Positions 1 through 64,000 of a stretch of 64,000 nt of DNA are shown here, one piece after another; the first letter of the stretch is position 1; every line of letters begins with the position of its first letter. The position numbers were made by a program, and so were the translations under genes. The stretch lies in the NCBI RefSeq assembly GCF_017348835.2, contig NZ_CP071375.1, one strand, 5' to 3'. The notes under the pieces were generated by a model. It searched no databases. It worked only from the letters and a program-made list of their open reading frames with translations, and was not told the DNA's origin. Origin of the DNA: Escherichia coli. GTDB taxonomy: Bacteria > Pseudomonadota > Gammaproteobacteria > Enterobacterales > Enterobacteriaceae.

Positions 1-3209
<3,209 letters not shown>

Positions 3210-3229
<20 letters not shown>

Positions 3230-4529
3230 TCTCCCGCATATTGCCAGCATGGCTTTTAATGAGCCGCTGATGCTTGAACCCGCCTATGCGCGGGTTTTCT
3301 TTTGTGCGCTTGCAGGCCAGCTTGGGATCAGCCGCCTGACGGATGCAGTATCCGGCGACAGCCTGACTGCCGGAGAGGCACCCGCGGCGCTGGCGTTATC
3401 CGGTGATGATGACGGACCACGACAGGCCCGGAGTTATCAGGTCATGAACGGCATCGCCGTGCTGCCGGTGTCCGGTACGCTGGTCAGCCGGACGCGGGCG
3501 CTGCAGCCGTATTCGGGGATGACCGGTTACAACGGCATTATCGCCCGTCTGCAACAGGCTGCCAGCGACCCGATGGTGGACGGCATTCTGCTCGATATGG
3601 ACACACCGGGCGGAATGGTGGCGGGAGCATTTGACTGTGCTGACATCATCGCCCGTGTGCGTGACATAAAACCGGTATGGGCGCTGGCCAACGACATGAA
3701 CTGCAGTGCAGGTCAGCTGCTTGCCAGCGCCGCCTCCCGGCGTCTGGTCACGCAGACCGCCCGGACAGGCTCCATCGGCGTCATGATGGCTCACAGTAAT
3801 TACGGTGCTGCCCTGGAGAAACAGGGCGTGGAAATCACGCTGATTTACAGCGGCAGCCATAAGGTGGATGGCAACCCCTACAGCCATCTACCGGGTGATG
3901 TCCGGGAAACACTGCAGTCCCGGATGGATGCAACCCGCCGGATGTTTGCGCAGAAGGTGTCGGCATATACCGGCCTGTCCGTGCAGGCTGTGCTGGATAC
4001 CGAGGCTGCAGTGTACAGCGGTCAGGAGGCCATTGATGCCGGACTGGCTGATGAACTTGTCAACAGCACCGATGCGATCACCGTTATGCGTGATGCACTG
4101 GATGCACGTAAATCCCGTCTCTCAGGAGGGCGAATGACCAAAGAGACTCAATCAACAACTGTTTCAGCCACTGCTTCGCAGGCTGACGTTACTGGCGTGG
4201 TGCCAGCGATGGAGGGCGAAAACGCCAGCGCGGCGCAGCCGGACGTGAACGCGCAGATCACCGCTGCGGTTGCGGCAGAAAACAGCCGCATTATGGGGAT
4301 CCTCAACTGTGAGGAGGCTCACGGACGCGAAGAACAGGCCCGCGTGCTGGCAGAAACCCCCGGTATGACCGTGGAAACGGCCCGCCGCATTCTGGCCGCA
4401 GCACCACAGAGTGCACAGGCGCGCAGTGATACTGCGCTGGATCGTCTGATGCAGGGGGCACCGGCACCGCTGGCTGCAGGTAACCCGGCATCTGATGCCG
4501 TTAACGATTTGCTGAACACACCAGTGTAA
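3210..4529 (+). CDS. C: Head maturation protease / minor capsid protein C (S49 ClpP-like family)
   Basis: GTG start at 3210 gives 439 aa beginning MTAELRNLPHIASMAF as in lambda gpC; the track ORF 3075-4529 is the same frame with an upstream extension. Confidence 0.9.
3924..4529 (+). CDS. Nu3: Scaffolding protein Nu3, nested in-frame in the 3' part of C
   Basis: In-frame internal ATG 714 nt after the C start, the same spacing as lambda Nu3. Confidence 0.7.
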   Translation: MDATRRMFAQKVSAYTGLSVQAVLDTEAAVYSGQEAIDAGLADELVNSTDAITVMRDALDARKSRLSGGRMTKETQSTTVSATASQADVTGVVPAMEGENASAAQPDVNAQITAAVAAENSRIMGILNCEEAHGREEQARVLAETPGMTVETARRILAAAPQSAQARSDTALDRLMQGAPAPLAAGNPASDAVNDLLNTPV

Positions 4530-4538
4530 GGGATGTTT

Positions 4539-4871
4539 ATGACGAGCAAAGAAACCTTTACCCATTACCAGCCGCTGGGCAACAGTGACCCGGCTCATAC
4601 CGCAACCGCGCCCGGCGGATTGAGTGCGAAAGCGCCTGCAATGACCCCGCTGATGCTGGACACCGCCACCCGTAAGCTGGTTGCGTGGGATGGCACCACC
4701 GACGGTGCTGCCGTTGGCATTCTGGCGGTTGCTGCTGACCAGACCAGCACCACGCTGACGTTCTACAAGTCCGGCACGTTCCGTTATGAGGATGTGCTCT
4801 GGCCGGAGGCTGCCAGCGATGAGACGAAAAAACGGACCGCGTTTGCCGGAACGGCAATCAGCATCGTTTAA
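4539..4871 (+). CDS. D: Head decoration protein D
   Basis: 110 aa beginning [12 protein letters not shown]; second ATG of the track ORF, preceded by taaggga. Confidence 0.93.
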
Positions 4872-4892
4872 CCTTACCCTTCATCACTAAAG

Positions 4893-4913
4893 GCCGCCTG
4901 TGCGGCTTTTTTT
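4893..4913 (+). terminator. Hairpin gccgc-ctgt-gcggc plus T7 between D and E (attenuator-like)
   Basis: Perfect GC stem followed by ttttttt read directly in sequence. Confidence 0.5.
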
Positions 4914-4926
4914 ACGGGATTTTTTT

Positions 4927-5952
4927 ATGTCGATGTACACAACCGCCCAGCTGCTGGCGGCAAATGAGCAGAAATTTAAGTTTGATCCGCTGTTTCTGCG
5001 TCTCTTTTTCCGTGAGAGCTATCCCTTCACCACGGAGAAAGTCTATCTCTCACAAATTCCGGGACTGGTAAACATGGCGCTGTACGTTTCGCCGATTGTT
5101 TCCGGTGAGGTTATCCGCTCCCGTGGCGGCTCCACCTCTGAATTTACGCCGGGATATGTCAAACCCAAGCATGAAGTGAATCCGCAGATGACCCTGCGTC
5201 GCCTGCCGGATGAAGATCCACAGAATCTGGCGGACCCGGCTTACCGCCGCCGTCGCATCATCCTGCAGAACATGCGAGACGAAGAGCTGGCCATTGCTCA
5301 GGTCGAAGAGATGCAGGCAGTTTCTGCCGTGCTTAAGGGCAAATACACCATGACCGGTGAAGCCTTCGATCCGGTTGAAGTGGATATGGGCCGCAGTGTG
5401 GCGAACAACATCACGCAGTCCGGCGGTACGGAGTGGAGCAAGCGTGACAAGTCCACGTATGACCCGACCGACGATATCGAAGCCTACGCGCTGAACGCCA
5501 GCGGTGTGGTGAATATCATCGTGTTTGATCCGAAAGGCTGGGCGCTGTTCCGTTCCTTCAAAGCCGTCAAGGAGAAGCTGGATACCCGTCGCGGCTCTCA
5601 TTCCGAGCTGGAGACAGCGGTAAAAGACCTGGGCGAAGCGGTGTCCTATAAGGGGATGTATGGCGATACGGCGATCGTCGTGTATTCCGGACAGTACGTG
5701 GAAAACGACGTCAAAAAGAACTTCCTTCCGGACAACACGATGGTGCTGGGGAACACTCAGGCACGCGGTCTGCGCACCTATGGCTGCATTCAGGATGCGG
5801 ACGCACAGCGCGAAGGTATTAACGCCTCTGCCCGCTACCCGAAAAACTGGGTGACCACCGGCGATCCGGCGCGTGAGTTCACCATGATTCAGTCAGCACC
5901 GCTGATGCTGCTGGCTGACCCTGATGCGTTCGTGTCCGTACAACTGGCGTAA
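4927..5952 (+). CDS. E: Major capsid protein E
   Basis: 341 aa beginning MSMYTTAQLLAANEQ, lambda gpE-like. Confidence 0.95.
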   Translation: MSMYTTAQLLAANEQKFKFDPLFLRLFFRESYPFTTEKVYLSQIPGLVNMALYVSPIVSGEVIRSRGGSTSEFTPGYVKPKHEVNPQMTLRRLPDEDPQNLADPAYRRRRIILQNMRDEELAIAQVEEMQAVSAVLKGKYTMTGEAFDPVEVDMGRSVANNITQSGGTEWSKRDKSTYDPTDDIEAYALNASGVVNIIVFDPKGWALFRSFKAVKEKLDTRRGSHSELETAVKDLGEAVSYKGMYGDTAIVVYSGQYVENDVKKNFLPDNTMVLGNTQARGLRTYGCIQDADAQREGINASARYPKNWVTTGDPAREFTMIQSAPLMLLADPDAFVSVQLA

Positions 5953-5993
5953 TCATGGCCCTTCGGGGCCATTTTCTCTCTGTGGAGGAGTCC

Positions 5994-6389
5994 ATGACGA
6001 AAGATGAACTGATTGCCCGTCTTCAGGTGCTGGGTGAGCAACTGAACCGTGATGTCAGCCTGACGGGGACGAAAGAAGAACTGGCACTCCGTGTGGCAGA
6101 GCTGGAAGAGGAGCTTGATGACACGGATGACGCTGCCGGTCAGGACACATCTGTCAGCCCGGAAAATGCGCTGACCGGACATGAAAATGAGGTTGTATCA
6201 GCGCAGCCGGATACCGTGACTGATACGGCTGATCTGGTCACGGTTGTGGCACTGGTGACGCTGCATACTGATGCACTTCACGCCACGCGGGATGAGGCTG
6301 TGGCATTTGTGCTGCCGGGAACGGCGTTCCGTGTCTCTGCCGGTGTGGCAGCTGAAATGACAGAGCGCGGCCTGGCCAGAATGCAATAA
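5994..6389 (+). CDS. FI: DNA packaging protein FI
   Basis: 132 aa beginning MTKDELIARL, ggagg RBS at 5985-5989. Confidence 0.9.
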   Translation: MTKDELIARLQVLGEQLNRDVSLTGTKEELALRVAELEEELDDTDDAAGQDTSVSPENALTGHENEVVSAQPDTVTDTADLVTVVALVTLHTDALHATRDEAVAFVLPGTAFRVSAGVAAEMTERGLARMQ

Positions 6390-6400
6390 CGGGAGGCGCT

Positions 6401-6775
6401 GTGGCTGATTTCGATAACCTGTTCGATGCTGCCATTGCCTGCGCCGATGAAACGATACGCGGGTACATGGGAACGTCAGCCACCATGACATCCGGTGAGC
6501 AGTCCGGTGCTGTGATACGTGGTGTTTTTGATGACCCTGAAAATATCAGCTATGCCGGACAGGGCGTGCGCGTTGAAGGCTCCAGCCCGTCCCTGTTTGT
6601 CCGGACTGATGATGTGCGGCAGCTGCGGCGCGGCGACACGCTGACCATCGGTGAGGAAAACTTCTGGATAGACCGGATTTCGCCGGATGATGGCGGAAGC
6701 TGTCATCTCTGGCTTGGGCGGGGCGTACCGCCTGCCGTTAACCGTCGCCGCTGGAAGGGGGATGTATGGCCATAA
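6401..6775 (+). CDS. FII: Head-tail connector / head completion protein FII
   Basis: Begins MADFDNLFDAAIA; ORF is 124 aa, slightly longer than my recollection of lambda FII, and overlaps the Z start. Confidence 0.85.
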   Translation: MADFDNLFDAAIACADETIRGYMGTSATMTSGEQSGAVIRGVFDDPENISYAGQGVRVEGSSPSLFVRTDDVRQLRRGDTLTIGEENFWIDRISPDDGGSCHLWLGRGVPPAVNRRRWKGDVWP

Positions 6776-7344
6776 AAGGTCTTGAGCAGGCCGTTGAAAA
6801 CCTCAGCCGTATCAGCAGAACGGCGGTGCCCGGTGCCGCCGCAATGGCCATTAACCGCGTTGCTTCATCCGCGATATCGCAGTCGGTGTCACAGGTTGCC
6901 CGTGAGACAAAGGTACGCCGGAAACTGGTAAAGGAAAGGGCCAGGCTGAAAAGGGCCACGGTCAAAAATCCGCAGGCCAGAATCAAGGTTAACCGGGGGG
7001 ATTTGCCCGTAATCAAGCTGGGTAATGCGCGGGTTGTCCTTTCGCGCCGCAGGCGTCGTAAAAAGGGGCAGCGTTCATCCCTGAAAGGTGGCGGCAGCGT
7101 GCTTGTGGTGGGTAACCGTCGTATTCCCGGCGCGTTTATTCAGCAACTGAAAAATGGCCGGTGGCATGTTATGCAGCGTGTGGCCGGGAAAAACCGTTAC
7201 CCCATTGATGTGGTGAAAATCCCGATGGCGGTGCCGCTGACCACGGCGTTTAAACAAAATATTGAGCGGATACGGCGTGAACGTCTTCCGAAAGAGCTGG
7301 GCTATGCGCTGCAGCATCAACTGAGGATGGTAATAAAGCGATGA
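6766..7344 (+). CDS. Z: Tail completion protein Z
   Basis: 192 aa beginning MAIKGLEQAVENL, lambda order. Confidence 0.92.
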   Translation: MAIKGLEQAVENLSRISRTAVPGAAAMAINRVASSAISQSVSQVARETKVRRKLVKERARLKRATVKNPQARIKVNRGDLPVIKLGNARVVLSRRRRRKKGQRSSLKGGGSVLVVGNRRIPGAFIQQLKNGRWHVMQRVAGKNRYPIDVVKIPMAVPLTTAFKQNIERIRRERLPKELGYALQHQLRMVIKR

Positions 7345-7736
7345 AACATACTGAACTCCGTGCAGCCGTACTGGATGCACTGGAGAAGCATGACACCGGG
7401 GCGACGTTTTTTGATGGTCGCCCCGCTGTTTTTGATGAGGCGGATTTTCCGGCAGTTGCCGTTTATCTCACCGGCGCTGAATACACGGGCGAAGAGCTGG
7501 ACAGCGATACCTGGCAGGCGGAGCTGCATATCGAAGTTTTCCTGCCTGCTCAGGTGCCGGATTCAGAGCTGGATGCGTGGATGGAGTCCCGGATTTATCC
7601 GGTGATGAGCGATATCCCGGCACTGTCAGAGTTGATCACCAGTATGGTGGCCAGTGGCTATGACTACCGACGCGACGATGATGCGGGCCTGTGGAGTTCA
7701 GCCGATCTGACTTATGTCATTACCTATGAAATGTGA
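7341..7736 (+). CDS. U: Tail terminator protein U
   Basis: 131 aa beginning [18 protein letters not shown] overlap with Z. Confidence 0.92.
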
Positions 7737-7743
7737 GGACGCT

Positions 7744-8484
7744 ATGCCTGTACCAAATCCTGTAATGCCGGTGAAAGGTGCCGGGACCACCCTGTGGGTT
7801 TATAAGGGGAGCGGTGACCCTTATGCGAATCCGCTTTCAGACGTTGACTGGTCGCGTCTGGCAAAAGTTAAAGACCTGACGCCCGGCGAACTGACCGCTG
7901 AGTCCTATGACGACAGCTATCTCGATGATGAAGATGCGGACTGGACTGCGACCGGGCAGGGGCAGAAATCAGCCGGAGATACCAGCTTCACGCTGGCGTG
8001 GATGCCCGGAGAGCAGGGGCAGCAGGCGCTGCTGGCGTGGTTTAATGAAGGTGATACCCGTGCCTATAAAATCCGCTTCCCGAACGGCACGGTCGATGTG
8101 TTCCGTGGCTGGGTCAGCAGTATCGGTAAAGCGGTGACGGCGAAGGAAGTGATCACCCGCACGGTGAAGGTCACCAATGTGGGACGTCCGTCGATGGCAG
8201 AAGATCGCAGCACGGTCACAGCGGCAACCGGCATGACCGTGACGCCTGCCAGCACCTCGGTGGTGAAAGGGCAGAGCACCACGCTGACCGTGGCATTCCA
8301 GCCGGAAGGCGCAACCGACAAGAGCTTCCGTGCGGTGTCTGCGGATAAAACAAAAGCCACCGTGTCGGTCAGTGGTATGACCATCACCGTGAAAGGTGTT
8401 GCTGCAGGCAAGGTCAACATTCCGGTCGTATCCGGTAATGGTGAACTTGCTGCGGTTGCAGAAATCACTGTCACCGACAGTTAA
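7744..8484 (+). CDS. V: Major tail tube protein V with C-terminal Ig-like domain
   Basis: 246 aa beginning [14 protein letters not shown]; the track ORF starts 30 nt upstream in the same frame. Confidence 0.93.
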
Positions 8485-8499
8485 TCCGGAGAGTCAGCG

Positions 8500-8922
8500 A
8501 TGTTCCTGAAAACCGAATCATTTGAACATAACGGCGTGACCGTCACGCTTTCTGAACTTTCAGCCCTGCAGCGTATTGAGCATCTCGCCCTGATGAAACG
8601 GCAGGCAGAACAGGCGGAGTCAGACAGCAACCGGAAGTTTACAGTGGAAGACGCCATCAGAACCGGTGCTTTTGTGGTGGCGATGTCCCTGTGGCATAAC
8701 CATCCGCAGAAGACAAAGCAGCCTTCCATGAATGAAGCCGTTAAACAGATTGAGCAGGAAGTGCTTACCACCTGGCCCACAGAGGCAATTTCTCATGCTG
8801 AAAACGTGGTGTACCGGCTGTCCGGTATGTATGAGTTTGTGGTGAATGATGCCCCTGAACAGGCAGAGGACGCCGGGCCTGCAGAGCCTGTTTCTGCGGG
8901 AAAGTGTTCGACGGTGAGCTGA
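8500..8922 (+). CDS. G: Tail assembly chaperone G
   Basis: 140 aa beginning MFLKTESFEHNGVTV. Confidence 0.92.
   Translation: MFLKTESFEHNGVTVTLSELSALQRIEHLALMKRQAEQAESDSNRKFTVEDAIRTGAFVVAMSLWHNHPQKTKQPSMNEAVKQIEQEVLTTWPTEAISHAENVVYRLSGMYEFVVNDAPEQAEDAGPAEPVSAGKCSTVS
8898..8904 (+). promoter_or_regulatory. Programmed -1 ribosomal frameshift slippery heptamer G GGA AAG (G to G-T fusion)
   Basis: Heptamer sits in the G zero frame as X XXY YYZ just before the G stop; the -1 frame continues open to 9338. Confidence 0.85.
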
Positions 8923-9338
8923 GTTTTGCCCTGAAACTGGCGCGCGAGATGGGGCGACCCGACTGGCGTGCCATGCTTGCCGGGATGTCATCCACGGAGT
9001 ATGCCGACTGGCACCGCTTTTACAGTACCCATTATTTTCATGATGTTCTGCTGGATATGCACTTTTCCGGGCTGACGTACACCGTGCTCAGCCTGTTTTT
9101 CAGCGATCCGGATATGCATCCGCTGGATTTCAGTCTGCTGAACCGGCGTGAGGCTGACGAAGAGCCTGAAGATGATGTGCTGATGCAGAAAGCGGCAGGG
9201 CTTGCCGGAGGCGTCCGCTTTGGCCCGGACGGGAATGAAGTTATCCCCGCTTCCCCGGATGTGGCGGACATGACGGAGGATGACGTAATGCTGATGACAG
9301 TATCAGAAGGGATCGCAGGAGGAGTCCGGTATGGCTGA
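8904..9338 (+). CDS. T: Tail assembly chaperone T frame, expected to be made only as the G-T frameshift fusion
   Basis: -1 frame ORF overlapping the end of G and ending at the start of H. Confidence 0.85.
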   Translation: MFDGELSFALKLAREMGRPDWRAMLAGMSSTEYADWHRFYSTHYFHDVLLDMHFSGLTYTVLSLFFSDPDMHPLDFSLLNRREADEEPEDDVLMQKAAGLAGGVRFGPDGNEVIPASPDVADMTEDDVMLMTVSEGIAGGVRYG

Positions 9339-11892
9339 ACCGGTAGGCGATCTGGTCGTTGATTTAAGTCTGGATGCGGCCAGATTTGACGAGCAGATGG
9401 CCAGAGTCAGGCGTCATTTTTCCGGTACGGAAAGTGATGCGAAAAAAACAGCGGCAGTCGTTGAACAGTCGCTGAGCCGACAGGCGCTGGCTGCACAGAA
9501 AGCGGGGATTTCCGTCGGGCAGTATAAAGCCGCCATGCGTATGCTGCCTGCACAGTTCACCGACGTGGCCACGCAGCTTGCAGGCGGGCAAAGTCCGTGG
9601 CTGATCCTGCTGCAACAGGGGGGGCAGGTGAAGGACTCCTTCGGCGGGATGATCCCCATGTTCAGGGGGCTTGCCGGTGCGATCACCCTGCCGATGGTGG
9701 GGGCCACCTCGCTGGCGGTGGCGACCGGTGCGCTGGCGTATGCCTGGTATCAGGGCAACTCAACCCTGTCCGATTTCAACAAAACGCTGGTCCTTTCCGG
9801 CAATCAGGCGGGACTGACGGCAGATCGTATGCTGGTCCTGTCCAGAGCCGGGCAGGCGGCAGGGCTGACGTTTAACCAGACCAGCGAGTCACTCAGCGCA
9901 CTGGTTAAGGCGGGGGTAAGCGGTGAGGCTCAGATTGCGTCCATCAGCCAGAGTGTGGCGCGTTTCTCCTCTGCATCCGGCGTGGAGGTGGACAAGGTCG
10001 CTGAAGCCTTCGGGAAGCTGACCACAGACCCGACGTCGGGGCTGACGGCGATGGCACGCCAGTTCCATAACGTGACGGCGGAGCAGATTGCGTATGTTGC
10101 TCAGTTGCAGCGTTCCGGCGATGAAGCCGGGGCATTGCAGGCGGCGAACGAGGCCGCAACGAAAGGGTTTGATGACCAGACCCGCCGCCTGAAAGAGAAC
10201 ATGGGCACGCTGGAGACCTGGGCAGACAGGACTGCGCGGGCCTTCAAATCCATGTGGGATGCGGTGCTGGATATTGGTCGTCCTGATACCGCGCAGGAGA
10301 TGCTGATTAAGGCAGAGGCTGCGTTTAAGAAAGCAGACGACATCTGGAATCTGCGCAAGGATGATTATTTTGTTAACGATGAAGCGCGGGCGCGTTACTG
10401 GGATGATCGTGAAAAGGCCCGTCTTGCGCTTGAAGCCGCCCGAAAGAAGGCTGAGCAGCAGACTCAACAGGACAAAAATGCGCAGCAGCAGAGCGATACC
10501 GAAGCGTCACGGCTGAAATATACCGAAGAGGCGCAGAAGGCTTACAAACGGCTGCAGACGCCGCTGGAGAAATATACCGCCCGTCAGGAAGAACTGAACA
10601 AGGCACTGAAAGACGGGAAAATCCTGCAGGCGGATTACAACACGCTGATGGCGGCGGCGAAAAAGGATTATGAAGCGACGCTGAAAAAGCCGAAACAGTC
10701 CGGCGTGAAGGTGTCTGCGGGCGATCGTCAGGAAGACAGTGCTCATGCTGCCCTGCTGACGCTTCAGGCAGAACTCCGGACGCTGGAGAAGCATGCCGGA
10801 GCGAATGAGAAAATCAGCCAGCAGCGCCGGGATTTGTGGAAGGCAGAAAGTCAGTTCGCGGTACTGGAGGAGGCGGCACAACGTCGCCAGCTGTCCGCAC
10901 AGGAGAAATCCCTGCTGGCGCATAAAGATGAGACGCTGGAGTACAAACGCCAGCTGGCTGCACTTGGCGACAAGGTTACGTATCAGGAGCGCCTGAACGC
11001 GCTGGCGCAGCAGGCGGATAAATTCGCACAGCAGCAACGGGCAAAACGGGCCGCCATTGATGCGAAAAGCCGGGGGCTGACTGACCGGCAGGCAGAACGG
11101 GAAGCCACGGAACAGCGCCTGAAGGAACAGTATGGCGATAATCCGCTGGCGCTGAATAACGTCATGTCAGAGCAGAAAAAGACCTGGGCGGCTGAAGACC
11201 AGCTTCGCGGGAGCTGGATGGCAGGCCTGAAGTCCGGCTGGAGTGAGTGGGAAGAGAGCGCCACGGACAGTATGTCGCAGGTAAAAAGTGCAGCCACGCA
11301 GACCTTTGATGGTATTGCACAGAATATGGCAGCGATGCTGACCGGCAGTGAGCAGAACTGGCGCAGCTTCACCCGTTCCGTGCTGTCCATGATGACAGAA
11401 ATTCTGCTTAAGCAGGCAATGGTGGGGATTGTCGGGAGTATCGGCAGCGCCATTGGCGGGGCTGTTGGTGGCGGCGCATCCGCGTCAGGCGGTACAGCCA
11501 TTCAGGCCGCTGCGGCGAAATTCCATTTTGCAACCGGAGGATTTACGGGAACCGGCGGCAAATATGAGCCAGCGGGGATTGTTCACCGTGGTGAATTTGT
11601 CTTCACGAAGGAGGCAACCAGCCGGATTGGCGTGGGGAATCTCTACCGGCTGATGCGCGGCTATGCCACCGGTGGTTATGTCGGTACACCGGGCAGTCTG
11701 GCTGACAGCCGGTCGCAGGCGTCCGGGACGTTTGAGCAGAATAACCATGTGGTGATTAACAACGACGGCACGAACGGGCAGATAGGTCCGGCTGCTCTGA
11801 AGGCGGTGTATGACATGGCCCGCAAGGGTGCCCGTGATGAAATTCAGACACAGATGCGTGATGGTGGCCTGTTCTCCGGAGGTGGACGATGA
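9331..11892 (+). CDS. H: Tail tape measure protein H
   Basis: 853 aa, long coiled-coil-like middle and Gly-rich C-terminal part, lambda gpH length. Confidence 0.93.
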   Translation: MAEPVGDLVVDLSLDAARFDEQMARVRRHFSGTESDAKKTAAVVEQSLSRQALAAQKAGISVGQYKAAMRMLPAQFTDVATQLAGGQSPWLILLQQGGQVKDSFGGMIPMFRGLAGAITLPMVGATSLAVATGALAYAWYQGNSTLSDFNKTLVLSGNQAGLTADRMLVLSRAGQAAGLTFNQTSESLSALVKAGVSGEAQIASISQSVARFSSASGVEVDKVAEAFGKLTTDPTSGLTAMARQFHNVTAEQIAYVAQLQRSGDEAGALQAANEAATKGFDDQTRRLKENMGTLETWADRTARAFKSMWDAVLDIGRPDTAQEMLIKAEAAFKKADDIWNLRKDDYFVNDEARARYWDDREKARLALEAARKKAEQQTQQDKNAQQQSDTEASRLKYTEEAQKAYKRLQTPLEKYTARQEELNKALKDGKILQADYNTLMAAAKKDYEATLKKPKQSGVKVSAGDRQEDSAHAALLTLQAELRTLEKHAGANEKISQQRRDLWKAESQFAVLEEAAQRRQLSAQEKSLLAHKDETLEYKRQLAALGDKVTYQERLNALAQQADKFAQQQRAKRAAIDAKSRGLTDRQAEREATEQRLKEQYGDNPLALNNVMSEQKKTWAAEDQLRGSWMAGLKSGWSEWEESATDSMSQVKSAATQTFDGIAQNMAAMLTGSEQNWRSFTRSVLSMMTEILLKQAMVGIVGSIGSAIGGAVGGGASASGGTAIQAAAAKFHFATGGFTGTGGKYEPAGIVHRGEFVFTKEATSRIGVGNLYRLMRGYATGGYVGTPGSLADSRSQASGTFEQNNHVVINNDGTNGQIGPAALKAVYDMARKGARDEIQTQMRDGGLFSGGGR

Positions 11893-12218
11893 AAACCTTC
11901 CGCTGGAAAGTGAAACCCGGTATGGATGTGGCTTCGGCCCCTTCTGTAAGAAAGGTGCGCTTTGGTGATGGCTATTCCCAGCGAGCGCCTGCCGGGCTGA
12001 ATGCCAACCTGAAAACGTACAGCGTGACGCTTTCTGTCCCCCGTGAGGAGGCCACGGTACTGGAGTCGTTTCTGGAAGAGCACGGGGGCTGGAAATCCTT
12101 TCTGTGGACGCCGCCTTATGAGTGGCGGCAGATAAAGGTGACCTGCGCAAAATGGTCGTCGCGGGTCAGTATGCTGCGTGTTGAGTTCAGCGCAGAGTTT
12201 GAACAGGTGGTGAACTGA
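11889..12218 (+). CDS. M: Tail tip protein M
   Basis: 109 aa, lambda order and size. Confidence 0.9.
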   Translation: MKTFRWKVKPGMDVASAPSVRKVRFGDGYSQRAPAGLNANLKTYSVTLSVPREEATVLESFLEEHGGWKSFLWTPPYEWRQIKVTCAKWSSRVSMLRVEFSAEFEQVVN

Positions 12219-12916
12219 TGCAGGATATCCGGCAGGAAACACTGAATGAATGCACCCGTGCGGAGCAGTCGGCCAGCGTGGTGCTCTGGGAAATCGACCT
12301 GACAGAGGTCGGTGGAGAACGTTATTTTTTCTGTAATGAGCAGAACGAAAAAGGTGAGCCGGTCACCTGGCAGGGGCGACAGTATCAGCCGTATCCCATT
12401 CAGGGGAGCGGTTTTGAACTGAATGGCAAAGGCACCAGTACGCGCCCCACGCTGACGGTTTCTAACCTGTACGGTATGGTCACCGGGATGGCGGAAGATC
12501 TGCAGAGTCTGGTCGGCGGAACGGTGGTCCGGCGTAAGGTTTACGCCCGTTTTCTGGATGCGGTGAACTTCGTCAACGGAAACAGTGACGCCGATCCGGA
12601 GCAGGAGGTGATCAGCCGCTGGCGCATCGAGCAGTGCAGCGAACTGAGCGCGGTGAGTGCCTCCTTTGTACTGTCCACGCCGACGGAAACGGATGGCGCT
12701 GTTTTTCCGGGACGTATCATGCTGGCCAACACCTGCACCTGGACCTATCGCGGTGACGAGTGCGGTTATAGCGGTCCGGCTGTCGCGGATGAATATGACC
12801 AGCCAACGTCCGATATCACGAAGGATAAATGCAGCAAATGCCTGAGCGGTTGTAAGTTCCGCAATAACGTCGGCAACTTTGGCGGCTTCCTTTCCATTAA
12901 CAAACTTTCGCAGTAA
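12218..12916 (+). CDS. L: Tail tip protein L
   Basis: 232 aa with C-terminal Cys cluster, lambda order and size. Confidence 0.9.
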   Translation: MQDIRQETLNECTRAEQSASVVLWEIDLTEVGGERYFFCNEQNEKGEPVTWQGRQYQPYPIQGSGFELNGKGTSTRPTLTVSNLYGMVTGMAEDLQSLVGGTVVRRKVYARFLDAVNFVNGNSDADPEQEVISRWRIEQCSELSAVSASFVLSTPTETDGAVFPGRIMLANTCTWTYRGDECGYSGPAVADEYDQPTSDITKDKCSKCLSGCKFRNNVGNFGGFLSINKLSQ

Positions 12917-12921
12917 ATCCC

Positions 12922-13665
12922 ATGACACAGACAGAATCAGCGATTCTGGCGCACGCCCGGCGATGTGCGCCAGCGGAGTCGTGCGGCTTTGTGGTAAGCA
13001 CGCCGGAGGGGGAAAGATATTTCCCCTGCGTGAATATCTCCGGTGAGCCGGAGGCGTATTTCCGTATGTCGCCGGAAGACTGGCTGCAGGCAGAAATGCA
13101 GGGTGAGATTGTGGCGCTGGTCCACAGCCACCCCGGTGGTCTGCCCTGGCTGAGTGAGGCCGACCGGCGGCTGCAGGTGCAGAGTGATTTGCCGTGGTGG
13201 CTGGTCTGCCGGGGGACGATTCATAAGTTCCGCTGTGTGCCGCATCTCACCGGGCGGCGCTTTGAGCACGGTGTGACGGACTGTTACACACTGTTCCGGG
13301 ATGCTTATCATCTGGCGGGGATTGAGATGCCGGACTTTCATCGTGAGGATGACTGGTGGCGTAACGGCCAGAATCTCTATCTGGATAATCTGGAGGCGAC
13401 GGGGCTGTATCAGGTGCCGTTGTCAGCGGCACAGCCGGGCGATGTGCTGCTGTGCTGTTTTGGTTCATCGGTGCCGAATCACGCCGCAATTTACTGCGGC
13501 GACGGCGAGCTGCTGCACCATATTCCTGAACAACTGAGCAAACGAGAGAGGTACACCGACAAATGGCAGCGACGCACACACTCCCTCTGGCGTCACCGGG
13601 CATGGCGCGCATCTGCCTTTACGGGGATTTACAACGATTTGGTCGCCGCATCGACCTTCGTGTGA
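12922..13665 (+). CDS. K: Tail tip assembly protein K (JAMM/MPN plus NlpC/P60-like domains)
   Basis: 247 aa; HSHPGG JAMM-type motif and a Cys-containing GVTDCY motif seen in translation. Confidence 0.88.
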   Translation: MTQTESAILAHARRCAPAESCGFVVSTPEGERYFPCVNISGEPEAYFRMSPEDWLQAEMQGEIVALVHSHPGGLPWLSEADRRLQVQSDLPWWLVCRGTIHKFRCVPHLTGRRFEHGVTDCYTLFRDAYHLAGIEMPDFHREDDWWRNGQNLYLDNLEATGLYQVPLSAAQPGDVLLCCFGSSVPNHAAIYCGDGELLHHIPEQLSKRERYTDKWQRRTHSLWRHRAWRASAFTGIYNDLVAASTFV

Positions 13666-14234
13666 AAACGGGGGCTGAAGCCATCCGGGCACTGGCCACA
13701 CAGCTCCCGGCGTTTCGTCAGAAACTGAGCGACGGCTGGTATCAGGTACGGATTGCCGGGCGGGACGTCAGCACGTCCGGGTTAACGGCGCAGTTACATG
13801 AGACTCTGCCTGATGGCGCTGTGATTCATATTGTTCCCAGAGTCGCCGGGGCCAAGTCAGGTGGCGTATTCCAGATTGTCCTGGGGGCTGCCGCCATTGC
13901 CGGATCATTCTTTACCGCCGGAGCCACCCTTGCAGCATGGGGGGCAGCCATTGGGGCCGGTGGTATGACCGGCATCCTGTTTTCTCTCGGTGCCAGTATG
14001 GTGCTCGGTGGTGTGGCGCAGATGCTGGCACCGAAAGCCAGAACTCCCCGTACACAGACAACGGATAACGGTAAGCAGAACACCTATTTCTCCTCACTGG
14101 ATAACATGGTTGCCCAGGGCAATGTTCTGCCTGTTCTGTACGGGGAAATGCGCGTGGGGTCACGCGTGGTTTCTCAGGAGATCAGCACGGCAGACGAAGG
14201 GGATGGTGGTCAGGTTGTGGTGATTGGTCGCTGA
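13563..14234 (+). CDS. I: Tail tip assembly protein I
   Basis: 223 aa, overlaps the 3' end of K as in lambda. Confidence 0.88.
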   Translation: MAATHTLPLASPGMARICLYGDLQRFGRRIDLRVKTGAEAIRALATQLPAFRQKLSDGWYQVRIAGRDVSTSGLTAQLHETLPDGAVIHIVPRVAGAKSGGVFQIVLGAAAIAGSFFTAGATLAAWGAAIGAGGMTGILFSLGASMVLGGVAQMLAPKARTPRTQTTDNGKQNTYFSSLDNMVAQGNVLPVLYGEMRVGSRVVSQEISTADEGDGGQVVVIGR

Positions 14235-14294
14235 TGAAAAACGTTTTATGTGAAACCGCCTCCGGGCGGTTTTGTCGTTTATGGAGCGTGAGGA

Positions 14295-17200
14295 ATGGGT
14301 AAAGGCAGCAGTAAGGGGCATACTCCGCGCGAAGCGAAGGACAACCTGAAGTCCACGCAGTTGCTGAGTGTGATCGATGCCATCAGCGAAGGGCCGGTTG
14401 AAGGTCCGGTGGATGGATTAAAAAGCGTGCTGCTGAACAGTACGCCAGTGCTGGACACTGAGGGGAATACCAACATCTCCGGCGTCACGGTGGTGTTCCG
14501 GCCCGGTGAGCAGGAGCAGACACCGCCGGAGGGATTTGAATCCTCCGGCTCCGAGGCGGTGCTGGGTACGGAAGTGAAATACGACACGCCGATTACCCGG
14601 ACCATCACGTCGGCAAACATCGACCGTCTGCGCTTTACCTTCGGTGTGCAGGCACTGGTGGAAACCACCTCAAAGGGGGACCGGAATCCGTCGGAAGTCC
14701 GCCTGCTGGTTCAGATACAGCGTAACGGTGGCTGGGTGACGGAAAAAGACATCACCATTAAAGGCAAAACCACCTCACAGTATCTGGCCTCGGTGGTGGT
14801 GGATAACCTGCCGCCGCGCCCGTTTAATATCCGGATGCGCAGGATGACGCCGGACAGCACCACAGACCAGCTGCAGAACAAAACGCTCTGGTCGTCATAC
14901 ACCGAAATCATCGATGTGAAACAGTGCTACCCGAACACGGCACTGGTCGGCGTACAGGTGGATTCGGAGCAGTTCGGCAGCCAGCAGGTGAGCCGTAATT
15001 ATCATCTTCGCGGGCGCATTCTGCAGGTGCCGTCGAACTATAACCCGCAGACGCGACAATACAGCGGTATCTGGGACGGAACGTTAAAACCGGCATACAG
15101 CAACAACATGGCCTGGTGTCTGTGGGATATGCTGACCCATCCGCGCTGCGGCATGGGGAAACGTCTTGGTGCGGCGGATGTGGATAAATGGGCGCTGTAT
15201 GTCATCGGCCAGAATTGCGACCAGTCGGTGCCGGATGGCTTTGGTGGCACGGAACCGCGTATCACCTGTAATGCGTACCTGACCACGCAGCGCAAGGCGT
15301 GGGATGTGCTCAGTGATTTCTGCTCGGCGATGCGCTGTATGCCGGTATGGAACGGGCAGACGCTGACGTTCGTGCAGGACCGGCCATCGGATAAGGTGTG
15401 GACCTATAACCGCAGTAATGTGGTGATGCCGGATGATGGCGCGCCGTTCCGCTACAGCTTCAGCGCCCTGAAGGACCGTCATAATGCCGTTGAGGTGAAC
15501 TGGATTGACCCGAATAACGGCTGGGAGACGGCGACAGAGCTTGTGGAGGATACGCAGGCCATTGTCCGTTACGGTCGTAACGTCACGAAGATGGATGCCT
15601 TTGGCTGTACCAGCCGGGGGCAGGCACACCGCGCCGGGCTGTGGCTGATTAAAACGGAGCTGCTGGAGACGCAGACCGTGGACTTCAGCGTGGGCGCAGA
15701 AGGGCTTCGCCATGTACCGGGCGATGTCATTGAAATCTGTGATGATGACTATGCCGGTATCAGCACCGGCGGGCGTGTGCTGGCGGTGAACAGCCAGACC
15801 CGGACGCTGACGCTCGACCGTGAAATCACGCTGCCATCCTCCGGTACCACGCTGATAAGCCTGGTTGACGGAAGTGGCAATCCGGTCAGCGTGGAGGTTC
15901 AGTCCGTCACCGACGGCGTGAAGGTGAAAGTGAGCCGTGTTCCTGACGGCGTTGCCGGATACAGCGTGTGGGGGCTGAAGCTGCCGACGCTGCGCCAGCG
16001 CCTGTTCCGCTGTGTGAGTATCCGTGAGAACGACGACGGCACGTATGCCATCACTGCCGTGCAGCATGTACCGGAAAAAGAGGCCATCGTGGATAACGGA
16101 GCGCACTTTGACGGCGACCAGAGCGGCACGGTGAATGGTGTCACGCCGCCAGCGGTGCAGCACCTGACCGCAGAAGTCACCGCAGACAGTGGGGAGTATC
16201 AGGTGCTGGCGCGCTGGGACACGCCGAAGGTAGTGAAGGGTGTGAGCTTTATGCTTCGCCTGACCGTGGCCGCCGATGACGGCAGTGAGCGGCTGGTCAG
16301 CACGGCCCGGACGACGGAAACCACTTACCGCTTCAGGCAGCTGGCGCTGGGGCGTTACACGCTGACGGTCCGGGCGGTAAATGCCCGGGGACAGCAGGGC
16401 GATCCGGCGTCGGTATCGTTCCGGATTGCCGCCCCGGCAGCGCCGTCGCGGATTGAGCTGACGCCGGGCTATTTTCAGATAACTGCCACGCCGCATCTTG
16501 CCGTTTATGATCCGACGGTACAGTTTGAGTTCTGGTTCTCGGAAACGCGGATTACCGATATCAGGCAGGTTGAAACCACAGCCCGCTACCTTGGCACGGG
16601 GCTGTACTGGATAGCCGCCAGTATCAATATCAAACCGGGCCATGATTATTACTTTTATATCCGCAGTGTGAACACCGTTGGCAAATCGGCATTCGTGGAG
16701 GCCGTCGGTCGGGCGAGCGATGATGCGGAAGGTTACCTGGATTTTTTCAAAGGCAAGATAACCGAATCCCATCTCGGTAAAGAGCTGCTGGAAAAAGTTG
16801 ATCTGACGGAGGATAACGCCAGCAGACTGGATGAGTTTTCGAAAGAGTGGAAGGACGCTAACGATAAATGGAATGCCATGTGGGGCGTCAAAATTGAGCA
16901 GACCAAAGACGGCAAACATTATGTCGCGGGTATTGGCCTCAGCATGGAGGACACGGAGGAAGGCAAGCTGAGCCAGTTTCTGGTTGCTGCTAACCGTATC
17001 GCGTTTATTGACCCGGCAAACGGGAATGAAACGCCGATGTTTGTGGCGCAGGGCAACCAGATATTCATGAACGACGTGTTCCTGAAACGCCTGACGGCAC
17101 CCACCATTACCAGCGGTGGCAGTCCTCCGGTATTTTCCCTGACATCAGACGGAAAGCTGACCGCTAAAAATGCGGATATCAGTGGCAGTGTGAATGCGAA

Positions 17201-17708
17201 CTCAGGGACGCTCAACAATGTCACGGTAAATGAAAACTGTACGATTAAGGGCATGCTGGAGGCGACTCAGGTCAGAGGTGACTTCGTTAAAGCTGTATCC
17301 AAATCATTTCCGAAACAGGCTGGTACGTGGGGTAACACGGAAACACCAAACGGGACGGTTACAGTCACCATCAGCGATGATCATAACTTTGACCGTCAAA
17401 TCATTATTCCGCCCATTATCTTTAACGGAATAGCGTATAGCGATCCGGGAAGTGGTAATAACCCGGGAGGTACAAGATACACGGGTTATGGTTTTGAAGT
17501 TCGCAAAAACGGTGTATTAATCGCATCCAGAGAAACTAAAGGGGCCATTCCCGGTAGCTACAGTGCGGTTATTGATATGCCGAGTGGCAGGGGAAGCGTC
17601 ACTCTGGAGTTTAAGGTTTTCCATAAAGGCAATCAGTGGGCAGGTAATATCACCGACTGTACGGTGATTGTGACCAAAAAAGCCGCTTCCGGCATCAGTA
17701 TTCGTTGA
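14295..17708 (+). CDS. J: Tail tip host-specificity protein J (central tail fibre)
   Basis: 1137 aa, lambda gpJ-like over most of its length; the last ~150 codons are compositionally distinct. Confidence 0.93.
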
Positions 17709-17728
17709 AATTGTTATAACCCATATAA

Positions 17729-17754
17729 GGGCACCAGAAATGGTGCCTTTTTTA
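17729..17754 (+). terminator. Rho-independent terminator after J (ggcacc-agaaat-ggtgcc plus T6)
   Basis: Hairpin plus T-run read in sequence. Confidence 0.6.
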
Positions 17755-17777
17755 TTGCAGAAAAGCGAGAGGTAATT

Positions 17778-18377
17778 ATGCGTAAACTTTATGCCGCCAT
17801 TTTGTCCGCAGCCATTTGTCTGGCCGTATCCGGTGCGCCTGCATGGGCATCTGAACATCAGTCCACGCTGAGCGCGGGGTATCTTCATGCCTCGACGAAC
17901 GTTCCCGGCAGCGATGATCTTAACGGGATTAACGTGAAATACCGTTATGAGTTTACGGACACACTGGGGCTGGTGACGTCATTCAGCTATGCAGGAGACA
18001 AGAATCGCCAGCTTACCCGTTACAGCGATACCCGCTGGCATGAAGATTCCGTGCGTAACCGCTGGTTCAGCGTGATGGTGGGGCCGTCTGTGCGCGTGAA
18101 TGAATGGTTCAGCGCGTATGCGATGGCGGGTATGGCTTACAGCCGTGTGTCGACTTTCTCCGGGGATTATCTCCGCGTAACTGACAACAAGGGGAAAACG
18201 CACGACGTGCTGACCGGAAGTGATGACGGTCGCCACAGCAACACGTCTCTGGCGTGGGGAGCTGGCGTGCAGTTTAACCCGACCGAATCCGTGGCCATTG
18301 ATATTGCTTATGAAGGCTCCGGCAGTGGCGACTGGCGCACTGACGGTTTCATCGTGGGTGTCGGTTATAAATTCTGA
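17778..18377 (+). CDS. lom: Outer membrane beta-barrel protein Lom (Ail/Lom/PagC family)
   Basis: 199 aa with signal peptide [24 protein letters not shown] and C-terminal F as in OM beta-barrels. Confidence 0.9.
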
Positions 18378-18404
18378 TTAGCCAGGTAACACAGTGTTAT
18401 GACA

Positions 18405-18431
18405 GCCCGCCGGTTCTGGCGGGCTTTTTTG
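18405..18431 (+). terminator. Rho-independent terminator after lom
   Basis: agcccgccgg-ttc-tggcgggct followed by tttttt. Confidence 0.65.
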
Positions 18432-18441
18432 TGGGGGGAAT

Positions 18442-21402
18442 ATGGCAGTAAAGATTTCAGGTGTACTGAAAGACGGCACAGGAAAACCGGTACAGAACTG
18501 CATAATCCAGCTGAAAGCAAAACGTAACAGCACCACGGTGGTGGTGAACACGCTGGCCTCAGAAAATCCGGATGAAGCCGGGCGTTACAGCATGGACGTT
18601 GAGTACGGTCAGTACAGCGTTATTCTGTTGGTGGAGGGATTCCCGCCGTCACATGCCGGGACCATCACCGTGTATGAAGATTCTCAACCCGGTACGCTGA
18701 ATGATTTTCTCGGTGCCATGACGGAGGATGATGCCCGTCCGGAGGCACTGCGTCGTTTTGAACTGATGGTGGAAGAGGTGGCGCGTAACGCGTCCGTGGT
18801 GGCACAGAACACGGCAGCCGCAAAGAAGTCAGCCAGTGATGCCAGCACATCTGCCAGTGAGGCGGCAACCCGTGCGACTGATGCTGCAGATTCAGCACGT
18901 GCAGCCAGCACGTCAGCCGGACAGGCCGCGTCGTCGGCTCAGTCAGCGTCTTCCAGCGCAGGAACGGCATCAGCAAAAGCCTCTGAGGCATCAAAAAGTG
19001 CTGCCGCTGCAGAGTCCTCAAAAAGCGCGGCGGCTACCAGTGCCGGTGCGGCGAAAACGTCAGAAACGAATGCGGCAGCGTCAGAACAATCAGCCGCCAC
19101 TTCTGCATCCACCGCGACCACGAAAGCGTCAGAAGCTGCCACCTCAGCCCGGGATGCGGCGGCCTCAAAAGAGGCGGCAAAATCATCAGAAACGAGCGCA
19201 GCCTCGAGCGCCAGTAATGCCGCTTCCTCGGCAACGGCGGCAGGAAATTCCGCGAAGGCGGCAAAGACGTCTGAGACAAACGCTAAGTCCTCTGAAACGG
19301 CAGCAGCACAGAGTGCCTCCGCAGGCGCAGACTCAAAAACAGCGGCTGCATCATCTGCCAGCGCCGCGTCAACAAGTGCCGGGCAGGCCTCAGCCAGTGC
19401 CACCGCTGCCGGAAAGTCGGCAGAAAGTGCCGCATCGTCTGCTTCAACAGCCACAACGAAGGCTGGCGAAGCCACTGAACAGGCCAGCGCAGCAGCGAGT
19501 TCTGCTTCCGCAGCGAAGACATCCGAAACGAACGCGAAAGCGTCGGAAACCAGCGCAGAATCCTCAAAAACTGCTGCCGCATCGTCAGCCAGTTCGGCGG
19601 CGTCATCGGCATCATCTGCGTCTGCTTCAAAAGATGAGGCGACCAGACAAGCGTCAGCAGCGAAGAGCAGCGCCACGACGGCATCCACGAAGGCGACAGA
19701 GGCAGCTGGCAGTGCGACGGCGGCAGCTCAGAGCAAAAGTACGGCGGAATCCGCGGCAACGCGCGCCGAGACAGCGGCAAAACGGGCAGAGGATATTGCA
19801 TCCGCCGTGGCGCTTGAAGATGCGAGCACGACGAAAAAGGGGATAGTACAGCTCAGCAGTGCGACTAACAGCACTTCCGAGTCACTGGCGGCAACGCCAA
19901 AAGCAGTTAAGTCCGCGTATGACCTGGCTAACGGGAAATACACCGCACAGGATGCAACGACAGCACAGAAAGGGATAGTTCAGCTCAGCAGCGCGACCAA
20001 CAGCACATCTGAAATGCTGGCGGCAACGCCAAAGTCGGTAAAGGCAGCCTATGACCTTGCTAACGGGAAATATACCGCTCAGGACGCTACGACAGCACAA
20101 AAAGGAATTATCCAGCTCAGTAGTGCAACCAACAGCGCATCTGAAACGCTTGCCGCGACACCGAAAGCAGTGAAAGCAGCTAATGATAATGCGAATGGTC
20201 GGGTACCTTCTGCCCGTAAGGTGAATGGTAAGGCGCTTTCAGCGGATATAACACTGACGCCGAAAGATATTGGTACGCTTAACTCAACAACAATGTCATT
20301 CAGCGGTGGTGCTGGTTGGTTCAAATTAGCAACGGTAACCATGCCACAGGCGAGTTCTGTTGTTTCAATTACGTTGATTGGTGGCGCGGGATTTAACGTG
20401 GGGTCACCTCAACAGGCAGGTATATCTGAACTTGTTTTGCGTGCAGGTAATGGTAATCCGAAGGGGATTACTGGTGCTTTATGGCAGCGCACATCGACAG
20501 GGTTTACAAATTTTGCCTGGGTCAATACATCTGGTGATACTTACGATATTTACGTTGCAATCGGAAATTATGCGACTGGTGTAAATATTCAATGGGATTA
20601 TACCAGTAATGCCAGCGTGACTATTCATACGTCACCAGCATATTCTGCTAATAAGCCGGAAGGGTTAACGGACGGTACAGTTTATTCACTCTATACGCCA
20701 TCAGAGCAGTTTTATCCGCCTGGCGCACCAATCCCGTGGCCATCAGATACCGTTCCGTCTGGTTATGCCCTGATGCAGGGGCAGACTTTTGACAAATCTG
20801 CATACCCGAAACTTGCAGCCGCTTATCCGTCAGGCGTGATCCCTGATATGCGTGGCTGGACGATTAAGGGCAAACCCGCCAGTGGTCGTGCCGTATTGTC
20901 TCAGGAACAGGACGGCATTAAATCGCACACCCACAGCGCCAGCGCATCCAGTACGGATTTGGGGACGAAAACCACATCGTCGTTTGATTACGGCACTAAA
21001 TCCACGAATAACACCGGGGCTCATACGCACAGTCTGAGCGGCTCTACAAGCTCGGCCGGAGCACACTCGCACGTTGATGGTCGCAGGTTTAATACAAGCA
21101 CTTTTAAAGACACCTATCAGTATGGTTCTACAGCTGTCGGAAGTAACTCATACCAGGTACAAGGGGCGGTTGGTCTGGGCATTGGCACGATGGCGAATAC
21201 GAACTCTGCTGGCGCGCATACCCACTCACTGTCCGGCACTGCTGCAAGCGCAGGTGCACACGCACATACTGTCGGTATTGGTGCTCATACGCACTCCGTT
21301 GCGATTGGCTCACATGGACACACCATCACCGTTAACGCTGCTGGTAACGCGGAAAACACCGTCAAAAACATCGCATTTAACTATATTGTGAGGCTTGCAT
21401 AA
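18442..21402 (+). CDS. stf: Side tail fibre protein
   Basis: 986 aa: ~330-aa Ala/Ser/Thr-rich low-complexity segment, three tandem 44-aa tail fibre repeats, His-rich distal part with GAHTHS motifs. Confidence 0.9.
19819..20214 (+). repeat. Three tandem 132-bp coding repeats inside stf (phage tail fibre repeat)
   Basis: Unit [44 protein letters not shown] repeated at 19819, 19951 and 20083. Confidence 0.85.
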
Positions 21403-21986
21403 TGGCATTCAGAATGAGTGAACAAGCACGGACCATAAAAATTTATAATCTGCTGGCCGGAACTAATGAATTTATTGGTGAAGGTGATGCATATATTCCG
21501 CCTCATACAGGTCTGCCAGCAAACAGTACCGATATTGCACCACCAGATATTCCTGCTGGCTTTGTGGCTGTTTTCAACAGTGATGAGGCATCGTGGCATC
21601 TCGTTGAAGACCATCTGGGTAAAACGGTTTATGACGTAGCGTCAGGGGACGAGTTATTTATTTCTGAACTCGGTCCGTTACCGGAAAATGTTACCTGGTT
21701 ATCGCCGGAAGGGGAGTTTCAGAAGTGGAACGGCACAGCCTGGGTGAAAGATGCAGAAGCAGAAAAACTGTTCCGGATCCGAGAGGCGGAAGAAATAAAA
21801 AACAGCCTGATGCAGGTAGCCAGTGAGCATATTGCGCCACTTCAGGATGCTGTAGATCTGGAAATCGCAACGGAGGAAGAAACCTCATTGTTGGAAGCCT
21901 GGAAAAAGTATCGGGTGTTGCTGAACCGTGTTGATACATCAACTGCACCTGATATTGAGTGGCCTACGAATCCTGTCAGGGAGTAA
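21402..21986 (+). CDS. tfa: Tail fibre assembly chaperone
   Basis: 194 aa beginning [17 protein letters not shown]; start overlaps the stf stop (TAATG). Confidence 0.9.
21821..21941 (+). repeat. Direct repeat copy A (3' part of tfa)
   Basis: ~88 percent identical to 22870-22990, including a 40-nt identical core. Confidence 0.8.
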
Positions 21987-22040
21987 TCATTGGGATTATG
22001 CCGCAGCACGTCTTAAGCAAGAACGTGCTGCGGTTGGATG

Positions 22041-22709
22041 CTATTTTTTCCCTGAAGCGGAAAACATTACTACAGTACCTTGAACCTTGGTTTTAACATT
22101 CTCGAAATGCTCTGAGAGTATATGTGTTAAGCCTTCTTCGGAATCTTTTGTGTTTGAAAAGATGCCTTTCTGATTGTAAATGCGCATCAGTTTTTGACCG
22201 AAGCTATTGTGCACAACTCCATCGCCAAGAATTGTGGCTCCGTATAGAGTTCCATCGTCAGTTAAGGCCTGCGCCGCATTGCGTATTACACAGCTTTTTG
22301 TAGATATATTTCCAGGCAGGCAGTGAAGAAGGTAAAACATGGAAATGGAATCAAATTGACCATGTAACGCCGCGGGATAAGGTTCAAAAACATCATGGCT
22401 AATTTTATGTTTAATTTTTGATTCCCCAGCCCTTGTAGATGCCGCGTTCAGGCTAGCTTCGTTCAAATCCATTAAAGATATCAGACTACTCTCAGGTACG
22501 TGAGTAAGGTAAAACCCAGTTCCAACACCAATATCCAGATGGTTGTTACCTAAATGTTCCAGAAAGTGTGGAAGAAGGTGTTCCTTTGTAGGACATCCCC
22601 ATGCAAGCCGATTTGATACTCCCAAAACCCACCAGTCATAAAGCTTTAGGGTAAGTGGTGTGTAAATTTTAGCCCCATCATCTGTGTTTTTTTTCATTAA
22701 TTTCACCAT
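22041..22709 (-). CDS. ybcY: Class I SAM-dependent methyltransferase (prophage cargo, YbcY-like)
   Basis: 222 aa with GxGxG SAM motif LDIGVGTGFY; no DPPY/NPPY DNA-methylase motif; symbol from remembered K-12 DLP12 gene order. Confidence 0.75.
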   Translation of the reverse strand: MVKLMKKNTDDGAKIYTPLTLKLYDWWVLGVSNRLAWGCPTKEHLLPHFLEHLGNNHLDIGVGTGFYLTHVPESSLISLMDLNEASLNAASTRAGESKIKHKISHDVFEPYPAALHGQFDSISMFYLLHCLPGNISTKSCVIRNAAQALTDDGTLYGATILGDGVVHNSFGQKLMRIYNQKGIFSNTKDSEEGLTHILSEHFENVKTKVQGTVVMFSASGKK

Positions 22710-22765
22710 GTTATAGTTTTATTTGTGAATTAAATCAATTATGGCGATGAATTACAAGGGGTTAA

Positions 22766-23071
22766 ATGCTGCCGCAGCATAGCGATATTGAAATAGCCTG
22801 GTATGCTTCGATACAACAGGAGCCGAATGGCTGGAAGACCGTCACCACACAGTTCTACATCCAGGAATTCAGTGAGTATATTGCGCCACTGCAGGATGCT
22901 GTAGATCTGGAAATCGCAACGGAGGAAGAAAGATCGTTGCTGGAGGCATGGAATAAATATCGGGTATTGTTGAATCGAGTTGATACATCAGTAGCTCTGG
23001 GTATGAAGCTGTTTGTAACTCATGTTACAGTAACAGTCATTACTATCTCGAAGGTGCAAAATGTATATTGA
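22766..23071 (+). pseudogene. tfaX: Tail fibre assembly protein remnant (C-terminal Tfa segment only)
   Basis: 101-aa ORF containing [38 protein letters not shown], a near copy of the Tfa C-terminus; no Tfa N-domain. Confidence 0.65.
22870..22990 (+). repeat. Direct repeat copy B (within the tfa remnant)
   Basis: Pairs with 21821-21941. Confidence 0.8.
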
Positions 23072-23199
23072 TTTGATATTTTATAAATTTACTTCGAATC
23101 TGGCACGTCAACTTTTGATTAAAGTAATATCAGTTTTCGGCGAAAAAAGGACCGTGTACATGAGACGATTTCATACAATAATAACAAAAATATGAATAT

Positions 23200-23233
23200 G
23201 CTCCCAATGCAATATATGTTTTGCATTGGGAGC
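23200..23233. terminator. Perfect 13-bp-stem hairpin downstream of the hydrolase gene
   Basis: gctcccaatgcaa-tatatgtt-ttgcattgggagc read in sequence. Confidence 0.55.
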
Positions 23234-23254
23234 AAATAGCGGAATATTTTGAAA

Positions 23255-24739
23255 TTATTGTATTTCTGCTTCAGAATTTCCTGGGCAGTATATATTTTCT
23301 ATTTTTTGTGGAGTGATCAGGTGATGTACAACTGCTTTATCTACACATAAATTAACTCCGGTGAGAGCTAATGTATGCCCATCACCATTTATTGTTAGTA
23401 ACGGGCTGGAAAATTTCTCTGCCATCTTACGGGCATTAATCCAGGGCGTTGTTGGGTCGTATTTGTGTGCTATAAACAGTAAACCAGAGGGCAGAACAGT
23501 ATTTTTCAGGCGAGTTTTGTTCAGGTCGCTATGTATTGGCCATAATTCACAAAAATCAGGTGAATCGGAACGTCCATTGTCAAAGTTAATAGCCGGGAAG
23601 GCATTCGCAAGAGCGTCTTTTCGGGATTTTCGCTCTTCTGGTGTTAATTGCTCATCCCCCTGATCTACACAGAGGATTACCCCCGAAGCATCGCTTGACT
23701 CTTCTGAGGCTATCGGAGCACTGAGCGCAGTTTCAATTTCATTACTGACAATCCCCTGAGAGAACTGGCGTATGGCAGTTGCAAGGGTTGGCCATGATGA
23801 ACGCCATAGCAGAAGGTCTGTTGTTAATGATATGAGTTCATCTGAAGATATATTTTCTCTCTTACTGTCTAATAAAGGTTTGTGATGTAATTTTGATAAT
23901 AGCTCATGGAACTGAGTTATTGCCTTATCTCTGTCTGAAGAAAGCGGGCAACTTTTTGTACGCGCACACCAGGATGCAAAGCGATCAAACGTTTCCTGAT
24001 AACTCTGTGCCTGTTTGAGTTGCCATGTGAAGTTGTCCTCCAGGTCATCGATATCGACGACTCCATCAAGAACGATAGATCTTACGTTGTAGGGAAAACG
24101 TTCTGCATATAAGGCTGCAATTTGAGTTCCATACGAATACGCCACGGCTGTCAGTTGTTTATCCCCCAAGGCTTGCCTAATACGATCAATATCGTATACA
24201 GCCTCGTTAGAGCCGATATGGCGAATGACTTCGGCTCCGGTATTATGGATACAGGCATTAATTTTATTTAATACTTGTTGCTTTTCGGTTATGTTTTCCT
24301 GAGTCTCTGTATCTGATTGCCGGCAGTTTATTGTCGGAGTGGACTGTCCGACGCCTCGAGGATCAAATCCAATAATATCCCATGACTCACGAAGATTTGT
24401 GACTGGCCAGTCAAAGTTAATATAAGGATTTATGCCTGGTAACCCGGGACCACCACTTATTATCAGGATACTTCCTTTATGCTTGCTTTTTGCCGGCAAT
24501 TTTGTCAACGCTAGTTTGACTTGTGATTTTTTTTCATAAGAAGCATCTCCGCCTGTGTCTGTATATTTTAATGGAACAGACAAATAACCACATAGTAAGT
24601 CAGGAGACGGTTTTTCCTCACCAAACCAGTGGTTGAATTGACTGGCCATACAGGATTGCCACTGTATCTGCTGGGCAGATACGGTTACTGGTAGAAGTAA
24701 CGTTAAAACAACTTTGAAATGAGTAATTATTTTTCGCAT
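23255..24739 (-). CDS. Secreted alpha/beta-hydrolase, peptidase S33 / TAP-like family, unknown substrate
   Basis: 494 aa; signal peptide MRKIITHFKVVLTLLLPVTVSAQQ; GGPG oxyanion motif, FDPRGVGQS, nucleophile elbow AYSYG, C-terminal Asp (KYDPTTP) and His (NGDGHT); low-GC gene. Confidence 0.7.
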   Translation of the reverse strand: MRKIITHFKVVLTLLLPVTVSAQQIQWQSCMASQFNHWFGEEKPSPDLLCGYLSVPLKYTDTGGDASYEKKSQVKLALTKLPAKSKHKGSILIISGGPGLPGINPYINFDWPVTNLRESWDIIGFDPRGVGQSTPTINCRQSDTETQENITEKQQVLNKINACIHNTGAEVIRHIGSNEAVYDIDRIRQALGDKQLTAVAYSYGTQIAALYAERFPYNVRSIVLDGVVDIDDLEDNFTWQLKQAQSYQETFDRFASWCARTKSCPLSSDRDKAITQFHELLSKLHHKPLLDSKRENISSDELISLTTDLLLWRSSWPTLATAIRQFSQGIVSNEIETALSAPIASEESSDASGVILCVDQGDEQLTPEERKSRKDALANAFPAINFDNGRSDSPDFCELWPIHSDLNKTRLKNTVLPSGLLFIAHKYDPTTPWINARKMAEKFSSPLLTINGDGHTLALTGVNLCVDKAVVHHLITPQKIENIYCPGNSEAEIQ

Positions 24740-24925
24740 TGTGTCTCTGAATATCGGAATAAAGATAAGATTTGAATATATTGAGGTCTTGTGTTGCGGT
24801 AAGAGATTACACGTTATGACATAGGTTAAATGCTTACAAAATTAGTGGATATTGCCTACTTGTAACTGTAAACAAATTCCCCGGGGTTATACAATACCAC
24901 CGGGGAGAAAATCTGGTTAACTTCG

Positions 24926-34885: not shown

Positions 34886-36328
34886 TTAAGCGGGTAATGT
34901 GATAACAAACCTTGTCCCCCGCGCATTTGACGTAACCGCAACCGTGCCTTTATGCGCGACAACAATTGATTTCACTATCGCCAGCCCAATGCCGCTACCT
35001 TCGCCTTTTCGCTGGCGGGAGGGGTCAACGCGGTAGAAACGGTCAAACAATCGCGGTAAGTGTTCGGGCGCAATGGGCGTACCGGGGTTTTCGACGATAA
35101 CTTGCACCTGATGCTCGACCGTCTGGCAGCGCACTACAATAGCCTCACTGGGTGGCGTATAACGTAGGGCATTAGAAAGCAGGTTGCTTAACGCCCGACG
35201 CAGCATCAGCGGATCGCCCGCAACCTGACATTCGTCGCCAACAAATCGCAACTCCACGCCGCGATCTTCCGCTAACGCCTCGAAAAAATCGAACACTTTG
35301 CCGATTTCATCCGCCAGGTTGAGCATTTTCTTTTCGGGGATTAGCTGGTTGTTATCGGCCTGAGCGAGAAACAGCATATCGCTGACCATTTTCGCCATTC
35401 GCGTCAGCTCTTCGAGATTAGAGTAGAGCACATCTTCCAGTTCCTTCTGGCTGCGCGACTGGCTGAGGGCGATTTCCGTTTGCGTTATGAGATTAGTAAT
35501 TGGTGTGCGAATTTCGTGGGCGATATCCGCTGAGAAATTGGACTGGCGGGTAAAGACATCCTCAATACGCTCGATCATATGGTTGAACGACAGTACCAGC
35601 TGTTCCAGCTCAATGGGCACGGTCTGCGGGTCAAGGCGGACGTCGAGATCTTTCGAGGTGATATTCTGGATTTGACGGCTGACGCTGCGGATCGGCGCGT
35701 GACCTTTATGTACCGCCAACAGTACGATAAAGACGATTAGGATGCTGATTACCGATGCGGTCATAATAAGTTTATTCATCAAATCATTTATGTAATGAAG
35801 ATGAAAATCGATCGAAAGCGCGATGTAGAGCGTATAAATCGGTTTGCCGTCCACCAACGGGCCAACCGGCAAGTTAATCATCCGCCAGTTGCTGTGTTCC
35901 ATATGCCCGTGACCGTGGCCTGGCATCATCATCGTCGGGCCGGAAAGGAGATACACCTCGCCACCCTGAGCGTCTTTATCGGGTATGGCGTCACGCGTAA
36001 ACTCGCGGATATCCGGCGCACCGGGGGAGTGATACACCGTTTTACCCTGGCTATCTGCCAGGGAAATCAACACATTGGAATAACCACTGACGATATCTTC
36101 CAGCGTCATTAAGCGTCGGGCTTGCATTTCGTCAGGGTGATTTAGTACCCGTTCAAGGGTGGCGCTAATCTCTTTTAAATCATTAATATCCTGCTCGGCA
36201 AAATGCACTTTTACTGAGTGGATCATGATCCATGCAAAGGCGAAAAACGCCGCGATGGTGGCCAGGCTGATAAAAAAGGTCAGGCGGGTTGCCAGCGAAA
36301 ACGGGCGCTGAAATGGCTTACTGACCAT
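34886..36328 (-). CDS. cusS: Copper/silver sensor histidine kinase CusS
   Basis: 480 aa from [11 protein letters not shown]-box [10 protein letters not shown]. Confidence 0.95.
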
Positions 36329-37001
36329 CCGGCACCTCAAGCATGTAACCCACGCCGCGCACGGTTTGAATCAGCTTCGGCTCAAAGTCGTTGTCGATTT
36401 TGCCGCGTAGCCGCTTCACCGCCACATCAATGGCGTTAGTGTCGCTGTCGAAATTCATGTCCCATACCTGCGAGGCGATAAGCGAGCGGGGCAGCACTTC
36501 GCCCTGATGGCGAAGGAAAAACTCCAGCAGAGTAAATTCTTTACTGGTCAGAGTGATGCGCGTGCCGCTGCGGGTGACTTTGCGGCTGACGAGATCGACC
36601 ATCAGATCGGCAACCTGAAACTGACTTTCGATAATCACCGCCGCCCCGCGCCGCAGGAGAGTGCGCACCCGCGCCAGCAGTTCAGCAAAAGCGAATGGTT
36701 TCACCAGGTAGTCATCTGCCCCCAACTCCAGCCCCTTGACGCGATGTTCAATGGTGCCAAGCGCGGTAAGCAACAGAATCGGCATCCCTTTATTGGCGGA
36801 GCGCAACATGCGCACGATATCCCAGCCGTTCACGTCCGGCAGCATAATATCGAGGATTATCAGATCATAATCACCGGTCATCGCCAGATGGTAGCCATTC
36901 AGCCCGTTGTCGGCCAAATCGACCACAAAACCGGCTTCGGTTAACCCTTTGGTCAAGTATTCTCCGGTTTTCTTTTCATCTTCGACAATCAACAGTTTCA
37001 T
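36318..37001 (-). CDS. cusR: Response regulator CusR (OmpR family)
   Basis: 227 aa beginning [16 protein letters not shown]. Confidence 0.95.
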
Positions 37002-37066
37002 ATTTCCTCCGCATGTTGCCCGGGCAATTCTAGAGTAGCGGGATCAGATGGCAATCGCTTATTGGC

Positions 37067-37088
37067 AAAATGACAATTTTGTCATTTT
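37067..37088. promoter_or_regulatory. CusR box palindrome in the cusR-cusC divergent promoter
   Basis: aaaatgacaattttgtcatttt, a perfect inverted repeat. Confidence 0.8.
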
Positions 37089-37157
37089 CCTGTCACCGGA
37101 AAATCAGAGCCTGGCGAGTAAAGTTGGTGGTATAAAATCACCAGAAATTATCAGCCT

Positions 37158-38540
37158 ATGTCTCCTTGTAAACTTCTGCCATTTTGTGTGGCCCTTGCGC
37201 TAACCGGTTGTTCACTGGCACCGGATTATCAGCGCCCGGCAATGCCCGTGCCGCAGCAGTTCTCACTCAGCCAGAACGGCCTCGTTAACGCAGCAGATAA
37301 CTACCAGAACGCGGGCTGGCGCACCTTTTTTGTTGATAATCAGGTGAAGACGCTGATTAGCGAGGCGCTGGTGAATAACCGGGATTTGCGCATGGCGACG
37401 CTGAAAGTGCAGGAAGCGCGGGCGCAATATCGTCTGACCGATGCTGACCGCTACCCACAGCTCAATGGCGAGGGCAGCGGCAGCTGGAGCGGCAATCTTA
37501 AAGGCGATTCAGCCACGACGCGGGAGTTTTCTACTGGCCTTAACGCCAGCTTTGACCTCGATTTTTTCGGGCGCTTAAAGAACATGAGCGAAGCCGAGCG
37601 ACAAAATTATTTAGCCACTGAGGAAGCTCAGCGCGCGGTGCATATTCTGCTGGTTTCTAATGTCGCGCAAAGCTATTTCAATCAGCAGCTGGCGTATGCG
37701 CAATTGCAAATAGCCGAAGAAACGCTGCGTAATTATCAGCAGTCATATGCGTTTGTCGAAAAACAACTGTTGACAGGTAGCAGTAATGTTCTGGCGCTGG
37801 AACAGGCTCGCGGGGTGATTGAAAGTACCCGCAGCGACATCGCTAAACGTCAGGGGGAACTGGCGCAGGCGAATAATGCATTGCAACTGTTATTGGGAAG
37901 CTACGGCAAGCTGCCGCAAGCGCAGACAGTAAACGGCGGCAGTCTGCAAAGCGTTAAATTACCGGCGGGCTTGTCGTCGCAAATCTTATTGCAGCGCCCG
38001 GATATTATGGAAGCTGAACATGCGTTAATGGCGGCTAATGCCAATATTGGTGCTGCACGCGCGGCATTTTTCCCGTCTATCAGCCTGACCAGCGGAATAT
38101 CAACCGCCAGCAGCGATCTGTCGTCATTATTTAACGCCAGCAGCGGGATGTGGAATTTTATACCCAAAATTGAGATCCCCATTTTTAATGCCGGACGTAA
38201 CCAGGCCAATCTGGATATCGCCGAAATTCGCCAGCAGCAGTCGGTGGTGAATTATGAACAGAAAATCCAGAACGCCTTTAAAGAAGTGGCAGATGCGCTG
38301 GCATTACGTCAAAGCCTGAACGATCAAATTAGCGCCCAGCAGCGTTATCTGGCATCGCTGCAAATTACTTTGCAACGGGCGCGGGCATTATATCAGCACG
38401 GCGCAGTAAGTTATCTGGAAGTGCTGGATGCCGAGCGTTCTTTATTTGCAACCCGACAAACTTTACTTGACCTGAATTATGCCCGTCAGGTTAACGAAAT
38501 TTCTTTATATACCGCACTTGGTGGCGGTTGGCAGCAATAA
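37158..38540 (+). CDS. cusC: Outer membrane factor lipoprotein CusC
   Basis: 460-aa ORF with lipobox LTGCSL. Confidence 0.95.
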   Translation: MSPCKLLPFCVALALTGCSLAPDYQRPAMPVPQQFSLSQNGLVNAADNYQNAGWRTFFVDNQVKTLISEALVNNRDLRMATLKVQEARAQYRLTDADRYPQLNGEGSGSWSGNLKGDSATTREFSTGLNASFDLDFFGRLKNMSEAERQNYLATEEAQRAVHILLVSNVAQSYFNQQLAYAQLQIAEETLRNYQQSYAFVEKQLLTGSSNVLALEQARGVIESTRSDIAKRQGELAQANNALQLLLGSYGKLPQAQTVNGGSLQSVKLPAGLSSQILLQRPDIMEAEHALMAANANIGAARAAFFPSISLTSGISTASSDLSSLFNASSGMWNFIPKIEIPIFNAGRNQANLDIAEIRQQQSVVNYEQKIQNAFKEVADALALRQSLNDQISAQQRYLASLQITLQRARALYQHGAVSYLEVLDAERSLFATRQTLLDLNYARQVNEISLYTALGGGWQQ

Positions 38541-38563
38541 CTTTTAACTCCAGGAGAGAATAA

Positions 38564-38896
38564 ATGAAAAAAGCACTGCAAGTCGCAATGTTCAGTCTGT
38601 TTACCGTTATTGGCTTTAATGCCCAGGCTAACGAACATCATCATGAAACCATGAGCGAAGCACAACCACAGGTTATTAGCGCCACTGGCGTGGTAAAAGG
38701 TGTTGATCTGGAAAGCAAAAAAATCACCATCCATCACGATCCGATTGCTGCCGTCAACTGGCCGGAGATGACCATGCGCTTTACCATCACCCCGCAGACG
38801 AAAATGAGTGAAATTAAAACCGGCGACAAAGTGGCGTTTAATTTTGTCCAGCAGGGCAACCTTTCTTTATTACAGGATATTAAAGTCAGCCAGTAA
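38564..38896 (+). CDS. cusF: Periplasmic copper chaperone CusF
   Basis: 110 aa with signal peptide. Confidence 0.95.
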   Translation: MKKALQVAMFSLFTVIGFNAQANEHHHETMSEAQPQVISATGVVKGVDLESKKITIHHDPIAAVNWPEMTMRFTITPQTKMSEIKTGDKVAFNFVQQGNLSLLQDIKVSQ

Positions 38897-38911
38897 CCCA
38901 GGTTTAATGAG

Positions 38912-40135
38912 ATGAAAAAAATCGCGCTTATTATCGGCAGCATGATCGCGGGCGGTATTATTTCTGCGGCAGGTTTTACCTGGTTTGCAAAGGCTGAACC
39001 ACCCGCAGAAAAAACATCGACCGCAGAACGTAAAATCTTATTCTGGTACGACCCTATGTATCCCAATACGCGGTTCGATAAACCAGGTAAATCGCCGTTT
39101 ATGGATATGGATCTGGTGCCGAAATATGCCGATGAAGAGAGTTCTGCGTCTGGTGTGCGCATTGACCCGACTCAGACGCAGAATCTGGGGGTGAAAACGG
39201 CTACCGTCACGCGCGGACCGCTGACTTTTGCCCAGAGTTTCCCGGCGAATGTCAGTTACAACGAGTATCAGTATGCCATTGTGCAGGCTCGCGCTGCCGG
39301 GTTTATCGACAAGGTGTATCCGCTTACCGTGGGCGATAAAGTACAAAAGGGCACACCGCTTCTCGACCTGACCATTCCTGACTGGGTGGAAGCGCAGAGT
39401 GAGTATTTACTGCTGCGCGAAACCGGCGGTACGGCGACCCAGACTGAAGGCATTCTTGAGCGGCTGCGACTGGCGGGAATGCCGGAGGCGGATATTCGCC
39501 GCCTGATCGCCACGCAAAAAATCCAGACTCGCTTTACGCTCAAAGCACCCATTGATGGCGTGATCACCGCGTTTGATCTGCGCGCGGGAATGAATATCGC
39601 CAAAGATAACGTGGTAGCGAAAATTCAGGGTATGGACCCGGTGTGGGTCACTGCTGCGATCCCGGAGTCTATCGCCTGGCTGGTGAAAGATGCCTCGCAG
39701 TTTACGCTCACCGTTCCGGCACGACCGGATAAAACACTCACCATCCGCAAATGGACGCTGCTACCCGGCGTGGATGCCGCGACCCGCACGCTGCAGCTGC
39801 GTCTGGAAGTCGACAACGCCGACGAGGCGCTAAAACCGGGCATGAACGCCTGGTTGCAACTCAATACCGCCAGCGAACCGATGCTGCTCATTCCGTCACA
39901 AGCGCTGATTGATACCGGCAGCGAACAGCGGGTGATTACCGTTGATGCCGACGGGCGCTTTGTACCGAAACGCGTTGCCGTTTTCCAGGCATCGCAAGGT
40001 GTCACCGCATTACGCTCTGGTCTGGCGGAAGGTGAAAAGGTGGTTTCCAGCGGCCTGTTCCTGATTGATTCCGAAGCCAATATTTCTGGCGCACTGGAGC
40101 GGATGCGCTCTGAAAGTGCTACCCATGCGCATTGA
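38912..40135 (+). CDS. cusB: Membrane fusion protein CusB
   Basis: 407 aa. Confidence 0.95.
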   Translation: MKKIALIIGSMIAGGIISAAGFTWFAKAEPPAEKTSTAERKILFWYDPMYPNTRFDKPGKSPFMDMDLVPKYADEESSASGVRIDPTQTQNLGVKTATVTRGPLTFAQSFPANVSYNEYQYAIVQARAAGFIDKVYPLTVGDKVQKGTPLLDLTIPDWVEAQSEYLLLRETGGTATQTEGILERLRLAGMPEADIRRLIATQKIQTRFTLKAPIDGVITAFDLRAGMNIAKDNVVAKIQGMDPVWVTAAIPESIAWLVKDASQFTLTVPARPDKTLTIRKWTLLPGVDAATRTLQLRLEVDNADEALKPGMNAWLQLNTASEPMLLIPSQALIDTGSEQRVITVDADGRFVPKRVAVFQASQGVTALRSGLAEGEKVVSSGLFLIDSEANISGALERMRSESATHAH

Positions 40136-40146
40136 GGGAATAACCA

Positions 40147-43100
40147 ATGATTGAATGGATTATTCGTCGCTCGGTGGCGAACCGTTTTCTGGTGCTGATG
40201 GGCGCGTTATTTCTGAGTATCTGGGGCACCTGGACCATCATTAACACGCCAGTGGATGCGTTGCCGGATCTCTCCGATGTGCAGGTGATTATTAAAACCA
40301 GCTATCCCGGTCAGGCACCGCAAATCGTTGAAAATCAGGTGACTTATCCGCTAACCACCACCATGTTGTCGGTGCCTGGCGCGAAGACTGTGCGTGGTTT
40401 CTCGCAGTTTGGCGACTCTTATGTGTATGTCATTTTCGAAGATGGCACCGATCCGTACTGGGCGCGCTCGCGGGTGCTGGAGTACCTCAACCAGGTACAG
40501 GGTAAGCTGCCTGCGGGAGTCAGCGCCGAGCTGGGGCCAGATGCCACGGGTGTTGGCTGGATCTATGAATATGCACTGGTGGATCGCAGCGGTAAGCACG
40601 ATCTTGCCGATTTACGCTCATTGCAGGACTGGTTTCTCAAATATGAGCTAAAAACCATCCCTGACGTTGCGGAAGTGGCGTCGGTGGGCGGTGTGGTGAA
40701 AGAGTATCAGGTGGTTATCGATCCTCAGCGCCTGGCGCAGTATGGCATCAGTCTCGGCGAAGTGAAAAATGCGCTGGATGCTTCAAACCAGGAAGCGGGC
40801 GGTTCGTCGATCGAACTGGCGGAAGCGGAATATATGGTGCGCGCCAGCGGCTATCTGCAAACGCTCGACGACTTTAATCACATCGTTTTAAAAGCCAGTG
40901 AAAATGGCGTGCCCGTTTATCTGCGTGATGTTGCGAAGGTCCAGGTTGGCCCGGAGATGCGCCGGGGCATTGCCGAACTGAACGGCGAAGGCGAAGTGGC
41001 AGGTGGGGTGGTGATCCTGCGCTCCGGCAAAAACGCCCGAGAAGTGATCGCCGCCGTGAAGGACAAACTGGAAACGCTGAAAAGTAGTCTGCCGGAAGGC
41101 GTGGAGATAGTTACAACATACGATCGCAGCCAGCTCATTGACCGCGCCATCGACAACCTCAGCGGCAAGTTGCTGGAAGAGTTTATTGTGGTGGCGGTAG
41201 TCTGTGCGCTGTTTCTCTGGCATGTGCGCTCGGCGCTGGTGGCGATTATTTCGTTGCCGCTGGGGTTGTGTATTGCTTTTATTGTCATGCACTTTCAGGG
41301 ACTGAACGCCAATATTATGTCGCTGGGCGGCATTGCGATTGCCGTCGGGGCGATGGTCGATGCCGCTATCGTCATGATCGAGAATGCGCATAAACGGCTG
41401 GAAGAGTGGCAGCACCAGCATCCTGACGCCACGCTGGATAATAAAACGCGCTGGCAGGTGATCACCGATGCGTCTGTTGAAGTGGGTCCGGCGTTGTTTA
41501 TCAGTCTGCTGATTATCACGTTGTCGTTTATCCCGATCTTCACCCTGGAAGGGCAGGAAGGGCGTCTGTTTGGCCCGCTGGCGTTCACTAAAACCTATGC
41601 GATGGCGGGCGCGGCGCTGCTGGCGATCGTAGTGATCCCGATCCTGATGGGCTACTGGATCCGTGGCAAAATTCCGCCGGAAAGCAGTAACCCGCTCAAT
41701 CGCTTTTTGATTCGTGTTTATCATCCGCTATTGCTGAAAGTACTGCACTGGCCGAAAACCACGCTGTTGGTGGCCGCGCTTTCGGTGCTGACGGTTCTCT
41801 GGCCGCTCAATAAAGTTGGCGGGGAATTTTTACCGCAGATCAATGAAGGCGACTTGTTGTATATGCCATCGACGCTGCCGGGGATTTCCGCAGCAGAGGC
41901 GGCGAGTATGCTGCAAAAAACCGACAAGCTAATTATGAGCGTACCTGAAGTGGCGCGGGTATTTGGCAAAACCGGGAAAGCGGAAACCGCCACCGATTCT
42001 GCTCCGCTGGAGATGGTAGAAACGACCATCCAGCTTAAGCCGCAGGAGCAGTGGCGGCCAGGCATGACGATGGACAAAATCATTGAGGAACTGGATAACA
42101 CCGTGCGTCTGCCGGGGCTGGCGAATCTGTGGGTGCCGCCAATTCGTAACCGTATCGATATGCTCTCGACCGGCATTAAAAGCCCCATCGGCATTAAAGT
42201 TTCCGGCACTGTGCTGGCGGATATCGACGCGATGGCGGAGCAAATTGAAGAGGTGGCACGAACGGTGCCAGGCGTGGCTTCTGCTCTAGCCGAGCGTCTG
42301 GAAGGTGGGCGCTATATCAACGTTGAGATTAACCGTGAAAAAGCCGCGCGTTACGGTATGACGGTGGCAGATGTGCAGTTGTTTGTGACTTCTGCTGTGG
42401 GCGGGGCGATGGTTGGCGAAACGGTGGAAGGAATTGCCCGTTATCCAATTAATCTGCGTTATCCGCAAAGCTGGCGCGATAGTCCGCAGGCACTGCGCCA
42501 GCTGCCGATTCTGACGCCGATGAAGCAGCAAATCACCCTGGCAGACGTGGCCGACGTTAAAGTCTCTACCGGACCGTCGATGCTGAAAACCGAGAATGCG
42601 CGCCCGACGAGCTGGATTTATATCGATGCCCGCGATCGTGACATGGTGTCGGTGGTTCACGATTTGCAAAAAGCGATAGCTGAAAAAGTGCAGTTAAAAC
42701 CGGGCACCAGCGTGGCATTCTCCGGGCAGTTCGAGCTACTGGAGCGCGCCAACCATAAGCTGAAACTCATGGTGCCGATGACACTGATGATCATCTTCGT
42801 GCTGTTGTATCTGGCATTCCGTCGGGTGGGCGAAGCGTTGCTGATTATCAGCAGCGTACCGTTTGCGCTGGTGGGCGGCATCTGGTTGCTGTGGTGGATG
42901 GGCTTTCATCTTTCTGTGGCGACGGGCACTGGCTTTATTGCCCTTGCCGGGGTTGCTGCCGAATTTGGCGTGGTGATGCTGATGTATTTACGTCACGCCA
43001 TAGAGGCCGAGCCGTCGTTGAATAATCCGCAAACATTCAGCGAGCAGAAGCTGGATGAGGCGTTGTATCACGGCGCGGTTCTGCGCGTGCGCCCGAAAGC

Positions 43101-43290
43101 GATGACGGTGGCGGTGATTATCGCCGGTTTGCTGCCGATTCTGTGGGGAACGGGGGCTGGTTCAGAGGTGATGAGCCGGATTGCCGCGCCGATGATTGGC
43201 GGCATGATCACCGCGCCTTTGCTGTCGCTGTTTATTATCCCGGCGGCGTATAAGCTGATGTGGCTGCACCGACATCGGGTACGGAAATAA
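40147..43290 (+). CDS. cusA: RND copper/silver efflux pump CusA
   Basis: 1047 aa, 12-TM RND architecture. Confidence 0.95.
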
Positions 43291-43391
43291 AAGCAGGATA
43301 CCCCGTTTAACCGTGTGGATTGTGTCTTGCGACGATGGGCACTAAATGTTAAAAGGTGCCCCTCAACAAAAAAGACACACAGGGGAAAGGC

Positions 43392-44768
43392 GTGAAAAAC
43401 GCGTCAACCGTATCGGAAGATACTGCGTCGAATCAAGAGCCGACGCTTCATCGCGGATTACATAACCGTCATATTCAACTGATTGCGCTGGGTGGCGCAA
43501 TTGGTACTGGTCTGTTTCTTGGCATTGGCCCAGCGATTCAGATGGCGGGTCCGGCTGTATTGCTGGGCTACGGCGTCGCCGGGATCATCGCTTTCCTGAT
43601 TATGCGCCAGCTCGGCGAGATGGTGGTCGAAGAGCCGGTATCCGGTTCATTTGCCCACTTTGCCTATAAATACTGGGGACCGTTTGCAGGCTTCCTCTCT
43701 GGCTGGAATTACTGGGTGATGTTCGTGCTGGTGGGAATGGCAGAGCTGACCGCTGCGGGCATCTATATGCAGTACTGGTTCCCGGATGTTCCAACGTGGA
43801 TTTGGGCTGCCGCCTTCTTTATTATCATCAACGCCGTTAACCTGGTGAACGTGCGCTTATATGGCGAAACGGAGTTCTGGTTCGCGCTGATTAAAGTGCT
43901 GGCAATCATCGGCATGATCGGTTTTGGCCTGTGGCTGCTGTTTTCTGGGCACGGTGGCGAGAAAGCCAGTATCGACAACCTCTGGCGCTACGGCGGTTTC
44001 TTCGCCACCGGCTGGAATGGGCTGATTTTGTCGCTGGCGGTAATTATGTTCTCCTTCGGCGGTCTGGAGCTGATTGGGATTACTGCCGCTGAAGCGCGCG
44101 ATCCGGAAAAAAGCATTCCAAAAGCGGTAAATCAGGTGGTGTATCGCATCCTGCTGTTTTACATCGGTTCACTGGTGGTTTTACTGGCGCTCTATCCGTG
44201 GGTGGAAGTGAAATCCAACAGTAGCCCGTTTGTGATGATTTTCCATAATCTCGACAGCAACGTGGTAGCTTCTGCGCTGAACTTCGTCATTCTGGTAGCA
44301 TCGCTGTCGGTGTATAACAGCGGGGTTTACTCTAACAGCCGCATGCTGTTTGGCCTTTCTGTGCAGGGTAATGCGCCGAAGTTCCTTACCCGTGTTAGCC
44401 GTCGCGGCGTGCCGATTAACTCGCTGATGCTTTCCGGAGCGATCACTTCGCTGGTGGTGTTAATCAACTATCTGCTGCCGCAAAAAGCGTTTGGTCTGCT
44501 GATGGCGCTGGTGGTAGCAACGCTGCTGTTGAACTGGATTATGATCTGCCTGGCGCATCTGCGTTTTCGCGCGGCGATGCGACGTCAGGGACGTGAAACA
44601 CAGTTTAAGGCGCTGCTTTATCCGTTCGGCAACTATCTTTGCATTGCCTTCCTCGGCATGATTTTGCTGCTGATGTGCACGATGGATGATATGCGCTTGT
44701 CAGCGATCCTGCTGCCGGTGTGGATTGTATTCCTGTTTGTGGCATTTAAAACGCTGCGTCGGAAATAA
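43392..44768 (+). CDS. pheP: Phenylalanine-specific permease PheP
   Basis: GTG start gives 458 aa beginning MKNASTVSEDTASN. Confidence 0.93.
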   Translation: MKNASTVSEDTASNQEPTLHRGLHNRHIQLIALGGAIGTGLFLGIGPAIQMAGPAVLLGYGVAGIIAFLIMRQLGEMVVEEPVSGSFAHFAYKYWGPFAGFLSGWNYWVMFVLVGMAELTAAGIYMQYWFPDVPTWIWAAAFFIIINAVNLVNVRLYGETEFWFALIKVLAIIGMIGFGLWLLFSGHGGEKASIDNLWRYGGFFATGWNGLILSLAVIMFSFGGLELIGITAAEARDPEKSIPKAVNQVVYRILLFYIGSLVVLLALYPWVEVKSNSSPFVMIFHNLDSNVVASALNFVILVASLSVYNSGVYSNSRMLFGLSVQGNAPKFLTRVSRRGVPINSLMLSGAITSLVVLINYLLPQKAFGLLMALVVATLLLNWIMICLAHLRFRAAMRRQGRETQFKALLYPFGNYLCIAFLGMILLLMCTMDDMRLSAILLPVWIVFLFVAFKTLRRK

Positions 44769-44799
44769 GGCATTCACGCTACATCCGACAAAACGATGT

Positions 44800-44833
44800 C
44801 CGCTCTCATCCATTCGATGAGAGCGGTTTTTTT
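44800..44833. terminator. Bidirectional rho-independent terminator between pheP and ybdG
   Basis: ccgctctcatc-cattc-gatgagagcgg followed by ttttttt. Confidence 0.7.
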
Positions 44834-44835
44834 AA

Positions 44836-46131
<1,296 letters not shown>

Positions 46132-46190
46132 TTATGCAAATCAGGAGAATCTGAGGGGAAATAGCCGGGCAGATGCCCGGCAAGAGAGAA

Positions 46191-46844
46191 TTACACTTCG
46201 GTTAAGGTGATGTTTTGCGGCAGACGAGATTTCGGCAGCGTAGCGTTAAAATCTTCAACGCTGTGATGACCTACCGGAACAACCACCAGACTGGTGTAGC
46301 CTTTCTCTTTCAGACCAAATTCTGCATCGAGGATGGCGGCGTCAAAACCTTCGATGGGTACCGCGTCCAGACCCAGAGCCGCCACGCCGAGCAGGAAGTT
46401 ACCGACGTTGAGATAAACCTGTTTTGCCATCCACTCTGCATCATCATGCAGATCTTTACGGTGCATATCAGCGAAGAACTTGCGACCTTTATCGTTCGCG
46501 GCTTTCGCTTCCGGCGTGGCAAAGCGGCCATCAGCATCTTCCTGGTCAACAACCAGCTTCAGCCAGGCATCGTCCATCGCGGTTTTTGCACAGAACACCA
46601 CGACGTGCGAGGCATCAAGTATTTTACGTTCGTTGAACACATAATTACCGGCAGCGGATTTGGCAACACGCGCTTTACCTTCTTCCGTGCTGGCAACAAT
46701 AAAATGCCACGGCTGGGAGTTGGTGCTGGATGGGCTGTATTGCAGTAGCGTTTTGATCTGCTCGGCCTGTTCCGGGGTAAGTTTTTTGCTGGCATCAAAT
46801 GCCTTAGTGGAATGACGCTTTAAGGCGACAGAAATGATATCCAT
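46191..46844 (-). CDS. nfsB: Oxygen-insensitive NAD(P)H nitroreductase NfsB
   Basis: 217 aa from [17 protein letters not shown]. Confidence 0.95.
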
Positions 46845-46937
46845 AAAGACTCCATGTGAAAGTAATTTTGCGTGCCAGCAGATTACAAGGTTCAACGAGA
46901 AATGGTAAGCGAGAAAAATGCGCTATAGATTTCCGCT

Positions 46938-47306
46938 TTAGCCTGGACGCACTCTTTTTTGATCGCGTTTAGCCAGACCATCAACCACCAGATTCCACGA
47001 ATCGTTGATCAGATCGCGAAGTAACGCTTCGGAGATTTCCTCGCCGGGATACACCGAAATCCAGTGCTTTTTATTCATGTGATACCCTGGCTTAATGCTT
47101 GGGTATATTTGCTGATTTAACAGGGATTTTTGTGGATCGGACTTCAGATTGATAAAGGGGACGCCGCGTAGCTCCGACGACAGCATAAAAATCTTGCCGC
47201 CAATTTTAAAAACATCGAACTCCGGGCCAAAAGGCCAGCAAAGCTCGACAAAGGGTAACTCAAGGGCCAGGCGTTTCGCCGTTTCGTGCAGTGATTGCTT
47301 ATCCAT
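46938..47306 (-). CDS. ybdF: YbdF, uncharacterised protein
   Basis: 122 aa from [13 protein letters not shown]. Confidence 0.85.
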
Positions 47307-47370
47307 AAACGTTCCTTTAGGCGAAGGAGAATAAGCAAAGTATGCCGCGAAGTACGGCGATAATCGACGT

Positions 47371-47619
47371 TTAATCCGCCAGCGAGAACCAGCGTCGCCA
47401 GATAAAGCGCAGAACAAAATACTCAATAGCGCCCAGCACTAAAAACCACAGACAAAACAATAAAGTGTAAAGCTGACTAAGATCCATCAGATGGAACGTG
47501 GTCACCAGTTTTTGTGCCAGCGTCAGCCCCAGTGCGGGGGCGGGCAGCAGCAGGCAAGAGAGGAAAGCCATCAGCAAAATGCCTGCTGCGGTGGTCAAGG
47601 TTTCTAAAGGGTGTTTCAT
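47371..47619 (-). CDS. ybdJ: YbdJ, small inner membrane protein
   Basis: 82 aa with two hydrophobic segments. Confidence 0.85.
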
Positions 47620-47684
47620 AACATTGTTAAATGTAAGTTAAAACACCATTGTCAGGGATATTCTTCTGTAAGGCAATTCCCGGC

Positions 47685-48812
<1,128 letters not shown>

Positions 48813-49243
48813 TTATGTTGGCGTTTTCTATTCAGTATAGAAGTGGGAGCGGCCAGGCGAGATGCGGAAGTTCTGGAATGTTTCTTTTTTTGGTGATGGT
48901 GACTGAAGCAATTTGGCTACTTTTGCAATGTGACAAGTTATGGCACGGCTGGCTGGTGGCGAAGAATTTTGATGATTGGGGCGCGCAGAATAAAACTGGC
49001 TCAGCTTCAGTTGATCAAATGAGGAGTGAGAAGTCCGAAACAAGACTCACTGTATAAATAAACAGCTATTTTATTGAGGAAGGGTAAGATAACGGCGGGT
49101 GCCTGAAGCTTTCCGGTTTCAGGTTAACTCTGAGGTCTGGAAAGATGAAGCCCCAGGAGATATTTCTATCAACCCTGGGGCTACCTACCCAAACCTGAAC
49201 AATTTGGATGGTAGTCCCTTCTTCGCATGGAGGCAATATAAAC

Positions 49244-49396
49244 ATGCTGACGAAATATGCCCTTGTGGCAGTCATAGTGCTGTGTTTGACAGTGCTGGGA
49301 TTTACGCTTCTGGTCGGAGACTCGTTGTGTGAGTTTACGGTGAAGGAACGTAATATTGAGTTCAGGGCTGTTCTCGCTTACGAACCGAAGAAGTAG
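49244..49396 (+). CDS. hokE: Type I toxin HokE (Hok/Gef family)
   Basis: 50 aa [50 protein letters not shown]; the track ORF has an in-frame upstream extension from 49208. Confidence 0.88.
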
Positions 49397-49517
49397 CCGT
49401 TGTGCGGGGAGCAATCCCCGCATATCCGGTTGTCAGGTCAGAGTGGTAAGGCACCTGCTTTACACTTTCGCCCGCAGTCAGTGATGGCTGCGGGCGAATC
49501 GTACCAGATGTTGTCAA

Positions 49518-50147
49518 TTAATCGTGTTGGCACAGAGTTATGACTATTTTTTCTTTTATCTGCCAGTGCACAGCAAACATCTCATTCTCACGATGAATGA
49601 TGACCTGCTGTTTATTCCAGCTAATTATCTGATAGTCCAGAAAACCTGCATCAGTTTGGATCTCACTTGCCTTAAATGCGCTCTCTTTGGCGGAAAATGC
49701 CAGTGTCAGCGCCAGAGAAAAGGCTAAACCGCAGTCAGCGAGTCGCTCGTGTTCTGCTGGTGTAATAATGTTGTCTGTCAATTCGGTCGCTGTTTGCGCA
49801 GAAAAAATTTCTTCGATATCAACGCCAATCGGTTGACGGGAAACCACGGCCAATGCCGTAGCCCCGCAGTGGCTAATACTGCCGTATACCTCCGCAGGCC
49901 ACACCGGTTGGCGTAGCTCGCCGATTGCGGGCACACATTTATAGCCATATTCCCGCAAGGCATAAACAGCAGCGATCCGTCCGGCTAAATGCTCCGTTTT
50001 ACGTTTACGTCCAGCGTGTTGCAGTTGTGCGTAGTGCGGCAGCCAGAGTAAATCCTGCTCACAAAAATTCGCCGGATCGAACTCAACAAAATGCAGCGTA
50101 TGTCCGGCAAAGGGGAGGGAGGTATGCGTAGTTTTCATATCGACCAT
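49518..50147 (-). CDS. entD: 4'-phosphopantetheinyl transferase EntD
   Basis: 209 aa from MVDMKTTHTSLPFAGH. Confidence 0.93.
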   Translation of the reverse strand: MVDMKTTHTSLPFAGHTLHFVEFDPANFCEQDLLWLPHYAQLQHAGRKRKTEHLAGRIAAVYALREYGYKCVPAIGELRQPVWPAEVYGSISHCGATALAVVSRQPIGVDIEEIFSAQTATELTDNIITPAEHERLADCGLAFSLALTLAFSAKESAFKASEIQTDAGFLDYQIISWNKQQVIIHRENEMFAVHWQIKEKIVITLCQHD

Positions 50148-50175
50148 ATTCGAGACTGATGACAAACGCAAAACT

Positions 50176-50275
50176 GCCTGATGCGCTACGCTTATCAGGC
50201 CTACGTGGTCCTGCAATATATTGAATTGGCAAGATTTTTGTAGGCCGGATAAGGCGTTCACGCCGCATCCGGCAT
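50176..50275. repeat. Pair of REP elements between entD and fepA
   Basis: gcctgatgcgctacgcttatcaggcctac and gtaggccggataaggcgttcacgccgcatccggca. Confidence 0.85.
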
Positions 50276-50312
50276 GAACGACGCGCACTTTGTCAACAAT
50301 CTGACGTTAGCA

Positions 50313-52553
50313 TCAGAAGTGAGTGTTTACGCTCATATACAACGTACGTCCCGGCTCGTTATAGGTATACGCCCCGGCACCGGCGATATAGTTGGCCCCT
50401 GCCAGATCGCCCGTGGTCTGGGCATTACCCGCACGCCACAAACGTTTGTCGAACAGGTTGTCCACGCCGCCGGTCAGACTGACATTCTTCGTCACATCCC
50501 AGGTCGCGCTCAGACCCACAATGCTGTAAGGACTGATTTCTTTGGTTTCCGGGCCAACCGCTGGCTGACCTTTATAGTTGTACTTCTTCGGCTGCTGCTT
50601 ACCGTACCAGGTGAAGGTCGTTTGCATCGACAAATCTTCTCGTGCCTGCCAGCTCAGCGTTGAGTTCAACGTATACTCCGGGATGATCGACAAACGGTCG
50701 CCCGTGGTTTTGTTTTCACTCTTCAGCATATAAGTGATGTTATTAGTCCACATCACCGTTTCGCTAACCGGTACGTTTAACGATCCTTCCAGACCTTCAA
50801 CCACCGCTTTCGGCACGTTATCCCACTGATAGAGATCGGTGCCGACTGCGTTTTGCCCTACAGCCACATAGCCCGCTTCAATCTTATTGCGATAATCGTT
50901 ACGGAACCAGGTGACGCCCGCCAGCCAGCCGTCGCGTTTGAACTCCAGACCAATCTCTTTGTTGATGCTGGTTTCCGCTTTCAGGTCATCATTACCTTGC
51001 AGATAGCAGCCGCCCGCGCTGGCATAGCAACCCTGACCTTTACTGTAGAGAATGTAGTTCGGGTTAGTCTGGTACAGGCTCGGCGCTTTATAAGCACGGG
51101 CAATGCCCATTTTCAGCGTGAAGTCATCGCCTAAACCTTGCGATATGTTCAGCGCCGGGCTCCAGTTATTGCCAACTATACTGTGATGATCGAAACGCAG
51201 CCCCGGCGTTACGATGGTGCTGTCAGTCAGCTCCATATTGTTTTCGGCAAACAGCGAGAAAATTTCTGCTTTTGAATACGGGCTACGGTCGGTGGCACTC
51301 ACGCCATCAATAGCGCCACCGGTATTCGTTCCGGTCAGTGCCTGGGTGTTGGAACTTAAGTCCTTCATCCGCTGCTGATTCCACTCCGTACCCAGCGTCA
51401 GCGTCTGGTTAACGAGGAAATCAATCGGCAGGTTAACTTCGCTGTGCAGCATCACGTCATCAAGATCGATATCGACGAAATCCTGTGTCGCTTTTTCGTT
51501 AAATTTCCCTTCGGTACCGCCCGCCAGACCTTCCGGAATACGCGAGTTACGGGTGTGTTCGTACTGCACCCAGTTGCTGGTGGTCACGCCGTTATCCCAG
51601 CCACCGTTCCAGGTCAGCGAGTAGTTCTGGCGATACAGGCGGTTGGTTTCATCGCCATATTTCGAGCGAGTGTAAGCGTCAGAGTTGGTGTTCTGGGTAT
51701 CGCCCGCATACAGGTTACCCTGGCGGCTGTAACCCGCTTCCAGTTCGAGTGATTGCAGAGGCGCGAAGTCCCAGCGCACCACGCCATTAATATCTTTGTT
51801 GATCACCCCTTCGCGCCCGGCTGGTAACGTCGTGGCATACGTTCCGGCACGCGCGGACTGATGGCCCTGGTTGATATCCCACGCGTCAGCCTGAGTTTTG
51901 TCGAGGTTGCCATACAAGCGGAAGCTGAATTCGTCGCCCAGCGGACCGGTCAGGCTAAAGTTAGTGCGTTTGGTGGCACCTTCCTCTTTATGTTCTGGCG
52001 CATTGAAATATGCGTCCCAGGAGCCGTGCCACTCGCCGCTGCCTTTTTTGGTAATGATGTTAACCACGCCGCCCGCCGCGCCGTTGCCGTAACGCGCAGC
52101 TGCCGGACCACGCAGAACTTCAATACGTTCAATCATTTCAGGTGGCACCCAGGAAGTATCACCACGGGTATCGCGCTCGCCACGCCAGCCCTGACGCACC
52201 GAGTTACGGCTGCTTACCGGTTTGCCGTCAATCAAAATTAGCGTGTTTTCCGGACCCATGCCGCGAATATCAATCTGTCGGTTATTCCCACGCTGACCAC
52301 TGGTGGAGTTACCGGTCAGGTTAACGCCTGGCATGGTACGGATGATCTCCGACACATCGCGGGCAACCGGGTTTTTGCGGATTTCATCTGCGGTGATGGT
52401 CGAAACGCCAGGCGCCTGTAAGTTCTGCTCGGCGGCGGTAACGACAATAGTATCGTCATGTGAAACAGGAGTATCGGTCGGCTCTTGTGCCTGCGCTACC
52501 CCATAAATCCCCAGATTGACCAACAAGGCCAGGGAATGAATCTTCTTGTTCAT
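50313..52553 (-). CDS. fepA: TonB-dependent ferric enterobactin receptor FepA
   Basis: 746 aa from MNKKIHSLALLVNLGIYGVAQA; ends ...YMSVNTHF. Confidence 0.95.
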   Translation of the reverse strand: MNKKIHSLALLVNLGIYGVAQAQEPTDTPVSHDDTIVVTAAEQNLQAPGVSTITADEIRKNPVARDVSEIIRTMPGVNLTGNSTSGQRGNNRQIDIRGMGPENTLILIDGKPVSSRNSVRQGWRGERDTRGDTSWVPPEMIERIEVLRGPAAARYGNGAAGGVVNIITKKGSGEWHGSWDAYFNAPEHKEEGATKRTNFSLTGPLGDEFSFRLYGNLDKTQADAWDINQGHQSARAGTYATTLPAGREGVINKDINGVVRWDFAPLQSLELEAGYSRQGNLYAGDTQNTNSDAYTRSKYGDETNRLYRQNYSLTWNGGWDNGVTTSNWVQYEHTRNSRIPEGLAGGTEGKFNEKATQDFVDIDLDDVMLHSEVNLPIDFLVNQTLTLGTEWNQQRMKDLSSNTQALTGTNTGGAIDGVSATDRSPYSKAEIFSLFAENNMELTDSTIVTPGLRFDHHSIVGNNWSPALNISQGLGDDFTLKMGIARAYKAPSLYQTNPNYILYSKGQGCYASAGGCYLQGNDDLKAETSINKEIGLEFKRDGWLAGVTWFRNDYRNKIEAGYVAVGQNAVGTDLYQWDNVPKAVVEGLEGSLNVPVSETVMWTNNITYMLKSENKTTGDRLSIIPEYTLNSTLSWQAREDLSMQTTFTWYGKQQPKKYNYKGQPAVGPETKEISPYSIVGLSATWDVTKNVSLTGGVDNLFDKRLWRAGNAQTTGDLAGANYIAGAGAYTYNEPGRTLYMSVNTHF

Positions 52554-52711
52554 TGTTTTATTCCTGCATTTTTGCCACGAATTGCAACTGTCGGGCATGG
52601 TCGTCATCAACACGACGCATCCCGCTACCGCGAAAACCTTTGATCCTGAAAGACACGCAGTGCAGTTGGTTAATTAATGTCCGCGCTTCCCACGGCGCGC
52701 CATTACGCTAT

Positions 52712-52748
52712 TGCAAATGCAAATAGTTATCAATAATATTATCAATAT
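52712..52748. promoter_or_regulatory. Fur box region in the fepA-fes divergent promoter
   Basis: tgcaaatgcaaatagttatcaataatattatcaatat, overlapping GATAAT-like hexamers. Confidence 0.7.
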
Positions 52749-52795
52749 ATTTCTGCAATCAATGAAAAATTGCACAGTAAACATGGGGTTATGGT

Positions 52796-53998
52796 GTGAC
52801 GGCGTTAAAAGTAGGAAGTGAGAGCTGGTGGCAGTCGAAACATGGCCCGGAATGGCAGCGTCTGAATGACGAAATGTTTGAGGTCACTTTCTGGTGGCGT
52901 GATCCCCAAGGTTCTGAAGAATACTCGACGATAAAGCGCGTATGGGTCTACATCACTGGTGTGACCGATCACCATCAGAACAGCCAGCCCCAGTCGATGC
53001 AGCGAATTGCAGGCACTAACGTCTGGCAGTGGACGACACAACTCAATGCCAACTGGCGCGGCAGCTACTGCTTTATTCCCACCGAACGCGATGACATTTT
53101 TTCTACACCATCCCCCGATCGCCTCGAATTACGTGAAGGCTGGCGAAAACTATTACCCCAGGCGATAGCCGATCCGCTGAATCCACAAAGCTGGAAAGGC
53201 GGGCGAGGGCACGCTGTTTCTGCACTCGAAATGCCGCAAGCGCCTCTGCAACCGGGATGGGATTGTCCGCAAGCGCCAGAAATACCAGCCAAAGAAATTA
53301 TCTGGAAAAGTGAACGGTTGAAAAATTCACGTCGTGTATGGATTTTTACCACCGGCGATGTAACAGCAGAAGAACGCCCGCTGGCAGTTTTGCTCGATGG
53401 CGAATTTTGGGCGCAAAGTATGCCCGTCTGGCCTGTGCTGACTTCGCTGACCCATCGTCAGCAACTTCCTCCCGCCGTGTATGTGTTGATCGACGCTATC
53501 GATACCACGCACCGCGCCCACGAACTGCCGTGTAATGCGGATTTCTGGCTCGCAGTACAGCAAGAGTTATTACCCCTGGTGAAAGCTATTGCCCCTTTTA
53601 GCGATCGTGCCGATCGCACCGTGGTTGCCGGGCAGAGTTTTGGTGGGCTTTCCGCGCTGTATGCCGGACTGCACTGGCCTGAACGCTTTGGCTGTGTATT
53701 AAGCCAGTCAGGATCGTACTGGTGGCCGCATCGGGGCGGGCAGCAAGAGGGCGTGTTACTTGAAAAGCTAAAAGCTGGTGAAGTTAGCGCCGAAGGTCTG
53801 CGCATTGTGCTGGAAGCGGGTATTCGCGAGCCGATGATCATGCGGGCCAATCAGGCGCTGTATGCGCAATTACACCCCATAAAAGAATCCATTTTCTGGC
53901 GTCAGGTTGACGGCGGACATGATGCGCTTTGTTGGCGCGGTGGCTTGATGCAGGGGCTAATCGACCTCTGGCAACCACTTTTCCATGACAGGAGTTGA
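52796..53998 (+). CDS. fes: Enterochelin esterase Fes
   Basis: 400 aa from GTG, MTALKVGSESWWQSKHGPEW. Confidence 0.93.
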   Translation: MTALKVGSESWWQSKHGPEWQRLNDEMFEVTFWWRDPQGSEEYSTIKRVWVYITGVTDHHQNSQPQSMQRIAGTNVWQWTTQLNANWRGSYCFIPTERDDIFSTPSPDRLELREGWRKLLPQAIADPLNPQSWKGGRGHAVSALEMPQAPLQPGWDCPQAPEIPAKEIIWKSERLKNSRRVWIFTTGDVTAEERPLAVLLDGEFWAQSMPVWPVLTSLTHRQQLPPAVYVLIDAIDTTHRAHELPCNADFWLAVQQELLPLVKAIAPFSDRADRTVVAGQSFGGLSALYAGLHWPERFGCVLSQSGSYWWPHRGGQQEGVLLEKLKAGEVSAEGLRIVLEAGIREPMIMRANQALYAQLHPIKESIFWRQVDGGHDALCWRGGLMQGLIDLWQPLFHDRS

Positions 53999-54000
53999 AT

Positions 54001-54219
54001 ATGGCATTCAGTAATCCCTTCGATGATCCGCAGGGAGCGTTTTACATATTGCGCAATGCGCAGGGGCAATTCAGTCTGTGGCCGCAACAATGCGTCTTAC
54101 CGGCAGGCTGGGACATTGTGTGTCAGCCGCAGTCACAGGCGTCCTGCCAGCAGTGGCTGGAAGCCCACTGGCGTACTCTGACACCGACGAATTTTACCCA
54201 GTTGCAGGAGGCACAATGA
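54001..54219 (+). CDS. ybdZ: MbtH-like protein YbdZ
   Basis: 72 aa from MAFSNPFDDPQGAFYILRNAQGQFSLWP. Confidence 0.9.
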   Translation: MAFSNPFDDPQGAFYILRNAQGQFSLWPQQCVLPAGWDIVCQPQSQASCQQWLEAHWRTLTPTNFTQLQEAQ

Positions 54220-57200
54220 GCCAGCATTTACCTTTGGTCGCCGCACAGCCCGGCATCTGGATGGCAGAAAAACTGTCAGAATTACCCTCCGCCTGGAGCG
54301 TGGCGCATTACGTTGAGTTAACCGGAGAGGTTGATGCGCCATTACTGGCCCGCGCGGTGGTTGCCGGACTAGCGCAAGCAGATACGCTGCGGATGCGTTT
54401 TACGGAAGATAACGGCGAAGTCTGGCAGTGGGTCGATGATGCGCTGATATTCGAACTGCCAGAAATTATCGACCTGCGATCCAATATTGATCCGCACGGT
54501 ACTGCGCAGGCATTAATGCAGGCGGATTTGCAACAAGATTTGCGCGTCGATAGCGGTAAACCACTGGTCTTTCATCAACTGATACAGGTGGCAGATAACC
54601 GCTGGTACTGGTATCAGCGTTACCACCATTTGCTGGTCGATGGCTTCAGTTTCCCGGCCATTACCCGCCAGATCGCCAATATTTACTGCGCATTGCTGCG
54701 TGGCGAACCAACGCCTGCTTCGCCGTTTACGCCTTTCGCTGATGTAGTGGAAGAGTACCAGCAATACCGCGAAAGCGAAGCCTGGCAGCGTGATGCGGCA
54801 TTCTGGGTGGAACAACGTCGTCAACTGCCGCCGCCCGCGTCACTTTCTCCGGCACCTTTACCGGGGCGCAGCGCTTCGGCAGATATTCTGCGCCTGAAAC
54901 TGGAATTTACTGACGGGGAATTCCGCCAGCTGGCTACGCAACTTTCAGGTGTGCAGCGTACCGATTTAGCCCTTGCGCTGGCGGCTTTGTGGCTGGGGCG
55001 ATTGTGCAACCGCATGGACTACGCTGCCGGATTTATCTTTATGCGTCGACTGGGCTCGGCGGCGCTGACGGCTACCGGACCCGTGCTCAACGTTATGCCG
55101 TTGGGTATTCACATTGCGGCGCAAGAAACGCTGCCGGAACTGGCAACCCGACTGGCAGCACAACTGAAAAAAATGCGTCGTCATCAACGTTACGATGCCG
55201 AACAAATTGTCCGTGACAGCGGGCGAGCGGCAGGTGATGAACCGCTGTTTGGTCCGGTACTCAATATCAAGGTATTTGATTACCAACTGGATATTCCTGA
55301 TGTTCAGGCGCAAACCCATACCCTGGCAACCGGTCCGGTTAATGACCTTGAACTGGCCCTGTTCCCGGATGAACACGGTGATTTGAGTATTGAGATCCTC
55401 GCCAATAAACAGCGTTACGATGAGCCAACGTTAATCCAGCATGCTGAACGCCTGAAAATGCTGATTGCCCAGTTCGCCGCGGATCCGGCGCTGTTGTGCG
55501 GCGATGTCGATATTATGCTGCCAGGTGAGTATGCGCAGCTGGCGCAGATCAACGCCACTCAGGTTGAGATTCCAGAAACCACGCTGAGCGCGCTGGTGGC
55601 AGAACAAGCGGCAAAAACACCGGATGCTCCGGCGCTGGCAGATGAGCGTTACCAGTTCAGCTATCGGGAAATGCGCGAGCAGGTGGTGGCGCTGGCGAAT
55701 CTGCTGCGTGAGCGCGGCGTTAAACCGGGCGACAGCGTGGCGGTGGCGCTACCGCGCTCGGTCTTTTTGACCCTGGCGCTACATGCGATTGTTGAAGCAG
55801 GTGCGGCCTGGTTACCGCTGGATACCGGCTATCCGGACGATCGCCTGAAAATGATGCTGGAAGATGCGCGTCCGTCGCTGTTAATCACCACCGACGATCA
55901 ACTGCCGCGCTTTGTTGATGTTCCAGATTTAACCAGCCTTTGCTATAACGCCCCGCTTACACCGCAGGGCAGTGCGCCGCTGCAACTTTCACAACCGCAT
56001 CACACGGCTTATATCATCTTTACCTCTGGCTCCACCGGCAGGCCGAAAGGGGTAATGGTCGGGCAGACGGCTATCGTCAACCGCCTGTTGTGGATGCAAA
56101 ATCATTATCCACTTACAGGCGAAGATGTCGTTGCCCAAAAAACGCCGTGCAGTTTTGATGTCTCGGTGTGGGAGTTTTTCTGGCCGTTTATTGCCGGGGC
56201 TAAACTGGTGATGGCTGAACCGGAAGCGCACCGCGACCCGCTCGCTATGCAGCAATTCTTTGCCGAATATGGCGTAACGACCACGCACTTTGTGCCGTCG
56301 ATGCTGGCGGCATTTGTTGCCTCGCTGACGCCGCAAACCGCTCGCCAGAGTTGCGCGACGTTGAAACAGGTTTTCTGTAGTGGTGAGGCCTTACCGGCTG
56401 ATTTATGCCGCGAATGGCAACAGTTAACCAGCGTGCCGTTGCATAATCTATATGGCCCGACGGAAGCGGCGGTAGATGTCAGCTGGTATCCGGCTTTTGG
56501 CGAGGAACTGGCACAGGTGCGCGGCAGCAGTGTGCCGATTGGTTATCCGGTATGGAATACGGGTCTGCGTATTCTTGATGCGATGATGCATCCGGTGCCG
56601 CCGGGTGTGGCGGGAGATCTCTATCTCACCGGTATTCAACTGGCGCAGGGGTATCTTGGACGACCCGATCTGACCGCCAGCCGTTTTATTGCCGATCCTT
56701 TTGCCCCAGGTGAACGGATGTATCGTACCGGAGACGTTGCCCGCTGGCTGGATAACGGCGCGGTGGAGTACCTCGGGCGCAGTGACGATCAGCTAAAAAT
56801 TCGCGGGCAGCGTATCGAACTGGGCGAAATCGATCGCGTGATGCAGGCGCTGCCGGATGTCGAACAAGCCGTTACCCACGCCTGTGTGATTAACCAGGCG
56901 GCAGCCACCGGTGGTGATGCGCGTCAGTTGGTGGGCTATCTGGTGTCGCAATCAGGTCTGCCGTTGGATACCAGCGCATTACAGGCACAGCTTCGCGAAA
57001 CATTGTCGCCGCATATGGTGCCGGTCGTTCTGCTGCAACTTCCACAGTTACCTCTTAGCGCCAACGGCAAGCTGGATCGCAAAGCCTTACCGTTGCCTGA
57101 ACTTAAGGCACAAACGCCGGGGCGTGCGCCGAAAGCGGGCAGTGAAACGATTATCGCTGCGGCATTCGCGTCGTTGCTGGGTTGTGACGTGCAGGATGCC

Positions 57201-58097
57201 GATGCTGATTTCTTCGCGCTTGGCGGTCATTCGCTACTGGCAATGAAACTGGCAGCGCAGTTAAGTCGACAGTTTGCTCGTCAGGTGACGCCGGGGCAGG
57301 TGATGGTCGCGTCAACTGTCGCCAAACTGGCAACGATTATTGATGGTGAAGAGGACAGCGCCCGGCGCATGGGATTCGAAACCATTCTGCCGTTGCGTGA
57401 AGGTAATGGCCCGACGCTGTTTTGTTTCCACCCGGCATCCGGTTTTGCCTGGCAGTTCAGCGTGCTCTCGCGTTATCTCGATCCACTATGGTCGATTATC
57501 GGCATTCAGTCGCCGCGCCCTCATGGCCCCATGCAGACAGCGACGAACCTGGATGAAGTCTGCGAAGCGCATCTGGCAACGTTACTTGAACAACAACCGC
57601 ACGGCCCTTATTACCTGCTGGGGTATTCCCTTGGCGGTACGCTGGCGCAGGGCATTGCGGCGCGACTACGTGCCCGTGGCGAACAGGTGGCATTTCTTGG
57701 CTTGCTGGATACCTGGCCGCCAGAAACGCAAAACTGGCAGGAAAAAGAAGCTAATGGTCTGGACCCGGAAGTGCTGGCGGAGATTAACCGCGAGCGCGAG
57801 GCCTTCCTGGCGGCACAGCAGGGAAGTACTTCAACGGAGTTGTTTACCACCATTGAAGGCAACTACGCTGATGCTGTGCGCCTGCTGACGACTGCTCATA
57901 GCGTACCGTTTGACGGTAAAGCGACGTTGTTTGTTGCTGAACGCACGCTTCAGGGAGGTATGAGTCCTGAACGCGCCTGGTCGCCGTGGATTGCGGAGCT
58001 GGATATCTATCGTCAGGATTGTGCGCATGTGGATATTATCTCTCCAGGGGCATTTGAAAAAATTGGGCCGATTATTCGCGCAACGCTAAACAGATAA
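54216..58097 (+). CDS. entF: Enterobactin non-ribosomal peptide synthetase EntF (C-A-PCP-TE)
   Basis: 1293 aa from MSQHLPLVAAQPGIWMAEKL; motifs HHLLVDG, FTSGSTGRPKGV, YGPTE, YRTGD, GRSDDQLKIRG, FFALGGHSL, GYSLGG. Confidence 0.95.
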   Translation: MSQHLPLVAAQPGIWMAEKLSELPSAWSVAHYVELTGEVDAPLLARAVVAGLAQADTLRMRFTEDNGEVWQWVDDALIFELPEIIDLRSNIDPHGTAQALMQADLQQDLRVDSGKPLVFHQLIQVADNRWYWYQRYHHLLVDGFSFPAITRQIANIYCALLRGEPTPASPFTPFADVVEEYQQYRESEAWQRDAAFWVEQRRQLPPPASLSPAPLPGRSASADILRLKLEFTDGEFRQLATQLSGVQRTDLALALAALWLGRLCNRMDYAAGFIFMRRLGSAALTATGPVLNVMPLGIHIAAQETLPELATRLAAQLKKMRRHQRYDAEQIVRDSGRAAGDEPLFGPVLNIKVFDYQLDIPDVQAQTHTLATGPVNDLELALFPDEHGDLSIEILANKQRYDEPTLIQHAERLKMLIAQFAADPALLCGDVDIMLPGEYAQLAQINATQVEIPETTLSALVAEQAAKTPDAPALADERYQFSYREMREQVVALANLLRERGVKPGDSVAVALPRSVFLTLALHAIVEAGAAWLPLDTGYPDDRLKMMLEDARPSLLITTDDQLPRFVDVPDLTSLCYNAPLTPQGSAPLQLSQPHHTAYIIFTSGSTGRPKGVMVGQTAIVNRLLWMQNHYPLTGEDVVAQKTPCSFDVSVWEFFWPFIAGAKLVMAEPEAHRDPLAMQQFFAEYGVTTTHFVPSMLAAFVASLTPQTARQSCATLKQVFCSGEALPADLCREWQQLTSVPLHNLYGPTEAAVDVSWYPAFGEELAQVRGSSVPIGYPVWNTGLRILDAMMHPVPPGVAGDLYLTGIQLAQGYLGRPDLTASRFIADPFAPGERMYRTGDVARWLDNGAVEYLGRSDDQLKIRGQRIELGEIDRVMQALPDVEQAVTHACVINQAAATGGDARQLVGYLVSQSGLPLDTSALQAQLRETLSPHMVPVVLLQLPQLPLSANGKLDRKALPLPELKAQTPGRAPKAGSETIIAAAFASLLGCDVQDADADFFALGGHSLLAMKLAAQLSRQFARQVTPGQVMVASTVAKLATIIDGEEDSARRMGFETILPLREGNGPTLFCFHPASGFAWQFSVLSRYLDPLWSIIGIQSPRPHGPMQTATNLDEVCEAHLATLLEQQPHGPYYLLGYSLGGTLAQGIAARLRARGEQVAFLGLLDTWPPETQNWQEKEANGLDPEVLAEINREREAFLAAQQGSTSTELFTTIEGNYADAVRLLTTAHSVPFDGKATLFVAERTLQGGMSPERAWSPWIAELDIYRQDCAHVDIISPGAFEKIGPIIRATLNR

Positions 58098-58112
58098 ATT
58101 AACATTATCTAT

Positions 58113-58145
58113 AAACCCATAATTGCAGGAAATAATTATGGGTTT
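58113..58145 (+). terminator. Hairpin downstream of entF
   Basis: aaacccataatt-gcaggaaat-aattatgggttt in an AT-rich tract. Confidence 0.55.
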
Positions 58146-58312
58146 ATCATTTATTTAATTTATAAGGTTGCTGGTTATTTTTCTTAAATAGAGTGAATGT
58201 TGCATTCAGTGGAATGAATTTACAAACTTCAGCTTCGGATAATTCTCACCAACTGGTAAAGTGAGCGCCGTGGAGATTTCCCCCTATTGGACTCATTTTC
58301 AGGTTATACCCC

Positions 58313-59446
58313 ATGTCATCACTGAATATTAAACAGGGAAGTGACGCTCATTTTCCCGATTATCCTCTGGCGTCGCCCAGTAATAATGAAATTGATTTAC
58401 TTAATCTAATCTCAGTTTTATGGCGGGCCAAAAAAACGGTCATGGCGGTCGTTTTTGCGTTTGCCTGCGCAGGCTTGCTGATCTCTTTCATCCTGCCGCA
58501 AAAATGGACCAGCGCGGCGGTTGTCACGCCTCCAGAACCTGTTCAGTGGCAAGAGTTGGAGAAAACATTCACTAAGCTTCGTGTGCTGGATCTGGATATC
58601 AAAATTGATCGTACAGAAGCATTTAACCTGTTTATCAAGAAGTTTCAGTCGGTTAGCTTGCTGGAAGAGTACCTGCGTTCATCACCTTATGTGATGGACC
58701 AATTAAAAGAGGCGAAAATCGACGAACTGGATTTGCATCGCGCTATTGTCGCATTGAGCGAAAAAATGAAAGCGGTTGATGACAATGCCAGTAAGAAAAA
58801 AGATGAACCGTCACTGTATACCTCCTGGACGCTAAGTTTTACCGCGCCAACCAGTGAAGAGGCGCAGACCGTTTTGAGCGGGTATATCGATTATATCTCT
58901 GCGTTGGTGGTGAAAGAGTCGATAGAAAACGTCCGTAATAAACTGGAGATCAAAACCCAGTTTGAAAAAGAAAAACTGGCTCAGGACCGCATTAAAATGA
59001 AAAATCAACTTGATGCAAACATTCAGCGCCTCAATTATTCACTCGACATTGCCAACGCGGCAGGAATTAAAAAGCCCGTTTACAGTAATGGTCAGGCCGT
59101 TAAAGATGACCCCGATTTCTCTATTTCTCTCGGCGCAGACGGTATTGAACGCAAACTGGAAATTGAAAAAGCGGTCACTGACGTTGCGGAACTGAACGGT
59201 GAATTACGTAATCGTCAGTATCTTGTTGAGCAGTTAACAAAAGCAAATATCAACGATGTGAATTTTACGCCGTTTAAATATCAGTTAAGCCCGTCATTGC
59301 CAGTGAAAAAAGACGGTCCGGGTAAGGCGATTATTGTGATCCTTTCCGCGCTGATCGGCGGGATGGTGGCTTGTGGTAGCGTGTTATTGCGCTATGCGAT
59401 GGCATCCAGAAAGCAGGATGCCATGATGGCAGACCACTTAGTTTAA
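58313..59446 (+). CDS. fepE: Polysaccharide co-polymerase-like chain length regulator FepE
   Basis: 377 aa with N- and C-terminal TM segments. Confidence 0.92.
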   Translation: MSSLNIKQGSDAHFPDYPLASPSNNEIDLLNLISVLWRAKKTVMAVVFAFACAGLLISFILPQKWTSAAVVTPPEPVQWQELEKTFTKLRVLDLDIKIDRTEAFNLFIKKFQSVSLLEEYLRSSPYVMDQLKEAKIDELDLHRAIVALSEKMKAVDDNASKKKDEPSLYTSWTLSFTAPTSEEAQTVLSGYIDYISALVVKESIENVRNKLEIKTQFEKEKLAQDRIKMKNQLDANIQRLNYSLDIANAAGIKKPVYSNGQAVKDDPDFSISLGADGIERKLEIEKAVTDVAELNGELRNRQYLVEQLTKANINDVNFTPFKYQLSPSLPVKKDGPGKAIIVILSALIGGMVACGSVLLRYAMASRKQDAMMADHLV

Positions 59447-60258
59447 CTATTTGCGGTTGAAGGTGCCGTTCGTCCGAGCGGCACCACAAGCGGCGTTCCG
59501 GCTACCGGATCGTCAATGATCATGCATCGCAGACCATAAATGCGCTCAATCAGTTCAGCAGTGACAATCTCCTTCGGCGCTCCCTGAGCAACAATTTTCC
59601 CTTCTCGCAATGCAATCAAATGGCTGGCGTAACGACAGGCCTGATTAAGATCGTGCAGCACCGCCGCCAGGGTATAGCCTTTCTCGCGGTTCAGTTCGCT
59701 TAACAGTTCCAGCAAATCAATCTGATGACTGATATCCAGCCAGGTCGTGGGTTCGTCGAGCAGCATAATTGCCGTTTCCTGGGCCAGCACCATCGCGATC
59801 CACGCGCGCTGGCGTTGTCCGCCAGAAAGGGTATCCACGCTTTGATCTGCCAGATGAGTTATTCCCGTGGCCTGCATCGCTTTCGTTACCGCTTCTTCAT
59901 CTTCTTTGCGCCAGCGGGTAAACAGCGGTTGATGCGGATAACGCCCACGCGCCACCAGCTCCTGCACGGTGATATCACCCGGCGTGGTAGCATTTTGCGC
60001 CAACAGACCAATCCGCCGGGCAACTTCTTTACTGGCGTAATGTTGAATGTGCTCGCCATCCAGCCAGACATGCCCGTGAGCAGGCGTCATCAGGCGGCTT
60101 AAGGTACGCAGCAACGTGGATTTACCGCAGCCATTTGGCCCGATAATTGCCGTGAAGTGACCATCAGGTATTTCTACAGTCAGATTTTCCGCAACGGTAT
60201 ATTTGCCATATCCCAGGGTTAACTGTTCGCCGCGCAAACGGGCTACTGATTCGGTCAT
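59443..60258 (-). CDS. fepC: Ferric enterobactin ABC transporter ATPase FepC
   Basis: 271 aa from MTESVARLRGE; Walker A GPNGCGKST, signature LSGGQRQR. Confidence 0.95.
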   Translation of the reverse strand: MTESVARLRGEQLTLGYGKYTVAENLTVEIPDGHFTAIIGPNGCGKSTLLRTLSRLMTPAHGHVWLDGEHIQHYASKEVARRIGLLAQNATTPGDITVQELVARGRYPHQPLFTRWRKEDEEAVTKAMQATGITHLADQSVDTLSGGQRQRAWIAMVLAQETAIMLLDEPTTWLDISHQIDLLELLSELNREKGYTLAAVLHDLNQACRYASHLIALREGKIVAQGAPKEIVTAELIERIYGLRCMIIDDPVAGTPLVVPLGRTAPSTANS

Positions 60259-61247
60259 TTTTTGCGAGACTCCTGAATTAACAAGACGATAAGGTAAATA
60301 CCGCCGAGGCTGACGGTAACGACGCCAACCGGAAGTTGATACGGCATAAACAGTTGTTGGGCGCAGAGATCGGCCGCCAGCAGTAACAGCGCCCCGCACA
60401 GCGCCGCCTGGGTTAGCCCCCAGCGAGCGGTGCCGCTAATGCGTCGGGCAATGTGCGGCGCGACTAAAGCAATAAAGGAAATCGGCCCGGCAAGCGCCGT
60501 TGCCGCAGCGGTAAGCACCACTGCAACCAGCATCATTAACAGACGCGAACGTTCGACGCTGACGCCCAGCGCGCAGGCGGTATCATCGCCCATCTCCAGC
60601 AAGCGCATTCGCCGCACCAGCAAGGTGGCGGCAATGAGCATCAATATAATGATGGGTGCGGAAGGCGAGGTTTTTGCCCACGTCAGGCCGTTGAGCGATC
60701 CGGCATTCCACAAACCCGCTGTTAGCGCCGTTTCTAAAGACGCTTTCAGCAACAGCCAGGTATTAAAGGCCACCAGCATGGCGCGAACACCGATACCGAT
60801 AATAATCAACCGAAAGGTGTCGATGCCGTTACGCCAGGCGAGCAGCCAGACCAGAAGCGAAGTGACAATGCCGCCCACCATTGCTGACAGCGCGATAGCC
60901 GTCAGGTCCTGACCAAACAGCACCATCGCCACCAGCACGCCGCTCCACGCCCCGGTGTTAAAGCCCATTACGTCAGGGCTGCCGAGCGGGTTACGCATCA
61001 GCGACTGAAAAATCGCGCCGCTGACGCCCAGCGCCGCGCCAATCAACAACGCCATCAGCACGCGTGGTAAACGCCATTCGGTGACCACCATCGTCATACT
61101 GCGCGGCGCATCGCCCATCAACGCGGCGAATACCTGCGAGGTTTCCAGCGTGACGGCACCGCTGCGTAATCCCCAGATACCTGCAACCACACAGGCGGAA
61201 ATCAGCAGCAAACAGGTGATGAGTAATCGGCGAGAGACGTAAATCAT
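60255..61247 (-). CDS. fepG: Ferric enterobactin ABC transporter permease FepG
   Basis: 330 aa polytopic. Confidence 0.95.
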   Translation of the reverse strand: MIYVSRRLLITCLLLISACVVAGIWGLRSGAVTLETSQVFAALMGDAPRSMTMVVTEWRLPRVLMALLIGAALGVSGAIFQSLMRNPLGSPDVMGFNTGAWSGVLVAMVLFGQDLTAIALSAMVGGIVTSLLVWLLAWRNGIDTFRLIIIGIGVRAMLVAFNTWLLLKASLETALTAGLWNAGSLNGLTWAKTSPSAPIIILMLIAATLLVRRMRLLEMGDDTACALGVSVERSRLLMMLVAVVLTAAATALAGPISFIALVAPHIARRISGTARWGLTQAALCGALLLLAADLCAQQLFMPYQLPVGVVTVSLGGIYLIVLLIQESRKK

Positions 61248-62248
61248 GCACCACCTCGCGTTTTACGTCGCACGAGGAAGATTAGCACCGGTGCACCAAT
61301 AAACGCACTGACCACAGAAACGCGCAACTCGCCGGGCACAATCACCCGCCCGATGATATCGGCAAACAGCAGCAGGGCAGGGGTGGCGAGTAGCGTGACG
61401 GGCAGCGACCAGCGATGATCGGCACCTACCAGCCAGCGCGCCATGTGCGGCATCATCAGGCCAATAAAGGCAATCGGGCCAACTACCGCCGTCGCACTAC
61501 CACAAAGCACGGTAATCGCCAGCAGACCAATCAACTGTGTGCGCGCCACGCGACTGCCCAGCGCCGTCGCGGTGTCGCTGCCAAGGCTTAAACTGTTCAG
61601 CGCGCGACTCAGTAATAGCGCAGTTGCTCCGGCGATCAGCACCGGGATCAGCACCACTTTTAAGGTGTGCAGATTACGAATATCCAGCGAACCGGCTTGC
61701 CAGAAACGCAGTTGATCGTAGACGTCAGGATTAAGCAGGGCGATGCCGCTGGTCAGCCCTTCCAGCACCGCCGCCAGCGCTACGCCCGCCAGGGTTAAAC
61801 GCACCGGACTTAACTGCCCGCCGCCCTGGCTGCCGGTAAAGGCAACAATCAACGAGGCCACCAGCGCCCCGGCGAAGGCCATCGCCAGTTGTTCCTGTGC
61901 GGAAGAGTAACCAAACAGCGCCGCACCCAGCACAATGGCAAAGCTGGCTCCGGCGTTCACGCCAAGCAAGCCGGGGTCGGCAAGTGGGTTTCGGGTGAGG
62001 GTTTGCATTAACGCCCCGGCAAGCCCAAGCGCACCGCCTGCAAGTAAACCGGCAAGGGTGCGCGGCAGTCGCGCGTCAAGCACGATGGTGCAGTCGGCGC
62101 TCTGGCAGGTGCCGGAGAGGGCCTCCAGCACTACGGAAGCGGGGAGTGATTTTGCCCCAATGAGCAGGCTTAATGCCGTCGCGATAATCAGTAATAACAG
62201 CAATCCGGGCACGGCAATGGCGCGTGTCACGGCAACAGAACCAGACAT
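61244..62248 (-). CDS. fepD: Ferric enterobactin ABC transporter permease FepD
   Basis: 334 aa from MSGSVAVTRA; the track ORF starts 4 codons upstream. Confidence 0.93.
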   Translation of the reverse strand: MSGSVAVTRAIAVPGLLLLLIIATALSLLIGAKSLPASVVLEALSGTCQSADCTIVLDARLPRTLAGLLAGGALGLAGALMQTLTRNPLADPGLLGVNAGASFAIVLGAALFGYSSAQEQLAMAFAGALVASLIVAFTGSQGGGQLSPVRLTLAGVALAAVLEGLTSGIALLNPDVYDQLRFWQAGSLDIRNLHTLKVVLIPVLIAGATALLLSRALNSLSLGSDTATALGSRVARTQLIGLLAITVLCGSATAVVGPIAFIGLMMPHMARWLVGADHRWSLPVTLLATPALLLFADIIGRVIVPGELRVSVVSAFIGAPVLIFLVRRKTRGGA

Positions 62249-62260
62249 ACGAACTTCCAT

Positions 62261-62285
62261 GATAATGAAATTAATTATCGTTATC
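62261..62285. promoter_or_regulatory. Fur box in the fepD-entS divergent promoter
   Basis: gataatgaaattaattatcgttatc. Confidence 0.75.
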
Positions 62286-62358
62286 GATCTTATTTGGATA
62301 TGTTAGCATGTGCAGCCTAAGAATAGGTATTTAAAATATTTGATGGCAAGGCATTGTA

Positions 62359-63609
62359 ATGAATAAACAATCCTGGCTGCTTAACCTCAGCCTGTTGAAA
62401 ACGCACCCGGCGTTTCGCGCAGTATTCCTCGCTCGTTTCATCTCTATTGTTTCTCTGGGTTTGCTCGGCGTCGCGGTGCCGGTGCAGATCCAGATGATGA
62501 CGCATTCTACCTGGCAGGTGGGGCTTTCGGTGACGCTGACCGGCGGCGCGATGTTTGTTGGCCTGATGGTCGGCGGTGTGCTGGCGGATCGCTATGAGCG
62601 CAAAAAAGTGATTTTGCTGGCGCGCGGCACCTGTGGCATTGGCTTCATTGGACTGTGCCTGAATGCGCTGTTGCCGGAGCCGTCATTGCTGGCAATCTAT
62701 TTACTTGGTTTATGGGATGGTTTTTTCGCATCGCTTGGCGTTACGGCGCTACTGGCGGCGACACCAGCACTGGTAGGGCGTGAAAACTTAATGCAGGCCG
62801 GGGCGATCACCATGTTGACCGTGCGTCTGGGGTCGGTGATTTCGCCCATGATTGGCGGTTTACTGCTGGCGACTGGCGGCGTGGCCTGGAACTACGGGCT
62901 GGCGGCGGCGGGCACGTTTATTACCTTGCTACCGTTGTTAAGCCTTCCGGCACTGCCACCGCCACCGCAGCCGCGTGAGCATCCGTTGAAATCATTACTG
63001 GCAGGATTTCGTTTTCTGCTCGCCAGCCCGCTGGTAGGAGGGATTGCGCTGCTGGGTGGTTTATTGACGATGGCGAGCGCGGTGCGGGTACTGTATCCGG
63101 CGCTGGCTGACAACTGGCAGATGTCAGCGGCACAGATTGGTTTTCTCTACGCGGCGATCCCGCTCGGCGCGGCTATTGGTGCGTTAACCAGCGGGAAGCT
63201 GGCACATAGTGCACGACCAGGGTTATTGATGCTGCTCTCCACGCTGGGATCGTTCCTCGCCATTGGTCTGTTTGGCCTGATGCCGATGTGGATTTTAGGC
63301 GTGGTTTGTCTGGCGCTGTTCGGCTGGCTGAGCGCGGTCAGCTCGTTGCTGCAATACACAATGCTGCAAACGCAAACCCCGGAAGCGATGTTAGGGCGGA
63401 TTAACGGTTTGTGGACGGCACAAAACGTGACGGGCGATGCCATAGGCGCGGCGCTGCTGGGCGGTTTGGGAGCGATGATGACACCGGTTGCTTCCGCAAG
63501 CGCGAGCGGTTTTGGTTTGTTGATTATCGGCGTGTTGTTATTGCTGGTGCTGGTGGAGTTACGGCGTTTTCGCCAGACGCCGCCGCAGGTGACAGCGTCC
63601 GACAGTTAA
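62359..63609 (+). CDS. entS: Enterobactin exporter EntS (MFS)
   Basis: 416 aa from [23 protein letters not shown]. Confidence 0.95.
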
Positions 63610-63612
63610 TGC

Positions 63613-64000
63613 TTAAAACAGCGCCTTAAGCCTATCCAGCACTTGCATGGCGCTGTAGTAATCCAGACGGAATGTCTCGGTTCCCAGCGCATAAACCTGC
63701 TTGTTTTGTACTGCAGGTAGATGCGCGAGCAGCGGATTAGCATAAATAGCATCGGCGTCTTTCTGATCACCGGCGAACAGGAATAGCGATTCACCGTTTA
63801 ACCCAGCAGCCAGATTTTCCCCACCAAGCTGAATGATGTCATGGCGTTTACCCTGGCTTTGGCTGGCATTTAACCCTGCGGGTAACTTCGCCAGCGTAAA
63901 GCCGAGTTGTTCCAGCATCTGCCCTTGTGCTGATTCCGGCGTCCAGAGATTGGCACTGTGTGCAGCGGCAGTATAGACAATGGCAGTGACCGGCTGCGGC
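63613..64000 (-). CDS. fepB: Periplasmic ferric enterobactin binding protein FepB, 3' part only (5' end beyond window)
   Basis: Minus-strand frame ends ...[19 protein letters not shown] and stays open to the window edge. Confidence 0.85.

Follow-up and report, generated by a model that had tools for sequence, protein, structure and literature searches.

The stretch analysed here, hereafter the window, comprises 64,000 nucleotides of Escherichia coli DNA, of which positions 1 to about 22000 are occupied by a lambdoid prophage. Its late genes run in the order W-B-C-D-E-FI-FII-Z-U-V-G/T-H-M-L-K-I-J, all of them open and colinear with those of Escherichia phage Perceval and of lambda. The junction of FII and Z carries the following features.

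6401..6775, + strand: FII, head-tail joining (head closure) protein (ORF list; Pfam Phage_attach; RefSeq annotation in PE164 and O26 11368).
6752..6754, + strand: TGG (Trp) codon where lambda FII has the stop TGA (gap-free alignment).
6755..6772, + strand: six more codons of the FII extension, KGDVWP (sequence and translation).
6773..6775, + strand: new FII stop TAA, lying across Z codons 3-4 (ATG GCC ATA AAA).
6766..7344, + strand: Z, minor tail (neck) protein of 192 aa (ORF list; Pfam Minor_tail_Z).

The FII ORF begins with GTG and encodes 124 aa, with GVPPAVNRRRWKGDVWP* as the C-terminal end of its translation in the ORF list; the C-terminal sequence of the ORF in the window is ...GRGVPPAVNRRRWKGDVWP*, with the ATG of Z at 6766. 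The first-pass annotation had reported that the FII frame continues seven codons beyond ...PAVNRRR and overlaps Z by 10 nt, and the ORFs (6401..6775 for FII, ATG at 6766 for Z; overlap 6766-6775) bear this out. The end given there for lambda FII is also correct: in lambda (NC_001416), FII (7612-7965) encodes 117 aa and closes with RRR-TGA, and Z begins 11 nt later, at 7977.

Window 6390-6810 was aligned with lambda, phage Perceval and the prophage of E. coli O26:H11 11368. The small indel that had been suggested for the FII/Z junction is absent from this alignment, which runs through 421 columns without a gap and holds one A-to-G substitution instead; lambda, checked for the same C-terminus and overlap, has neither and stops at RRR. 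The sole junction difference from lambda falls at alignment column 365 (window 6754, corresponding to lambda 7965), where the window has G and both lambda and Perceval have A. This A-to-G transition affects the third base of the FII stop codon and turns TGA into TGG. An insertion or deletion that shifted the frame or removed the stop thus deserves practically no credence: beyond the observed extension of FII itself nothing speaks in its favour, and the spacing from RRR to the ATG of Z is the same in lambda, Perceval and O26 11368, with the stop codon one base apart.

Single-base differences can be errors, and the TGG record of strain 3385 is riddled with frameshifts; nevertheless, an error of sequencing or assembly in the source genome was rejected as the origin of TGG and is extremely improbable, since many complete genomes, obtained independently in different laboratories, contain the same 400 nt at 100% identity, the 55-mer carrying TGG is found in 202 complete genomes, and the exact protein is present on at least 1,000 contigs. 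The extension of FII is a deterministic feature of the sequence, and chance is therefore not the issue. Over window 6384-6888, base 6754 is the single difference from phage Perceval, and TGG is therefore a recent derivative of the TGA haplotype. Across the late region as a whole, the window is colinear with Perceval at 96.8% identity over 18.8 kb.

The tail added to FII after RRR consists of seven residues, WKGDVWP. The bases 3′ of the variant codon, AAGGGGGATGTATGGCCATAA, are the same in the window, lambda, Perceval and O26 11368 and read K-G-D-V-W-P-stop in the FII frame; those at 6755..6772, identical in lambda, form there the untranslated FII-Z spacer plus Z codons 1-3. The spacer contains no stop in the FII frame, so that whichever way the FII stop is lost, the result is exactly seven additional residues and a 10-nt overlap. 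The Shine-Dalgarno sequence of Z, AAGGGGGA, is located at 6755-6762, within the former FII-Z spacer. Gene overlaps of 1, 4 and 20 nt are found elsewhere in the late operon and are normal there. When 90 nt around the FII-Z junction were folded, no significant RNA structure was found with either allele (z = 0.2 for TGG and 0.4 for TGA), and thus there is no structure there to disturb; neither predicted fold pairs the variant base.

Family membership of the 124-aa protein was examined by profile, by full-length similarity and by gene position. FII matches Pfam PF05354 (Phage_attach) over residues 8-105 with 70.1 bits (cut-off 26; E = 2.6e-19), and its neighbour Z matches PF06763 (Minor_tail_Z) with E = 5e-82. 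Residues 1-117 align with residues 1-117 of the lambda structures 1K0H and 8K37 (phmmer E = 1.6e-74), and the lambda gpFII structures matched over their full length by these residues are 1K0H, 2KX4, 8K37, 8XOW, 8XPM and 8XQB. The position between FI and Z within the colinear late genes is that expected of FII. The one departure is from the typical gpFII form of 117 aa with a PPAxxRRR-stop end: RRR is present and is followed by seven more residues. A length of 117 aa is a habit of the family and not a defining criterion, and the assignment to gpFII stands. The function of this family (head closure Hc1, stopper) is to make a hexameric ring upon gpW, to which the tail capped by gpU attaches. RefSeq already lists the exact 124-aa protein of the window as WP_000752961.1, 'head-tail joining protein'; the TGG allele of FII is thus known and catalogued, an ordinary minority allele of a well-known gene.

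The FII C-terminus was then considered across the family in a survey of 191 FII homolog clusters. Full-length homologs, at 59-99% identity, are overwhelmingly 117 aa long and end in PPAxxRRR; those of 117 aa come from E. coli, Salmonella, Citrobacter, Cronobacter, Leclercia, Klebsiella, Enterobacter and Trabulsiella. One exception is a Salmonella lineage, present on 112 contigs, in which FII ends in RRRRG (119 aa, a natural extension by two residues) and the FII stop lies within the ribosome-binding site of Z. In the cryo-EM structure of the lambda virion, residues 4-117 of gpFII are ordered, six copies of the protein form the stopper ring, and the C-terminal loop 108-117 touches the O-loop of gpU, the tail terminator (PMC10721106); a second study describes essentially the same lambda neck (PMC12617516). 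As loop 108-117 lies at gpU, the WKGDVWP tail is expected to emerge at the head-tail interface. A literature search for C-terminal extension or tagging of gpFII returned nothing directly relevant.

The frequency of the two alleles was determined by typing with 55-mers centred on the variant base, every 28-nt megablast seed being required to span that base; with this demand for an exact 28-mer, about 1,190 of the 4,892 places matched by a 400-nt query stay untyped. Among 5,426 complete E. coli genomes, TGG was found at 213 places in 202 genomes and TGA at 3,493 places in 2,621 genomes, so that TGG accounts for 5.7% of the typed places. Outside the genomes only TGA was seen (84 INPHARED phage records by 55-mer, and 86 IMG/VR contigs and 47 metagenome contigs by an NNN pattern scan), and the scans of those 86 and 47 contigs revealed no codon other than TGA at the stop position. 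Relative to the genome frequency, the count of zero TGG among these 217 sequences gives a Fisher P value of 7.5e-6, and zero among the 84 phage isolates alone gives 0.014, both tests assuming an independence of samples that does not hold here. The TGG carriers listed are largely STEC of O26, O103 and O111, plus isolates from pig, cat and otter, and as many as five copies of this FII-Z region occur within one carrier genome.

Over its first 25 kb, the window matches E. coli PE164, a pig isolate (NZ_CP114128.1), at 100% identity. The prophage sits at the argU (DLP12) site, flanked by tRNA-Arg with intD and, at its opposite end, by ompT-envY-ybcH-nfrAB-cus. In PE164, the intD of this prophage, outside the window and beside tRNA-Arg (argU), is annotated by RefSeq as a pseudogene with a frameshift and an internal stop (NZ_CP114128.1 3611227-3612389). 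Every packaging, lysis, head and tail gene is annotated as intact, the frames from W through J being open and of lambda-like length. The loss of intD has probably left the prophage, whose late genes are intact, fixed at its site.

Near the end of G (8500-8922), the slippery heptamer GGGAAAG of the lambda G/T -1 programmed frameshift is kept at 8898-8904, and the T-frame ORF spans 8904-9338. Colinearity with Perceval ends at about 18790, within the side tail fibre gene (18442-21402), a 986-codon open frame annotated as 'prophage tail fiber N-terminal domain-containing protein'. The tail fibre assembly gene that follows (21402-21986) contains a full-length match to Rfam IS009 (21745-21943; 225 bits). 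Between the tail fibre genes and ompT lies cargo that includes a SAM-dependent methyltransferase (22041-22709) and an alpha/beta hydrolase (23255-24739). Further along, an IS3-family element (26700-28470), with orfA and orfB joined by a programmed frameshift and an Rfam ALIL pseudoknot (27007-27123; 120 bits), splits the host regulator gene envY, present in RefSeq as two partial pieces. In its chromosomal part, the window also has Rfam matches to the sok antitoxin RNA (49097-49252, + strand; 87 bits) and to the ES036 sRNA (50197-50238, - strand; 42 bits), which presumably represent a chromosomal hok/sok-type locus.

Six TGG places were sampled for their genomic location. Four of them are in the same argU/nfrAB region, while one is at the Rac site (ttcA...ompN) of strain 03_3013 (NZ_CP074958.1, about 2902500-2949600), in an apparently complete prophage with intact intR, xisR, recET, replication, antiterminator, lysis and morphogenesis genes. 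This prophage also has DUF1076-domain genes at its tail end. The sixth, in the icd/e14-site prophage of strain 3385, was not counted as a third TGG site, nearly every gene of that record being frameshifted. The argU-site copy in O26:H11 11368 (NC_013361.1, about 638849-640445) is in a clearly defective prophage; it is cut by an IS66-family element, and its head protease gene (S49 peptidase, lambda C) is without its N-terminus. Between the Rac-site and argU prophages, the D, FI, FII and Z proteins are identical, whereas U, V, G, T and H differ; TGG therefore appears to travel on a short recombined block, and the shared D-to-Z segment points to block exchange between co-resident prophages.

Given where the tail is expected to emerge, it has to be asked whether TGG survives at the cost of virion assembly. 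WKGDVWP placed behind the gpU-docking RRR tail might weaken or abolish joining, in which case TGG would persist only in prophages that need no virions, as a step of decay or domestication. The head and tail genes of the window other than FII argue against this, being intact and colinear with those of the viable Perceval at 96.8% identity, as does the occurrence of TGG in the Rac-site prophage with its int, xis, replication, lysis and morphogenesis genes intact. The 117-aa length and RRR end conserved across the family are what such a reading would predict, as is the contact of the C-terminal loop with gpU in the virion (PMC10721106); still, the Salmonella RRRRG lineage, on more than 100 contigs, indicates that the end is not absolutely fixed. 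The distribution of alleles, with TGG in 0 of 84 phage isolates and 0 of 133 viral or metagenome contigs versus 5.7% of typed chromosomal places, is also in line with inactivation, yet this contrast is confounded by clonal sampling. The intD pseudogene here and the interruption of the O26 11368 copy by the IS66-family element are in its favour too. Taken together, inactivation is a rather unlikely account of the allele.

An adaptive role is much less probable still. Under it, the tail would alter gpFII-gpU matching among co-resident lambdoid prophages, or the position of the FII stop would retune Z by translational coupling. The presence of TGG at two or more prophage sites and in several serogroups would fit, yet clonal descent and block recombination explain such spread; carrier genomes with up to five FII-Z copies are a further point in its favour. 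TGG shows no enrichment, being a minority of 5.7% that is absent outside chromosomes. An independent stop-loss with the same geometry in a distant homolog can be cited in support, though it is on a single contig, and the sequence of the extension is dictated by the ribosome-binding site and start of Z and so is not free to evolve. It is likewise very doubtful that the seven-residue tail at the gpFII-gpU interface serves as a head-tail joining switch that blocks or biases the attachment of tails, for instance among the several co-resident lambdoid prophages of STEC.

The explanation that we favour, and with considerable confidence, is a stop loss by a single transition, giving a derived minority polymorphism that recombination has moved and that most probably is neutral or mildly deleterious, not adaptive. 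With the A-to-G change at its third base, the FII stop (TGA to TGG) is gone, and ribosomes translating FII insert Trp, go on through the former spacer (KGDVWP) and terminate at the TAA made by Z codons 3-4, their product being gpFII plus WKGDVWP. They would thereby pass over the Shine-Dalgarno sequence and start codon of Z and stop 7 nt downstream of the ATG, a stop-start layout whose putative coupling geometry is in keeping with the 1-, 4- and 20-nt overlaps of the operon. The TGG allele arose from a Perceval-like TGA haplotype, has been passed between resident lambdoid prophages by recombination, and persists in the prophages of E. coli as a minority polymorphism. No stop codon is leakier in E. 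coli than UGA, which is misread as Trp. From this leakiness, wild-type lambda may itself make traces of the 124-aa gpFII by read-through of UGA with Trp.

Within this explanation, the substitution, where it came from, how frequent each allele is and how conserved the 117-aa end is are shown by the data, and the effects of TGG on fitness, on gpFII-gpU joining and on translation of Z are ones that we infer. The 117-aa length and RRR-stop are strongly conserved, to about 60% identity and over several genera, which is not easily squared with a purely neutral reading; the absence of TGG from the 217 outside sequences counts against that reading as well, those samples not being independent. A mild defect of FII is plausible given the conserved RRR-stop end and the location of the tail at the interface. 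With intD a pseudogene, selection on FII may be relaxed, so that harm to virion assembly is possible; against a severe defect speak the Salmonella variant with two extra residues and the apparently complete prophage that carries TGG.

The importance of the TGG allele of FII is small. In a tightly packed phage operon such as this, a stop-loss leads to a fixed outcome (seven more residues and a 10-nt overlap), since it is within the conserved start of Z that the FII frame meets its next stop. The allele also provides a gpFII that varies naturally at its C-terminus, at the head-tail interface, and that could be used directly to probe gpFII-gpU docking. The annotation of FII as a 124-aa protein is correct and calls neither for 'repair' to 117 aa nor for a frameshift reading.

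Among known systems, lambda gpFII, the head-tail connector or stopper protein (NP_040589; PDB 1K0H, 8K37), shares with the FII of the window the GTG start, the place between FI and Z and the colinear late operon. Over residues 1-117 the two differ by five substitutions (R14C, I29M, E71D, V90I and V93I); lambda gpFII ends at TGA after 117 aa, 11 nt before Z, whereas the FII of the window has TGG, 124 aa and a 10-nt overlap with Z. The FII of Escherichia phage Perceval (CAH1234776.1), an isolated lambdoid phage, is identical to that of the window over residues 1-117 but keeps the ancestral TGA stop and 117 aa, in place of TGG and 124 aa. WP_000752961.1, as found in E. coli O26:H11 11368, PE164 and many others, is the same allele with the same annotated 10-nt overlap and shows no difference. 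A homolog on Logan contig SRR16828820_178979, 63% identical, is also 124 aa long, with a seven-residue extension after RRR, and, like the FII of the window, has its stop TAA inside Z codons 3-4 and a 10-nt overlap; unlike it, this homolog has CAG (Gln) at the former stop, the extension QGGMLCP and a divergent backbone, and it is found on one contig only. The stop-loss in this homolog is an independent event, one that confirms the fixed seven-residue outcome as set by the downstream sequence.

What the first reader, a model, noticed from the sequence alone, without database searches (positions are those of the whole stretch)
8890..8925. G/T programmed -1 frameshift site conserved
Slippery heptamer G GGA AAG lies in the zero frame six codons before the G stop, and the -1 frame (T) is open to the start of H. 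This reproduces the conserved tail chaperone frameshift and indicates the tail assembly module is intact.
Basis: partly seen in the sequence, partly recalled or inferred. Interest (0 to 1): 0.25.

Follow-up and report, generated by a model that had tools for sequence, protein, structure and literature searches.

The report
Phage lambda G/GT tail-chaperone frameshift site
This is the well-known ribosomal "slip" site of phage lambda's tail-assembly chaperone genes G and T, sitting unchanged in a lambda-like prophage of an E. coli chromosome, so it is real but ordinary.

Summary
GGGAAAG lies at 8898-8904, read as G GGA AAG in gene G (8500-8922), with AAG the sixth codon before the TGA. The -1 frame is open from the site to 9338 and overlaps the H start (9331) by 8 nt.

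The heptamer alone is not enriched (5 seen, 7.2 expected). The full configuration is: 2 of 452 X XXY YYZ heptamers have it, and the other is an antisense artefact.

The region is 97.5% identical to lambda V-G-T-H, and identical to lambda from 17 nt upstream to 40 nt downstream of the heptamer. In lambda this site gives about 4% -1 frameshifting and makes gpGT.

Among related phage loci, 78 of 79 keep the in-frame heptamer six codons before the G stop, even at 60-67% G identity. No conserved downstream stimulatory RNA structure was found.

The window matches E. coli PE164 exactly over the 23.5 kb compared: a prophage at the argU/DLP12 locus. The tail genes Z to J are full length and free of stops. 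That had to be shown separately, because an O111 strain carries the identical G/T in a prophage wrecked by IS elements.

Verdict: already known, low interest.

The parts
8500..8922 (+). Gene G, the tail assembly chaperone: the zero-frame product gpG, 140 aa
   Evidence: ORF, translation. 96.4% identical to lambda G over 140 aa with no gaps. Matches PF06894 (E 3e-58) and the TIGR01674 equivalog (212.8 bits against a cutoff of 74.45).
8898..8904 (+). Slippery heptamer G GGA AAG, the -1 frameshift site
   Evidence: Read directly, with the frame confirmed. Identical to lambda. In frame in 78 of 79 related loci. The third bases of codons 133-135 never vary among 60 distinct G alleles. The literature gives GGGAAAG as lambda's G/GT slippery sequence (PMC3296357 Table 1; PMC7618472).
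8904..9338 (+). T reading frame (-1 relative to G), 144 codons plus the stop; translated as the C-terminal part of gpGT
   Evidence: 99.3% identical to lambda T. Matches PF06223 and the TIGR01715 equivalog. The -1 frame opens only at 8859 and has no ATG, GTG or TTG before the GTG at 8904. There is no Shine-Dalgarno match upstream.
8500..9338 (+). Predicted fusion gene GT = join(8500..8904, 8904..9338), giving gpGT of 279 aa
   Evidence: Fusion built. It carries both the G and T family domains. Phage 434 record OL657226 annotates the homologous CDS as a 2-piece join described as the frameshift product.
8904..8922 (+). G/T overlap, coding in two frames
   Evidence: Downstream of the site, 3 of the 5 G-frame codons vary (up to 5 residue types at one position). 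The T frame varies at 2 of 5 codons (2-3 types). No relative has a -1-frame stop downstream of the site.
7744..8484 (+). Gene V, the major tail tube protein and upstream neighbour
   Evidence: 98% identical to lambda V. Matches PF16461 and Big_2.
9331..11892 (+). Gene H, the tape measure protein and downstream neighbour; its start overlaps the end of T by 8 nt
   Evidence: 853 aa, 99.3% identical to lambda H. Matches PF06791 and PF09718.
6766..17708 (+). Lambda-type tail gene block Z U V G T H M L K I J, with every ORF uninterrupted
   Evidence: All matches are full length. Z, U, V, G, T, H, M, L, K and I are 96-100% identical to lambda, and J is 88% identical.
8912..8982 (+). Candidate downstream RNA structure starting 7 nt after the heptamer; examined and NOT supported as a functional element
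   Evidence: The 100-nt fold gives z = -1.69, with 12 of 200 shuffles as good. The 50-nt fold gives z = +1.07. Across 25 distinct sequences there are 0-1 compensatory pairs and 6-9 pairs broken in some sequences. Synonymous variation in T codons 7-30 is not significantly suppressed (p = 0.22). Rfam has no match.

Best explanation
This is the programmed -1 ribosomal frameshift site of the lambda-type tail assembly chaperone genes G and T, carried by a lambda-like prophage in an E. coli chromosome.

Most ribosomes translating G read GGA-AAG in the zero frame. They stop six codons later and make gpG (140 aa). A few percent slip back one base on G GGA AAG: the P-site tRNA-Gly re-pairs from GGA to GGG, and the A-site tRNA-Lys(UUU) re-pairs from AAG to AAA. 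These ribosomes continue in the T frame and make the 279-aa fusion gpGT.

gpG and the G part of gpGT bind the tape measure protein H. The T part recruits the tail tube protein V, so the tube polymerises around H. Neither protein ends up in the virion, and a ratio of about 30:1 is needed.

Shown here: the sequence anatomy, identity to lambda, conservation of the site, and family membership.
Taken from lambda experiments in the literature: the slipping itself, its rate of about 4%, and the roles of the proteins.
Inferred: that the same happens in this prophage.
For: - The heptamer is in register, six codons before the G stop, with the -1 frame open to the H start.
- The 1.7-kb V-G-T-H stretch is 97.5% identical to lambda J02459.
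- The window is identical to lambda from 8881 to 8944, that is 17 nt upstream and 40 nt downstream of the heptamer.
- 78 of 79 related loci that hold both G and T have in-frame GGGAAAG at the same distance from the G stop. This holds at 60-67% G and 74% T protein identity, with different flanking bases.
- Among 60 distinct G alleles (nucleotide identity down to 72.7%), the synonymous third bases of GCG GGA AAG never vary. The baseline is 16 of 45 for comparable codons.
- All 44 distinct junction sequences have a -1-frame stop within 20 codons upstream of the site, and none has one in the 40 codons downstream.
- Family matches: PF06894 plus PF06223, and the equivalogs TIGR01674 plus TIGR01715.
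- Gene order is V-G-T-H.
- A curated phage 434 record annotates the GT join and gives no ribosome-binding site for T.
- Literature: GGGAAAG, about 96% zero frame, and dependence on tRNA-Lys mnm5s2U34 (PMC3296357); the 30:1 ratio and the chaperone roles (PMC5009743); G_GGA_AAG (PMC7618472).
Against: - Nothing in the sequence argues against it.
- No expression or frameshift measurement exists for this strain.
- The bare heptamer is not statistically enriched.
- RefSeq (PGAP) and the original lambda record annotate T as a separate CDS starting at GTG 8904.
- In the matching genome PE164 the prophage integrase is a pseudogene, so the prophage may be defective and the late operon might be expressed rarely or never.
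- Most relatives examined are close (mostly above 80% identity) and share ancestry, so the conservation counts are not independent events.
Confidence: 0.95

Rival explanations
1. The site is sequence-intact but idle. The prophage is defective, the late operon is not expressed productively, and the frameshift signal is an unused relic of recent ancestry.
For: - In E. coli PE164, which is 100% identical to window 1-23492, the prophage integrase intD is frameshifted with an internal stop.
- The argU/DLP12 locus holds degraded remnants in other strains, such as O111 RM9322.
- Matches to G/T occur in 3701 of 5426 complete E. coli genomes, often in several copies per genome, and many of those are likely cryptic.
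Against: - All head and tail genes from W to tfa are full length and free of stops.
- In PE164 the Q-like antiterminator, the lysis genes, Nu1 and A are also annotated as intact.
- A defective integrase blocks excision but not late-gene translation.
- This rival concerns use, not identity. The site would still be the G/GT frameshift signal.
Confidence: 0.15
2. T is made as a separate 144-aa protein by independent initiation at GTG 8904, as GenBank J02459 and RefSeq annotate it, and the heptamer is incidental.
For: - ORF listing reports a GTG-initiated ORF at 8904-9338.
- Lambda J02459 and PGAP annotate T as its own CDS.
Against: - There is no Shine-Dalgarno match: the upstream sequence is CUGUUUCUGCGGGAAA, directly abutting the GTG.
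- Curated phage 434 annotation gives ribosome-binding sites for V, G and H but none for T, and joins G and T.
- In some relatives the first T-frame codon is GCG or GCA (Ala), which is not a start codon, yet the heptamer and the T frame are kept (L070, L072, L073).
- The literature reports gpGT as the T-containing product (PMC5009743, PMC3296357).
Confidence: 0.03
3. The frame change arises from RNA polymerase slippage (transcriptional slippage) rather than ribosomal slippage.
For: The net result, a -1 frame product, would be the same. The review PMC5009743 covers both mechanisms in phages.
Against: - The homopolymer runs are only 3 nt long (GGG, AAA). From general knowledge, transcriptional slippage needs runs of roughly 7 or more A/T.
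- Frameshift efficiency in lambda responds to tRNA-Lys anticodon modification, which is a ribosomal signature (PMC3296357).
Confidence: 0.01
4. The heptamer and the open -1 frame coincide by chance.
For: The heptamer itself occurs no more often than expected.
Against: - The site is identical to the experimentally defined lambda site.
- Only 2 of 452 heptamers in the window have the full configuration.
- The site is conserved across 60 distinct alleles.
Confidence: 0.01

Closest known systems
Bacteriophage lambda genes G and T, gpG/gpGT -1 programmed ribosomal frameshift (Levin, Hendrix & Casjens 1993; Xu, Hendrix & Duda 2013, 2014)
   Same: - Same heptamer, G GGA AAG.
- Same distance to the G stop.
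- Same 8-nt T/H overlap.
- Same ORF lengths: 140, 144 and 279 aa.
- Same V-G-T-H gene order.
- G is 96.4% and T is 99.3% identical in protein.
- The sequence is identical to lambda from 17 nt upstream to 40 nt downstream of the site.
   Different: Only point substitutions: 5 amino-acid changes in G and 1 in T. It sits in a chromosomal prophage at the argU/DLP12 locus rather than in lambda itself. Nothing differs in mechanism.
The conserved tail assembly chaperone frameshift of long-tailed dsDNA phages in general (Xu, Hendrix & Duda 2004, Mol Cell; reviewed in PMC5009743)
   Same: Two overlapping ORFs lie between the major tail gene and the tape measure gene. The second ORF is expressed only as a low-level frameshift extension of the first.
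   Different: Across that wider class the slippery sequences and protein sequences differ, and some members use +1 or -2 shifts. This locus is the lambda archetype, not a divergent member.
E. coli dnaX tau/gamma -1 frameshift and IS3-family transposase orfA/orfB -1 frameshifts
   Same: -1 slippage on an X XXY YYZ heptamer ending in AAG. The heptamer is decoded by the single E. coli tRNA-Lys(UUU).
   Different: Those sites use A AAA AAG with strong stimulators: an upstream Shine-Dalgarno-like element and a downstream hairpin or pseudoknot (from general knowledge; the IS1203 copy in L003 is annotated with a pseudoknot). They shift at high efficiency. Here I found no supported stimulator, and lambda's rate is only about 4%.

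Membership tests
Lambda-type G/GT tail assembly chaperone -1 programmed frameshift | Two overlapping ORFs located between the major tail tube gene and the tape measure gene | tested here: met
   V 7744-8484, G 8500-8922, T frame to 9338, H 9331-11892. Pfam confirms V as the tail tube protein and H as the tape measure protein.
Lambda-type G/GT tail assembly chaperone -1 programmed frameshift | The second ORF is in the -1 frame relative to the first and open from the overlap to its own stop | tested here: met
   The -1 frame is open 8859-9335 with a stop at 9336-38. T is in the -1 frame in 78 of 79 related loci.
Lambda-type G/GT tail assembly chaperone -1 programmed frameshift | An X XXY YYZ slippery heptamer, in register with the upstream ORF, inside the overlap and near the G stop | tested here: met
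   G GGA AAG at 8898-8904, with AAG the sixth codon before TGA. Identical to lambda.
Lambda-type G/GT tail assembly chaperone -1 programmed frameshift | Protein homology to gpG and gpT | tested here: met
   TIGR01674 at 212.8 bits (cutoff 74.45) and TIGR01715 at 185.8 bits (cutoff 77.35), both equivalog models. PF06894 and PF06223. 96% and 99% identity to lambda G and T.
Lambda-type G/GT tail assembly chaperone -1 programmed frameshift | The slip site is conserved in relatives beyond what G coding requires | tested here: met
   78 of 79 loci keep it. Three consecutive synonymous third bases are invariant in 60 distinct alleles, against a baseline of 36%. The upstream flank varies at nearly every column. 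Caveat: the sequences are related, so this is not a formal probability.
Lambda-type G/GT tail assembly chaperone -1 programmed frameshift | T has no translation start of its own | tested here: inconclusive
   No start codon lies in the -1 frame between 8859 and 8903, and no Shine-Dalgarno match precedes GTG 8904. Some relatives have GCG or GCA at that codon. Absence of initiation cannot be proven from sequence.
Lambda-type G/GT tail assembly chaperone -1 programmed frameshift | A gpGT fusion protein is actually made at a few percent of gpG and is required for tail assembly | not testable with these tools
   Known for lambda from the literature (PMC3296357, PMC5009743, citing Levin 1993 and Xu 2013/2014). 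Not measured for this prophage.
Stimulator-dependent -1 PRF (dnaX / IS3 type) | A conserved downstream hairpin or pseudoknot, or an upstream Shine-Dalgarno-like element | tested here: not met
   Fold z-scores are -1.69 and +1.07. There are 0-1 compensatory pairs and 6-9 pairs broken in some sequences. Synonymous sites show no significant suppression (p = 0.22). The 17 nt upstream contain no GGAGG-like motif. Rfam has no match.

The most novel reading that the evidence does not exclude
The branched RNA structure predicted at 8912-8982 could be a weak, previously unappreciated stimulator that tunes the lambda G/GT frameshift rate. It starts 7 nt after the heptamer, and its variable pairs mostly toggle between G-C and G-U. 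My data do not exclude this, but they do not support it: there are no compensatory changes, several pairs are broken in some sequences, and synonymous-site suppression is not significant.
Probability: 0.06. Interest if true: 0.3.

Novelty: already known. Interest (0 to 1): 0.05.

Why it matters
It matters little beyond correct annotation.

- The lambda G/GT frameshift has been a textbook case of recoding since 1993. Matches to this segment occur in 3701 of 5426 complete E. coli genomes.
- RefSeq annotates T here as a free-standing GTG-initiated CDS rather than as a slippage join with G. The biologically relevant 279-aa gpGT is therefore missing from the protein set of thousands of genomes.
- An intact slip site is not evidence of an intact tail module.
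- For anyone testing this prophage, trypsin cuts exactly at the Gly-Lys slip junction. Mass spectrometry should therefore look for the T-frame peptide VFDGELSFALK, or use a different protease.

Tried and rejected
1. Enrichment of the bare heptamer: 5 seen against 7.2 expected. It is not informative alone, so I replaced it with a full-configuration scan. The shuffle control there is weak, because shuffled DNA lacks long ORFs.

2. A downstream stimulatory structure. The folds were marginal. A covariation test on 25 distinct sequences found 0-1 compensatory pairs. The synonymous-site test was not significant. I rejected it as unsupported.

3. A known RNA family. Rfam gave only a chance snoRNA hit at 14.9 bits against a threshold of 38.

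4. O111 RM9322 as the source genome. It is 100% identical in G/T, but its prophage is degraded and differs from the window. PE164 is the true match.

5. L006 as a possible alternative recoding variant, with T in frame with G after a TGA. It turned out to be a 4-nt insertion that truncates G, which means a broken copy or a sequencing error.

6. Reading Xu et al. 2013 (PMC3762263) for statements on stimulators: the paper is not held. A further literature search added nothing. Levin 1993 and Xu 2004 could not be read directly and are cited only through papers that cite them.

Full report
**1. The observation**

The sequence reads ...GTT TCT GCG GGA AAG TGT TCG ACG GTG AGC TGA in the frame of an ORF that starts at ATG 8500 and ends at TGA 8920-8922 (140 aa).
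- GGGAAAG occupies 8898-8904 and is in register as G GGA AAG.
- AAG is the sixth codon before the stop.
- The -1 frame carries a TGA at 8856-58, then stays open through the heptamer to TGA 9336-38.
- An 853-codon ORF starts at ATG 9331, which gives the overlap ATGGCTGA.

**2. Is it more than chance?**

The heptamer on its own is not enriched: 5 copies in the window against 7.2 +/- 2.6 expected.

The configuration is what counts. I required at least 100 codons open upstream, a zero-frame stop within 30 codons, and a -1 frame open for at least 100 codons.
- Only two of the 452 X XXY YYZ heptamers on both strands pass.
- One is this site.
- The other is T TTC CCC on the antisense strand of gene K, which is not a coding strand.

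**3. What it is**

- Window 7700-9400 is 97.5% identical to lambda J02459 8911-10611, which covers the end of U, then V, G and T, and the start of H.
- In a three-way alignment with lambda and HK630, the window is identical to lambda from 8881 to 8944. That is the heptamer plus 17 nt upstream and 40 nt downstream.
- The predicted 279-aa fusion matches PF06894 (lambda TAC protein G) and PF06223 (minor tail protein T).
- It also matches the NCBI equivalog models TIGR01674 and TIGR01715, far above their cutoffs.
- The neighbouring genes match the lambda tail tube and tape measure families.

**4. Comparative test**

A scan of viral contigs returned 80 loci at 74-99% identity to the fusion.

*Heptamer.* Of the 79 loci that contain both G and T, 78 have GGGAAAG in the G frame, with AAG six codons before the G stop and T in the -1 frame. 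These include lineages with only 60-67% G identity and different flanks, for example GATGATGATTTTTCTGCGGGAAAGTCTTCGACGGCGAGCTGA.

*The exception.* L006 has a 4-nt insertion upstream that truncates G. It is a broken or mis-sequenced copy.

*Synonymous positions.* Among 60 distinct G alleles, down to 72.7% nucleotide identity, the third bases of codons 133-135 (GCG GGA AAG) never vary. These positions are free to change as far as gpG is concerned. Only 16 of 45 comparable codons are that conserved.

*Frame signature.* All 44 distinct junction sequences have a -1-frame stop within 20 codons upstream of the site. None has one in the 40 codons after it. Nearly every upstream column varies, while the heptamer and its downstream sequence are strongly conserved. 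After the site the G-frame residues vary freely (up to 5 residue types per position), whereas the T frame stays open and conservative. This is the signature expected if translation moves into the -1 frame exactly at the heptamer.

*Caveat.* These sequences share ancestry, so the counts are not independent events.

**5. Mechanism**

From the literature on lambda:
- GGGAAAG is the G/GT slippery sequence.
- About 96% of ribosomes stay in frame.
- The single tRNA-Lys(UUU) decodes both AAG and AAA.
- Loss of its 2-thio modification raises frameshifting and reduces phage yield (PMC3296357; PMC7618472).
- gpG and gpGT are needed at about 30:1.
- The G part binds the tape measure protein H, and the T part recruits the tube protein V.
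- Neither protein is found in virions (PMC5009743).

The window is identical to lambda across the signal and the host is E. coli, so I infer the same behaviour here. That inference is not a measurement.

Note that the body text of PMC3296357 prints the site as GGGTTTG, while its Table 1 and PMC7618472 give GGGAAAG.

**6. Stimulatory elements**

- A 100-nt fold downstream predicts a branched structure at 8912-8982, starting 7 nt after the heptamer. Its z-score is only -1.69, and 12 of 200 shuffles fold as well.
- The first 50 nt fold no better than shuffles (z = +1.07).
- Across 25 distinct sequences, 16 pairs are invariant, 8-9 change on one side only (G-C to G-U), 0-1 show a compensatory change, and 6-9 are broken in some sequences.
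- Synonymous variation in T codons 7-30 (45%) is not significantly below that in the rest of T (61%; Fisher p = 0.22).
- No Shine-Dalgarno-like motif lies upstream, and Rfam has nothing.

I conclude there is no supported stimulator. This fits the low (about 4%) rate reported for lambda.

**7. Independent initiation of T**

GenBank J02459 and RefSeq annotate T as a CDS starting at GTG 8904. Three points argue against that reading.
- The -1 frame has no start codon between 8859 and 8903, and GTG 8904 has no Shine-Dalgarno match.
- In L070, L072 and L073 that codon is GCG or GCA, which is not a start codon.
- A curated phage 434 record annotates a two-piece GT join and gives ribosome-binding sites for V, G and H but none for T.

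**8. Context and the claim that the tail module is intact**

- The window is 100% identical, with 0 mismatches over 23,492 nt, to E. coli PE164, a pig isolate.
- It contains the late-gene arm of a lambda-like prophage, followed by ompT, nfrAB, cus and the ent/fep genes.
- In PE164 the prophage is about 40 kb and sits at tRNA-Arg, the DLP12 locus. Its integrase is a pseudogene (this lies outside the window).
- tblastn of the lambda proteins shows W, B, C, Nu3, D, E, FI, FII, Z, U, V, G, T, H, M, L, K and I all full length with no internal stops, at 88-100% identity.
- J is 1137 aa at 88% identity. lom is 44% identical. stf is an uninterrupted 986 aa, and tfa is 93% identical.

So the module is intact at the ORF level.

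That conclusion cannot be drawn from the slip site. O111 RM9322 has a 100% identical G/T, but there FII is split by an IS3, H is truncated by IS1203, and M to J are absent.

**9. Verdict**

The finding is correct, the mechanism is the classic lambda G/GT -1 frameshift, and it is already known. Matches to this segment occur in 3701 of 5426 complete E. coli genomes. Interest is low.

The main residual uncertainty is whether this particular prophage still expresses its late genes. No tool here can answer that.

Noticed in passing
window 6752-6775: The lambda FII stop codon TGA is TGG here, a single-base change. FII therefore runs on for 7 more codons (124 aa against 117) to TAA 6773-75 and overlaps the Z start at 6766. 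RefSeq annotates the same 124-aa allele in PE164 and in the RM9322 remnant.
   Followed up: partly
window 8904-9338, and the RefSeq records in L003 and L086: PGAP annotates T as a free-standing CDS starting at GTG and does not annotate the G-T slippage join (checked in two RefSeq genomes, L003 and L086). The 279-aa gpGT is therefore absent from their protein sets. The same probably holds for many of the 3701 complete E. coli genomes with a match. Curated phage records such as 434 OL657226 do annotate the join.
   Followed up: yes
L003 (NZ_CP028117.1, O111 RM9322), locus 2400-13830: The same argU locus holds a degraded version of this prophage with a 100% identical G/T. The integrase and the protease are partial, FII is split by an IS3 element, H is truncated by IS1203, and M to stf are missing.
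   Followed up: yes
window 21810-21941 and 22859-22990: The 3' part of tfa is present twice as a direct repeat of 132 nt at 86% identity. The second copy is a tfa fragment. Between the copies lies a SAM-dependent methyltransferase on the opposite strand (22041-22709). The stretch from about 22000 to 26000 has low GC (0.41) and carries an alpha/beta hydrolase and ompT. It looks like cargo or the remnant of an earlier prophage end.
   Followed up: partly
L086 (NZ_CP114128.1, PE164), locus 39228-40390; outside the window: In the genome that matches the window exactly, the prophage integrase intD next to tRNA-Arg is annotated as frameshifted with an internal stop. The prophage may therefore be unable to excise, even though its structural genes are intact.
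   Followed up: no
window 18442-21402: The side tail fibre gene stf is one uninterrupted 986-aa ORF. In laboratory lambda the homologous region is split into orf-401 and orf-314. Only the first 124 aa are more than 90% identical to lambda. J is 88% and lom only 44% identical, so the host-range end of the tail module differs from lambda's.
   Followed up: partly
L006 1830-1900 and L067 about 1960-2010: Two natural variants of the G-T region. L006 has a 4-nt insertion 30 nt upstream of the heptamer, which truncates G at codon 124 and leaves T in frame behind a TGA. L067 has a 45-nt in-frame deletion in T between two GACTGGC repeats.
   Followed up: partly
window 13009-13015, minus strand: This is the only other heptamer in the window with the long-ORF, near-stop, long -1-frame configuration. 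It is T TTC CCC on the antisense strand of gene K. I judge it an artefact of the long antisense ORFs typical of GC-rich phage genes.
   Followed up: partly
PMC3296357, results text: The paper's body text prints the lambda slippery sequence as GGGTTTG with codons GGT-TTG. Its Table 1 and other reviews give GGGAAAG. Anyone copying the text version would search for the wrong motif.
   Followed up: yes

What the first reader, a model, noticed from the sequence alone, without database searches (positions are those of the whole stretch)
17280..17708. Compositionally distinct C-terminal segment of J suggests a swapped receptor-binding domain
The last ~150 codons of J are visibly more AT-rich than the rest of the gene and of the tail operon. 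In lambda the C-terminal part of J determines receptor specificity, so this looks like a mosaic junction bringing in a receptor-binding domain from another source.
Basis: inference. Interest (0 to 1): 0.4.

Follow-up and report, generated by a model that had tools for sequence, protein, structure and literature searches.

The report
434-type receptor-binding module in prophage J
The AT-rich tail end of this prophage's tail-tip gene J is a real, exchangeable receptor-binding module of the well-known phage-434 type (expected to bind the porin OmpC, not lambda's LamB); it is common in E. coli and already described.

Summary
J is window 14295-17708 (1137 aa). Its last 164 codons have 46.7% GC (GC3 0.47), against 58.1% (GC3 0.70) for the rest of J. 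That is lower than any equal-sized window in the 17.2 kb upstream.

The interpretation also holds. Nucleotide identity to lambda J is about 95-97% up to about 17215-17265. It then falls to about 50% (38% at protein level). The domain is still the same fold (Pfam Ig_GpJ_C; TM 0.72 to solved lambda and A8 gpJ receptor-binding domains).

The module is the phage 434 / lambda h434 type (94.5% aa identity to 434 J). The literature ties that type to OmpC.

- Among 81 J genes with near-identical backbones, the C-terminus falls into at least six discrete types, all breaking at about 17220-17260.
- For the four non-lambda types tested, similarity resumes at about 17560-17670.
- A second, finer junction lies at 17205-17226. 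The backbone is 99.3% like mEp460_ev081. The module is 100% identical to phage Perceval and to Stx1a/Stx2c phages whose J backbone is only 79% identical.

Caveats: the GC decline starts earlier (about 16455) and that step is shared with lambda. Most module types are AT-rich, so lambda is the outlier. Modularity of this region was published in 2018. The finding is ordinary and already known.

The parts
14295..17708 (+). Gene J (tail tip attachment / host specificity protein), 1137 aa, intact
   Evidence: ORF listing. NCBIfam lambda_TipJ NF049904 scores 2277 bits against a cut-off of 1950, full length. Pfam domains FNIII-A_GpJ, Phage-tail_3, Ig_J, Ig_J_second, Phage_Tail_Tip and Ig_GpJ_C. 88% aa identity to lambda J overall.
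14295..16454 (+). J backbone part 1 (aa 1-720: hub domains and first Ig/FNIII domain); GC 60.2%
   Evidence: 95.0% nt identity to lambda and 99.3% to mEp460_ev081, but only 78.7% to Stx2c_JNE110649. GC.
16455..17213 (+). J backbone part 2 (aa 721-973: second Ig-like domain and the helical shaft / beta-prism fibre); GC 52.0%. This first GC step is shared with lambda and 434
   Evidence: 94.6% nt identity to lambda, 96.8% to 434, 99.1% to mEp460_ev081. Lambda and 434 show the same GC drop here. Pfam Ig_J_second at aa 716-818 and Phage_Tail_Tip at aa 846-972.
17205..17265 (+). Left recombination junction zone (aa about 971-990, motif NVTxNENCTI), between the fibre and the receptor-binding domain
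   Evidence: The lambda blastn match ends at 17264. Most maximum-likelihood change points of the five other module types fall at 17219-17258; 4 of 22 c1 loci break earlier, at 17114-17145. Versus Perceval and Stx2c the last mismatch is at 17204, and versus mEp460_ev081 the dense mismatches start at 17226.
17214..17705 (+). C-terminal receptor-binding module of J (aa 974-1137), 434 type; GC 46.7%. Variable core is about 17250-17670
   Evidence: 38.5% aa identity to lambda and 94.5% to phage 434. 100% nt identity to Perceval and to Stx1a/Stx2c phages. Pfam Ig_GpJ_C at aa 1001-1136. AF2 model with pLDDT 77, TM 0.72 to 9wcb, 8xck and 8xcj.
17670..17708 (+). Conserved last 12 codons of J ([12 protein letters not shown]) plus the stop codon: right-hand flank of the variable core
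   Evidence: Nucleotide similarity to three other module types (c2, c4, c5) resumes at 17670 and to c1 at 17559, and runs on into lom. KK..GIS is conserved in alignment A1.
17727..17750 (+). Terminator-like hairpin after J
   Evidence: Pattern scan finds a 10-pair stem followed by a T run. A terminator is annotated at the equivalent place in phage 434.
17778..18377 (+). lom (Ail/Lom outer-membrane beta-barrel, 199 aa), the common type; not part of the exchangeable module
   Evidence: 99.6% nt identity to 434 lom and 45% aa identity to lambda Lom. The 199-aa lom accompanies every module type except lambda's.

Best explanation
The last 164 codons of J (17214-17705) encode the receptor-binding domain of the tail tip. 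The domain is an Ig-like beta-sandwich that sits as a trimer at the end of the central fibre and inserts variable loops into a trimeric outer-membrane porin.

In this prophage the domain is the phage 434 / lambda-h434 allele class, not lambda's. By homology the phage should adsorb irreversibly to OmpC rather than LamB.

The domain behaves as an exchangeable cassette. The variable core (about 17250-17670) lies between sequences conserved among lambdoid phages. On the left is the J fibre, up to the NVTxNENCTI motif. On the right are the last dozen or so codons of J, the terminator and lom. Homologous recombination in these flanks moves the cassette between otherwise unrelated J backbones.

This prophage itself carries an mEp460_ev081-like backbone joined at 17205-17226 to the Perceval / Stx-phage allele of the 434-type module.

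The low GC reflects the separate evolutionary history of the cassette pool, mainly different synonymous codon usage. It does not point to an exotic donor.

Shown here: the composition, the junctions, the discrete types, the incongruent histories and the fold. Inferred: OmpC as receptor, trimeric loop insertion, and flank-mediated homologous recombination as the mechanism.
For: Composition:
- Measured.

Homology break versus lambda:
- It falls at 17215-17265.

434 type:
- 91.9% nt and 94.5% aa identity to phage 434 J in the C-terminus.
- No phage record lies between 60% and 90% aa identity: 74 records are at 90% or more and 169 are below 60%.

Discrete module types:
- At least six types sit on backbones that are at least 91% identical, and most left breaks fall at 17219-17258.
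- For c1, c2, c4 and c5 similarity resumes at 17559-17670; lambda's does not resume until inside lom.

Incongruent histories:
- mEp460_ev081 is 99.3% and 99.1% identical in the backbone but 91.3% in the module, with 43 mismatches confined to 17226-17645.
- Stx2c_JNE110649 is 78.7% identical in aa 1-720 but 100% in the module.
- Perceval shows 1166 nt of perfect identity from 17205 to 18370.

Domain and fold:
- Pfam Ig_GpJ_C.
- phmmer of the module alone against PDB lambda gpJ gives E 8e-19, and against A8 gpJ 5e-28.
- Foldseek TM 0.72 with E about 1e-13 to 9wcb (A8 gpJ with OmpC) and to 8xck/8xcj (lambda gpJ without and with LamB); the next hits have E of 5e-4 or worse.
- Conserved framework residues with four variable loop regions.
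- Within-type polymorphisms fall mostly in those loop regions.

Literature:
- Replacing lambda J with 434's switches the receptor to OmpC, and the C-terminus of gpJ sets host specificity (PMC11101478).
- J residues 960-1132 circulate as an independent evolutionary module (PMC6646904).
- Grafting natural gpJ C-termini onto lambda J retargets particles to OmpC (PMC11338833).
Against: - No adsorption data exist for this exact allele. It differs from 434 J at 9 of 164 residues, mostly in the variable loop regions: V978I, E980Q, S1004A, Q1008K, A1009V, N1019D, S1049D, R1099G, W1115R. In lambda and phi21 one to four substitutions can add a new porin (PMC11336670).
- The GC contrast with the immediately preceding 759 nt is only marginal over all positions (p = 0.076). 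Composition alone is therefore weak evidence for the junction.
- The AF2 model is of moderate confidence (pLDDT 77, 13-sequence alignment, monomer only).
- Recombination was inferred from identity profiles and change points, not from a formal test such as GARD or RDP.
Confidence: 0.88

Rival explanations
1. The C-terminus diverged in place from a lambda-like ancestor under diversifying selection for host range, without any recombination. The AT-richness would be a by-product of loop amino-acid composition and relaxed codon usage.
For: The domain is homologous to lambda's along its whole length, with conserved framework residues. Roughly one third of the GC drop is explained by amino-acid composition. 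Within-type polymorphisms cluster in the variable loop regions, as expected under selection.
Against: The module is 100% identical at nucleotide level in phages whose J backbone is only 79-96% identical. It is 91% identical in the phage whose backbone is 99.3% identical. Identity changes step-wise within about 50 nt. The types are discrete, with nothing between 60% and 90% aa identity. Window versus 434 differences in the module are mostly synonymous: 24 synonymous against 9 non-synonymous codon differences.
Confidence: 0.04
2. The AT-rich tail is only the end of a general 5'-to-3' GC decline along J that all lambdoid J genes share. On this reading the compositional observation carries no information about a swap.
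For: GC already falls from 60% to 52% at about 16455 in the window, in lambda and in 434 alike, where the three are 90-100% identical. The module's all-position GC is not significantly below that of the adjacent 759 nt (p = 0.076).
Against: Lambda's own module does not drop further (54.3% against 53.1% for lambda aa 721-973), whereas the window's and 434's do (46.7% and 47.8%). GC3 falls from 0.62 to 0.47 (p = 0.004). The second step coincides with the homology break.
Confidence: 0.05
3. The module is a real swapped receptor-binding domain, but this allele recognises a receptor other than OmpC (for example OmpF, LamB or a specific OmpC variant only). Its loop residues differ from those of phage 434.
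For: Nine residues differ from 434 J, mostly in the variable loop regions, and residue 1115 is tri-allelic W/G/R. One to four J substitutions shift porin use in lambda and phi21. Engineered chimeras A8 and 1A2 discriminate between OmpC alleles.
Against: Identity to 434 is 94.5% aa, and all 434-type sequences form one tight cluster of at least 90% aa identity. Phage Ayreon, with a 100% identical module, was isolated on a K-12 derivative.
Confidence: 0.15

Closest known systems
Phage 434 J / lambda h434 host-range allele (OmpC-dependent central tail fibre)
   Same: Same length (1137 aa). 95.2% nt identity over the whole gene, and 94.5% aa identity in the receptor-binding module. Same 199-aa lom downstream, at 99.6%.
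   Different: The module is a distinct allele: 40 nt and 9 aa differences, most of them between 17226 and 17645. That allele is shared at 100% with Perceval and Stx1a/Stx2c phages. The side tail fibre gene diverges from 434's after 18863.
Lambda J (gpJ) receptor-binding domain bound to LamB (PDB 8xcj, 8xck, 8iyk)
   Same: Backbone aa 1-973 is about 95% nt identical. Same domain order. The C-terminal domain has the same fold (TM 0.72) and belongs to the same Pfam family, Ig_GpJ_C.
   Different: Only 38.5% aa identity in aa 974-1137. The 434 type has a longer second loop ([21 protein letters not shown]). GC is 46.7% against 54.3%. Lambda's downstream lom is also of a different type.
A8 gpJ chimera module (PDB 9wca; 9wcb in complex with OmpC of EDL933)
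   Same: A natural lambdoid J C-terminus grafted onto lambda J that uses OmpC. It is the best structural and sequence match in the PDB (E 5e-28, 45% identity, TM 0.72). It is also AT-rich (type c2, GC 46.8%).
   Different: A different module type: 44-47% aa identity, 159 against 164 aa, with different loops.
J 'specificity region' evolutionary module (Maddamsetti et al. 2018, PMC6646904)
   Same: That paper shows that residues 960-1132 of J have a phylogeny discordant with the rest of J and circulate as an independent unit. The four indel hotspots it reports (near 1012, 1048, 1077 and 1107) probably correspond to the four variable loop regions in alignment A1, but I did not map them onto lambda numbering.
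   Different: Nothing essential. This report adds the nucleotide-level junctions in this prophage, the right-hand boundary, and the composition of each module type.

Membership tests
Lambda-type tail tip attachment protein J (NCBIfam NF049904 lambda_TipJ) | Full-length match above the curated cut-off | tested here: met
   2277 bits against a cut-off of 1950, residues 1-1137.
Lambda-type tail tip attachment protein J | Position in the tail operon: after the K and I homologues, before lom and stf/tfa | tested here: met
   Gene order M-L-K-I-J-lom-stf-tfa in the matching annotated genome PE164 and in phage 434.
gpJ C-terminal receptor-binding domain (Pfam PF12421 Ig_GpJ_C) | Profile match to the C-terminal domain | tested here: met
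   aa 1001-1136, E 2e-25, model positions 1-134 of 135.
gpJ C-terminal receptor-binding domain | Ig-like beta-sandwich fold as in solved gpJ structures | tested here: met
   AF2 model with pLDDT 77 and pTM 0.70, all-beta. Foldseek TM 0.72 with E about 1e-13 to 9wcb, 8xck, 9wca and 8xcj.
gpJ C-terminal receptor-binding domain | Homotrimer whose distal loops contact a trimeric porin | not testable with these tools
   Only a monomer could be modelled. Inferred from PDB 8xcj and 9wcb and from PMC11101478.
434 / h434 allele class of the J module | Close sequence identity to the phage 434 J C-terminus, distinct from other classes | tested here: met
   94.5% aa and 91.9% nt identity to 434. All other classes are at 52% aa identity or less. 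The gap between 60% and 90% is empty.
434 / h434 allele class of the J module | OmpC-dependent, LamB-independent adsorption | not testable with these tools
   Needs adsorption, plating or transduction assays on ompC and lamB mutants. The literature link of 434 J to OmpC is in PMC11101478.
Independently exchanged 'specificity region' module (PMC6646904) | Module history incongruent with backbone history, with sharp junctions | tested here: met
   Backbone nearest neighbour mEp460_ev081 is 99.3% identical in the backbone and 91.3% in the module. Module-identical phages have 78.7-95.8% identity over J aa 1-720. Junction at 17205-17226.

The most novel reading that the evidence does not exclude
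This exact allele carries W1115, R1099, S1049, Q1008 and N1019. It is 100% identical at nucleotide level in a pig E. coli prophage, in phage Perceval and in Stx1a/Stx2c phages with very different J backbones. That pattern could mark a recent horizontal sweep of a sub-specificity tuned to particular OmpC alleles. The handful of recurrently polymorphic loop positions in 434-type modules (1008/1009, 1019, 1049/1050, 1099, 1108/1110, 1115) would then form a readable code for OmpC-variant specificity.
Probability: 0.25. Interest if true: 0.35.

Novelty: already known. Interest (0 to 1): 0.1.

Why it matters
The practical value is annotation-level. This prophage's particles should target OmpC-bearing E. 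coli rather than LamB-bearing cells.

The junction coordinates (left about 17205-17265, right about 17670) mark natural splice points of the kind already used to retarget lambda-derived delivery vehicles.

The result also gives a caution for composition-based scans:
- The AT-rich step does mark a module boundary here.
- However, an equally large GC step 800 nt upstream marks none relative to lambda.
- The AT-rich state is the norm for J receptor-binding modules. Lambda, the reference, is the atypical one.

No open question is resolved and no new kind of system is implied.

Tried and rejected
1. I took the first GC step (about 16455) as a possible swap boundary. Rejected: lambda and 434 share the same step at 90-100% identity.

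2. I asked whether the module and lom move together. Against lambda the divergent block runs from 17265 to about 18250 and includes most of lom. Rejected as a general rule: the 199-aa lom accompanies every module type, and only lambda's module comes with lambda's 206-aa lom. For the other types similarity resumes inside the end of J.

3. In-place divergence without recombination was rejected on the incongruent identities.

4. I looked for receptor data on phages carrying this allele.
- Searches for the PhiR/ECOR13 phages found nothing relevant.
- The 2026 receptor-prediction preprint does not cover lambdoid J modules.
- The 434 genome announcement does not mention OmpC.
- The Ur-lambda structure paper mentions OmpC only as the receptor of the side tail fibres, not of J.

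5. Technical: locus L002 was written into the file of L001, which broke two scripts. Phage 434 was refetched as L003. One paper reading failed on a term that was too short.

6. No formal recombination test or tree comparison was run. Identity profiles, mismatch maps and two-rate change points were used instead.

Full report
**What is there**

The finding sits at the 3' end of a 3414-nt ORF, window 14295-17708 (+), encoding 1137 aa.
- It is a full-length member of NCBIfam lambda_TipJ (2277 bits against a cut-off of 1950).
- Pfam finds FNIII-A_GpJ, Phage-tail_3, Ig_J, Ig_J_second (aa 716-818), Phage_Tail_Tip (aa 846-972) and Ig_GpJ_C, the 'C-terminal receptor binding domain' (aa 1001-1136).
- The gene lies in a lambda-like late operon, followed by a terminator-like hairpin (17727-17750), then lom (17778-18377), stf and tfa.
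- Window 1-38400 matches the chromosome of pig E. coli strain PE164 with one mismatch.
- The prophage occupies the DLP12 / ompT-envY-nfrA-cus locus.

**Checking the observation**

| Segment | GC | GC3 |
|---|---|---|
| J aa 974-1137 | 46.7% | 0.47 |
| J aa 721-973 | 52.0% | 0.62 |
| J aa 1-720 | 60.2% | 0.73 |
| upstream operon (1-14294) | 57.6% | not computed |

- No 492-nt window anywhere in 1-17213 is that low; the minimum is 50.4%.
- Against all upstream J the difference is highly significant (p = 3.6e-6 for all positions; 7e-9 for GC3).
- Against only the adjacent 759 nt it is marginal for all positions (p = 0.076) and clear at third positions (p = 0.004).
- If the module used the backbone's codon preferences for its own amino acids, its GC would be 54.5%. 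Most of the drop is therefore synonymous.
The GC decline is stepwise, and its first step (about 16455) occurs equally in lambda and phage 434, where the three sequences are 90-100% identical.

**Checking the interpretation against lambda**

- blastn identity to lambda is 97.6% from window 9000 to 17264. It then disappears until a short piece inside lom (17917-17975) and resumes at 18250.
- In 150-nt windows, identity to lambda falls from 93-97% to 41-56% across 17145-17370, while identity to phage 434 stays at 88-94%.
- The base-level alignment puts the last long identical run at about 17214. A small conserved island (ENCTI) follows, and divergence with indels comes after it.
- At protein level, aa 1-973 are nearly identical to lambda J. 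The last 164 residues align end to end at 38.5% identity.

**What the module is**

- The C-terminal 152 residues alone hit the solved lambda gpJ (E 8e-19) and 'A8 gpJ' (E 5e-28) chains.
- An AlphaFold2 model built from a 13-sequence alignment of module types is all-beta, with pLDDT 77.
- That model matches the receptor-binding domains of A8 gpJ with OmpC (9wcb) and of lambda gpJ without and with LamB (8xck, 8xcj). TM is 0.72 and E about 1e-13, and every unrelated hit has E of 5e-4 or worse.
- Alignment A1 shows invariant framework residues (FDRQ, DMP.G.G, L.F, KK..GI) separated by four variable, indel-rich regions. I read these as the counterparts of the four receptor-contacting loops described for lambda (PMC11101478). 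That correspondence was not checked residue by residue.
- The module is the phage 434 type: 91.9% nt and 94.5% aa identity to 434 J.
- According to PMC11101478, lambda carrying the 434 tail-fibre gene binds OmpC, the receptor of 434.
- Engineered lambda particles with other natural gpJ C-termini are likewise retargeted to OmpC (PMC11338833).
- OmpC use by this allele is therefore an inference by homology, not a result.

**Evidence that it is an exchangeable cassette**

- In the phage collection the module finds 74 records at 90% aa identity or more, 169 below 60%, and none in between.
- I fetched 80 IMG/VR loci whose J aa 721-973 are closely related to the window's. With the phage records, 81 complete C-termini fall into at least six discrete types:

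| Type | n | GC |
|---|---|---|
| 434 type | 34 | 47.1% |
| c1 | 21 | 50.1% |
| c2 (the A8 type) | 18 | 46.8% |
| lambda type | 4 | 54.3% |
| c4 | 2 | 42.9% |
| c5 | 1 | 46.3% |

- For the five non-434 types, most left change points against the window fall at 17219-17258; 4 of 22 c1 loci break earlier, at 17114-17145.
- On the right, nucleotide similarity resumes at 17670 for c2, c4 and c5 and at 17559 for c1. It continues through the intergenic region and lom.
- The 199-aa lom accompanies every type except lambda's. The exchanged unit is therefore the roughly 420-nt core at 17250-17670, and lambda's module-plus-lom block is the exception.

**A finer junction in this prophage**

- The closest backbone is mEp460_ev081 (99.3% and 99.1% in the two backbone parts). 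Its module is only 91.3% identical, and all 43 mismatches lie in 17226-17645.
- The module is 100% identical to Perceval, with no mismatch from 17205 to 18370.
- It is also 100% identical to Stx1a/Stx2c phages whose J aa 1-720 are 78.7% identical.
- Differences between the two 434-type alleles are mostly synonymous: 24-26 synonymous against 9-10 non-synonymous codon differences. This argues for old, separately evolving alleles brought together by recombination, not for recent in-place divergence.
- Amino-acid polymorphisms within the type recur at a few positions, most of them in the variable loop regions (1008/1009, 1019, 1049/1050, 1099, 1108/1110, 1115). Residue 1115 is W here and G or R elsewhere.

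**How common and how new**

- A 434-type module is present in 2091 of 5426 complete E. coli genomes.
- It is present in 74 of 243 J-bearing phage records.
- Maddamsetti et al. 2018 (PMC6646904) already showed that J residues 960-1132 have a phylogeny discordant with the rest of J. [quoted passage not shown]
- The h434 host-range allele is classical genetics (PMC9119081; PMC11101478).
- The finding is thus correct but ordinary. This analysis adds the exact junctions in this prophage and the right-hand boundary. It also shows that AT-richness is the usual state of these modules and that lambda's is the outlier.

**Mechanism, with status of each step**

1. J's C-terminal Ig-like domain is the receptor-binding tip. 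Shown by family membership and fold.
2. It is of the 434 class and differs from lambda's. Shown.
3. It binds OmpC as a trimer through its variable loops. Inferred from 434 genetics and from the 9wcb and 8xcj structures.
4. It was placed on this backbone by homologous recombination in the conserved flanks at 17205-17265 and at about 17670 onward. Inferred from step-like identity profiles and incongruent nearest neighbours, not formally tested.
5. Its low GC reflects a separate history of the module pool. Inferred from GC3 and from the composition of the other types.

**Rivals**

- In-place divergence is contradicted by the incongruent identities (confidence 0.04).
- 'Just a shared GC gradient' explains the first step but not the second, which lambda lacks (0.05).
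- A receptor other than OmpC remains possible, because few loop changes can shift porin use in lambda and phi21 (PMC11336670) (0.15).

Noticed in passing
window 16400-16500 (J aa about 720): GC drops from about 62-70% to about 50% here, at the start of the second Ig-like domain (Pfam Ig_J_second, aa 716-818). Lambda and 434 show the same step, so it is not a junction relative to them. It might be an older module boundary.
   Followed up: partly
window 14295-16028 and 16755-17057: J holds further mosaic junctions in relatives. Stx2c-type J is 60-87% identical up to about 16028 and 90-98% after it. cdtI/Ayreon-type J carries an alternative segment over 16755-17057 (31-64% identity) with an 84-nt insertion in the helical-shaft / fibre region.
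   Followed up: partly
window 17637 (J codon 1115): Residue 1115 is tri-allelic among 434-type modules: W in the window allele, G or R elsewhere. It lies in the fourth variable region of alignment A1 and is a candidate specificity-tuning position.
   Followed up: partly
window 18442-21402 (stf, 986 aa): The side tail fibre gene has a striking AT skew of +0.35 to +0.43 over 18800-20100, and a 132-nt tandem repeat (2.6 copies, 79% matches) at 19835-20180. Similarity to phage 434 stops at 18863, and lambda matches only in patches. It has no NCBIfam hit.
   Followed up: no
window 21745-21943: Rfam IS009 sRNA model matches at 225 bits inside the tail fibre assembly gene tfa (21402-21986), on the same strand.
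   Followed up: no
window 26392-28466: envY is split by an IS3-family insertion sequence. Its frameshift pseudoknot is detected at 27007-27123 (Rfam ALIL). The matching PE164 annotation shows the two envY halves.
   Followed up: no
window 22000-26000: A low-GC (about 41%) stretch lies just past the prophage tail genes. It holds a class I SAM-dependent methyltransferase, a tfa remnant, an alpha/beta hydrolase and ompT.
   Followed up: no
window 49097-49252 and 50197-50238: Rfam hits to the sok antitoxin RNA (87 bits) and to the ES036 sRNA (42 bits), in the chromosomal part of the window.
   Followed up: no
window 1-38400: This stretch is identical, bar one mismatch, to E. coli PE164 (pig, diarrhoea and blood, Nanjing), NZ_CP114128 3557092-3595491 on the reverse strand. 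The prophage sits at the DLP12 site, and iss lies upstream of the window in that genome.
   Followed up: yes

Follow-up and report, generated by a model that had tools for sequence, protein, structure and literature searches.

The stretch of DNA analysed here, a window of 64,000 nucleotides from Escherichia coli (contig NZ_CP071375.1, assembly GCF_017348835.2), contains the tfaD–ybcY–tfaX corner of a DLP12-type lambda-like E. coli prophage, which has already been annotated and does not represent a new kind of element. Its architecture is that of ordinary phage mosaicism. We give a probability of about three in four to the reading that a DLP12-family lambdoid prophage occupies argU and that this region forms its accessory (b-region-like) end, in which a relic gene (tfaX), a mosaic history and a moron-like small-molecule methyltransferase are found together.

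On the right arm of the prophage, the order is J, lom, stf, tfa, ybcY, the tfaX relic, an alpha/beta hydrolase gene, ompT and attR (Table 1). The genome of E. coli PE164 is 100% identical to the stretch, and its annotation gives J, lom, a tail fibre gene, tfa, a methyltransferase, a tfa pseudogene, a hydrolase, ompT and envY::IS3. The match of attR in locus L003 overlaps an annotated tRNA-Arg (4301-4377), and the comparison with phages and genomes showed that phage homology stops at 26348-26352. The succession of the hydrolase gene and ompT is common to the phages ev243, 2G7b, PhiR26_1 and PhiR49_1. Where appY is present instead, its cassette begins to replace the window sequence at about 22995. 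In K-12, the DLP12 tfaD–ybcY–tfaX segment, followed by appY, ompT and envY, occupies the same chromosomal site in the same order and orientation, and its DNA is 98% identical over window positions 21548-22965. The K-12 version is degraded, whereas the window retains the prophage structural genes and an intact ybcY. At 581-585 kb, K-12 has tfa', a frameshifted methyltransferase gene, tfa', appY, ompT and envY; its tfaD has lost the 5' part and is fused with a piece of a terminase gene, its tfaX is interrupted by a stop codon and retains more of the tfa 3' part than that of the window, and its appY takes the place of the hydrolase gene.

Table 1. Features of the tfa–ybcY–tfaX region and of the adjoining prophage end (positions in the window).
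Feature	Position	Strand	Basis or remark
tfa, tail fibre assembly, 194 aa, complete; last late-operon gene	21402-21986	+	phrog_105, E=1e-98, residues 1-192
Repeat copy 1, tfa codons 137-180, most conserved C-terminal Tfa segment	21810-21941	+	Alignment
Strong hairpin between convergent tfa and methyltransferase genes	22000-22033		RNA folding
ybcY-type class I SAM-dependent methyltransferase, intact, 222 aa	22041-22709	minus	Pfam; phrog_2132, E=8e-157; WP_000239881.1 in the 100%-identical genome
Upstream spacer with two sigma-70-like candidate promoters	22710-22765	minus	TTGATT-17-TATAAC at 22738-22710; TTAACC-16-CATAAT at 22765-22738
Chimeric 101-aa ORF, K-12 tfaX equivalent	22766-23071	+	Open in the window; decaying pseudogene across lineages
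31-codon 5' fragment of a small, unrelated phage gene of phrog_3893 type	22766-22858	+	In-frame fusion to the tfa relic
Repeat copy 2, tfaX relic, conserved C-terminal Tfa segment only, truncated on both sides	22859-22990	+	Alignment
AT-rich spacer, 32.6% GC	22991-23254		Contains the hydrolase terminator hairpin, 23199-23234 (minus)
Other cargo: alpha/beta hydrolase, 494 aa	23255-24739	minus	ORFs and identical-genome annotation
Other cargo: ompT	24926-25879	minus	ORFs and identical-genome annotation
attR, 50-nt copy of the tRNA-Arg (argU) 3' end, right prophage end	26299-26348	+	98% match to locus L003, 4330-4379

An earlier note on this DNA, made from the sequence alone, had described a direct repeat of about 88% identity with a 40-nt identical core, and alignment confirmed it far above the shuffled background. 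In the ungapped comparison, 21821-21941 and 22870-22990 agree at 107 of 121 positions (88.4%), and the longest stretch without a mismatch measures exactly 40 nt (21843-21882 and 22892-22931). Local alignment widens the repeat to 132 nt (21810-21941 and 22859-22990; 86% identity), gap-free at an offset of 1049, with a score of 174 against 20.7 ± 2.1 (maximum 28) in 200 shuffles. The first copy does lie in tfa, as the note had it, but it is not the extreme 3' end of the gene, because 45 nt (15 codons) of tfa follow it up to the stop codon at 21984-21986. Each copy is in frame with its own ORF. The 121-nt core contains 10 synonymous and 3 non-synonymous codon differences, and 11 of the 18 differences in the repeat fall at third codon positions. 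Because the differences are mainly synonymous, we regard the copies as two tfa alleles that diverged while functional and not as an insertion duplication; the presence of two different tfa alleles 1 kb from each other accounts for the direct repeat.

The first of these alleles is annotated as a tail fiber assembly protein in the identical genome and comprises both the N-terminal part and the conserved C-terminal segment of Tfa; its GC content is 46.8%, and the peptide segment of copy 1 is common to P2 gpG, P1 gpU and SfMu Tfa. The second had been taken for a C-terminal remnant of tfa, which is borne out by annotation and profile matches. PGAP gives a tfa pseudogene 'missing N-terminus' at 22859-23071, the Tfa-like part of the chimeric ORF comprises residues 27/32-77 only, and the profile alignment is confined to residues 29-77 (positions 145-193 of 239), so that the ORF does not qualify as a full-length Tfa. 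The relic has lost the N-terminal two-thirds of Tfa as well as its final 15 residues. Upstream of it, residues 3-37 match positions 2-36 of the 79 positions of phrog_3893 (E=4e-7), and a complete 79-aa homologue of this fragment is found in Klebsiella phage Kp4887-3. Since the first ~31 codons of the ORF come from an unrelated gene, we regard their junction with the remnant as an illegitimate crossover between different genomes. A full-length tfa allele matching the relic was not found in the phage collection, where the best non-relic matches reach about 87%, and neither was a parent genome with an intact methyltransferase/phrog_3893 divergent pair or a complete tfaX-type tfa.

The cassette recurs in K-12, in most E. 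coli genomes and in phages, in line with the comparison proposed earlier. The methyltransferase gene is present in 3,798 of 5,426 complete E. coli genomes (~70%), and in 3,287 of 3,836 records the identity of its protein is 99% or more. The protein is carried by 15 phage records with 99-100% identity (100% to that of the window in ev243, 2G7b and PhiR26_1), and the order in them is fibres, methyltransferase, tfa relic, hydrolase or appY, ompT and int. Lambda, HK630, ev099 and others have tfa and lack the methyltransferase. Related phages that are otherwise collinear here either have the gene or lack it, as is typical of a moron, and its upstream and downstream partners vary.

The left edges of shared homology were found at 21867/21870 or at 21995-22001, and the right edges at 22965 or 22995. 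In O157:H7, O22:H8, Kati and PhiR68_2, the methyltransferase module begins on the left at ~21995-22001, at the hairpin, and other cargo (pin, ydfK/ynaE, catalase genes) stands between tfa and the methyltransferase gene. In ev243, 2G7b and PhiR49_1, both flanking tfa segments are 5'-truncated relics with no tfa upstream; the left one starts at 21867, and BLAST gives it a length of 120 nt in ev243-type phages. The ev243 gp25 was considered as a short Tfa and rejected, its translation being a small hydrophobic protein unrelated to Tfa.

A history of the locus can be proposed, in which the order of the recombination events is reconstructed from present-day mosaics. One parent would have carried tfa, the hairpin, the methyltransferase gene on the minus strand, a promoter spacer and the phrog_3893 gene on the plus strand. 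A single illegitimate, slightly out-of-register crossover would have joined this parent to a second lambdoid genome, inside the tfa of that genome, giving a product with tfa, the methyltransferase gene, a '3893::tfa' fusion and downstream cargo. Later swaps, with breakpoints within or next to the conserved 3' segments of tfa, may have replaced the fibre modules on the left side and the cargo (appY or hydrolase) on the right side. At present, the first tfa is functional and belongs to the current fibre module, and the second (tfaX) is dead.

Another explanation, to which we give an appreciable but minority likelihood, holds that the conserved 3' segments of tfa serve as 'linkers' for recombination, through which fibre modules and cargo are swapped, and that the position of the methyltransferase gene between them favours its spread. 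The junctions at 21867/21870, 22965 and 22995 lie in or beside both segments, and the 40-nt identical run could be used by RecA or Red recombination. Furthermore, the relic varies from 88% to 100% identity among phages whose methyltransferases are 99-100% identical, and such a variable relic next to a near-constant gene suggests exchange or gene conversion inside the relic. However, the apparent clustering of junctions comes from about a dozen loci only, and the junctions at 21867 (in ev243-type phages), 22859 and 22990 are illegitimate because they join non-homologous DNA. The deletion product predicted from recombination between both repeats was found in 0 of 5,426 genomes.

The earlier note had read the repeats as the footprint of a moron inserted into, or exchanged with, a tail fibre assembly gene. 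As an insertion, a mobile methyltransferase cassette would have entered tfa and left either a duplicated target or the halves of the interrupted gene. The methyltransferase gene does lie exactly between two direct tfa-derived segments, and both flanks are relics in ev243, 2G7b and PhiR49_1, so the cassette travels with both flanks in some phages. Nevertheless, this reading is improbable and the footprint claim is not supported. In the window, the left copy sits within a complete tfa, with no split 5' half; the two copies differ by 12-14%, with a strong bias to synonymous changes, whereas the methyltransferase gene enclosed by them hardly varies (99% identity or more across most genomes and phages); the right junction is with a fragment of a third gene, phrog_3893; and the left boundary in several genomes is at the hairpin (21995-22001), outside tfa. 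Mobile-element ends are also missing: the alignment search gave no inverted repeats around 22000-22860, the ORF list contains no recombinase between tfa and the hydrolase gene, and no transposase or short target-site duplication flanks the methyltransferase gene, the flanking repeat being 132 nt of diverged coding sequence.

What remains of the earlier moron reading, once the insertion footprint is removed, is an accessory gene of low GC content with candidate promoters and a hairpin. The moron concept is reportedly that of Hendrix, Juhala and colleagues, with lom and bor of lambda as examples. Like such lambdoid morons, ybcY is an extra gene at a module boundary, with a distinct base composition (40.8% GC vs 54.7% in stf and 56.4% in J), candidate promoters and a terminator-like hairpin, and its direction of transcription is opposite to that of the late operon. 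Unlike most morons, which are not known to keep a flanking relic that records their joining, ybcY is accompanied by one.

The methyltransferase gene lies on the opposite strand between the repeat copies, as had been noted, and its ORF is intact and free of frameshifts in the window. Its true start is probably Met5 (22697), giving 218 aa, which is favoured by the length of the homologues (218 aa) and by a PHROG profile alignment that starts at residue 5. On the plus strand, the hairpin between the convergent genes has -28.5 kcal/mol (z -5.7) and an extended stem followed by a U6 run at 22044-22049; on the minus strand, a strong hairpin without a U-run (-23.6 kcal/mol, z -5.3) follows the methyltransferase stop. 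The ybcY/tfaX spacer of K-12 is listed among the constitutive promoters of the RpoD holoenzyme with exactly TTGATT-17-TATAAC for ybcY, and the same catalogue sets an H-NS flag on it (Shimada et al., 2014; PMC3946193). The published hexamers are unchanged in the window, and the flag suggests silencing. Promoter-like sequences in the region are no more numerous than in shuffles. In the published promoter, the -10 element directly adjoins the annotated ATG, so that the start of transcription and the leader can be placed only tentatively. Judged from its sequence, the gene may form an autonomous transcription unit, convergent with tfa, with candidate sigma-70 promoters in the 150-bp spacer and a shared 3' hairpin, and we infer that the prophage could express it without late transcription.

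The Pfam search that had been proposed for the protein gave matches to Methyltransf_12/23/25/11/31 (Methyltransf_12, E=6e-9), all of them generic families of small-molecule methyltransferases. NCBIfam contained no family for the methyltransferase, tfa or the relic. The protein has the features of a class I enzyme. The GxGxG of SAM motif I is present as GVGTG at residues 61-65, and in the 218-aa numbering G57, G59 and G61 are invariant or nearly so across 50 homologues; D77, in an 'LxDLN' motif, is invariant and provides the acidic residue at the end of strand 2. The AlphaFold2 model (pLDDT 96) contains seven core strands and flanking helices in an alternating beta/alpha fold. The family comprises 1,319 clusters at 50% identity (E<=0.001) of mostly single-domain proteins of ~220 aa, in which Y20, G57, D77, H125, G153 and D185 are invariant. 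The absence of DNA-methylase motifs, claimed before, was upheld by the motif scan and Pfam: no (D/N/S)PP(Y/F/W/H) or PC(Q/S) motif was found, the single 'ENV' tripeptide (residue 203) stands without a partner motif, and no DNA-methylase Pfam family matched. A marginal PADLOC match to mad2 (E=0.003) was dismissed as generic SAM-domain similarity.

Sequence searches of the PDB with the single protein and with a 50-sequence profile gave only generic SAM-core matches, with E values of at least 4e-6. The PDB neighbours listed are all small-molecule or lipid methyltransferases (PmtA, JHAMT, SgvM, phosphoethanolamine methyltransferase and NodS). Foldseek against AFDB50 gave neighbours with 34-46% identity and TM ~0.9, including ctvB (34%, TM 0.91), verB (36%, TM 0.89) and vrtF (40%, TM 0.95). 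The nearest named relatives are fungal alpha-pyrone O-methyltransferases, similar over the whole domain at 34-40% identity. The CtvB enzyme and its AurB/AstB/DovB relatives catalyze the O-methylation of an alpha-pyrone hydroxyl (PMC12312803). Like CtvB/VerB (the AurB, AstB, DovB family) and VrtF, the phage protein is a single-domain enzyme of Methyltransf_12 type (~220-250 aa, TM ~0.9-0.95). These relatives are eukaryotic biosynthetic-cluster enzymes, whereas the phage and enterobacterial proteins stand alone, with no polyketide cluster nearby. The chromosomal homologues in Salmonella and Enterobacter are stand-alone genes, and a comparison of their context and that of two metagenome contigs revealed no conserved neighbours pointing to a pathway.

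On its modelled structure, the methyltransferase belongs with the small-molecule type of SAM enzymes and has a single domain with a Rossmann fold. Its most likely reaction is the O-methylation of an enolic, phenolic or carboxyl group, not DNA, RNA or protein methylation, and the acceptor is probably a small hydrophobic metabolite. The assignment of this substrate class is based on the 34-40% identity to the fungal enzymes together with the fold similarity. A literature search on ybcY and tfaX returned the promoter catalogue, descriptions of the ompT context and work on the tfaX/appY spacer, and no functional study. As a speculative and rather unlikely extension, YbcY might be a lysogenic-conversion enzyme that O-methylates an enolic or phenolic hydroxyl of a host or gut metabolite or of a toxin to the benefit of the lysogen, with the flanking tfa 3' segments as portable homology that moves the cassette among lambdoid phages with differing fibre modules.

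Still less probable is the modification of a membrane lipid head group, in the manner of the phosphatidylethanolamine N-methyltransferase PmtA, by which the envelope of the lysogen would be altered. The best PDB fold match is indeed PmtA (8ys9, E=3e-11, TM 0.69/0.72), which has a similar size of 207 aa, phosphoethanolamine N-methyltransferases rank high among the fold matches, and the nearby cargo genes lom and ompT encode envelope proteins. However, the identity to PmtA is only 16%, and the much closer AFDB relatives (34-46%) are polyketide O-methyltransferases.

It is very unlikely that the chimeric ORF encodes a small protein with a function, such as a Tfa C-terminal domain on its own. The in-frame fusion is open in the window and in many genomes, has its own PHROG (phrog_2341, E=5e-56) and lies downstream of a divergent promoter region. 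Against this, tfaX has been inactivated independently by a TAG stop (K-12, Kati, PhiR68_2), by a 7-nt deletion (2G7b, PhiR49_1) and by an IS66-family insertion at 22989-22997 (O157:H7), and both its truncations and the pseudogene annotation described above point the same way.

Duplicated fibre and chaperone genes occur in invertible segments, such as the S-U/U'-S' arrangement of the Mu G segment, the P1 C segment and the pin systems of e14, Rac and Qin. The locus recalls them by its two tfa-type sequences close together downstream of a tail fibre gene and, in O22:H8, Kati and PhiR68_2, by a pin-type invertase between tfa and the methyltransferase gene. An invertible segment of the Mu or P1 type was rejected, since the copies are direct and the window has no invertase; the second copy also differs in being a truncated pseudogene without a fibre C-terminal partner.

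As a discovery, the locus is small, its genes being already annotated in K-12 (tfaD, ybcY, tfaX) and in thousands of genomes. It illustrates how a moron would become fixed: a gene relic remains after one illegitimate, out-of-register crossover, and the surrounding genes are later rearranged by exchanges of the homologous or illegitimate kind. For this very widespread and well conserved phage-borne methyltransferase, the structural link to pyrone and phenol O-methyltransferases provides an entry point for assays.

In E. coli PE164 the stretch recurs at 100% identity; the annotation there reads, in order, J (host-specificity protein), Lom, tail fibre, Tfa, the class I SAM methyltransferase WP_000239881.1 and a Tfa pseudogene "missing N-terminus", then an alpha/beta hydrolase, OmpT, an envY into which an IS3-family element has inserted, and ybcH. 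The same place is occupied by a degraded version in a K-12-type genome (strain L-form0, 581-585 kb): a terminase fragment, a 5'-truncated tfa, a methyltransferase gene with a frameshift and a tfa fragment interrupted by a stop codon, then appY, ompT and envY. In K-12 nomenclature, the truncated tfa, the frameshifted methyltransferase and the tfa fragment are tfaD, ybcY and tfaX, which belong to the cryptic prophage DLP12. The element is thus already known: it is the tfaD-ybcY-tfaX region that DLP12-type prophages carry, here with its phage context intact.

Coordinates of the features (window positions unless a locus is named)
Feature	Position	Strand	Remark
stf repeat region	18800-20100		132-nt tandem duplication, 19819-19950 / 19951-20082, 79%
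tfa	21402-21986	+	194 aa (phrog_105, E=1e-98)
Repeat, ungapped	21821-21941 / 22870-22990		107/121 identical, 88.4%
Repeat, local alignment	21810-21941 / 22859-22990		132 nt, 86%
Longest identical run	21843-21882 = 22892-22931		exactly 40 nt
Left module edge	21867		ev243, 2G7b, PhiR49_1
Left module edge	21870		strain AZ191
Left module edge	21995-22001		O157:H7, O22:H8, Kati, PhiR68_2
tfa 3' relic of ev243, 2G7b, PhiR49_1	equals 21867-21986; ev243 locus L006 6670-6843		120 nt
Hairpin	22000-22033	+	-28.5 kcal/mol (z -5.7), U6 run after
Hairpin	22000-22033	-	-23.6 kcal/mol (z -5.3)
Methyltransferase	22041-22709	-	probable start Met5 (22697)
Candidate promoter TTGATT-17-TATAAC	22738-22710	-	150-bp spacer upstream of methyltransferase
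Candidate promoter TTAACC-16-CATAAT	22765-22738	-	same spacer
phrog_3893-like codons	22766-22858	+	31 codons, E=4e-7
Right module edge	22965		K-12
Right module edge	22995		Kati, PhiR68_2
Right module edge	none		hydrolase-type loci, continuous to attR
IS66-family insertion, O157:H7	22989-22997; Balcarce_14.2 locus L005 6091-8403
Hydrolase	23255-24739	-	494 aa
attR (argU 3' end)	26299-26348		50 nt, 98%
End of phage homology	26348-26352		ev243, 2G7b, PhiR49_1
envY	26392-28466		split by IS3-family element
IS3-family transposase	26726-27052, 27052-27939		programmed frameshift
Reduced prophage, AZ191	L003 4301-6330
phrog_3893-type gene, Klebsiella phage Kp4887-3	L010 3504-3743		79 aa

The prophage ends in a copy of the 3' end of tRNA-Arg (argU), where homology to sequenced phages also stops. 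The phage genome therefore includes the methyltransferase and the relic as well as the hydrolase and ompT, all of which lie between the fibre genes and att/int; the end of homology makes ompT and the hydrolase phage cargo and leaves envY outside. The methyltransferase occupies the same position in 15 phage records with 99-100% protein identity, including ev243, 2G7b, PhiR26_1, PhiR29, PhiR30, PhiR49, PhiR68_2, Kati and Turner. Of 5,426 complete E. coli genomes, 3,798 have the gene (coverage of at least 80%), in most cases with an identity of 99% or higher. The ybcY-adjacent ompT context has been described in UPEC strains (CFT073, UTI89, 536 and others) (PMC6854850). Elsewhere in the stretch, stf holds many short Ala/Ser-rich repeat families, with GC of about 60% and strong AT skew.

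The ORF between the repeat copies is intact and encodes, as the earlier note had read it, a class I SAM methyltransferase; it matches Pfam Methyltransf_12/23/25/11/31, and no DNA-methylase motifs were found in it. Its family comprises 1,319 clusters (50% identity) at E<=0.001, 194 of them at E<=1e-30, with mostly single-domain members of about 220 aa, the invariant residues Y20, G57, D77, H125, G153 and D185, and the conserved motifs YD..VLG.SN...W.CPT, HLD.GVGTG, L.DLN and FDSIS..YLLHCLPG. Enterobacterial homologues (56-70% identity) are chromosomal, stand-alone and without common neighbours. AlphaFold2 models the protein with high confidence (pLDDT 96, pTM 0.92). Matches of the model among solved structures are remote (13-21% identity); each is an enzyme that acts on small molecules or lipids, the best being the phosphatidylethanolamine N-methyltransferase PmtA (TM ~0.7), beside juvenile-hormone acid methyltransferase, SgvM, phosphoethanolamine methyltransferase and NodS. 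Named relatives in the AlphaFold database (34-46% identity, TM ~0.9) include the fungal proteins ctvB, verB and vrtF and, from a lichen, a "putative O-methyltransferase"; CtvB and its relatives AurB/AstB/DovB O-methylate an alpha-pyrone hydroxyl (PMC12312803). These relatives suggest, with moderate confidence, a small-molecule O-methyltransferase as a class, and a lipid head-group methyltransferase is the weaker alternative. Confidence in any particular substrate is low.

The methyltransferase has a GC content of 40.8%, against 54.7% in stf and 56.4% in J. It is convergent with tfa, and a strong hairpin lies between the two stop codons. Translation probably begins at Met5, because homologues are 218 aa long and the PHROG profile alignment begins at residue 5. 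The K-12 ybcY/tfaX spacer was listed among constitutive RpoD holoenzyme promoters and flagged for H-NS (Shimada et al., 2014; PMC3946193), and the hexamer pair given there for ybcY is exactly that of the candidate promoter nearer the gene. Its -10 adjoins the annotated ATG, which fits a Met5 start and leaves the real 5' end uncertain.

Alignment confirms the direct repeat at the positions that the earlier note gave, with a local alignment score of 174 against 20.7 +/- 2.1 in shuffled sequence. Its first copy, described there as the 3' 121 nt of tfa, is indeed inside that gene and in frame, but the stop codon follows 45 nt beyond its end. Both copies keep the reading frame of their own ORF. Codon differences in the 121-nt core are synonymous in 10 cases and non-synonymous in only 3, and third positions hold 11 of the 18 differences over the full 132 nt. 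The probability of such a bias is near 1e-4 by our rough binomial estimate, which expects about three quarters of random changes to be non-synonymous. This bias points to divergence while both copies were functional genes. The copies differ by 12-14%, whereas the methyltransferase between them is near-invariant; in the phage collection, no full-length tfa closer than ~87% to copy 2 was found. We read the copies as two tfa alleles from two genomes, not as a duplication by insertion.

The downstream copy is, as proposed, a tfa C-terminal remnant, holding only the conserved segment common to P2 gpG, P1 gpU and SfMu Tfa. Its 5' side is joined, without a change of frame, to codons that resemble the N-terminal part of an unrelated phage protein (phrog_3893), of which Kp4887-3 has a complete homologue; there, the gene and the beginning of a 130-aa ORF overlap. 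On its 3' side, tfa homology ends at 22990. Independent lesions disrupt the chimeric ORF in different lineages, namely a TAG stop (K-12, Kati, PhiR68_2), a 7-nt deletion (2G7b, PhiR49_1) and an IS66-family insertion (O157:H7); the ORF is a decaying relic. In O157:H7 Balcarce_14.2, the IS66-family element (ISEc8 type) sits exactly at the relic's 3' end, and the equivalents of the insertion site flank it on both sides, consistent with target duplication.

The edges of methyltransferase-module homology were compared between the window and eleven other loci. In ev243, 2G7b and PhiR49_1, a different fibre module without a tfa gene is present, only a tfa 3' relic remains to the left, and two tfa relics flank the methyltransferase cassette. 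The gene beside the left relic (gp25; 97-99 aa) encodes a small hydrophobic protein, not Tfa. In O157:H7, O22:H8, Kati and PhiR68_2, pin, ydfK/ynaE or catalase genes separate tfa from the methyltransferase. From the right edges up to 24922, an appY cassette stands in place of the hydrolase gene, so that the hydrolase slot is the appY slot of K-12, Kati and PhiR68_2 (junctions ~22995 and ~24922). The hydrolase itself is TAP-like, with weak prolyl aminopeptidase similarity, and matches phrog_20134 and the PADLOC candidate-defence model PDLC01094 "C3a206 TAP-like protein" (E=3e-55). Of the AZ191 prophage, only argU, an integrase fragment, a tfa fragment, the methyltransferase and ompT remain; the methyltransferase ORF is still intact despite this decay.

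An invertible fibre segment was rejected as the identity of the element. A transposable cassette was likewise rejected, since the locus showed neither inverted repeats nor target duplications, and no recombinase gene. Of the moron footprint proposed in the earlier note, a moron-like gene is supported; the idea that the repeats bracket an insertion does not hold, in view of the complete tfa around copy 1, the synonymous bias and the phrog_3893 fusion. No methyltransferase-deletion product of recombination between the repeats was found in the 5,426 genomes. The simplest history would be one illegitimate, out-of-register crossover between two collinear lambdoid genomes, in which a genome with tfa, hairpin, methyltransferase (minus), spacer and phrog_3893 gene (plus) was joined to a second in the middle of its tfa. 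Afterwards, the fibre module and the downstream cargo would have been exchanged, with junctions within or beside the tfa segments. The architecture of the element fits the established mosaicism of lambdoid phages and their morons.

What the first reader, a model, noticed from the sequence alone, without database searches (positions are those of the whole stretch)
23255..24739. Low-GC secreted S33/TAP-like hydrolase as prophage cargo next to ompT, in the slot where K-12 carries appY
A 494-aa protein with a signal peptide and a complete Ser-Asp-His alpha/beta-hydrolase triad is encoded in a markedly AT-rich gene between the tfa remnant and ompT, inside the att-bounded prophage. As I remember the K-12 DLP12 order (tfaD-ybcY-tfaX-appY-ompT), this position holds the AraC-type regulator appY, so the cassette appears exchanged. 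A secreted peptidase or esterase beside an outer-membrane protease is an uncharacterised cargo pair that could act on host peptides or on incoming phage or competitor surfaces.
Basis: partly seen in the sequence, partly recalled or inferred. Interest (0 to 1): 0.6.

Follow-up and report, generated by a model that had tools for sequence, protein, structure and literature searches.

The report
Hip1-like exported hydrolase partnered with OmpT
The gene is real and encodes an exported serine hydrolase related to the tuberculosis protease Hip1; it is a common but unstudied E. coli phage and plasmid gene that always travels just downstream of an OmpT/OmpP outer-membrane protease gene, and K-12 has lost it.

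Summary
Window 23255-24739 (minus strand) encodes a 494-aa protein with a Sec-type signal peptide. It matches Pfam Abhydrolase_1 and the TAP-like C-terminal domain. It is homologous over its full length to M. tuberculosis Hip1 (E 4e-51; model TM 0.75-0.80), with Ser202/Asp428/His455 and ten cysteines conserved.

It lies at the right end of an argU-type lambdoid prophage, between a tfaX remnant and ompT. This is the position where K-12 has appY.

The gene is not rare. It is in 1253 of 5426 complete E. coli genomes, more than appY (837). It is ECs_1662 "hydrolase" in O157:H7 Sakai prophage Sp8, and isolated temperate coliphages carry it.

The new point is linkage. Every homologue of at least 76% identity whose neighbourhood I examined sits 92-188 bp downstream of an omptin gene, on the same strand, in unrelated flanks. 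The two genes have diverged in parallel, and the hydrolase is under purifying selection (dN/dS 0.11-0.14). UPEC-type loci are a clean 1977-bp deletion of it.

I read it as a periplasmic Hip1/TAP-like serine peptidase or esterase inherited with omptins as a two-gene mobile module. Functional cooperation with the omptin is inferred, not shown. It is a new member of a known family, of moderate interest.

The parts
23255..24739 (-). Hip1/TAP-like alpha/beta-hydrolase gene, 494 aa. Catalytic codons: S202 at 24134-24136, D428 at 23456-23458, H455 at 23375-23377. There are ten cysteines, at residues 30, 50, 139, 163, 258, 264, 357, 397, 465 and 485.
24674..24739 (-). Codons 1-22, a predicted Sec (signal peptidase I) signal peptide, MRKIITHFKVVLTLLLPVTVSA. 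Cleavage would come before QQIQWQSC.
   Evidence: Read from the sequence. The VSA|(Q/R)QI(Q/E)WQSC junction is conserved in the plasmid and OmpP-linked copies. W27 and C30 are at least 90% conserved. Residues 1-20 have low pLDDT.
24870..24906 (-). GC-rich hairpin (UCUCCCCGGUGG...CCCCGGGGA) plus a U-rich tail, starting about 20 nt after the ompT stop codon. It is a terminator or attenuator between ompT and the hydrolase gene.
   Evidence: The same hairpin follows the omptin stop in the OmpP-type and plasmid modules and in K-12.
24926..25879 (-). ompT, the omptin outer-membrane protease (317 aa). It is the upstream partner of the hydrolase gene.
   Evidence: NF008222, 708 bits against a cut-off of 537
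23199..23234 (-). 14-bp-stem terminator-like hairpin 21 nt downstream of the hydrolase stop codon.
23171..25997 (-). Extent of the shared omptin-hydrolase module. This is the stretch homologous (91.6%) to the copy on a plasmid that also carries iro genes. The O157:H7 copy shares the same right-hand limit (25992).
22966..24921 (.). Segment that differs from K-12, where a 1602-bp, 30% GC segment carrying appY takes its place.
22766..23071 (+). tfaX-like tail-fibre-assembly remnant, which borders the cassette on the left.
22041..22709 (-). Intact ybcY SAM-dependent methyltransferase (222 aa). It belongs to the same phage cargo region.
26309..26346 (+). attR of the prophage, a duplicated 3' end of the argU tRNA-Arg gene. 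The hydrolase and ompT lie just inside it.
   Evidence: K-12 annotates the end of DLP12 at the equivalent point

Best explanation
The gene encodes a Sec-exported, disulfide-rich periplasmic serine hydrolase of the TAP/Hip1 branch of peptidase family S33.

Shown here:
- It has an alpha/beta-hydrolase core with a helical lid.
- Ser202 sits in an A-Y-S-Y-G-T nucleophile elbow. Asp428 sits in D-P-T-T-P. His455 sits in G-D-G-H-T.
- It is the downstream gene of a roughly 2.8-kb two-gene module, omptin then hydrolase. This module moves on argU-type lambdoid phages and on IncF (some ColV-type) plasmids of E. coli and Shigella.
- The module has been kept intact and under purifying selection since before OmpT and OmpP diverged.

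Inferred:
- The hydrolase is probably transcribed at least partly by read-through of a conserved hairpin that follows the omptin stop codon. It would then be made together with the omptin but at a lower level.
- It most likely acts as an envelope peptidase with esterase side-activity, as Hip1 does. It could finish or complement omptin proteolysis, for example by degrading fragments of cationic antimicrobial peptides or other omptin products that reach the periplasm.

K-12 (appY replacement) and the UPEC/EPEC-type strains (1977-bp deletion) have lost the gene.
For: Family and active site:
- Pfam Abhydrolase_1 (9e-34) plus the TAP-like C-terminal domain (1e-13).
- Full-length match to Hip1 chains 7sfm, 8e5w and 5ugq at E 4e-51.
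- AF2 model with pLDDT 87.4. Its best PDB matches are Hip1 structures, TM 0.75-0.80, E 1e-33.
- S202, D428, T431, H455 and ten cysteines are invariant or nearly so across 30 homologues.
- Hip1 has the triad S228/D463/H490, five predicted disulfides, and both protease and esterase activity (PMC4022732). The D-to-H spacing of 27 residues and the Thr three residues after the Asp (Hip1 T466; the 5uoh entry is the T466A mutant) are the same here.

Module:
- An omptin gene lies directly upstream, on the same strand, in the window, E2865, O157:H7 Sakai Sp8, two plasmids that also carry iroN (one of them also cvi), 156 or more OmpP plasmids, and four diverged variants from metagenomes and assemblies.
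- Omptin and hydrolase identity to the window pair fall together: 99.1/99.2, 91.2/94.9, 79.2/81.6, 72.4/78.6, 72.6/77.6 and 69.7/75.6%.
- Hydrolase dN/dS is 0.11-0.14, with dN tracking that of the omptin.
- 1229 E. coli genomes hold at least 80% of the gene, and 1235 hold the ompT-hydrolase junction.
- Isolated temperate phages (2G7b, ev243, PhiR26_1, Turner) carry ybcY-tfaX-hydrolase-ompT next to int.

Expression:
- The hairpin is conserved in all variants. In OmpP-type modules only about 45 nt separate it from an AGGAG ribosome-binding site and the start codon.
- No sigma-70-like site was found in the 186-bp gap.
- ECs1662 and ompT (ECs1663) fall in the same expression cluster, with log2 changes of -2.5 and -2.7 in O157 Sakai (PMC2241611; gene identity confirmed).
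Against: - No biochemical or genetic data exist for this protein in the library searched.
- Close physical linkage alone could explain co-inheritance.
- Homologues of 54% identity or less, in Budvicia, Salmonella, Serratia, Pantoea and actinobacteria, have no omptin neighbour. The family therefore works without one.
- ompT does well without the hydrolase in about 60% of the genomes that carry ompT.
- The hairpin could be an efficient terminator, which would make the two genes separate transcription units. The two microarray values come from different tables and growth transitions.
- The same fold also houses non-peptidases, TnmK1 and TnmK2.
- The signal peptide and the disulfides are predictions.
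Confidence: 0.6

Rival explanations
1. Independent passenger enzyme. The protein would be a periplasmic esterase, lipase or lactonase (or a peptidase) with a substrate of its own, such as a dietary or host ester or peptide. It would be linked to omptin genes only because the two were captured together once and lie too close to be separated often.
For: - Distant homologues occur alone on plasmids and near insertion sequences, without omptins.
- Hip1 has esterase activity.
- Phage records call the gene 'putative lactone hydrolase'.
- A terminator-like hairpin separates the two genes.
- ompT is often kept without it.
Against: - The linkage survives divergence to dS of about 1 or more, in at least five unrelated flanking contexts with many insertion sequences nearby.
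- Losses in E. coli chromosomes are one-sided. The hydrolase is lost twice, and hydrolase without the ompT junction is essentially not seen.
- In OmpP-type modules the gap is too short for an obvious separate promoter.
Confidence: 0.27
2. Anti-phage or anti-competitor function. The hydrolase, alone or with OmpT, would serve the prophage as a superinfection-exclusion or defence factor, or would degrade colicins and other proteinaceous toxins.
For: - PADLOC-DB model PDLC01094 ('C3a206, TAP-like protein') matches the protein full-length at E 3e-55.
- The gene sits in the cargo region of a temperate phage, between the tail-fibre genes and att.
- From general knowledge, not tested here: OmpT cleaves several colicins.
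Against: - The PADLOC score (186 bits) is at the same family level as the match to Hip1 (177 bits).
- The model belongs to an untested candidate whose partner genes I could not look up.
- The paper I checked for a description of such candidates does not mention a hydrolase or TAP-like component.
- The module is equally common on plasmids that also carry salmochelin (iro) and colicin V immunity genes.
Confidence: 0.08
3. Decaying or non-functional remnant carried along by the prophage.
For: It has been lost in most ompT-bearing lineages. Its ribosome-binding site is weak in this variant (AGAGA rather than AGGAG).
Against: - All seven diverged copies examined are intact.
- dN/dS is 0.11-0.14.
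- The catalytic residues and all ten cysteines are conserved.
- Identity is at least 99% in 1212 records.
- It is transcribed and regulated in O157 Sakai.
Confidence: 0.03

Closest known systems
Mycobacterium tuberculosis Hip1 (Rv2224c, CaeA), a cell-envelope serine protease/esterase of the TAP branch of S33 (PDB 5UGQ, 7SFM, 8E5W)
   Same: - Full-length homology at E 4e-51, about 27% identity.
- The same fold, TM 0.75-0.80.
- Ser-Asp-His triad in the same motifs, with the same D-x-x-T and 27-residue Asp-to-His spacing.
- Nine of the ten cysteines align with Hip1 cysteines, and Hip1 has five predicted disulfides.
- Both are exported envelope proteins.
   Different: - The host is Gram-negative, and the gene is carried on phages and plasmids.
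- It has a cleavable signal peptide with no sign of a membrane or lipid anchor.
- The first Gly of the G-x-S-x-G motif is Ala.
- The gene is paired with an omptin gene, which has no counterpart in mycobacteria.
- Its substrate is unknown. Hip1 cleaves GroEL2 at Arg12-Gly13.
Streptomyces tripeptidyl aminopeptidases Tap, SlpD and SlpE (MEROPS S33, the source of the Pfam TAP-like C-terminal domain)
   Same: The domain pair Abhydrolase_1 plus Abhydrolase_4/TAP-like. They are exported or cell-associated serine peptidases. Hip1 is 30-38% identical to them.
   Different: I made no direct comparison here. Whether the E. coli enzyme removes N-terminal tripeptides is unknown.
TnmK1/TnmK2, alpha/beta-hydrolase-fold proteins of tiancimycin biosynthesis (PDB 8E18, 8G5T)
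   Same: The next-best structural and sequence matches: E 2.8e-17 by sequence, TM about 0.75.
   Different: They are biosynthetic enzymes in an actinomycete gene cluster and are not peptidases. Identity is much lower (18-21%).
The appY cassette of the K-12 DLP12 prophage
   Same: It occupies the same slot, between tfaX and the 3' end of ompT, inside the same argU-integrated prophage remnant.
   Different: It is an unrelated gene: an AraC-type regulator on the opposite strand, at 31.7% GC. No hydrolase remnant is left in K-12. It is less frequent, in 837 against 1253 genomes.
Lambdoid lysogenic-conversion 'moron' genes such as lom and bor
   Same: These are envelope proteins encoded in phage cargo regions near the tail-fibre genes, expressed for the benefit of the lysogen. 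Lom is present in the same prophage.
   Different: Here the cargo is a two-gene protease/hydrolase module, and it also circulates on plasmids.

Membership tests
Alpha/beta-hydrolase, peptidase family S33, TAP-like branch (Pfam PF00561 + PF08386) | Significant match to the alpha/beta-hydrolase fold domain | tested here: met
   Abhydrolase_1 at E 9.3e-34, residues 91-460. The model shows the strand/helix core with a helical lid at about residues 230-410.
Alpha/beta-hydrolase, peptidase family S33, TAP-like branch (Pfam PF00561 + PF08386) | TAP-like C-terminal domain carrying the Asp and His of the triad | tested here: met
   Abhydrolase_4 at E 1.2e-13, residues 386-479. D428 and H455 are invariant.
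Alpha/beta-hydrolase, peptidase family S33, TAP-like branch (Pfam PF00561 + PF08386) | Nucleophile elbow G-x-S-x-G with the catalytic Ser | tested here: met
   The sequence is A-Y-S202-Y-G-T. S-Y-G-T is invariant. The first position is Ala here and in the alignment consensus, and Gly in Hip1.
Alpha/beta-hydrolase, peptidase family S33, TAP-like branch (Pfam PF00561 + PF08386) | Peptidase (tripeptidyl or endopeptidase) activity | not testable with these tools
   This needs purified protein. Hip1 shows both protease and esterase activity.
Hip1 (Rv2224c)-like envelope serine proteases | Full-length sequence and fold similarity to Hip1 | tested here: met
   phmmer E 4.1e-51 over residues 21-475. 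Foldseek E 1e-33, TM 0.75-0.80.
Hip1 (Rv2224c)-like envelope serine proteases | Triad equivalent to S228/D463/H490, plus Thr466 | tested here: met
   S202, D428, H455 and T431 align, and all are invariant.
Hip1 (Rv2224c)-like envelope serine proteases | Multiple disulfides (Hip1 has five predicted), consistent with an extracytoplasmic location | tested here: met
   The protein has exactly ten cysteines. All are invariant or at least 90% conserved, and nine align with Hip1 cysteines. The pairings themselves are inferred.
Hip1 (Rv2224c)-like envelope serine proteases | Anchoring to the cell envelope | tested here: inconclusive
   There is a cleavable signal peptide of the VSA|QQ type and no lipobox cysteine. 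This predicts a soluble periplasmic protein. Localisation is untested.
Prolyl aminopeptidase (NCBIfam TIGR01249 equivalog) | Score above the curated cut-off | tested here: not met
   35.7 bits against a cut-off of 259.75. Only the region around the nucleophile matches.
Cargo ('moron') gene of argU-integrating lambdoid phages | Located inside the prophage between the tail-fibre genes and att, and present in packaged phage genomes | tested here: met
   attR lies at 26309-26346, to the right of ompT. The same cassette sits next to int in phages 2G7b and PhiR26_1 and in Sakai prophage Sp8.
PADLOC candidate defence component 'C3a206, TAP-like protein' | Match to the HMM, plus the partner genes of the candidate system | tested here: inconclusive
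   The HMM matches at E 3e-55. The system definition and partner genes are not available, and the score is only at family level.

The most novel reading that the evidence does not exclude
The Hip1-like hydrolase is a dedicated functional partner of OmpT/OmpP-type omptins. It would be a periplasmic second-stage peptidase, or an immunomodulatory protease like Hip1, made from the same transcript through a leaky terminator.

If so, omptin-dependent peptide resistance and virulence phenotypes in EHEC and in ompP-plasmid strains depend in part on a gene that is missing from the K-12, UPEC and EPEC reference strains in which omptins have mostly been studied.
Probability: 0.3. Interest if true: 0.65.

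Novelty: new member of a known kind. Interest (0 to 1): 0.4.

Why it matters
OmpT-family proteases are established factors in resistance to antimicrobial peptides and in virulence. Their biology has largely been worked out in K-12 and in UPEC/EPEC reference strains, and those strains lack this neighbouring gene.

About 40% of ompT-positive complete E. coli genomes carry a conserved, selected relative of a tuberculosis immune-evasion protease immediately downstream of the omptin gene. These include O157:H7, O145 and O111 strains. Most ompP plasmids in PLSDB carry one too.

If the two enzymes cooperate, differences between pathotypes in peptide degradation that are now ascribed to ompT promoter variation may have a second cause. 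The pair would also be a simple and tractable example of a mobile two-step envelope proteolysis module. If they do not cooperate, the gene is still a widespread, phage-borne exported hydrolase of unknown substrate in a major pathogen.

Tried and rejected
- **arlB idea.** I wondered whether the hydrolase might be 'arlB' of the plasmid island PI-6. A literature search gave only archaellum papers. The omptin papers I read do not mention a hydrolase. I dropped the idea.
- **Desloges et al. 2019.** They report 'ymcE' 186 bp downstream of ompT in one isolate, which is exactly the spacing seen here. This is probably the same gene under a wrong name, but I could not verify it.
- **'z1931' in EHEC supernatants.** A review cites 'z1931' as found in EHEC culture supernatants. 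By the parallel Sakai numbering z1931 is probably ompT, not the hydrolase. The primary paper (PMC2346697) is not held, and the old EDL933 record is not in the collection. This is unresolved and I did not use it.
- **Genome-contig scan.** I therefore checked the limits of the omptin linkage with single look-ups instead.
- **Promoter scan.** The sigma-70 scan found no promoter in the ompT-hydrolase gap and did not report the hairpin, whose loop is longer than 8 nt.
- **Folding of the gap.** Whole-gap folding is not significantly more stable than shuffles (z -1.6). The hairpin argument rests on its conservation across variants, not on energy.
- **Remnant in K-12.** I found no hydrolase remnant in K-12.
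- **PADLOC lead.** I could not trace the 'C3a206' model to a described system.
- **Curated families.** NCBIfam has no family for this protein, and the prolyl aminopeptidase models score far below their cut-offs.
Full report
**Observation**

The ORF is present exactly as described. It spans 23255..24739 on the minus strand, starts with ATG and encodes 494 aa.

- **Pfam.** Abhydrolase_1 matches at E 9.3e-34 over residues 91-460. The TAP-like C-terminal domain Abhydrolase_4 matches at E 1.2e-13 over residues 386-479.
- **NCBIfam.** There are only sub-threshold matches to prolyl aminopeptidase models around the nucleophile, 35.7 bits against a cut-off of 259.75.
- **N-terminus.** MRKIITHFKVVLTLLLPVTVSA|QQ has the features of a signal peptidase I signal and no lipobox.
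- **Start codon.** Some phage records and PHROG 20134 start the protein at Met31. The residues before Met31 are conserved, including W27 and C30. The VSA|(Q/R)QI(Q/E)WQSC junction is kept in diverged copies. I therefore take the long form as correct.
- **Composition.** GC is 42.2%, against 53.4% for the window. ompT (43.5%) and ybcY (40.8%) are similar, and K-12 appY is 31.7%.

**What the protein is**

- Against PDB sequences it matches M. tuberculosis Hip1 (Rv2224c/CaeA; 7sfm, 8e5w, 5ugq) over residues 21-475 at E 4e-51.
- An AlphaFold2 model built on a 30-sequence alignment has mean pLDDT 87.4 and pTM 0.88.
- The best structural matches of the model are the Hip1 entries (Foldseek E 1e-33, TM 0.75-0.80). 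Next come TnmK1 and TnmK2, and far behind come the prolyl aminopeptidases.
- In the alignment, which reaches 27% identity, S202 (in A-Y-S-Y-G-T), D428 and T431 (in D-P-T-T-P) and H455 (in G-D-G-H-T) are invariant.
- These residues align with the motifs holding Hip1 S228, D463, T466 and H490, and the Asp-to-His spacing of 27 residues is the same.
- The protein has exactly ten cysteines. All are conserved, and nine align with Hip1 cysteines. Hip1 has five predicted disulfides. This fits an extracytoplasmic enzyme.
- Hip1 is a serine protease that also hydrolyses p-nitrophenyl butyrate, and it cleaves GroEL2 at Arg12-Gly13 (PMC4022732).

**Where it sits**

- By BLASTN, window 21548-22965 matches the K-12 tfaD-to-tfaX stretch, and homology resumes at 24922, at the ompT stop codon. 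Window 22966-24921 therefore stands in place of the 1602-bp appY segment.
- K-12 keeps no remnant of the hydrolase.
- A copy of the 3' end of argU at 26309-26346 is the prophage attR, just beyond ompT. The window begins inside the prophage, so attL could not be checked.
- The nearest complete genome, strain E2865, has the same arrangement at 100% identity and calls the gene 'alpha/beta hydrolase', WP_001226384.1.

**How common it is**

| Feature | Complete E. coli genomes (of 5426) |
|---|---|
| ompT | 3094 |
| hydrolase gene | 1253 (nearly all at least 99% identical) |
| ompT-hydrolase junction | 1235 |
| appY | 837 |

- Most of the remaining ompT genomes keep about 155 bp of the ompT-hydrolase spacer at 92-94% identity and then run into ybcY.
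- In one such UPEC-type locus, the gap corresponds to a clean deletion of window 22793-24769 at a short ATTTGAA-like repeat. This is the CFT073-type context described by Desloges et al. (PMC6854850).
- In O157:H7 the pair lies at another site, at the end of lambda-like prophage Sp8 near minCDE. There it is ECs_1662 'hydrolase' and ECs_1663 ompT.
- Isolated temperate coliphages (2G7b, ev243, PhiR26_1, Turner and others) carry ybcY-tfaX-hydrolase-ompT next to int.
- The gene is therefore genuine phage cargo, and it is already annotated but unstudied. The hydrolase form is commoner than the K-12 form and is ancestral at least to the UPEC type.

**The main new point: linkage to omptin genes**

Every homologue of at least 76% amino-acid identity whose neighbourhood I examined lies 92-188 bp downstream of an omptin gene, on the same strand, although the wider flanks are unrelated. 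The contexts are:

- two IncF-type plasmids that carry iroN, one of which also carries the colicin V immunity gene cvi;
- OmpP on IncF plasmids, with 156 PLSDB plasmids covering at least 80% of the pair;
- further OmpP-like variants flanked by fimbrial, autotransporter or insertion-sequence genes.

Amino-acid identity to the window pair falls in step for the two genes:

| Omptin identity (%) | Hydrolase identity (%) |
|---|---|
| 99.1 | 99.2 |
| 91.2 | 94.9 |
| 79.2 | 81.6 |
| 72.4 | 78.6 |
| 72.6 | 77.6 |
| 69.7 | 75.6 |

- Nei-Gojobori estimates give hydrolase dN/dS of 0.11-0.14 in the deeper comparisons, and its dN tracks that of the omptin.
- The stretch shared with the plasmid copy is window 23171-25997. 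The O157 copy ends at the same right-hand limit. This defines a module of about 2.8 kb.
- Homologues of 54% identity or less have no omptin within 4-6 kb. I checked Budvicia, Salmonella, Serratia, Pantoea, unnamed contigs and about 75 actinobacterial loci.
- The pairing is therefore specific to the Escherichia OmpT/OmpP clade.
- Papers holding both 'omptin' or 'ompP' and 'beta hydrolase' were not found in the library searched.

**Expression**

- A GC-rich hairpin with a U-rich tail starts about 20 nt after the ompT stop codon, at 24906-24870.
- The same hairpin follows the omptin stop in all module variants. In OmpP-type modules only about 45 nt then remain before an AGGAG site and the hydrolase start codon.
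- The consensus scan finds no sigma-70-like promoter in the gap.
- I infer that read-through of a leaky terminator gives lower, coupled expression of the hydrolase. This is not shown.
- In O157 Sakai microarrays, ECs1662 and ompT are in the same expression cluster and fall by similar amounts (log2 -2.53 and -2.72) at growth transitions (PMC2241611).

**Mechanism, with the level of support**

- **Shown by sequence and model:** an exported-type precursor, a Hip1/TAP-like fold, an intact triad, conserved cysteines, purifying selection and co-inheritance with omptins.
- **Inferred:** a periplasmic location, disulfide bonding, peptidase activity with esterase side-activity, co-transcription with the omptin, and action on omptin products or other envelope or host peptides.

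Rivals:

- It may be an unrelated passenger enzyme kept next to omptins by proximity alone.
- It may have a defence or anti-toxin role. The hint is a full-length match (E 3e-55) to a PADLOC candidate model named 'TAP-like protein'. The score is only at family level, and I could not find the system it belongs to.
- It may be a decaying remnant. The selection data contradict this.

**Verdict**

However, the gene is common and already annotated, and K-12 is the derived state. It is a new, uncharacterised member of the Hip1/TAP-like branch of S33. The conserved omptin-hydrolase module is a modestly novel and directly testable lead. Interest 0.4.

Noticed in passing
window 26674-27981 (with envY fragments at about 26400-26673 and 27942-28466): An IS3-family element, 95.8% identical to IS1203/IS629 of O157:H7, is inserted in envY, the AraC-type regulator upstream of ompT. 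The closest complete genome (E2865) and K-12 have envY intact.
   Followed up: partly
window 22793-24769, compared with L099 (NZ_CP124353.1): UPEC/CFT073-type ompT loci look like a clean 1977-bp deletion that removed tfaX and the hydrolase gene at an ATTTGAA-like microhomology. About 155 bp of the ompT-hydrolase spacer remain.
   Followed up: yes
window 23255-24739: PADLOC-DB model PDLC01094 ('C3a206, TAP-like protein') matches the hydrolase full-length at E 3e-55. I could not identify the candidate defence system it belongs to.
   Followed up: partly
window 24650-24739; L101 (phage 2G7b, NC_049954.1): Phage records and PHROG 20134 start this protein at Met31. That drops the signal peptide and the conserved Cys30, and is probably a start-codon mis-annotation.
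   Followed up: partly
window 22041-22709: The ybcY SAM-dependent methyltransferase is intact here (222 aa), in O157:H7 and in free phages. In K-12 it is a pseudogene. It travels with the hydrolase-ompT cassette, and its function is unknown (PHROG 2132).
   Followed up: no
L005, L011-L018, and PLSDB plasmids such as NZ_CP076263.1: The plasmid omptin gene ompP is followed by its own copy of the hydrolase (76% identical to the one here) on more than 150 mostly conjugative plasmids, many from cattle. Several OmpP-like sub-variants exist in metagenome assemblies.
   Followed up: yes
PMC6854850 (Desloges et al. 2019), ompT context of isolate 'cystitis 6': The paper names the gene 186 bp downstream of ompT as 'ymcE, a putative cold shock gene'. 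The spacing equals the ompT-hydrolase gap here, so this is probably the hydrolase under a wrong automatic name.
   Followed up: no
window 18442-21402: The side tail-fibre protein (986 aa) has a long, low-complexity Ala/Ser/Thr-rich repeat region in its N-terminal half. This raises local GC to about 61%.
   Followed up: no
window 24870-24906; K-12 L002 about 10636-10670: The hairpin after the ompT stop codon is also recognisable, in diverged form, in K-12. The true K-12 breakpoint therefore probably lies a few tens of bases beyond the point where BLASTN stops.
   Followed up: partly

Follow-up and report, generated by a model that had tools for sequence, protein, structure and literature searches.

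The canonical cusRS/cusCFBA copper and silver efflux locus in an Escherichia coli chromosome, and a possible third half-site in its CusR operator

The cus locus of E. coli, with its divergent operons and its CusR box, has been in the literature since 2000-2005. The response regulators of the OmpR/PhoB family, to which CusR belongs, bind direct repeats head to tail in solved complexes, and in canonical pho promoters the Pho box lies about 10 nt upstream of the -10 element and replaces the -35 element. The consensus of the CusR box has been quoted as AAAATGACAAnnTTGTCATTTT, and CusR is also known to control pcoE (PMC11195947). In strain K-12, the spacer between the two cus operons, which carries a box identical to the one described here, binds both CusR and HprR in gSELEX (PMC8249747) and CusR in ChIP-chip (bioRxiv 10.1101/2020.08.17.251918), and the HprR box, CATTACAAAATTGTAATG, is likewise bound by both HprR and CusR (PMC8249747). 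Further, a PhoB site was identified by ChIP-seq at the K-12 cusC promoter, where PhoB activates cusC (expression of 208 in the wild type vs. 50 in a phoB deletion, i.e., four-fold lower), and this site was reported to be conserved in other species (PMC10294691).

In a 64,000-nt stretch of E. coli DNA (referred to as the window), positions 34886-43290 are, with very little doubt, the canonical and intact chromosomal cusRS/cusCFBA determinant for copper and silver efflux. In the ORF map, as in the annotations of strains PE164 and K-12, cusS-cusR is divergent from cusC-cusF-cusB-cusA and lies with it between nfrB and pheP, and the names, order, strands and coordinates of the cus genes agree with the RefSeq annotation of PE164, an identical genome, and with K-12. 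All six products score above the cut-offs of the Cus-specific NCBIfam models and are 98-100% identical to their K-12 counterparts, and all six ORFs are full length, without internal stops or frameshifts, and retain the residues checked, which we take from published structures to be catalytic or metal-binding. The initial annotation had described a complete cusRS/cusCFBA locus, and that description holds, with six intact genes in K-12 order exceeding the curated cut-offs. Its range of 36318-43290, however, starts at the cusR stop codon and thereby omits cusS, although its title names cusRS. Likewise, its placement of the locus directly downstream of the nfr operon is right in plus-strand coordinates but not in terms of transcription, as the minus strand carries nfrB (32499-34736), and cusRS lies 149 bp upstream of the nfrB start and thus upstream of nfrBA. 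The locus, the divergent operons and the CusR box are all previously known, so that nothing in what had been claimed is new; as the annotation was correct to the base, the locus is useful as a positive control. The locus is predicted to be functional in this strain, and the sequence itself contains no feature that contradicts the canonical explanation.

The two regulator genes are on the minus strand. The gene cusR (36318-37001) encodes the 227-aa OmpR/PhoB-family response regulator (507.9 bits against the NF007346 equivalog, cut-off 420), which is 100% identical to K-12 CusR and retains D51. The gene cusS (34886-36328), also annotated as cusS in PE164, shares 11 nt, including its ATG, with the end of cusR and encodes the 480-aa Cu(I)/Ag(I) sensor histidine kinase (NF007345, 979.7 bits vs. 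a cut-off of 423). In CusS, 472 of the 480 residues match K-12, nine substitutions are counted, five of them clustered at residues 393-407, and H271 and the periplasmic H42, F43, H176, M133, M135 and H145 are all retained.

On the plus strand, cusC (37158-38540; NF007347, 906.1 bits vs. 598) encodes the outer-membrane channel lipoprotein of 460 aa, with its lipobox cysteine at position 18. CusC matches K-12 at 454 of 457 aligned residues and is the only Cus protein that differs in length, being 3 aa longer at the C-terminus because TGG in the window replaces the TGA of K-12. The gene cusF (38564-38896; NF007348, 206 bits vs. 143) encodes the periplasmic Cu(I)/Ag(I) metallochaperone of 110 aa, which carries a single substitution relative to K-12 (I47V) and the metal-site motif H-x7-W-x2-M-x-M at residue 58. 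It is followed by cusB (38912-40135; NF007303, 862.7 bits vs. 390), encoding the periplasmic adaptor of 407 aa with M49, M64 and M66 retained, and by cusA (40147-43290; TIGR00914, 1667 bits vs. 701), encoding the RND inner-membrane pump of 1047 aa with five substitutions relative to K-12 and with M573, M623, M672, D405, E939 and K984 retained. There is no obvious Shine-Dalgarno sequence ahead of cusC, and a G-to-C change that is rare among the sampled E. coli sequences lies at 37152, 6 nt before the cusC ATG; translation of cusC might therefore differ slightly from that in K-12. A scan at Rfam gathering thresholds returned no RNA family within the cus locus, and a simple terminator scan returned no intrinsic terminator after cusA or after cusS.

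Of 5,426 complete genomes of E. coli, 5,331 have the cus locus. Among 5,404 genomes matching the 8.4-kb locus, most do so at an identity of at least 95%, and only two at 99% or above; these are the pig isolates PE164 and F2_81, both complete E. coli genomes and both 100% identical over the locus. We considered a specially divergent or imported cus allele and rejected it: the flanks are also 100% identical in those two genomes and reach 99.1-99.3% in the next best, i.e., they are as rare as the locus, which therefore belongs to a sparsely sampled lineage and shows no locus-specific anomaly.

The ATG codons of cusR (37001, minus strand) and cusC (37158, plus strand) are separated by an intergenic spacer of 156 bp (37002-37157), the length given in the initial annotation. 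The CusR box, aaaatgacaattttgtcatttt, is found at exactly the reported position, 37067-37088, with zero mismatches to the published consensus, and it is indeed central, with 65 nt on its cusR side and 69 nt on its cusC side. It had been called a perfect 22-bp palindrome, which is true of its two 10-nt arms, AAAATGACAA (37067-37076) and TTGTCATTTT (37079-37088), which are 100% complementary, but not of the TT between them, which is not self-complementary and breaks the symmetry. The box is thus a perfect hyphenated inverted repeat and not a strict palindrome. It is invariant in the sampled E. coli sequences and, by analogy with the identical K-12 box, phosphorylated CusR would be expected to bind 37067-37088 in this strain as well. 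A full-text literature search with the box as a sequence string returned only unrelated matches, and one with “copper box” and cusC a marginal match.

Putative promoters can be placed on both sides of the box. On the minus strand, a putative sigma-70 promoter for cusRS (37027-37054) consists of a -35 hexamer TTGCCA (37054-37049), a 16-nt spacer and a -10 hexamer TAGAAT (37032-37027). This is the sole promoter-like match in the spacer, agreeing with the consensus at 10 of 12 positions; the region is invariant in eight E. coli sequences, and both TAGAAT and a TTGnnA hexamer keep their register in silR promoters, whose identity is otherwise only about 70%. On the plus strand, conservation points to TAAAGT at 37119-37124 as the putative -10 hexamer of cusCFBA: GTAAAGT is conserved in the silC promoters, TAAAGT is in register with the TATAAT of pcoE, and polymorphism among E. 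coli sequences starts just downstream of it. We infer both transcription start sites from conservation only; that of cusC would lie near 37131, which would put the centre of the CusR box near -53.5.

On the model of K-12, CusS would sense Cu(I) or Ag(I) in the periplasm, autophosphorylate on H271 and pass the phosphate to D51 of CusR, and phosphorylated CusR would then bind the inverted repeat in the middle of the spacer. Bound CusR would activate the rightward cusCFBA promoter and also boost the leftward cusRS promoter. CusA, CusB and CusC would form a proton-driven tripartite pump, fed from the periplasm by CusF, that exports Cu(I) and Ag(I) across the outer membrane. The operator would be common to CusR and HprR, and could also serve PhoB through a direct repeat discussed below. 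Induction by copper is presumably a property of the window strain too.

The direct repeat, TGTCATTTTCCTGTCACC (37080-37097, plus strand), consists of the right arm of the CusR box and a third half-site beyond it, and is equivalent to the K-12 PhoB site: it matches 17 of the 18 positions of the ChIP-seq site TGTCATTTTTCTGTCACC at K-12 coordinate 595521. Its two TGTCA copies (37080-37084 and 37091-37095) are in direct orientation with a period of 11 bp, as are the half-sites of a Pho box. The third half-site, TGTCAC, ends at 37096, leaving 22 nt to the inferred -10 hexamer at 37119, which is not the canonical position of a Pho box. The third half-site is kept at silC, pcoE, hiuH, one Acinetobacter plasmid promoter and a Ralstonia copA promoter. 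At cusC, silC, pcoE, K-12 hiuH, the Acinetobacter promoter and Ralstonia copA the layout is the same, i.e., the inverted repeat, 5 nt, (T/A)GT(C/A)A(C/G), 22 nt and a -10 hexamer.

We also scanned genome-wide for further CusR-family loci, using an inverted-repeat pattern derived from the cus and hiuH boxes, and obtained 25 independent ones, among them copper promoters of Beta- and Gammaproteobacteria. At offset 11 on the effector side, a third half-site is perfect in seven of the 25 and present with at most one mismatch in 11. Other offsets gave nearly always no perfect match (two at offset 22 and one each at 25, 26 and 28). On the regulator side, two matches were obtained at offset 11. Most of the 25 loci have a TAnnnT or CAnnnT hexamer 22 nt past the third half-site, and their effector-side genes are related to copper, encoding an outer-membrane efflux protein, a CusF-like protein, cupredoxins or a multicopper oxidase. 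A role of the third half-site as a -35 element was rejected on both strands because no -10-like hexamer is suitably spaced: on the plus strand the distance is 22 nt, and the minus strand has no -10 at all.

Three plasmid loci were uninformative for the operator. The Caballeronia regulator gene lies behind cusA and is transcribed the same way; the Paraburkholderia locus has no box; and the Hydrogenophaga locus has a box but lacks an effector gene on the plus strand, and its third position reads TGACA, not TGTCA.

The recurrence of this layout across copper promoters suggests an operator that extends beyond the published box. We tentatively propose, at somewhat less than even confidence, that the 22-bp box does not make up the whole operator and that CusR-family regulators also use the third half-site. 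The operator would then, perhaps, consist of three half-sites, one inverted and two direct, with the direct repeat formed by the third half-site and the promoter-proximal arm ending near -35. Conceivably, a head-to-tail pair beside RNA polymerase drives the effector promoter, and the distal arm serves cooperativity or the divergent regulator promoter. Such an arrangement would fit the head-to-tail binding of direct repeats in the OmpR/PhoB family, and it is consistent with the shared layout, with the enrichment at offset 11 on the effector side, with the copper-related genes on that side, and with pcoA, where it is the proximal arm of the inverted repeat that is found 22 nt from the -10 hexamer. 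Against it, roughly half of the loci lack the third half-site or have a degenerate one, the search pattern was itself built from the cus and hiuH boxes, and a search of the literature other than the primary CusR and HprR footprint papers turned up no footprint or binding-stoichiometry data.

The direct repeat at cusC, moreover, already has an explanation as a PhoB site, and it is possible, though somewhat less likely than not, that the third half-site is for PhoB only, with a Pho box overlapping the CusR box and CusR using only the inverted repeat. Were this so, phosphate starvation would co-induce copper efflux. The ChIP-seq peak and the four-fold effect of the phoB deletion in K-12 and the reported conservation in other species (PMC10294691) argue for this reading, as does the resemblance to a Pho-box direct repeat. 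However, the same extra half-site occurs at hiuH, where PhoB binding was not reported (PMC10294691), and at many copper promoters of Beta- and Gammaproteobacteria, and the distance to the inferred -10 hexamer exceeds that of canonical pho promoters.

The extended operator is the only thread here with some research value. It is a tentative possibility that the CusR inverted repeat makes up two-thirds of a tripartite operator conserved at cusC, silC, pcoE, hiuH and many CopR/CusR-type promoters. If true, these regulators would engage the promoter via a canonical head-to-tail pair, leaving the distal inverted arm to some other role, and their odd “palindromic” sites would be reconciled with the direct-repeat binding of the OmpR/PhoB family. 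Activation of cusC by PhoB would be a by-product of the common direct repeat, the cross-regulation of cusC by CusR, HprR and PhoB would be explained, and regulons of copper-responsive two-component systems could be better predicted.

That the locus is instead a horizontally acquired sil-type silver determinant or a decayed copy is extremely improbable: cus-like DNA does occur at 112 plasmid places, and 2,981 plasmid records match at 60-80% identity, but synteny and identity refute this reading, as the locus is at its native chromosomal position between nfrB and pheP, its CusR has just 87% identity to SilR but 100% to K-12 CusR, the neighbourhood contains no silE, silP or pco genes, and the ORFs are undamaged. 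Nor is there any realistic prospect that the inverted repeat is a chance palindrome, an RNA hairpin or a terminator with no protein-binding role, for although the window holds two perfect inverted repeats with 10-nt arms and loops of at most 6 nt (vs. 0.7 in simulations), the other being at 44801, about 0.002 are expected per 156-bp spacer, the pattern AAAATGACAANNTTGTCATTTT with up to three mismatches matches once in 64 kb against 0.01 expected, the repeat is A+T-rich and upstream of both promoters with no terminator-like site found at it, and conservation together with the published binding data, including the exact match to the published operator (PMC11195947), refutes it.

Among known systems, K-12 cus (b0570-b0575) is the closest: its six genes, their order and strands and the neighbours nfrB and pheP are all the same, as are the 156-bp spacer length and the 22-bp box. 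CusR does not differ at all, the other five proteins reach 98-99.8% identity, and DNA identity is 97.4-98.9%. The K-12 spacer differs by four substitutions, at 37089, 37128, 37131 and 37152, none of them in the box. K-12 also has an ERIC-type repeat of about 134 bp between cusC and cusF, where the window has a 23-bp gap, and its CusC has 457 aa, ending at the TGA codon, compared with 460 aa here.

The sil systems (silRS/silCFBA, e.g., on IncHI2 plasmids) have divergent regulator and pump operons like those of cus. Conserved in register are the arms of the box (AAAATGACAA and TTGTCATT), its third half-site (CTGTCACC), and the two -10 elements, GTAAAGT and, in the regulator promoter, TAGAAT. The sil systems differ from cus in being plasmid-borne, in their extra silP and DUF411 genes and adjacent pco genes, in a 189-bp spacer, in a DNA identity of only about 70% (87% protein identity between SilR and CusR), and in the 2 nt between the box arms, CA instead of TT; the arms are conserved while these 2 nt vary, and the surrounding DNA has diverged in both sil and pcoE. 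The pcoE promoter, with GTGACAAAATTGTCAT, 5 nt, AGTCAC, 22 nt and TATAAT, is in the same register as cusC, whereas at pcoA the box, ATTACAnnnnTGTAAT, is one helical turn closer to the -10, its proximal arm lying 22 nt from TAGATT with no extra half-site; the products of the pco genes are an oxidase and chaperones, those of the cus genes a pump.

The hprRS/hiuH-msrPQ system shares with cus the divergent two-component and effector operons, and hiuH has the same tripartite layout as cusC, with a third half-site TGTAAG and TATCCT 22 nt later. Its half-sites, however, read TGTAA rather than TGTCA, HprR is 51% identical to CusR, and hprRS responds to peroxide or hypochlorite. Finally, a Pho box resembles TGTCATTTTCCTGTCACC in having two half-sites with an 11-bp period, but TGTCATTTTCCTGTCACC is about 22 nt from its inferred -10 hexamer, rather than about 10 nt, and shares its upstream half-site with the CusR inverted repeat.

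The stretch from 34886 to 43290 (8.4 kb) matches the chromosomes of two pig isolates, E. coli PE164 and F2_81, at 100% identity, and the cus stretch is present in 5,404 of the 5,426 complete E. coli genomes, with at least 80% of it covered in 5,331. RefSeq annotation of an identical genome gives the gene order as ybcH, nfrA, nfrB, cusS, cusR, the divergent cusC, cusF, cusB, cusA, pheP, ybdG, and nfsB, the same as in K-12. The initial annotation had placed the cusRS and cusCFBA operons at 36318-43290, directly downstream of the nfr operon. The genes are present as named, but this range begins at the cusR stop codon and thus leaves out cusS (34886-36328), for which the annotated ATG at 36328 yields a 480-aa protein and a mechanical ORF list reaches a TTG at 36340. 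Further, because nfrB (32499-34736) is a minus-strand gene, cusRS lies on its transcriptionally upstream side, 149 bp away, and is not downstream of the nfr operon in that sense. The feature itself is already known and ordinary; the underlying observation is confirmed and its interpretation supported.

The locus is complete, as had been stated, with six open reading frames of K-12 length except CusC (460 aa vs. 457 aa in K-12). Counting the stop codon, the aligned columns matching K-12 number 228/228 in CusR, 472/481 in CusS, 454/458 in CusC, 110/111 in CusF, 407/408 in CusB, and 1043/1048 in CusA, and all six proteins score above the curated NCBIfam cut-off of their own Cus-specific models. 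The residues that published structures and mutagenesis indicate to be essential are all present: D51 in CusR, H271 and the periplasmic metal ligands in CusS, the H/W/M/M site in CusF, the three-methionine site and proton-relay residues in CusA, the methionines in CusB, and the lipobox cysteine in CusC. The cusR and cusS genes overlap by 11 nt and the pump genes are separated by 23, 15, and 11 nt, tight junctions that are consistent with two operons. We infer from the sequence that the cus locus is likely functional.

Compared with K-12, the differences are all minor. K-12 carries an insert of ~134 bp between cusC and cusF (10975-11131 of the K-12 comparison sequence L002), where the window has a gap of only 23 bp (38541-38563). 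This insert includes the ERIC1R and ERIC2 primer sequences, and is therefore an ERIC-type repeat. A TGA codon in K-12, absent from the window, cuts the last three residues of CusC. The total length of the locus in the window equals that in most of the top E. coli matches. CusS differs from K-12 by nine substitutions, five of them clustered within 15 residues (393-407) of the ATP-binding domain (T393P, G394S, T396A, D405E, L407Q); T68M adds a methionine to the periplasmic sensor domain. The spacer between cusR and cusC carries four substitutions (37089, 37128, 37131, and 37152), none inside the CusR box. The last replaces G with C 6 nt ahead of the cusC start codon (ATGAGCC to ATCAGCC), so that the weak ribosome-binding region loses its only GAG; among eight aligned E. 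coli spacers, this change is found in the window allele alone. Identity of at least 99% over the cus locus was found in only two of the 5,426 complete genomes (next best 98.6%), and the flanks are similarly rare (next best 99.1-99.3%); the strain therefore comes from a sparsely sampled lineage, within which the cus locus is not unusual.

Elsewhere in the window, the region from 1 to about 23070 is the late region of a lambdoid prophage, from terminase through tail fibres, with an Rfam IS009 match at 21745-21943; K-12 has the cryptic prophage DLP12 at the same position beside ompT and envY. An IS3-family element (about 26726-27939) interrupts envY (26392-28466). Its frameshift pseudoknot is matched by Rfam (ALIL, 27007-27123), and the one position at which the first 34.9 kb of the window differs from PE164 (27738) falls within the element. 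A hokE/sok toxin-antitoxin locus is present at 49097-49420 (Rfam sok 49097-49252), immediately after which PE164 carries a 1,336-bp IS421 (IS4-like) that the window lacks; the window thus does not derive from PE164 itself.

The CusR box, read directly as aaaatgacaattttgtcatttt at 37067-37088, had been described as a perfect 22-bp palindrome. Its sequence and coordinates hold, and a repeat finder returned two arms of 10 nt each, AAAATGACAA (37067-37076) and TTGTCATTTT (37079-37088), that are 100% complementary; with TT between them, however, the box is a perfect hyphenated inverted repeat and not a strict palindrome. The ATG start codons of cusR (minus strand, 37001) and cusC (plus strand, 37158) delimit a spacer of 156 bp, in which the box is indeed central, with 65 nt separating it from cusR and 69 nt from cusC. 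The pattern AAAATGACAANNTTGTCATTTT with up to three mismatches has one match in the 64-kb window vs. 0.01 expected. Counting perfect inverted repeats that have 10-nt arms and a short loop gives two in the window vs. 0.7 in simulated sequence, or ~0.002 expected per 156-bp spacer. The only other one (44801-44825, CGCTCTCATC-CATTC-GATGAGAGCG) lies between pheP and ybdG, which converge, directly past the stop codon of pheP, and is probably a terminator hairpin.

The box is identical in K-12, and the E. coli CusR box as quoted in the literature, AAAATGACAAnnTTGTCATTTT, is identical to the window motif (PMC11195947). The K-12 spacer is bound by CusR and HprR in gSELEX (PMC8249747) and gives a single CusR peak by ChIP-chip (bioRxiv 10.1101/2020.08.17.251918), and both the cusRS and cusCFBA operons are described as CusR-activated (PMC10920338). 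We aligned the window spacer with the silR-silC spacers (from the plasmid silver determinant) of two plasmids, the coding DNA being ~70% identical, and obtained a clear conservation footprint. Both box arms are kept, while the middle TT is replaced by CA; CTGTCACC immediately 3' of the box, CAGAG, and GTAAAGT (37118-37124) are also kept, as are two minus-strand hexamers, TAGAAT and, 16 nt ahead of it, TTGnnA. These two hexamers make up the only sigma-70-like promoter found by a scan of the spacer, TTGCCA-16 nt-TAGAAT (10/12 positions), which points towards cusR. Neither the box nor the cusR promoter varies among the eight E. coli spacers, and polymorphism falls mostly downstream of GTAAAGT. 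Based on this conservation and polymorphism, the putative cusC -10 is placed at TAAAGT (37119-37124), so that cusC transcription would begin around 37131, with the box centred at about -53.5. CAGAG (37105-37109), between the third half-site discussed below and this -10, is shared by the cusC, silC, pcoE, and Citrobacter cusC promoters and is absent from more distant loci. In E. coli O19:H7 730V1 (1610-2722 of its comparison sequence, L012), IS903B sits in the cusC promoter right after CAGAGC, separating the box from the -10, and the cusC annotation is partial, an arrangement that looks like a naturally occurring loss of pump expression.

Together with CTGTCACC, the right arm of the box forms TGTCATTTTCCTGTCACC (37080-37097), which holds two directly repeated TGTCA half-sites at a period of 11 bp. 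In K-12, a PhoB ChIP-seq site (coordinate 595521) consists of these 18 nt with a single difference in the linker, and cusC RNA fell from 208 to 50 in a K-12 phoB deletion mutant (PMC10294691); the direct repeat at cusC is therefore likewise already known. The hiuH promoter is not mentioned in that study (PMC10294691).

The inverted repeat and the third half-site (37091-37095), in direct repeat with the promoter-proximal arm, may together form a tripartite operator at cusC, a reading we hold tentatively as somewhat less than an even chance, and which would be of modest interest if true. A search of PDB found no DNA complex of a CusR-type regulator, the nearest entries being the PcoR DNA-binding domain and other family members; the latter bind direct repeats. 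To test the layout on new data, we used an alignment of seven regulators of the family to scan a single genome of each species. Among the matches listed, the inverted repeat T[GT]ACA-N4-TGT[CA]A occurs in the 450 nt preceding the regulator gene in 25 of 80 loci. In these 25, an extra half-site at offset 11 on the side away from the regulator is perfect in seven and has at most one mismatch in 11. At the other offsets from 5 to 30, perfect matches number two at 22, one each at 25, 26, and 28, and none at the rest; on the regulator side, offset 11 gives an extra half-site in two loci. Most of the 25 listed loci have a -10-like hexamer 22 nt past the extra half-site, and the genes on that side encode outer-membrane efflux protein, CusF-like protein, cupredoxins, and multicopper oxidase.

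The layout that cusC shares with other promoters of this regulator family is an inverted repeat, 5 nt, (T/A)GT(C/A)A(C/G), 22 nt, and a -10 hexamer. This cusC-type layout is present in the pcoE promoter, in an Acinetobacter plasmid promoter, and at Ralstonia copA, and the K-12 hiuH promoter, linked to hprRS, has it as TTGTAATGCTGCTGTAAG, 22 nt, and TATCCT. In pcoA, it is the proximal arm of the promoter's own inverted repeat that stands 22 nt from the -10.

Follow-up and report, generated by a model that had tools for sequence, protein, structure and literature searches.

The last part of the 64,000-nucleotide stretch of Escherichia coli DNA analyzed here (hereafter the window) almost certainly represents the left two-thirds of a standard, intact E. 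coli enterobactin cluster that is repressed by Fur. From 49400 to 64000, the sequence equals the chromosome of E. coli F2_81, a pig isolate, but for one synonymous SNP, and the gene coordinates given below are those of the PGAP annotation of this near-identical record, converted to window positions. The gene order (entD-fepA / fes-ybdZ-entF-fepE / fepCGD / entS / fepB) is that of the K-12 ent/fep/fes cluster, with which the window aligns collinearly and free of indels over 15.2 kb. All ORFs are intact, lacking internal stops and matching the K-12 lengths, and the expected Pfam domains were found in all ten proteins. The first-pass annotation had described the locus as a canonical enterobactin cluster, which the gene annotation, the collinearity with K-12 and the intact ORFs bear out; evidence contradicting this reading was not encountered. 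The described elements have all long been known from K-12, and the locus as a whole presents nothing new. The fepA-fes (242 bp) and fepD-entS (110 bp) intergenic regions match K-12 without a single mismatch, compared with differences of 1-3% in the genes on either side. Nucleotide and amino acid differences from K-12, for example 17 and none in fepC and 27 and one in entS, point to purifying selection on the genes.

Two genes at the left of the cluster are on the minus strand: entD (49518-50138), encoding the 206-aa phosphopantetheinyl transferase that primes EntB and EntF (PGAP; Pfam 4PPT_N and ACPS; four amino acid differences from K-12), and fepA (50313-52553), encoding the 746-aa TonB-dependent outer-membrane receptor for ferric enterobactin (PGAP; Pfam Plug and TonB_dep_Rec_b-barrel). 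On the plus strand follow fes (52796-53998), which starts with GTG and encodes the 400-aa enterobactin esterase (PGAP; Pfam Enterochelin_N and Esterase), ybdZ (54001-54219), whose 72-aa MbtH-like product is identical to that of K-12 (Pfam MbtH, 4e-21), and entF (54216-58097), encoding a 1293-aa nonribosomal peptide synthetase (NRPS) module. Directly 3' of the entF stop on the same strand is a terminator-like, 15-bp AT-rich hairpin with a T-rich tail (58111-58147), which falls within the stretch most divergent from K-12. The next plus-strand gene, fepE or wzz(fepE) (58313-59446; PGAP; Pfam Wzz domain), is located inside the cluster, yet its present annotation is that of an O-antigen chain-length regulator of the Wzz family and not of an enterobactin function. 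The ABC importer operon fepDGC (59443-62248, minus strand; PGAP; Pfam FecCD twice and ABC_tran) consists of fepC (59443-60258), fepG (60255-61247) and fepD (61244-62248), all on the minus strand, with neighboring genes overlapping by 4 bp. It is followed by entS on the plus strand (62359-63609), encoding the 416-aa MFS enterobactin exporter (PGAP; Pfam), and by the 3' part of fepB on the minus strand (63613-64000; PGAP), which encodes the periplasmic binding protein and is cut by the window end (full gene, L001 17214-18170).

EntF has the domain order C-A-PCP-TE, as indicated by Pfam matches to Condensation, AMP-binding, PP-binding and Thioesterase, and all core motifs are present (HHLLVDG, TSGSTGRPK, NLYGPTE, YRTGD, GRSDDQLKIRG, PLSANGKLDR, LGGHSL and GYSLG). 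They include the carrier serine Ser1006 in LGGHSL and the thioesterase serine Ser1138 in GYSLG. The stop of ybdZ and the start of entF overlap in ATGA at 54216-54219, as read directly from the sequence. Domains, motifs and overlap together confirm what had been noted before, a complete C-A-PCP-TE EntF with an overlapping MbtH-like ybdZ.

Both divergent control regions in the window contain sequence identical to Fur operators footprinted in K-12. We took the K-12 DNase I footprints (611868-611915 and 621394-621462 in NC_000913.2) second-hand from Table 3 of Chen et al. 2007 and, through the mismatch-free alignments, converted them to 52704-52751 at the divergent fepA/fes promoters and 62230-62298 at the divergent fepD/entS promoters; the offset was checked against the distances to gene starts that this paper lists in its Table 4. 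From this identity, Fur is predicted to bind both operators in the present isolate. At fepD/entS, GATAATGAAATTAATTATC (62261-62279) agrees with the 19-bp Fur consensus at 16 of 19 positions, the highest score in the 64 kb, which none of 30 shuffles reached, and a second overlapping site shifted by 6 bp (62267-62285) agrees at 15 of 19. The fepD/entS box is 25 bp away from the start of fepD and 86 bp away from that of entS. Of 5416 E. coli genomes, 5278 carry this region with at least 99% identity, the box is kept in Kosakonia oryziphila, the one other genus compared, and a Fur gel shift was positive for the fepD-entS site (Chen et al. 2007).

The best single match at fepA/fes reaches only 13/19 (52713-52731), which taken alone is weak and near chance level. 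The window has 22 sites of at least 13/19, most of them inside genes, compared with about six expected from shuffles, and AT-rich arrays also occur elsewhere, such as one scoring 12/12/12 at 34650 within nfrB. These observations would fit Fur-box-like strings that are simply AT-rich promoter DNA (-10 or UP-like) resembling the consensus by chance rather than operators, an explanation to which we assign a negligible probability. On identical sequence, both sites are covered by published DNase I footprints, and Fur shifts the fepD-entS site. No stretch of the window other than 52713-52749 has four sites in 6-bp register (13, 12, 12 and 12 matches); arrays of three are present in 5.5% of shuffles. 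An array in this register is the arrangement at all footprinted Fur regions (Chen et al. 2007). Across genera, the fepA/fes operator is 91% identical, compared with 49% in the remaining intergenic sequence. The operator core (52704-52742) does not vary among 14 sequences taken from seven enterobacterial genera and keeps a fixed distance of -82 to -86 from the fes start. In this same set, the Fes N-termini are 51-68% identical and the intergenic length ranges from 185 to 304 bp.

Published work on the regulation of these genes likewise argues against chance resemblance. The ROSE paper detected the fepA start site only in delta-fur cells and in vitro, and by Fur ChIP-exo in nine strains (K-12 and eight others) the cluster genes belong to the Fur core regulon. 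Fur ChIP-seq and lacZ fusions have also been published for the cluster, and iron- and Fur-dependent regulation of these promoters is documented for the identical K-12 sequence. Fur boxes had previously been proposed at 52712-52748 and 62261-62285. Both proposals hold, since the first lies inside the mapped footprint with its four-site array and cross-genus conservation, and the second inside the other footprint with its 16/19 and 15/19 sites. The full enterobactin cluster has three bidirectional Fur-controlled regions, the third of which, fepB/entC, is just past the window end.

The sigma-70 promoter of fepA, TTGCAG-14-TATTAT on the minus strand (52733-52758), has its -35 hexamer at 52758-52753 and its -10 hexamer at 52738-52733, inside the Fur operator. 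The hexamers are named in the ROSE paper, and the fepA and fes start points are 19 bp apart. Our sigma-70 consensus scan also selected this -10; however, it gave nine promoter-like sites in the region compared with 11.2 expected in shuffles, with no excess, and the promoter placement therefore rests on the literature.

Adjoining the Fur operator, in the fepA 5' leader, is a conserved GC-rich inverted repeat, CGCGC-N8-GCGCG (52682-52701, minus strand), the only item absent from the first-pass annotation. This block is 77-94% conserved across genera, compared with an average of 49% elsewhere in the intergenic region, and the two arms show one compensatory change in Kosakonia arachidis. Control of fepA/fes may not be by Fur alone, with the block serving as a second cis-element in the form of a 5' stabilizing hairpin, the start region of a second fepA promoter or the site of another regulator. 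Work by Hunt and colleagues from 1994 reportedly described two tandem fepA promoters, together with mutations outside the promoter determinants that lowered expression of both genes, which we count in favor of such an element. Against it, covariation in the stem is not significant (165 of 500 shuffles are as good), the stem is broken in Kosakonia oryziphila, and the fold of the whole fepA leader is no better than shuffles (z = -0.29). The block may also be nothing more than the second fepA promoter already known, or the start region of that promoter. On balance we regard a separate element as improbable, though worth keeping in view, and it would complement the Fur explanation, not displace it.

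In the gap separating the entD start from the fepA stop, two REPs had been noted at 50176-50275, and exact matches to z- and y-type sequences now refine them to one composite element. The left arm (50176-50204, plus strand) is a z-type REP, or palindromic unit, with inverted-repeat arms that ends in CTAC and matches GCCTGATGCGCTACGCTTATCAGGCCTAC exactly, with 0 such matches expected by chance. At 29 nt it is slightly below the range of 30-40 nt given for these imperfect palindromes, with the GTAG/CTAC foot present. Its subtype, z1 or z2, is a tentative assignment that follows the BIME-1 definition rather than a curated REP table. The right arm (50240-50273, minus strand) is a y-type REP starting with GTAG on the plus strand and matching GCCGGATGCGGCGTGAACGCCTTATCCGGCCTAC exactly, where none is expected by chance. 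Separating the two is the 35-bp long linker (50205-50239) of the BIME-1 definition that we used (Ton-Hoang et al. 2012). The linker contains an IHF-like site, ATTCAATATATTG (50214-50226, minus strand), with one mismatch to WATCAANNNNTTR, for which about 0.02 occurrences are expected in a stretch of this size. The REP-linker-REP unit is extragenic and shows no tandem repetition, and these sequence features identify the pair as one BIME-1-type element whose linker has an IHF-like site. The RNA of the intergenic region folds at -70.4 kcal/mol (z = -5.6).

An Rfam ES036 match (42.2 bits; gathering score 37.6) at 50197-50238 on the minus strand overlaps the linker. As it exceeds the gathering score on the strand on which fepA-entD is transcribed, the sequence between the REPs might be taken for a free-standing small RNA (ES036/CssrF) with a function of its own, beyond being a repeat in the fepA-entD mRNA. 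We consider this very unlikely, given that the match spans exactly the conserved BIME-1 linker and the REP feet, and that the 111-bp BIME stretch has at least 40 occurrences per genome in 5425 of 5426 E. coli genomes; the ES036 family therefore models a repeat. Furthermore, the sigma-70 consensus scan gave no promoter-like site for such an RNA, and because the sequence is part of an operon transcript, RNA reads would be expected at this position anyway.

Our proposal for the working of the locus draws on gene content, intact ORFs, motifs, control-region identity to K-12, operator statistics and phylogeny, and the repeat nature of the REPs, all from the present analysis, and on the literature for the identical K-12 sequence, namely Fur footprints, gel shift, ChIP, delta-fur derepression, and promoter and start-site positions. 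When iron is plentiful, Fe2+-Fur dimers would occupy the overlapping hexamer arrays within 52704-52751 and 62230-62298. Because these operators overlap back-to-back sigma-70 promoters, serving fepA-entD and fes-ybdZ-entF in one case and fepDGC and entS in the other, all four transcription units would be silenced jointly; under iron shortage, Fur would leave and the genes would be expressed. EntD would attach the phosphopantetheine arm to EntF (and EntB), and EntF, aided by the MbtH-like YbdZ, would activate serine, condense it with dihydroxybenzoate and carry out cyclotrimerization on its thioesterase domain. Export of enterobactin would be through EntS and re-import of the ferric complex through FepA, FepB and FepDGC, with Fes expected to hydrolyze the complex and release the iron. 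The intact genes predict that the present isolate both produces and takes up enterobactin. Within the fepA-entD transcript, the BIME-1 most probably acts, by analogy with general REP biology, through stable RNA hairpins that would shield the fepA message upstream of it and reduce the expression of entD relative to fepA, and its DNA may be contacted by IHF.

In comparison with the K-12 MG1655 cluster (entD-fepA-fes-ybdZ-entF-fepE-fepCGD-entS-fepB, b0583-b0592), the window shares gene order, orientation, lengths and the 4-bp gene overlaps. Nucleotide differences amount to 1-3% in the coding sequences and to one of 174 bases in the BIME region. The GGGG-N-CCCC target site between hokE and entD, occupied by IS186 in K-12, is empty in the window (around 49407-49418). 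Outside the window, the fepB-entC spacer of K-12 has an additional GC-rich repeat of 186 bp that is absent in F2_81. EntF and YbdZ share with the known type I NRPS termination module and its MbtH-like partner the C-A-PCP-TE order, the core motifs and the translationally coupled upstream MbtH-like gene; relative to known EntF nothing is notable, and the 26 amino acid substitutions from K-12 leave the catalytic residues unchanged. The BIME-1 in the window shares with known BIME-1 elements (RIP/RIB) the inverse z and y REPs whose CTAC/GTAG ends face a conserved 35-bp linker, and is likewise extragenic, present once at its locus and found in many copies across the genome. The known linker binds IHF, and that in the window, with its IHF-like site, may do so as well. 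Classical Fur operators, such as fepA-fes, fepD-entS and fepB-entC, are described by the 19-bp GATAATGATAATCATTATC consensus or as overlapping arrays of GATAAT hexamers. Both window sites are also arrays in 6-bp register that overlap or abut divergent promoters and show no difference from the K-12 sites, with fepA/fes (13/19) the weaker and fepD/entS (16/19) the stronger match to the consensus.

Over positions 49400-64000, 14,600 of 14,601 bases are equal to those of the chromosome of Escherichia coli F2_81 (NZ_CP043542.1), which came from the rectal swab of a pig in Australia; the sole difference, at position 57866, is a synonymous TAC/TAT change in entF codon 1217. Gene coordinates are those of the PGAP annotation of the F2_81 record converted to window positions, with the Pfam domains found in each product. 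The enterobactin cluster consists of entD (49518-50138, minus strand; PPTase domains), fepA (50313-52553, minus; Plug and TonB-dependent barrel), fes (52796-53998, plus; enterochelin esterase), ybdZ (54001-54219, plus; MbtH), entF (54216-58097, plus; Condensation, AMP-binding, PP-binding and Thioesterase), fepE, also named wzz (58313-59446, plus; Wzz), fepC (59443-60258, minus; ABC ATPase), fepG (60255-61247, minus; FecCD permease), fepD (61244-62248, minus; FecCD permease), entS (62359-63609, plus; MFS) and fepB (from 63613 onward, minus; cut at 64000). All 10 complete ORFs are intact. The full C-A-PCP-TE motif set that the first-pass annotation had read in EntF is present: besides the four Pfam domains, we located the C3 motif HHLLVDG (residue 137), the adenylation motifs TSGSTGRPK (603), NLYGPTE (744), YRTGD (836), GRSDDQLKIRG (854) and PLSANGKLDR (946), the carrier motif LGGHSL with the phosphopantetheine serine at 1006, and the thioesterase motif GYSLG with the catalytic serine at 1138. 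The MbtH-like gene ybdZ does overlap the entF start, as had been proposed, through an ATGA at 54216-54219 common to its stop and the start of entF. Its own start is 3 bases past the fes stop, with an AGGAG within the end of fes, and this spacing together with the overlap indicates that fes, ybdZ and entF are arranged for translational coupling.

Fur-box-like sequences had been noted in both divergent promoter regions, at 52712-52748 (fepA/fes) and 62261-62285 (fepD/entS). We searched both strands of the whole 64 kb with the 19-bp consensus GATAATGATAATCATTATC, and the top site in the window is GATAATGAAATTAATTATC at 62261-62279 (16/19), a score reached by none of 30 composition-preserving shuffles. 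A second site, shifted by 6 bp, overlaps it at 62267-62285 (15/19). The 110-bp fepD-entS intergenic region is identical to that of K-12, and 5278 of 5416 complete E. coli genomes carry it at 99% identity or more. In K-12, a Fur DNase I footprint extends over NC_000913.2 621394-621462; its strongest site, at 621437, is 25 bp away from the start of fepD and 86 bp away from that of entS, and a Fur gel shift has been shown for this site (Chen et al. 2007). Subtracting 559164 from the NC_000913.2 coordinates, an offset checked by the gene-start distances in the same study, places the footprint at 62230-62298 in the window, centred on 62273, which is also the centre of the first-pass interval. The Fur cluster is located between the predicted promoters and the translation starts (Chen et al. 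2007), and a candidate fepD promoter from our sigma-70 scan, TTGCCA-18-TATTCT at 62349-62320 (minus strand), is consistent with that placement. Cross-genus support for this box is a single comparison, with GATAATGATAGTAATTATCGTTATCGAT at the equivalent position in Kosakonia oryziphila, because the loci that we collected by anchoring on FepA stop short of fepD-entS, apart from one partial Kosakonia locus.

The fepA/fes operator presents a harder case for a consensus search. Its best single match, at 52713-52731, scores 13/19 and is not convincing by itself; the window holds 22 sites of at least 13/19 versus about 6 expected. Only at fepA/fes do four sites in the window fall in a 6-bp register (13, 12, 12 and 12 at 52713, 52719, 52725 and 52731), while three-site in-register arrays occur in 5.5% of shuffles. 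Such in-register clustering is seen at every footprinted Fur region (Chen et al. 2007). The only other three-site in-register 12/19 array in the window, at 34650-34680 near the 5' end of nfrB, is probably a chance occurrence in AT-rich coding DNA. The 242-bp fepA-fes intergenic region is identical to K-12, and the published footprint at 611868-611915 (Chen et al. 2007, Table 3) converts to 52704-52751, enclosing the first-pass interval.

For a phylogenetic test, fepA loci were retrieved from a collection with one genome per species by searching for DNA that encodes the FepA TonB box (DDTIVVTAA), a query independent of the Fur box. A divergent fes was found upstream of fepA in the 18 enterobacterial loci with enough upstream sequence. 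Identity of the Fes N-termini is 51-68% in Pseudescherichia, Enterobacter, Phytobacter, Kosakonia, Siccibacter and Franconibacter, and falls to 44% in Brenneria, which has a different operator region and no alignment anchor. Intergenic lengths vary from 185 to 304 bp without Brenneria (363 bp), yet GCAAATG(C/A)AAAT..TTATCAATAATATTATC is found 82-86 bp from the fes start in all loci except Brenneria. In the cross-genus alignment, identity to the window is 91% in the columns of the footprint versus 49% in the remaining spacer, and 14 distinct sequences show little or no variation over 52704-52742. We therefore accept the fepA/fes Fur site despite its 13/19 score, based on the four-site array, the footprint on identical DNA and the conservation across genera. 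It serves as a worked example: an operator with a poor 19-bp consensus score can nonetheless be invariant and, in K-12, bound by Fur, which calls for caution with scans that rely on consensus alone.

The sigma-70 consensus scan gave no excess of promoter-like sites (9 versus 11.2 expected), and the terminator consensus count was not above that of shuffles. Since the sigma-70 scan remained at shuffle level, we took promoter placement from published data and used the scan only where it agrees with published hexamers. According to a genome-wide study of 5' ends in vitro and in vivo, the fepA promoter is TTGCAG-14-TATTAT, and its start site was detected in vitro and, in vivo, only in delta-fur cells; on the window, these hexamers map to 52758-52753 and 52738-52733 (minus strand), within the Fur operator. 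The start points of fepA and fes are reportedly 19 bp apart, and the two promoters overlap nearly completely. For regulation in vivo, we draw on published work with identical or near-identical DNA. A Fur core regulon of 36 genes, derived from ChIP-exo and delta-fur expression in nine E. coli strains, includes the ent and fep genes; fepA-entD has been confirmed by Fur ChIP-seq and lacZ fusions, and fes, fepDGC and entS are listed as strongly repressed. The cluster has been described as six operons from three bidirectional Fur-controlled regions, the third of which, fepB/entC, lies about 600-800 bp past the window end. The fepB-entC spacer there is 374 bp in K-12 versus 188 bp in F2_81, as the fepB leader region of K-12 includes an additional GC-rich repeat of 186 bp, of the ccctcaccc...gggagaggg type (about 19553-19738 of the K-12 record segment L002 versus 18171-18358 of the F2_81 segment L001).

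Immediately next to the operator, towards fepA, the fepA leader contains a GC-rich inverted repeat, CGCGC-N8-GCGCG (52682-52701, minus strand), about 25-45 nt downstream of the start expected from the published fepA promoter. It is conserved at 77-94% across seven genera, from Escherichia to Franconibacter, versus about 49% for the remaining spacer, and in this almost equals the Fur box. Possible readings of the block are a 5' hairpin and a second promoter, or start region, for fepA. Just upstream of it, in fepA sense, is an invariant TTGATA-17-TAGCGT; Hunt et al. 1994 reportedly described two tandem fepA promoters, and this element could be the second of them. We rejected a covariation-supported RNA or DNA hairpin, as the covariation was not significant (equalled by 165 of 500 shuffles), and the predicted fold of the complete fepA leader is no more stable than those of shuffles (z = -0.29). 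We consider it improbable that the block is an undescribed cis-element, whether a hairpin that stabilises the 5' end of a second fepA transcript or a site for a second regulator; if true, fepA and fes would be tuned by a route that does not depend on Fur. The 1994 mutagenesis has possibly covered it already.

The two REP elements placed between entD and fepA are exact matches to a z-type REP (50176-50204) and, on the opposite strand, a y-type REP (50240-50273). Between them is a 35-bp linker, towards which their CTAC and GTAG ends point; it contains a putative IHF site, ATTCAATATATTG, one mismatch away from the IHF consensus. A long IHF-binding linker defines the single-copy BIME-1 (Ton-Hoang et al.), and by its sequence architecture the pair is of this type. 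The short z-type REP may be of the Z2 or the z1 subtype; the same definition pairs the long linker with z1. At the same locus, the K-12 BIME differs by one base. Over the linker, Rfam reports a match to ES036 (CssrF 'sRNA') at 50197-50238 (minus strand). The 111-bp BIME stretch occurs in at least 40 places per genome in 5425 of 5426 E. coli genomes; in view of this copy number, we rejected a genuine sRNA gene and read the match as the BIME linker repeat, and the ES036 family appears to model a dispersed repeat instead of a single-locus gene. In the fepA-entD sense, the entD-fepA spacer RNA folds at -70.4 kcal/mol (z = -5.6). By analogy with general REP biology, the BIME would protect fepA mRNA and lower downstream entD expression.

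Upstream of the cluster, a hokE/sokE type I toxin-antitoxin locus is found at 49097-49396 (Rfam sok, 87 bits; hokE at 49244-49396). K-12 has IS186 between hokE and entD, whereas in the window the element is absent and its target, the GGGGAGCAATCCCC hairpin at about 49407-49418, is unoccupied. Lambdoid prophage structural genes, from terminase to tail fibre, span about 1-24400 and are followed by ompT, envY, nfrAB, cusRS/cusCFBA, pheP, ybdG and nfsB; Rfam matches to IS009 and the ALIL pseudoknot (21745-21943 and 27007-27123) are also in this part.

Among 5,426 complete E. coli genomes, identity of 99% or more across the full 14.6-kb locus is seen in only nine, the next best being O55:H7 and O157:H7 at 98.3%. 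Divergence from K-12 is patchy along 49400-64000 (fes 1.0%, ybdZ 0%, entF 3.0%, entD 3.4%), and together these results suggest a rare lineage or, alternatively, a mosaic produced by recombination. The stretch most divergent from K-12 is the entF-fepE spacer (58098-58312; 16 of 215 bases, 7.4%). Of the 16 differences, 14 fall within the first ~90 bp, around an AT-rich hairpin of 15 bp that resembles a terminator (58111-58147), and the 130 bp closest to fepE are almost the same as in K-12.

The organisation had been called canonical, and comparison with K-12 MG1655 b0583-b0592 agrees, with gene order, orientation and lengths all equal, and Pfam domains as expected. The 15.2-kb alignment, which starts at the IS186 junction of the hokE-entD spacer and ends shortly after fepB, has no indels and 97.7% identity. 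Nucleotide differences far exceed amino acid differences across the ORFs (17 and 0 in fepC, 27 and 1 in entS, for example), which indicates purifying selection on working genes. Judged from these sequences, the enterobactin system of the pig isolate is complete and presumably functional. Every tested aspect of the locus is already known, and its significance is small outside annotation quality. With regulatory DNA identical to that of K-12, decades of K-12 data on Fur control apply directly to the pig isolate.
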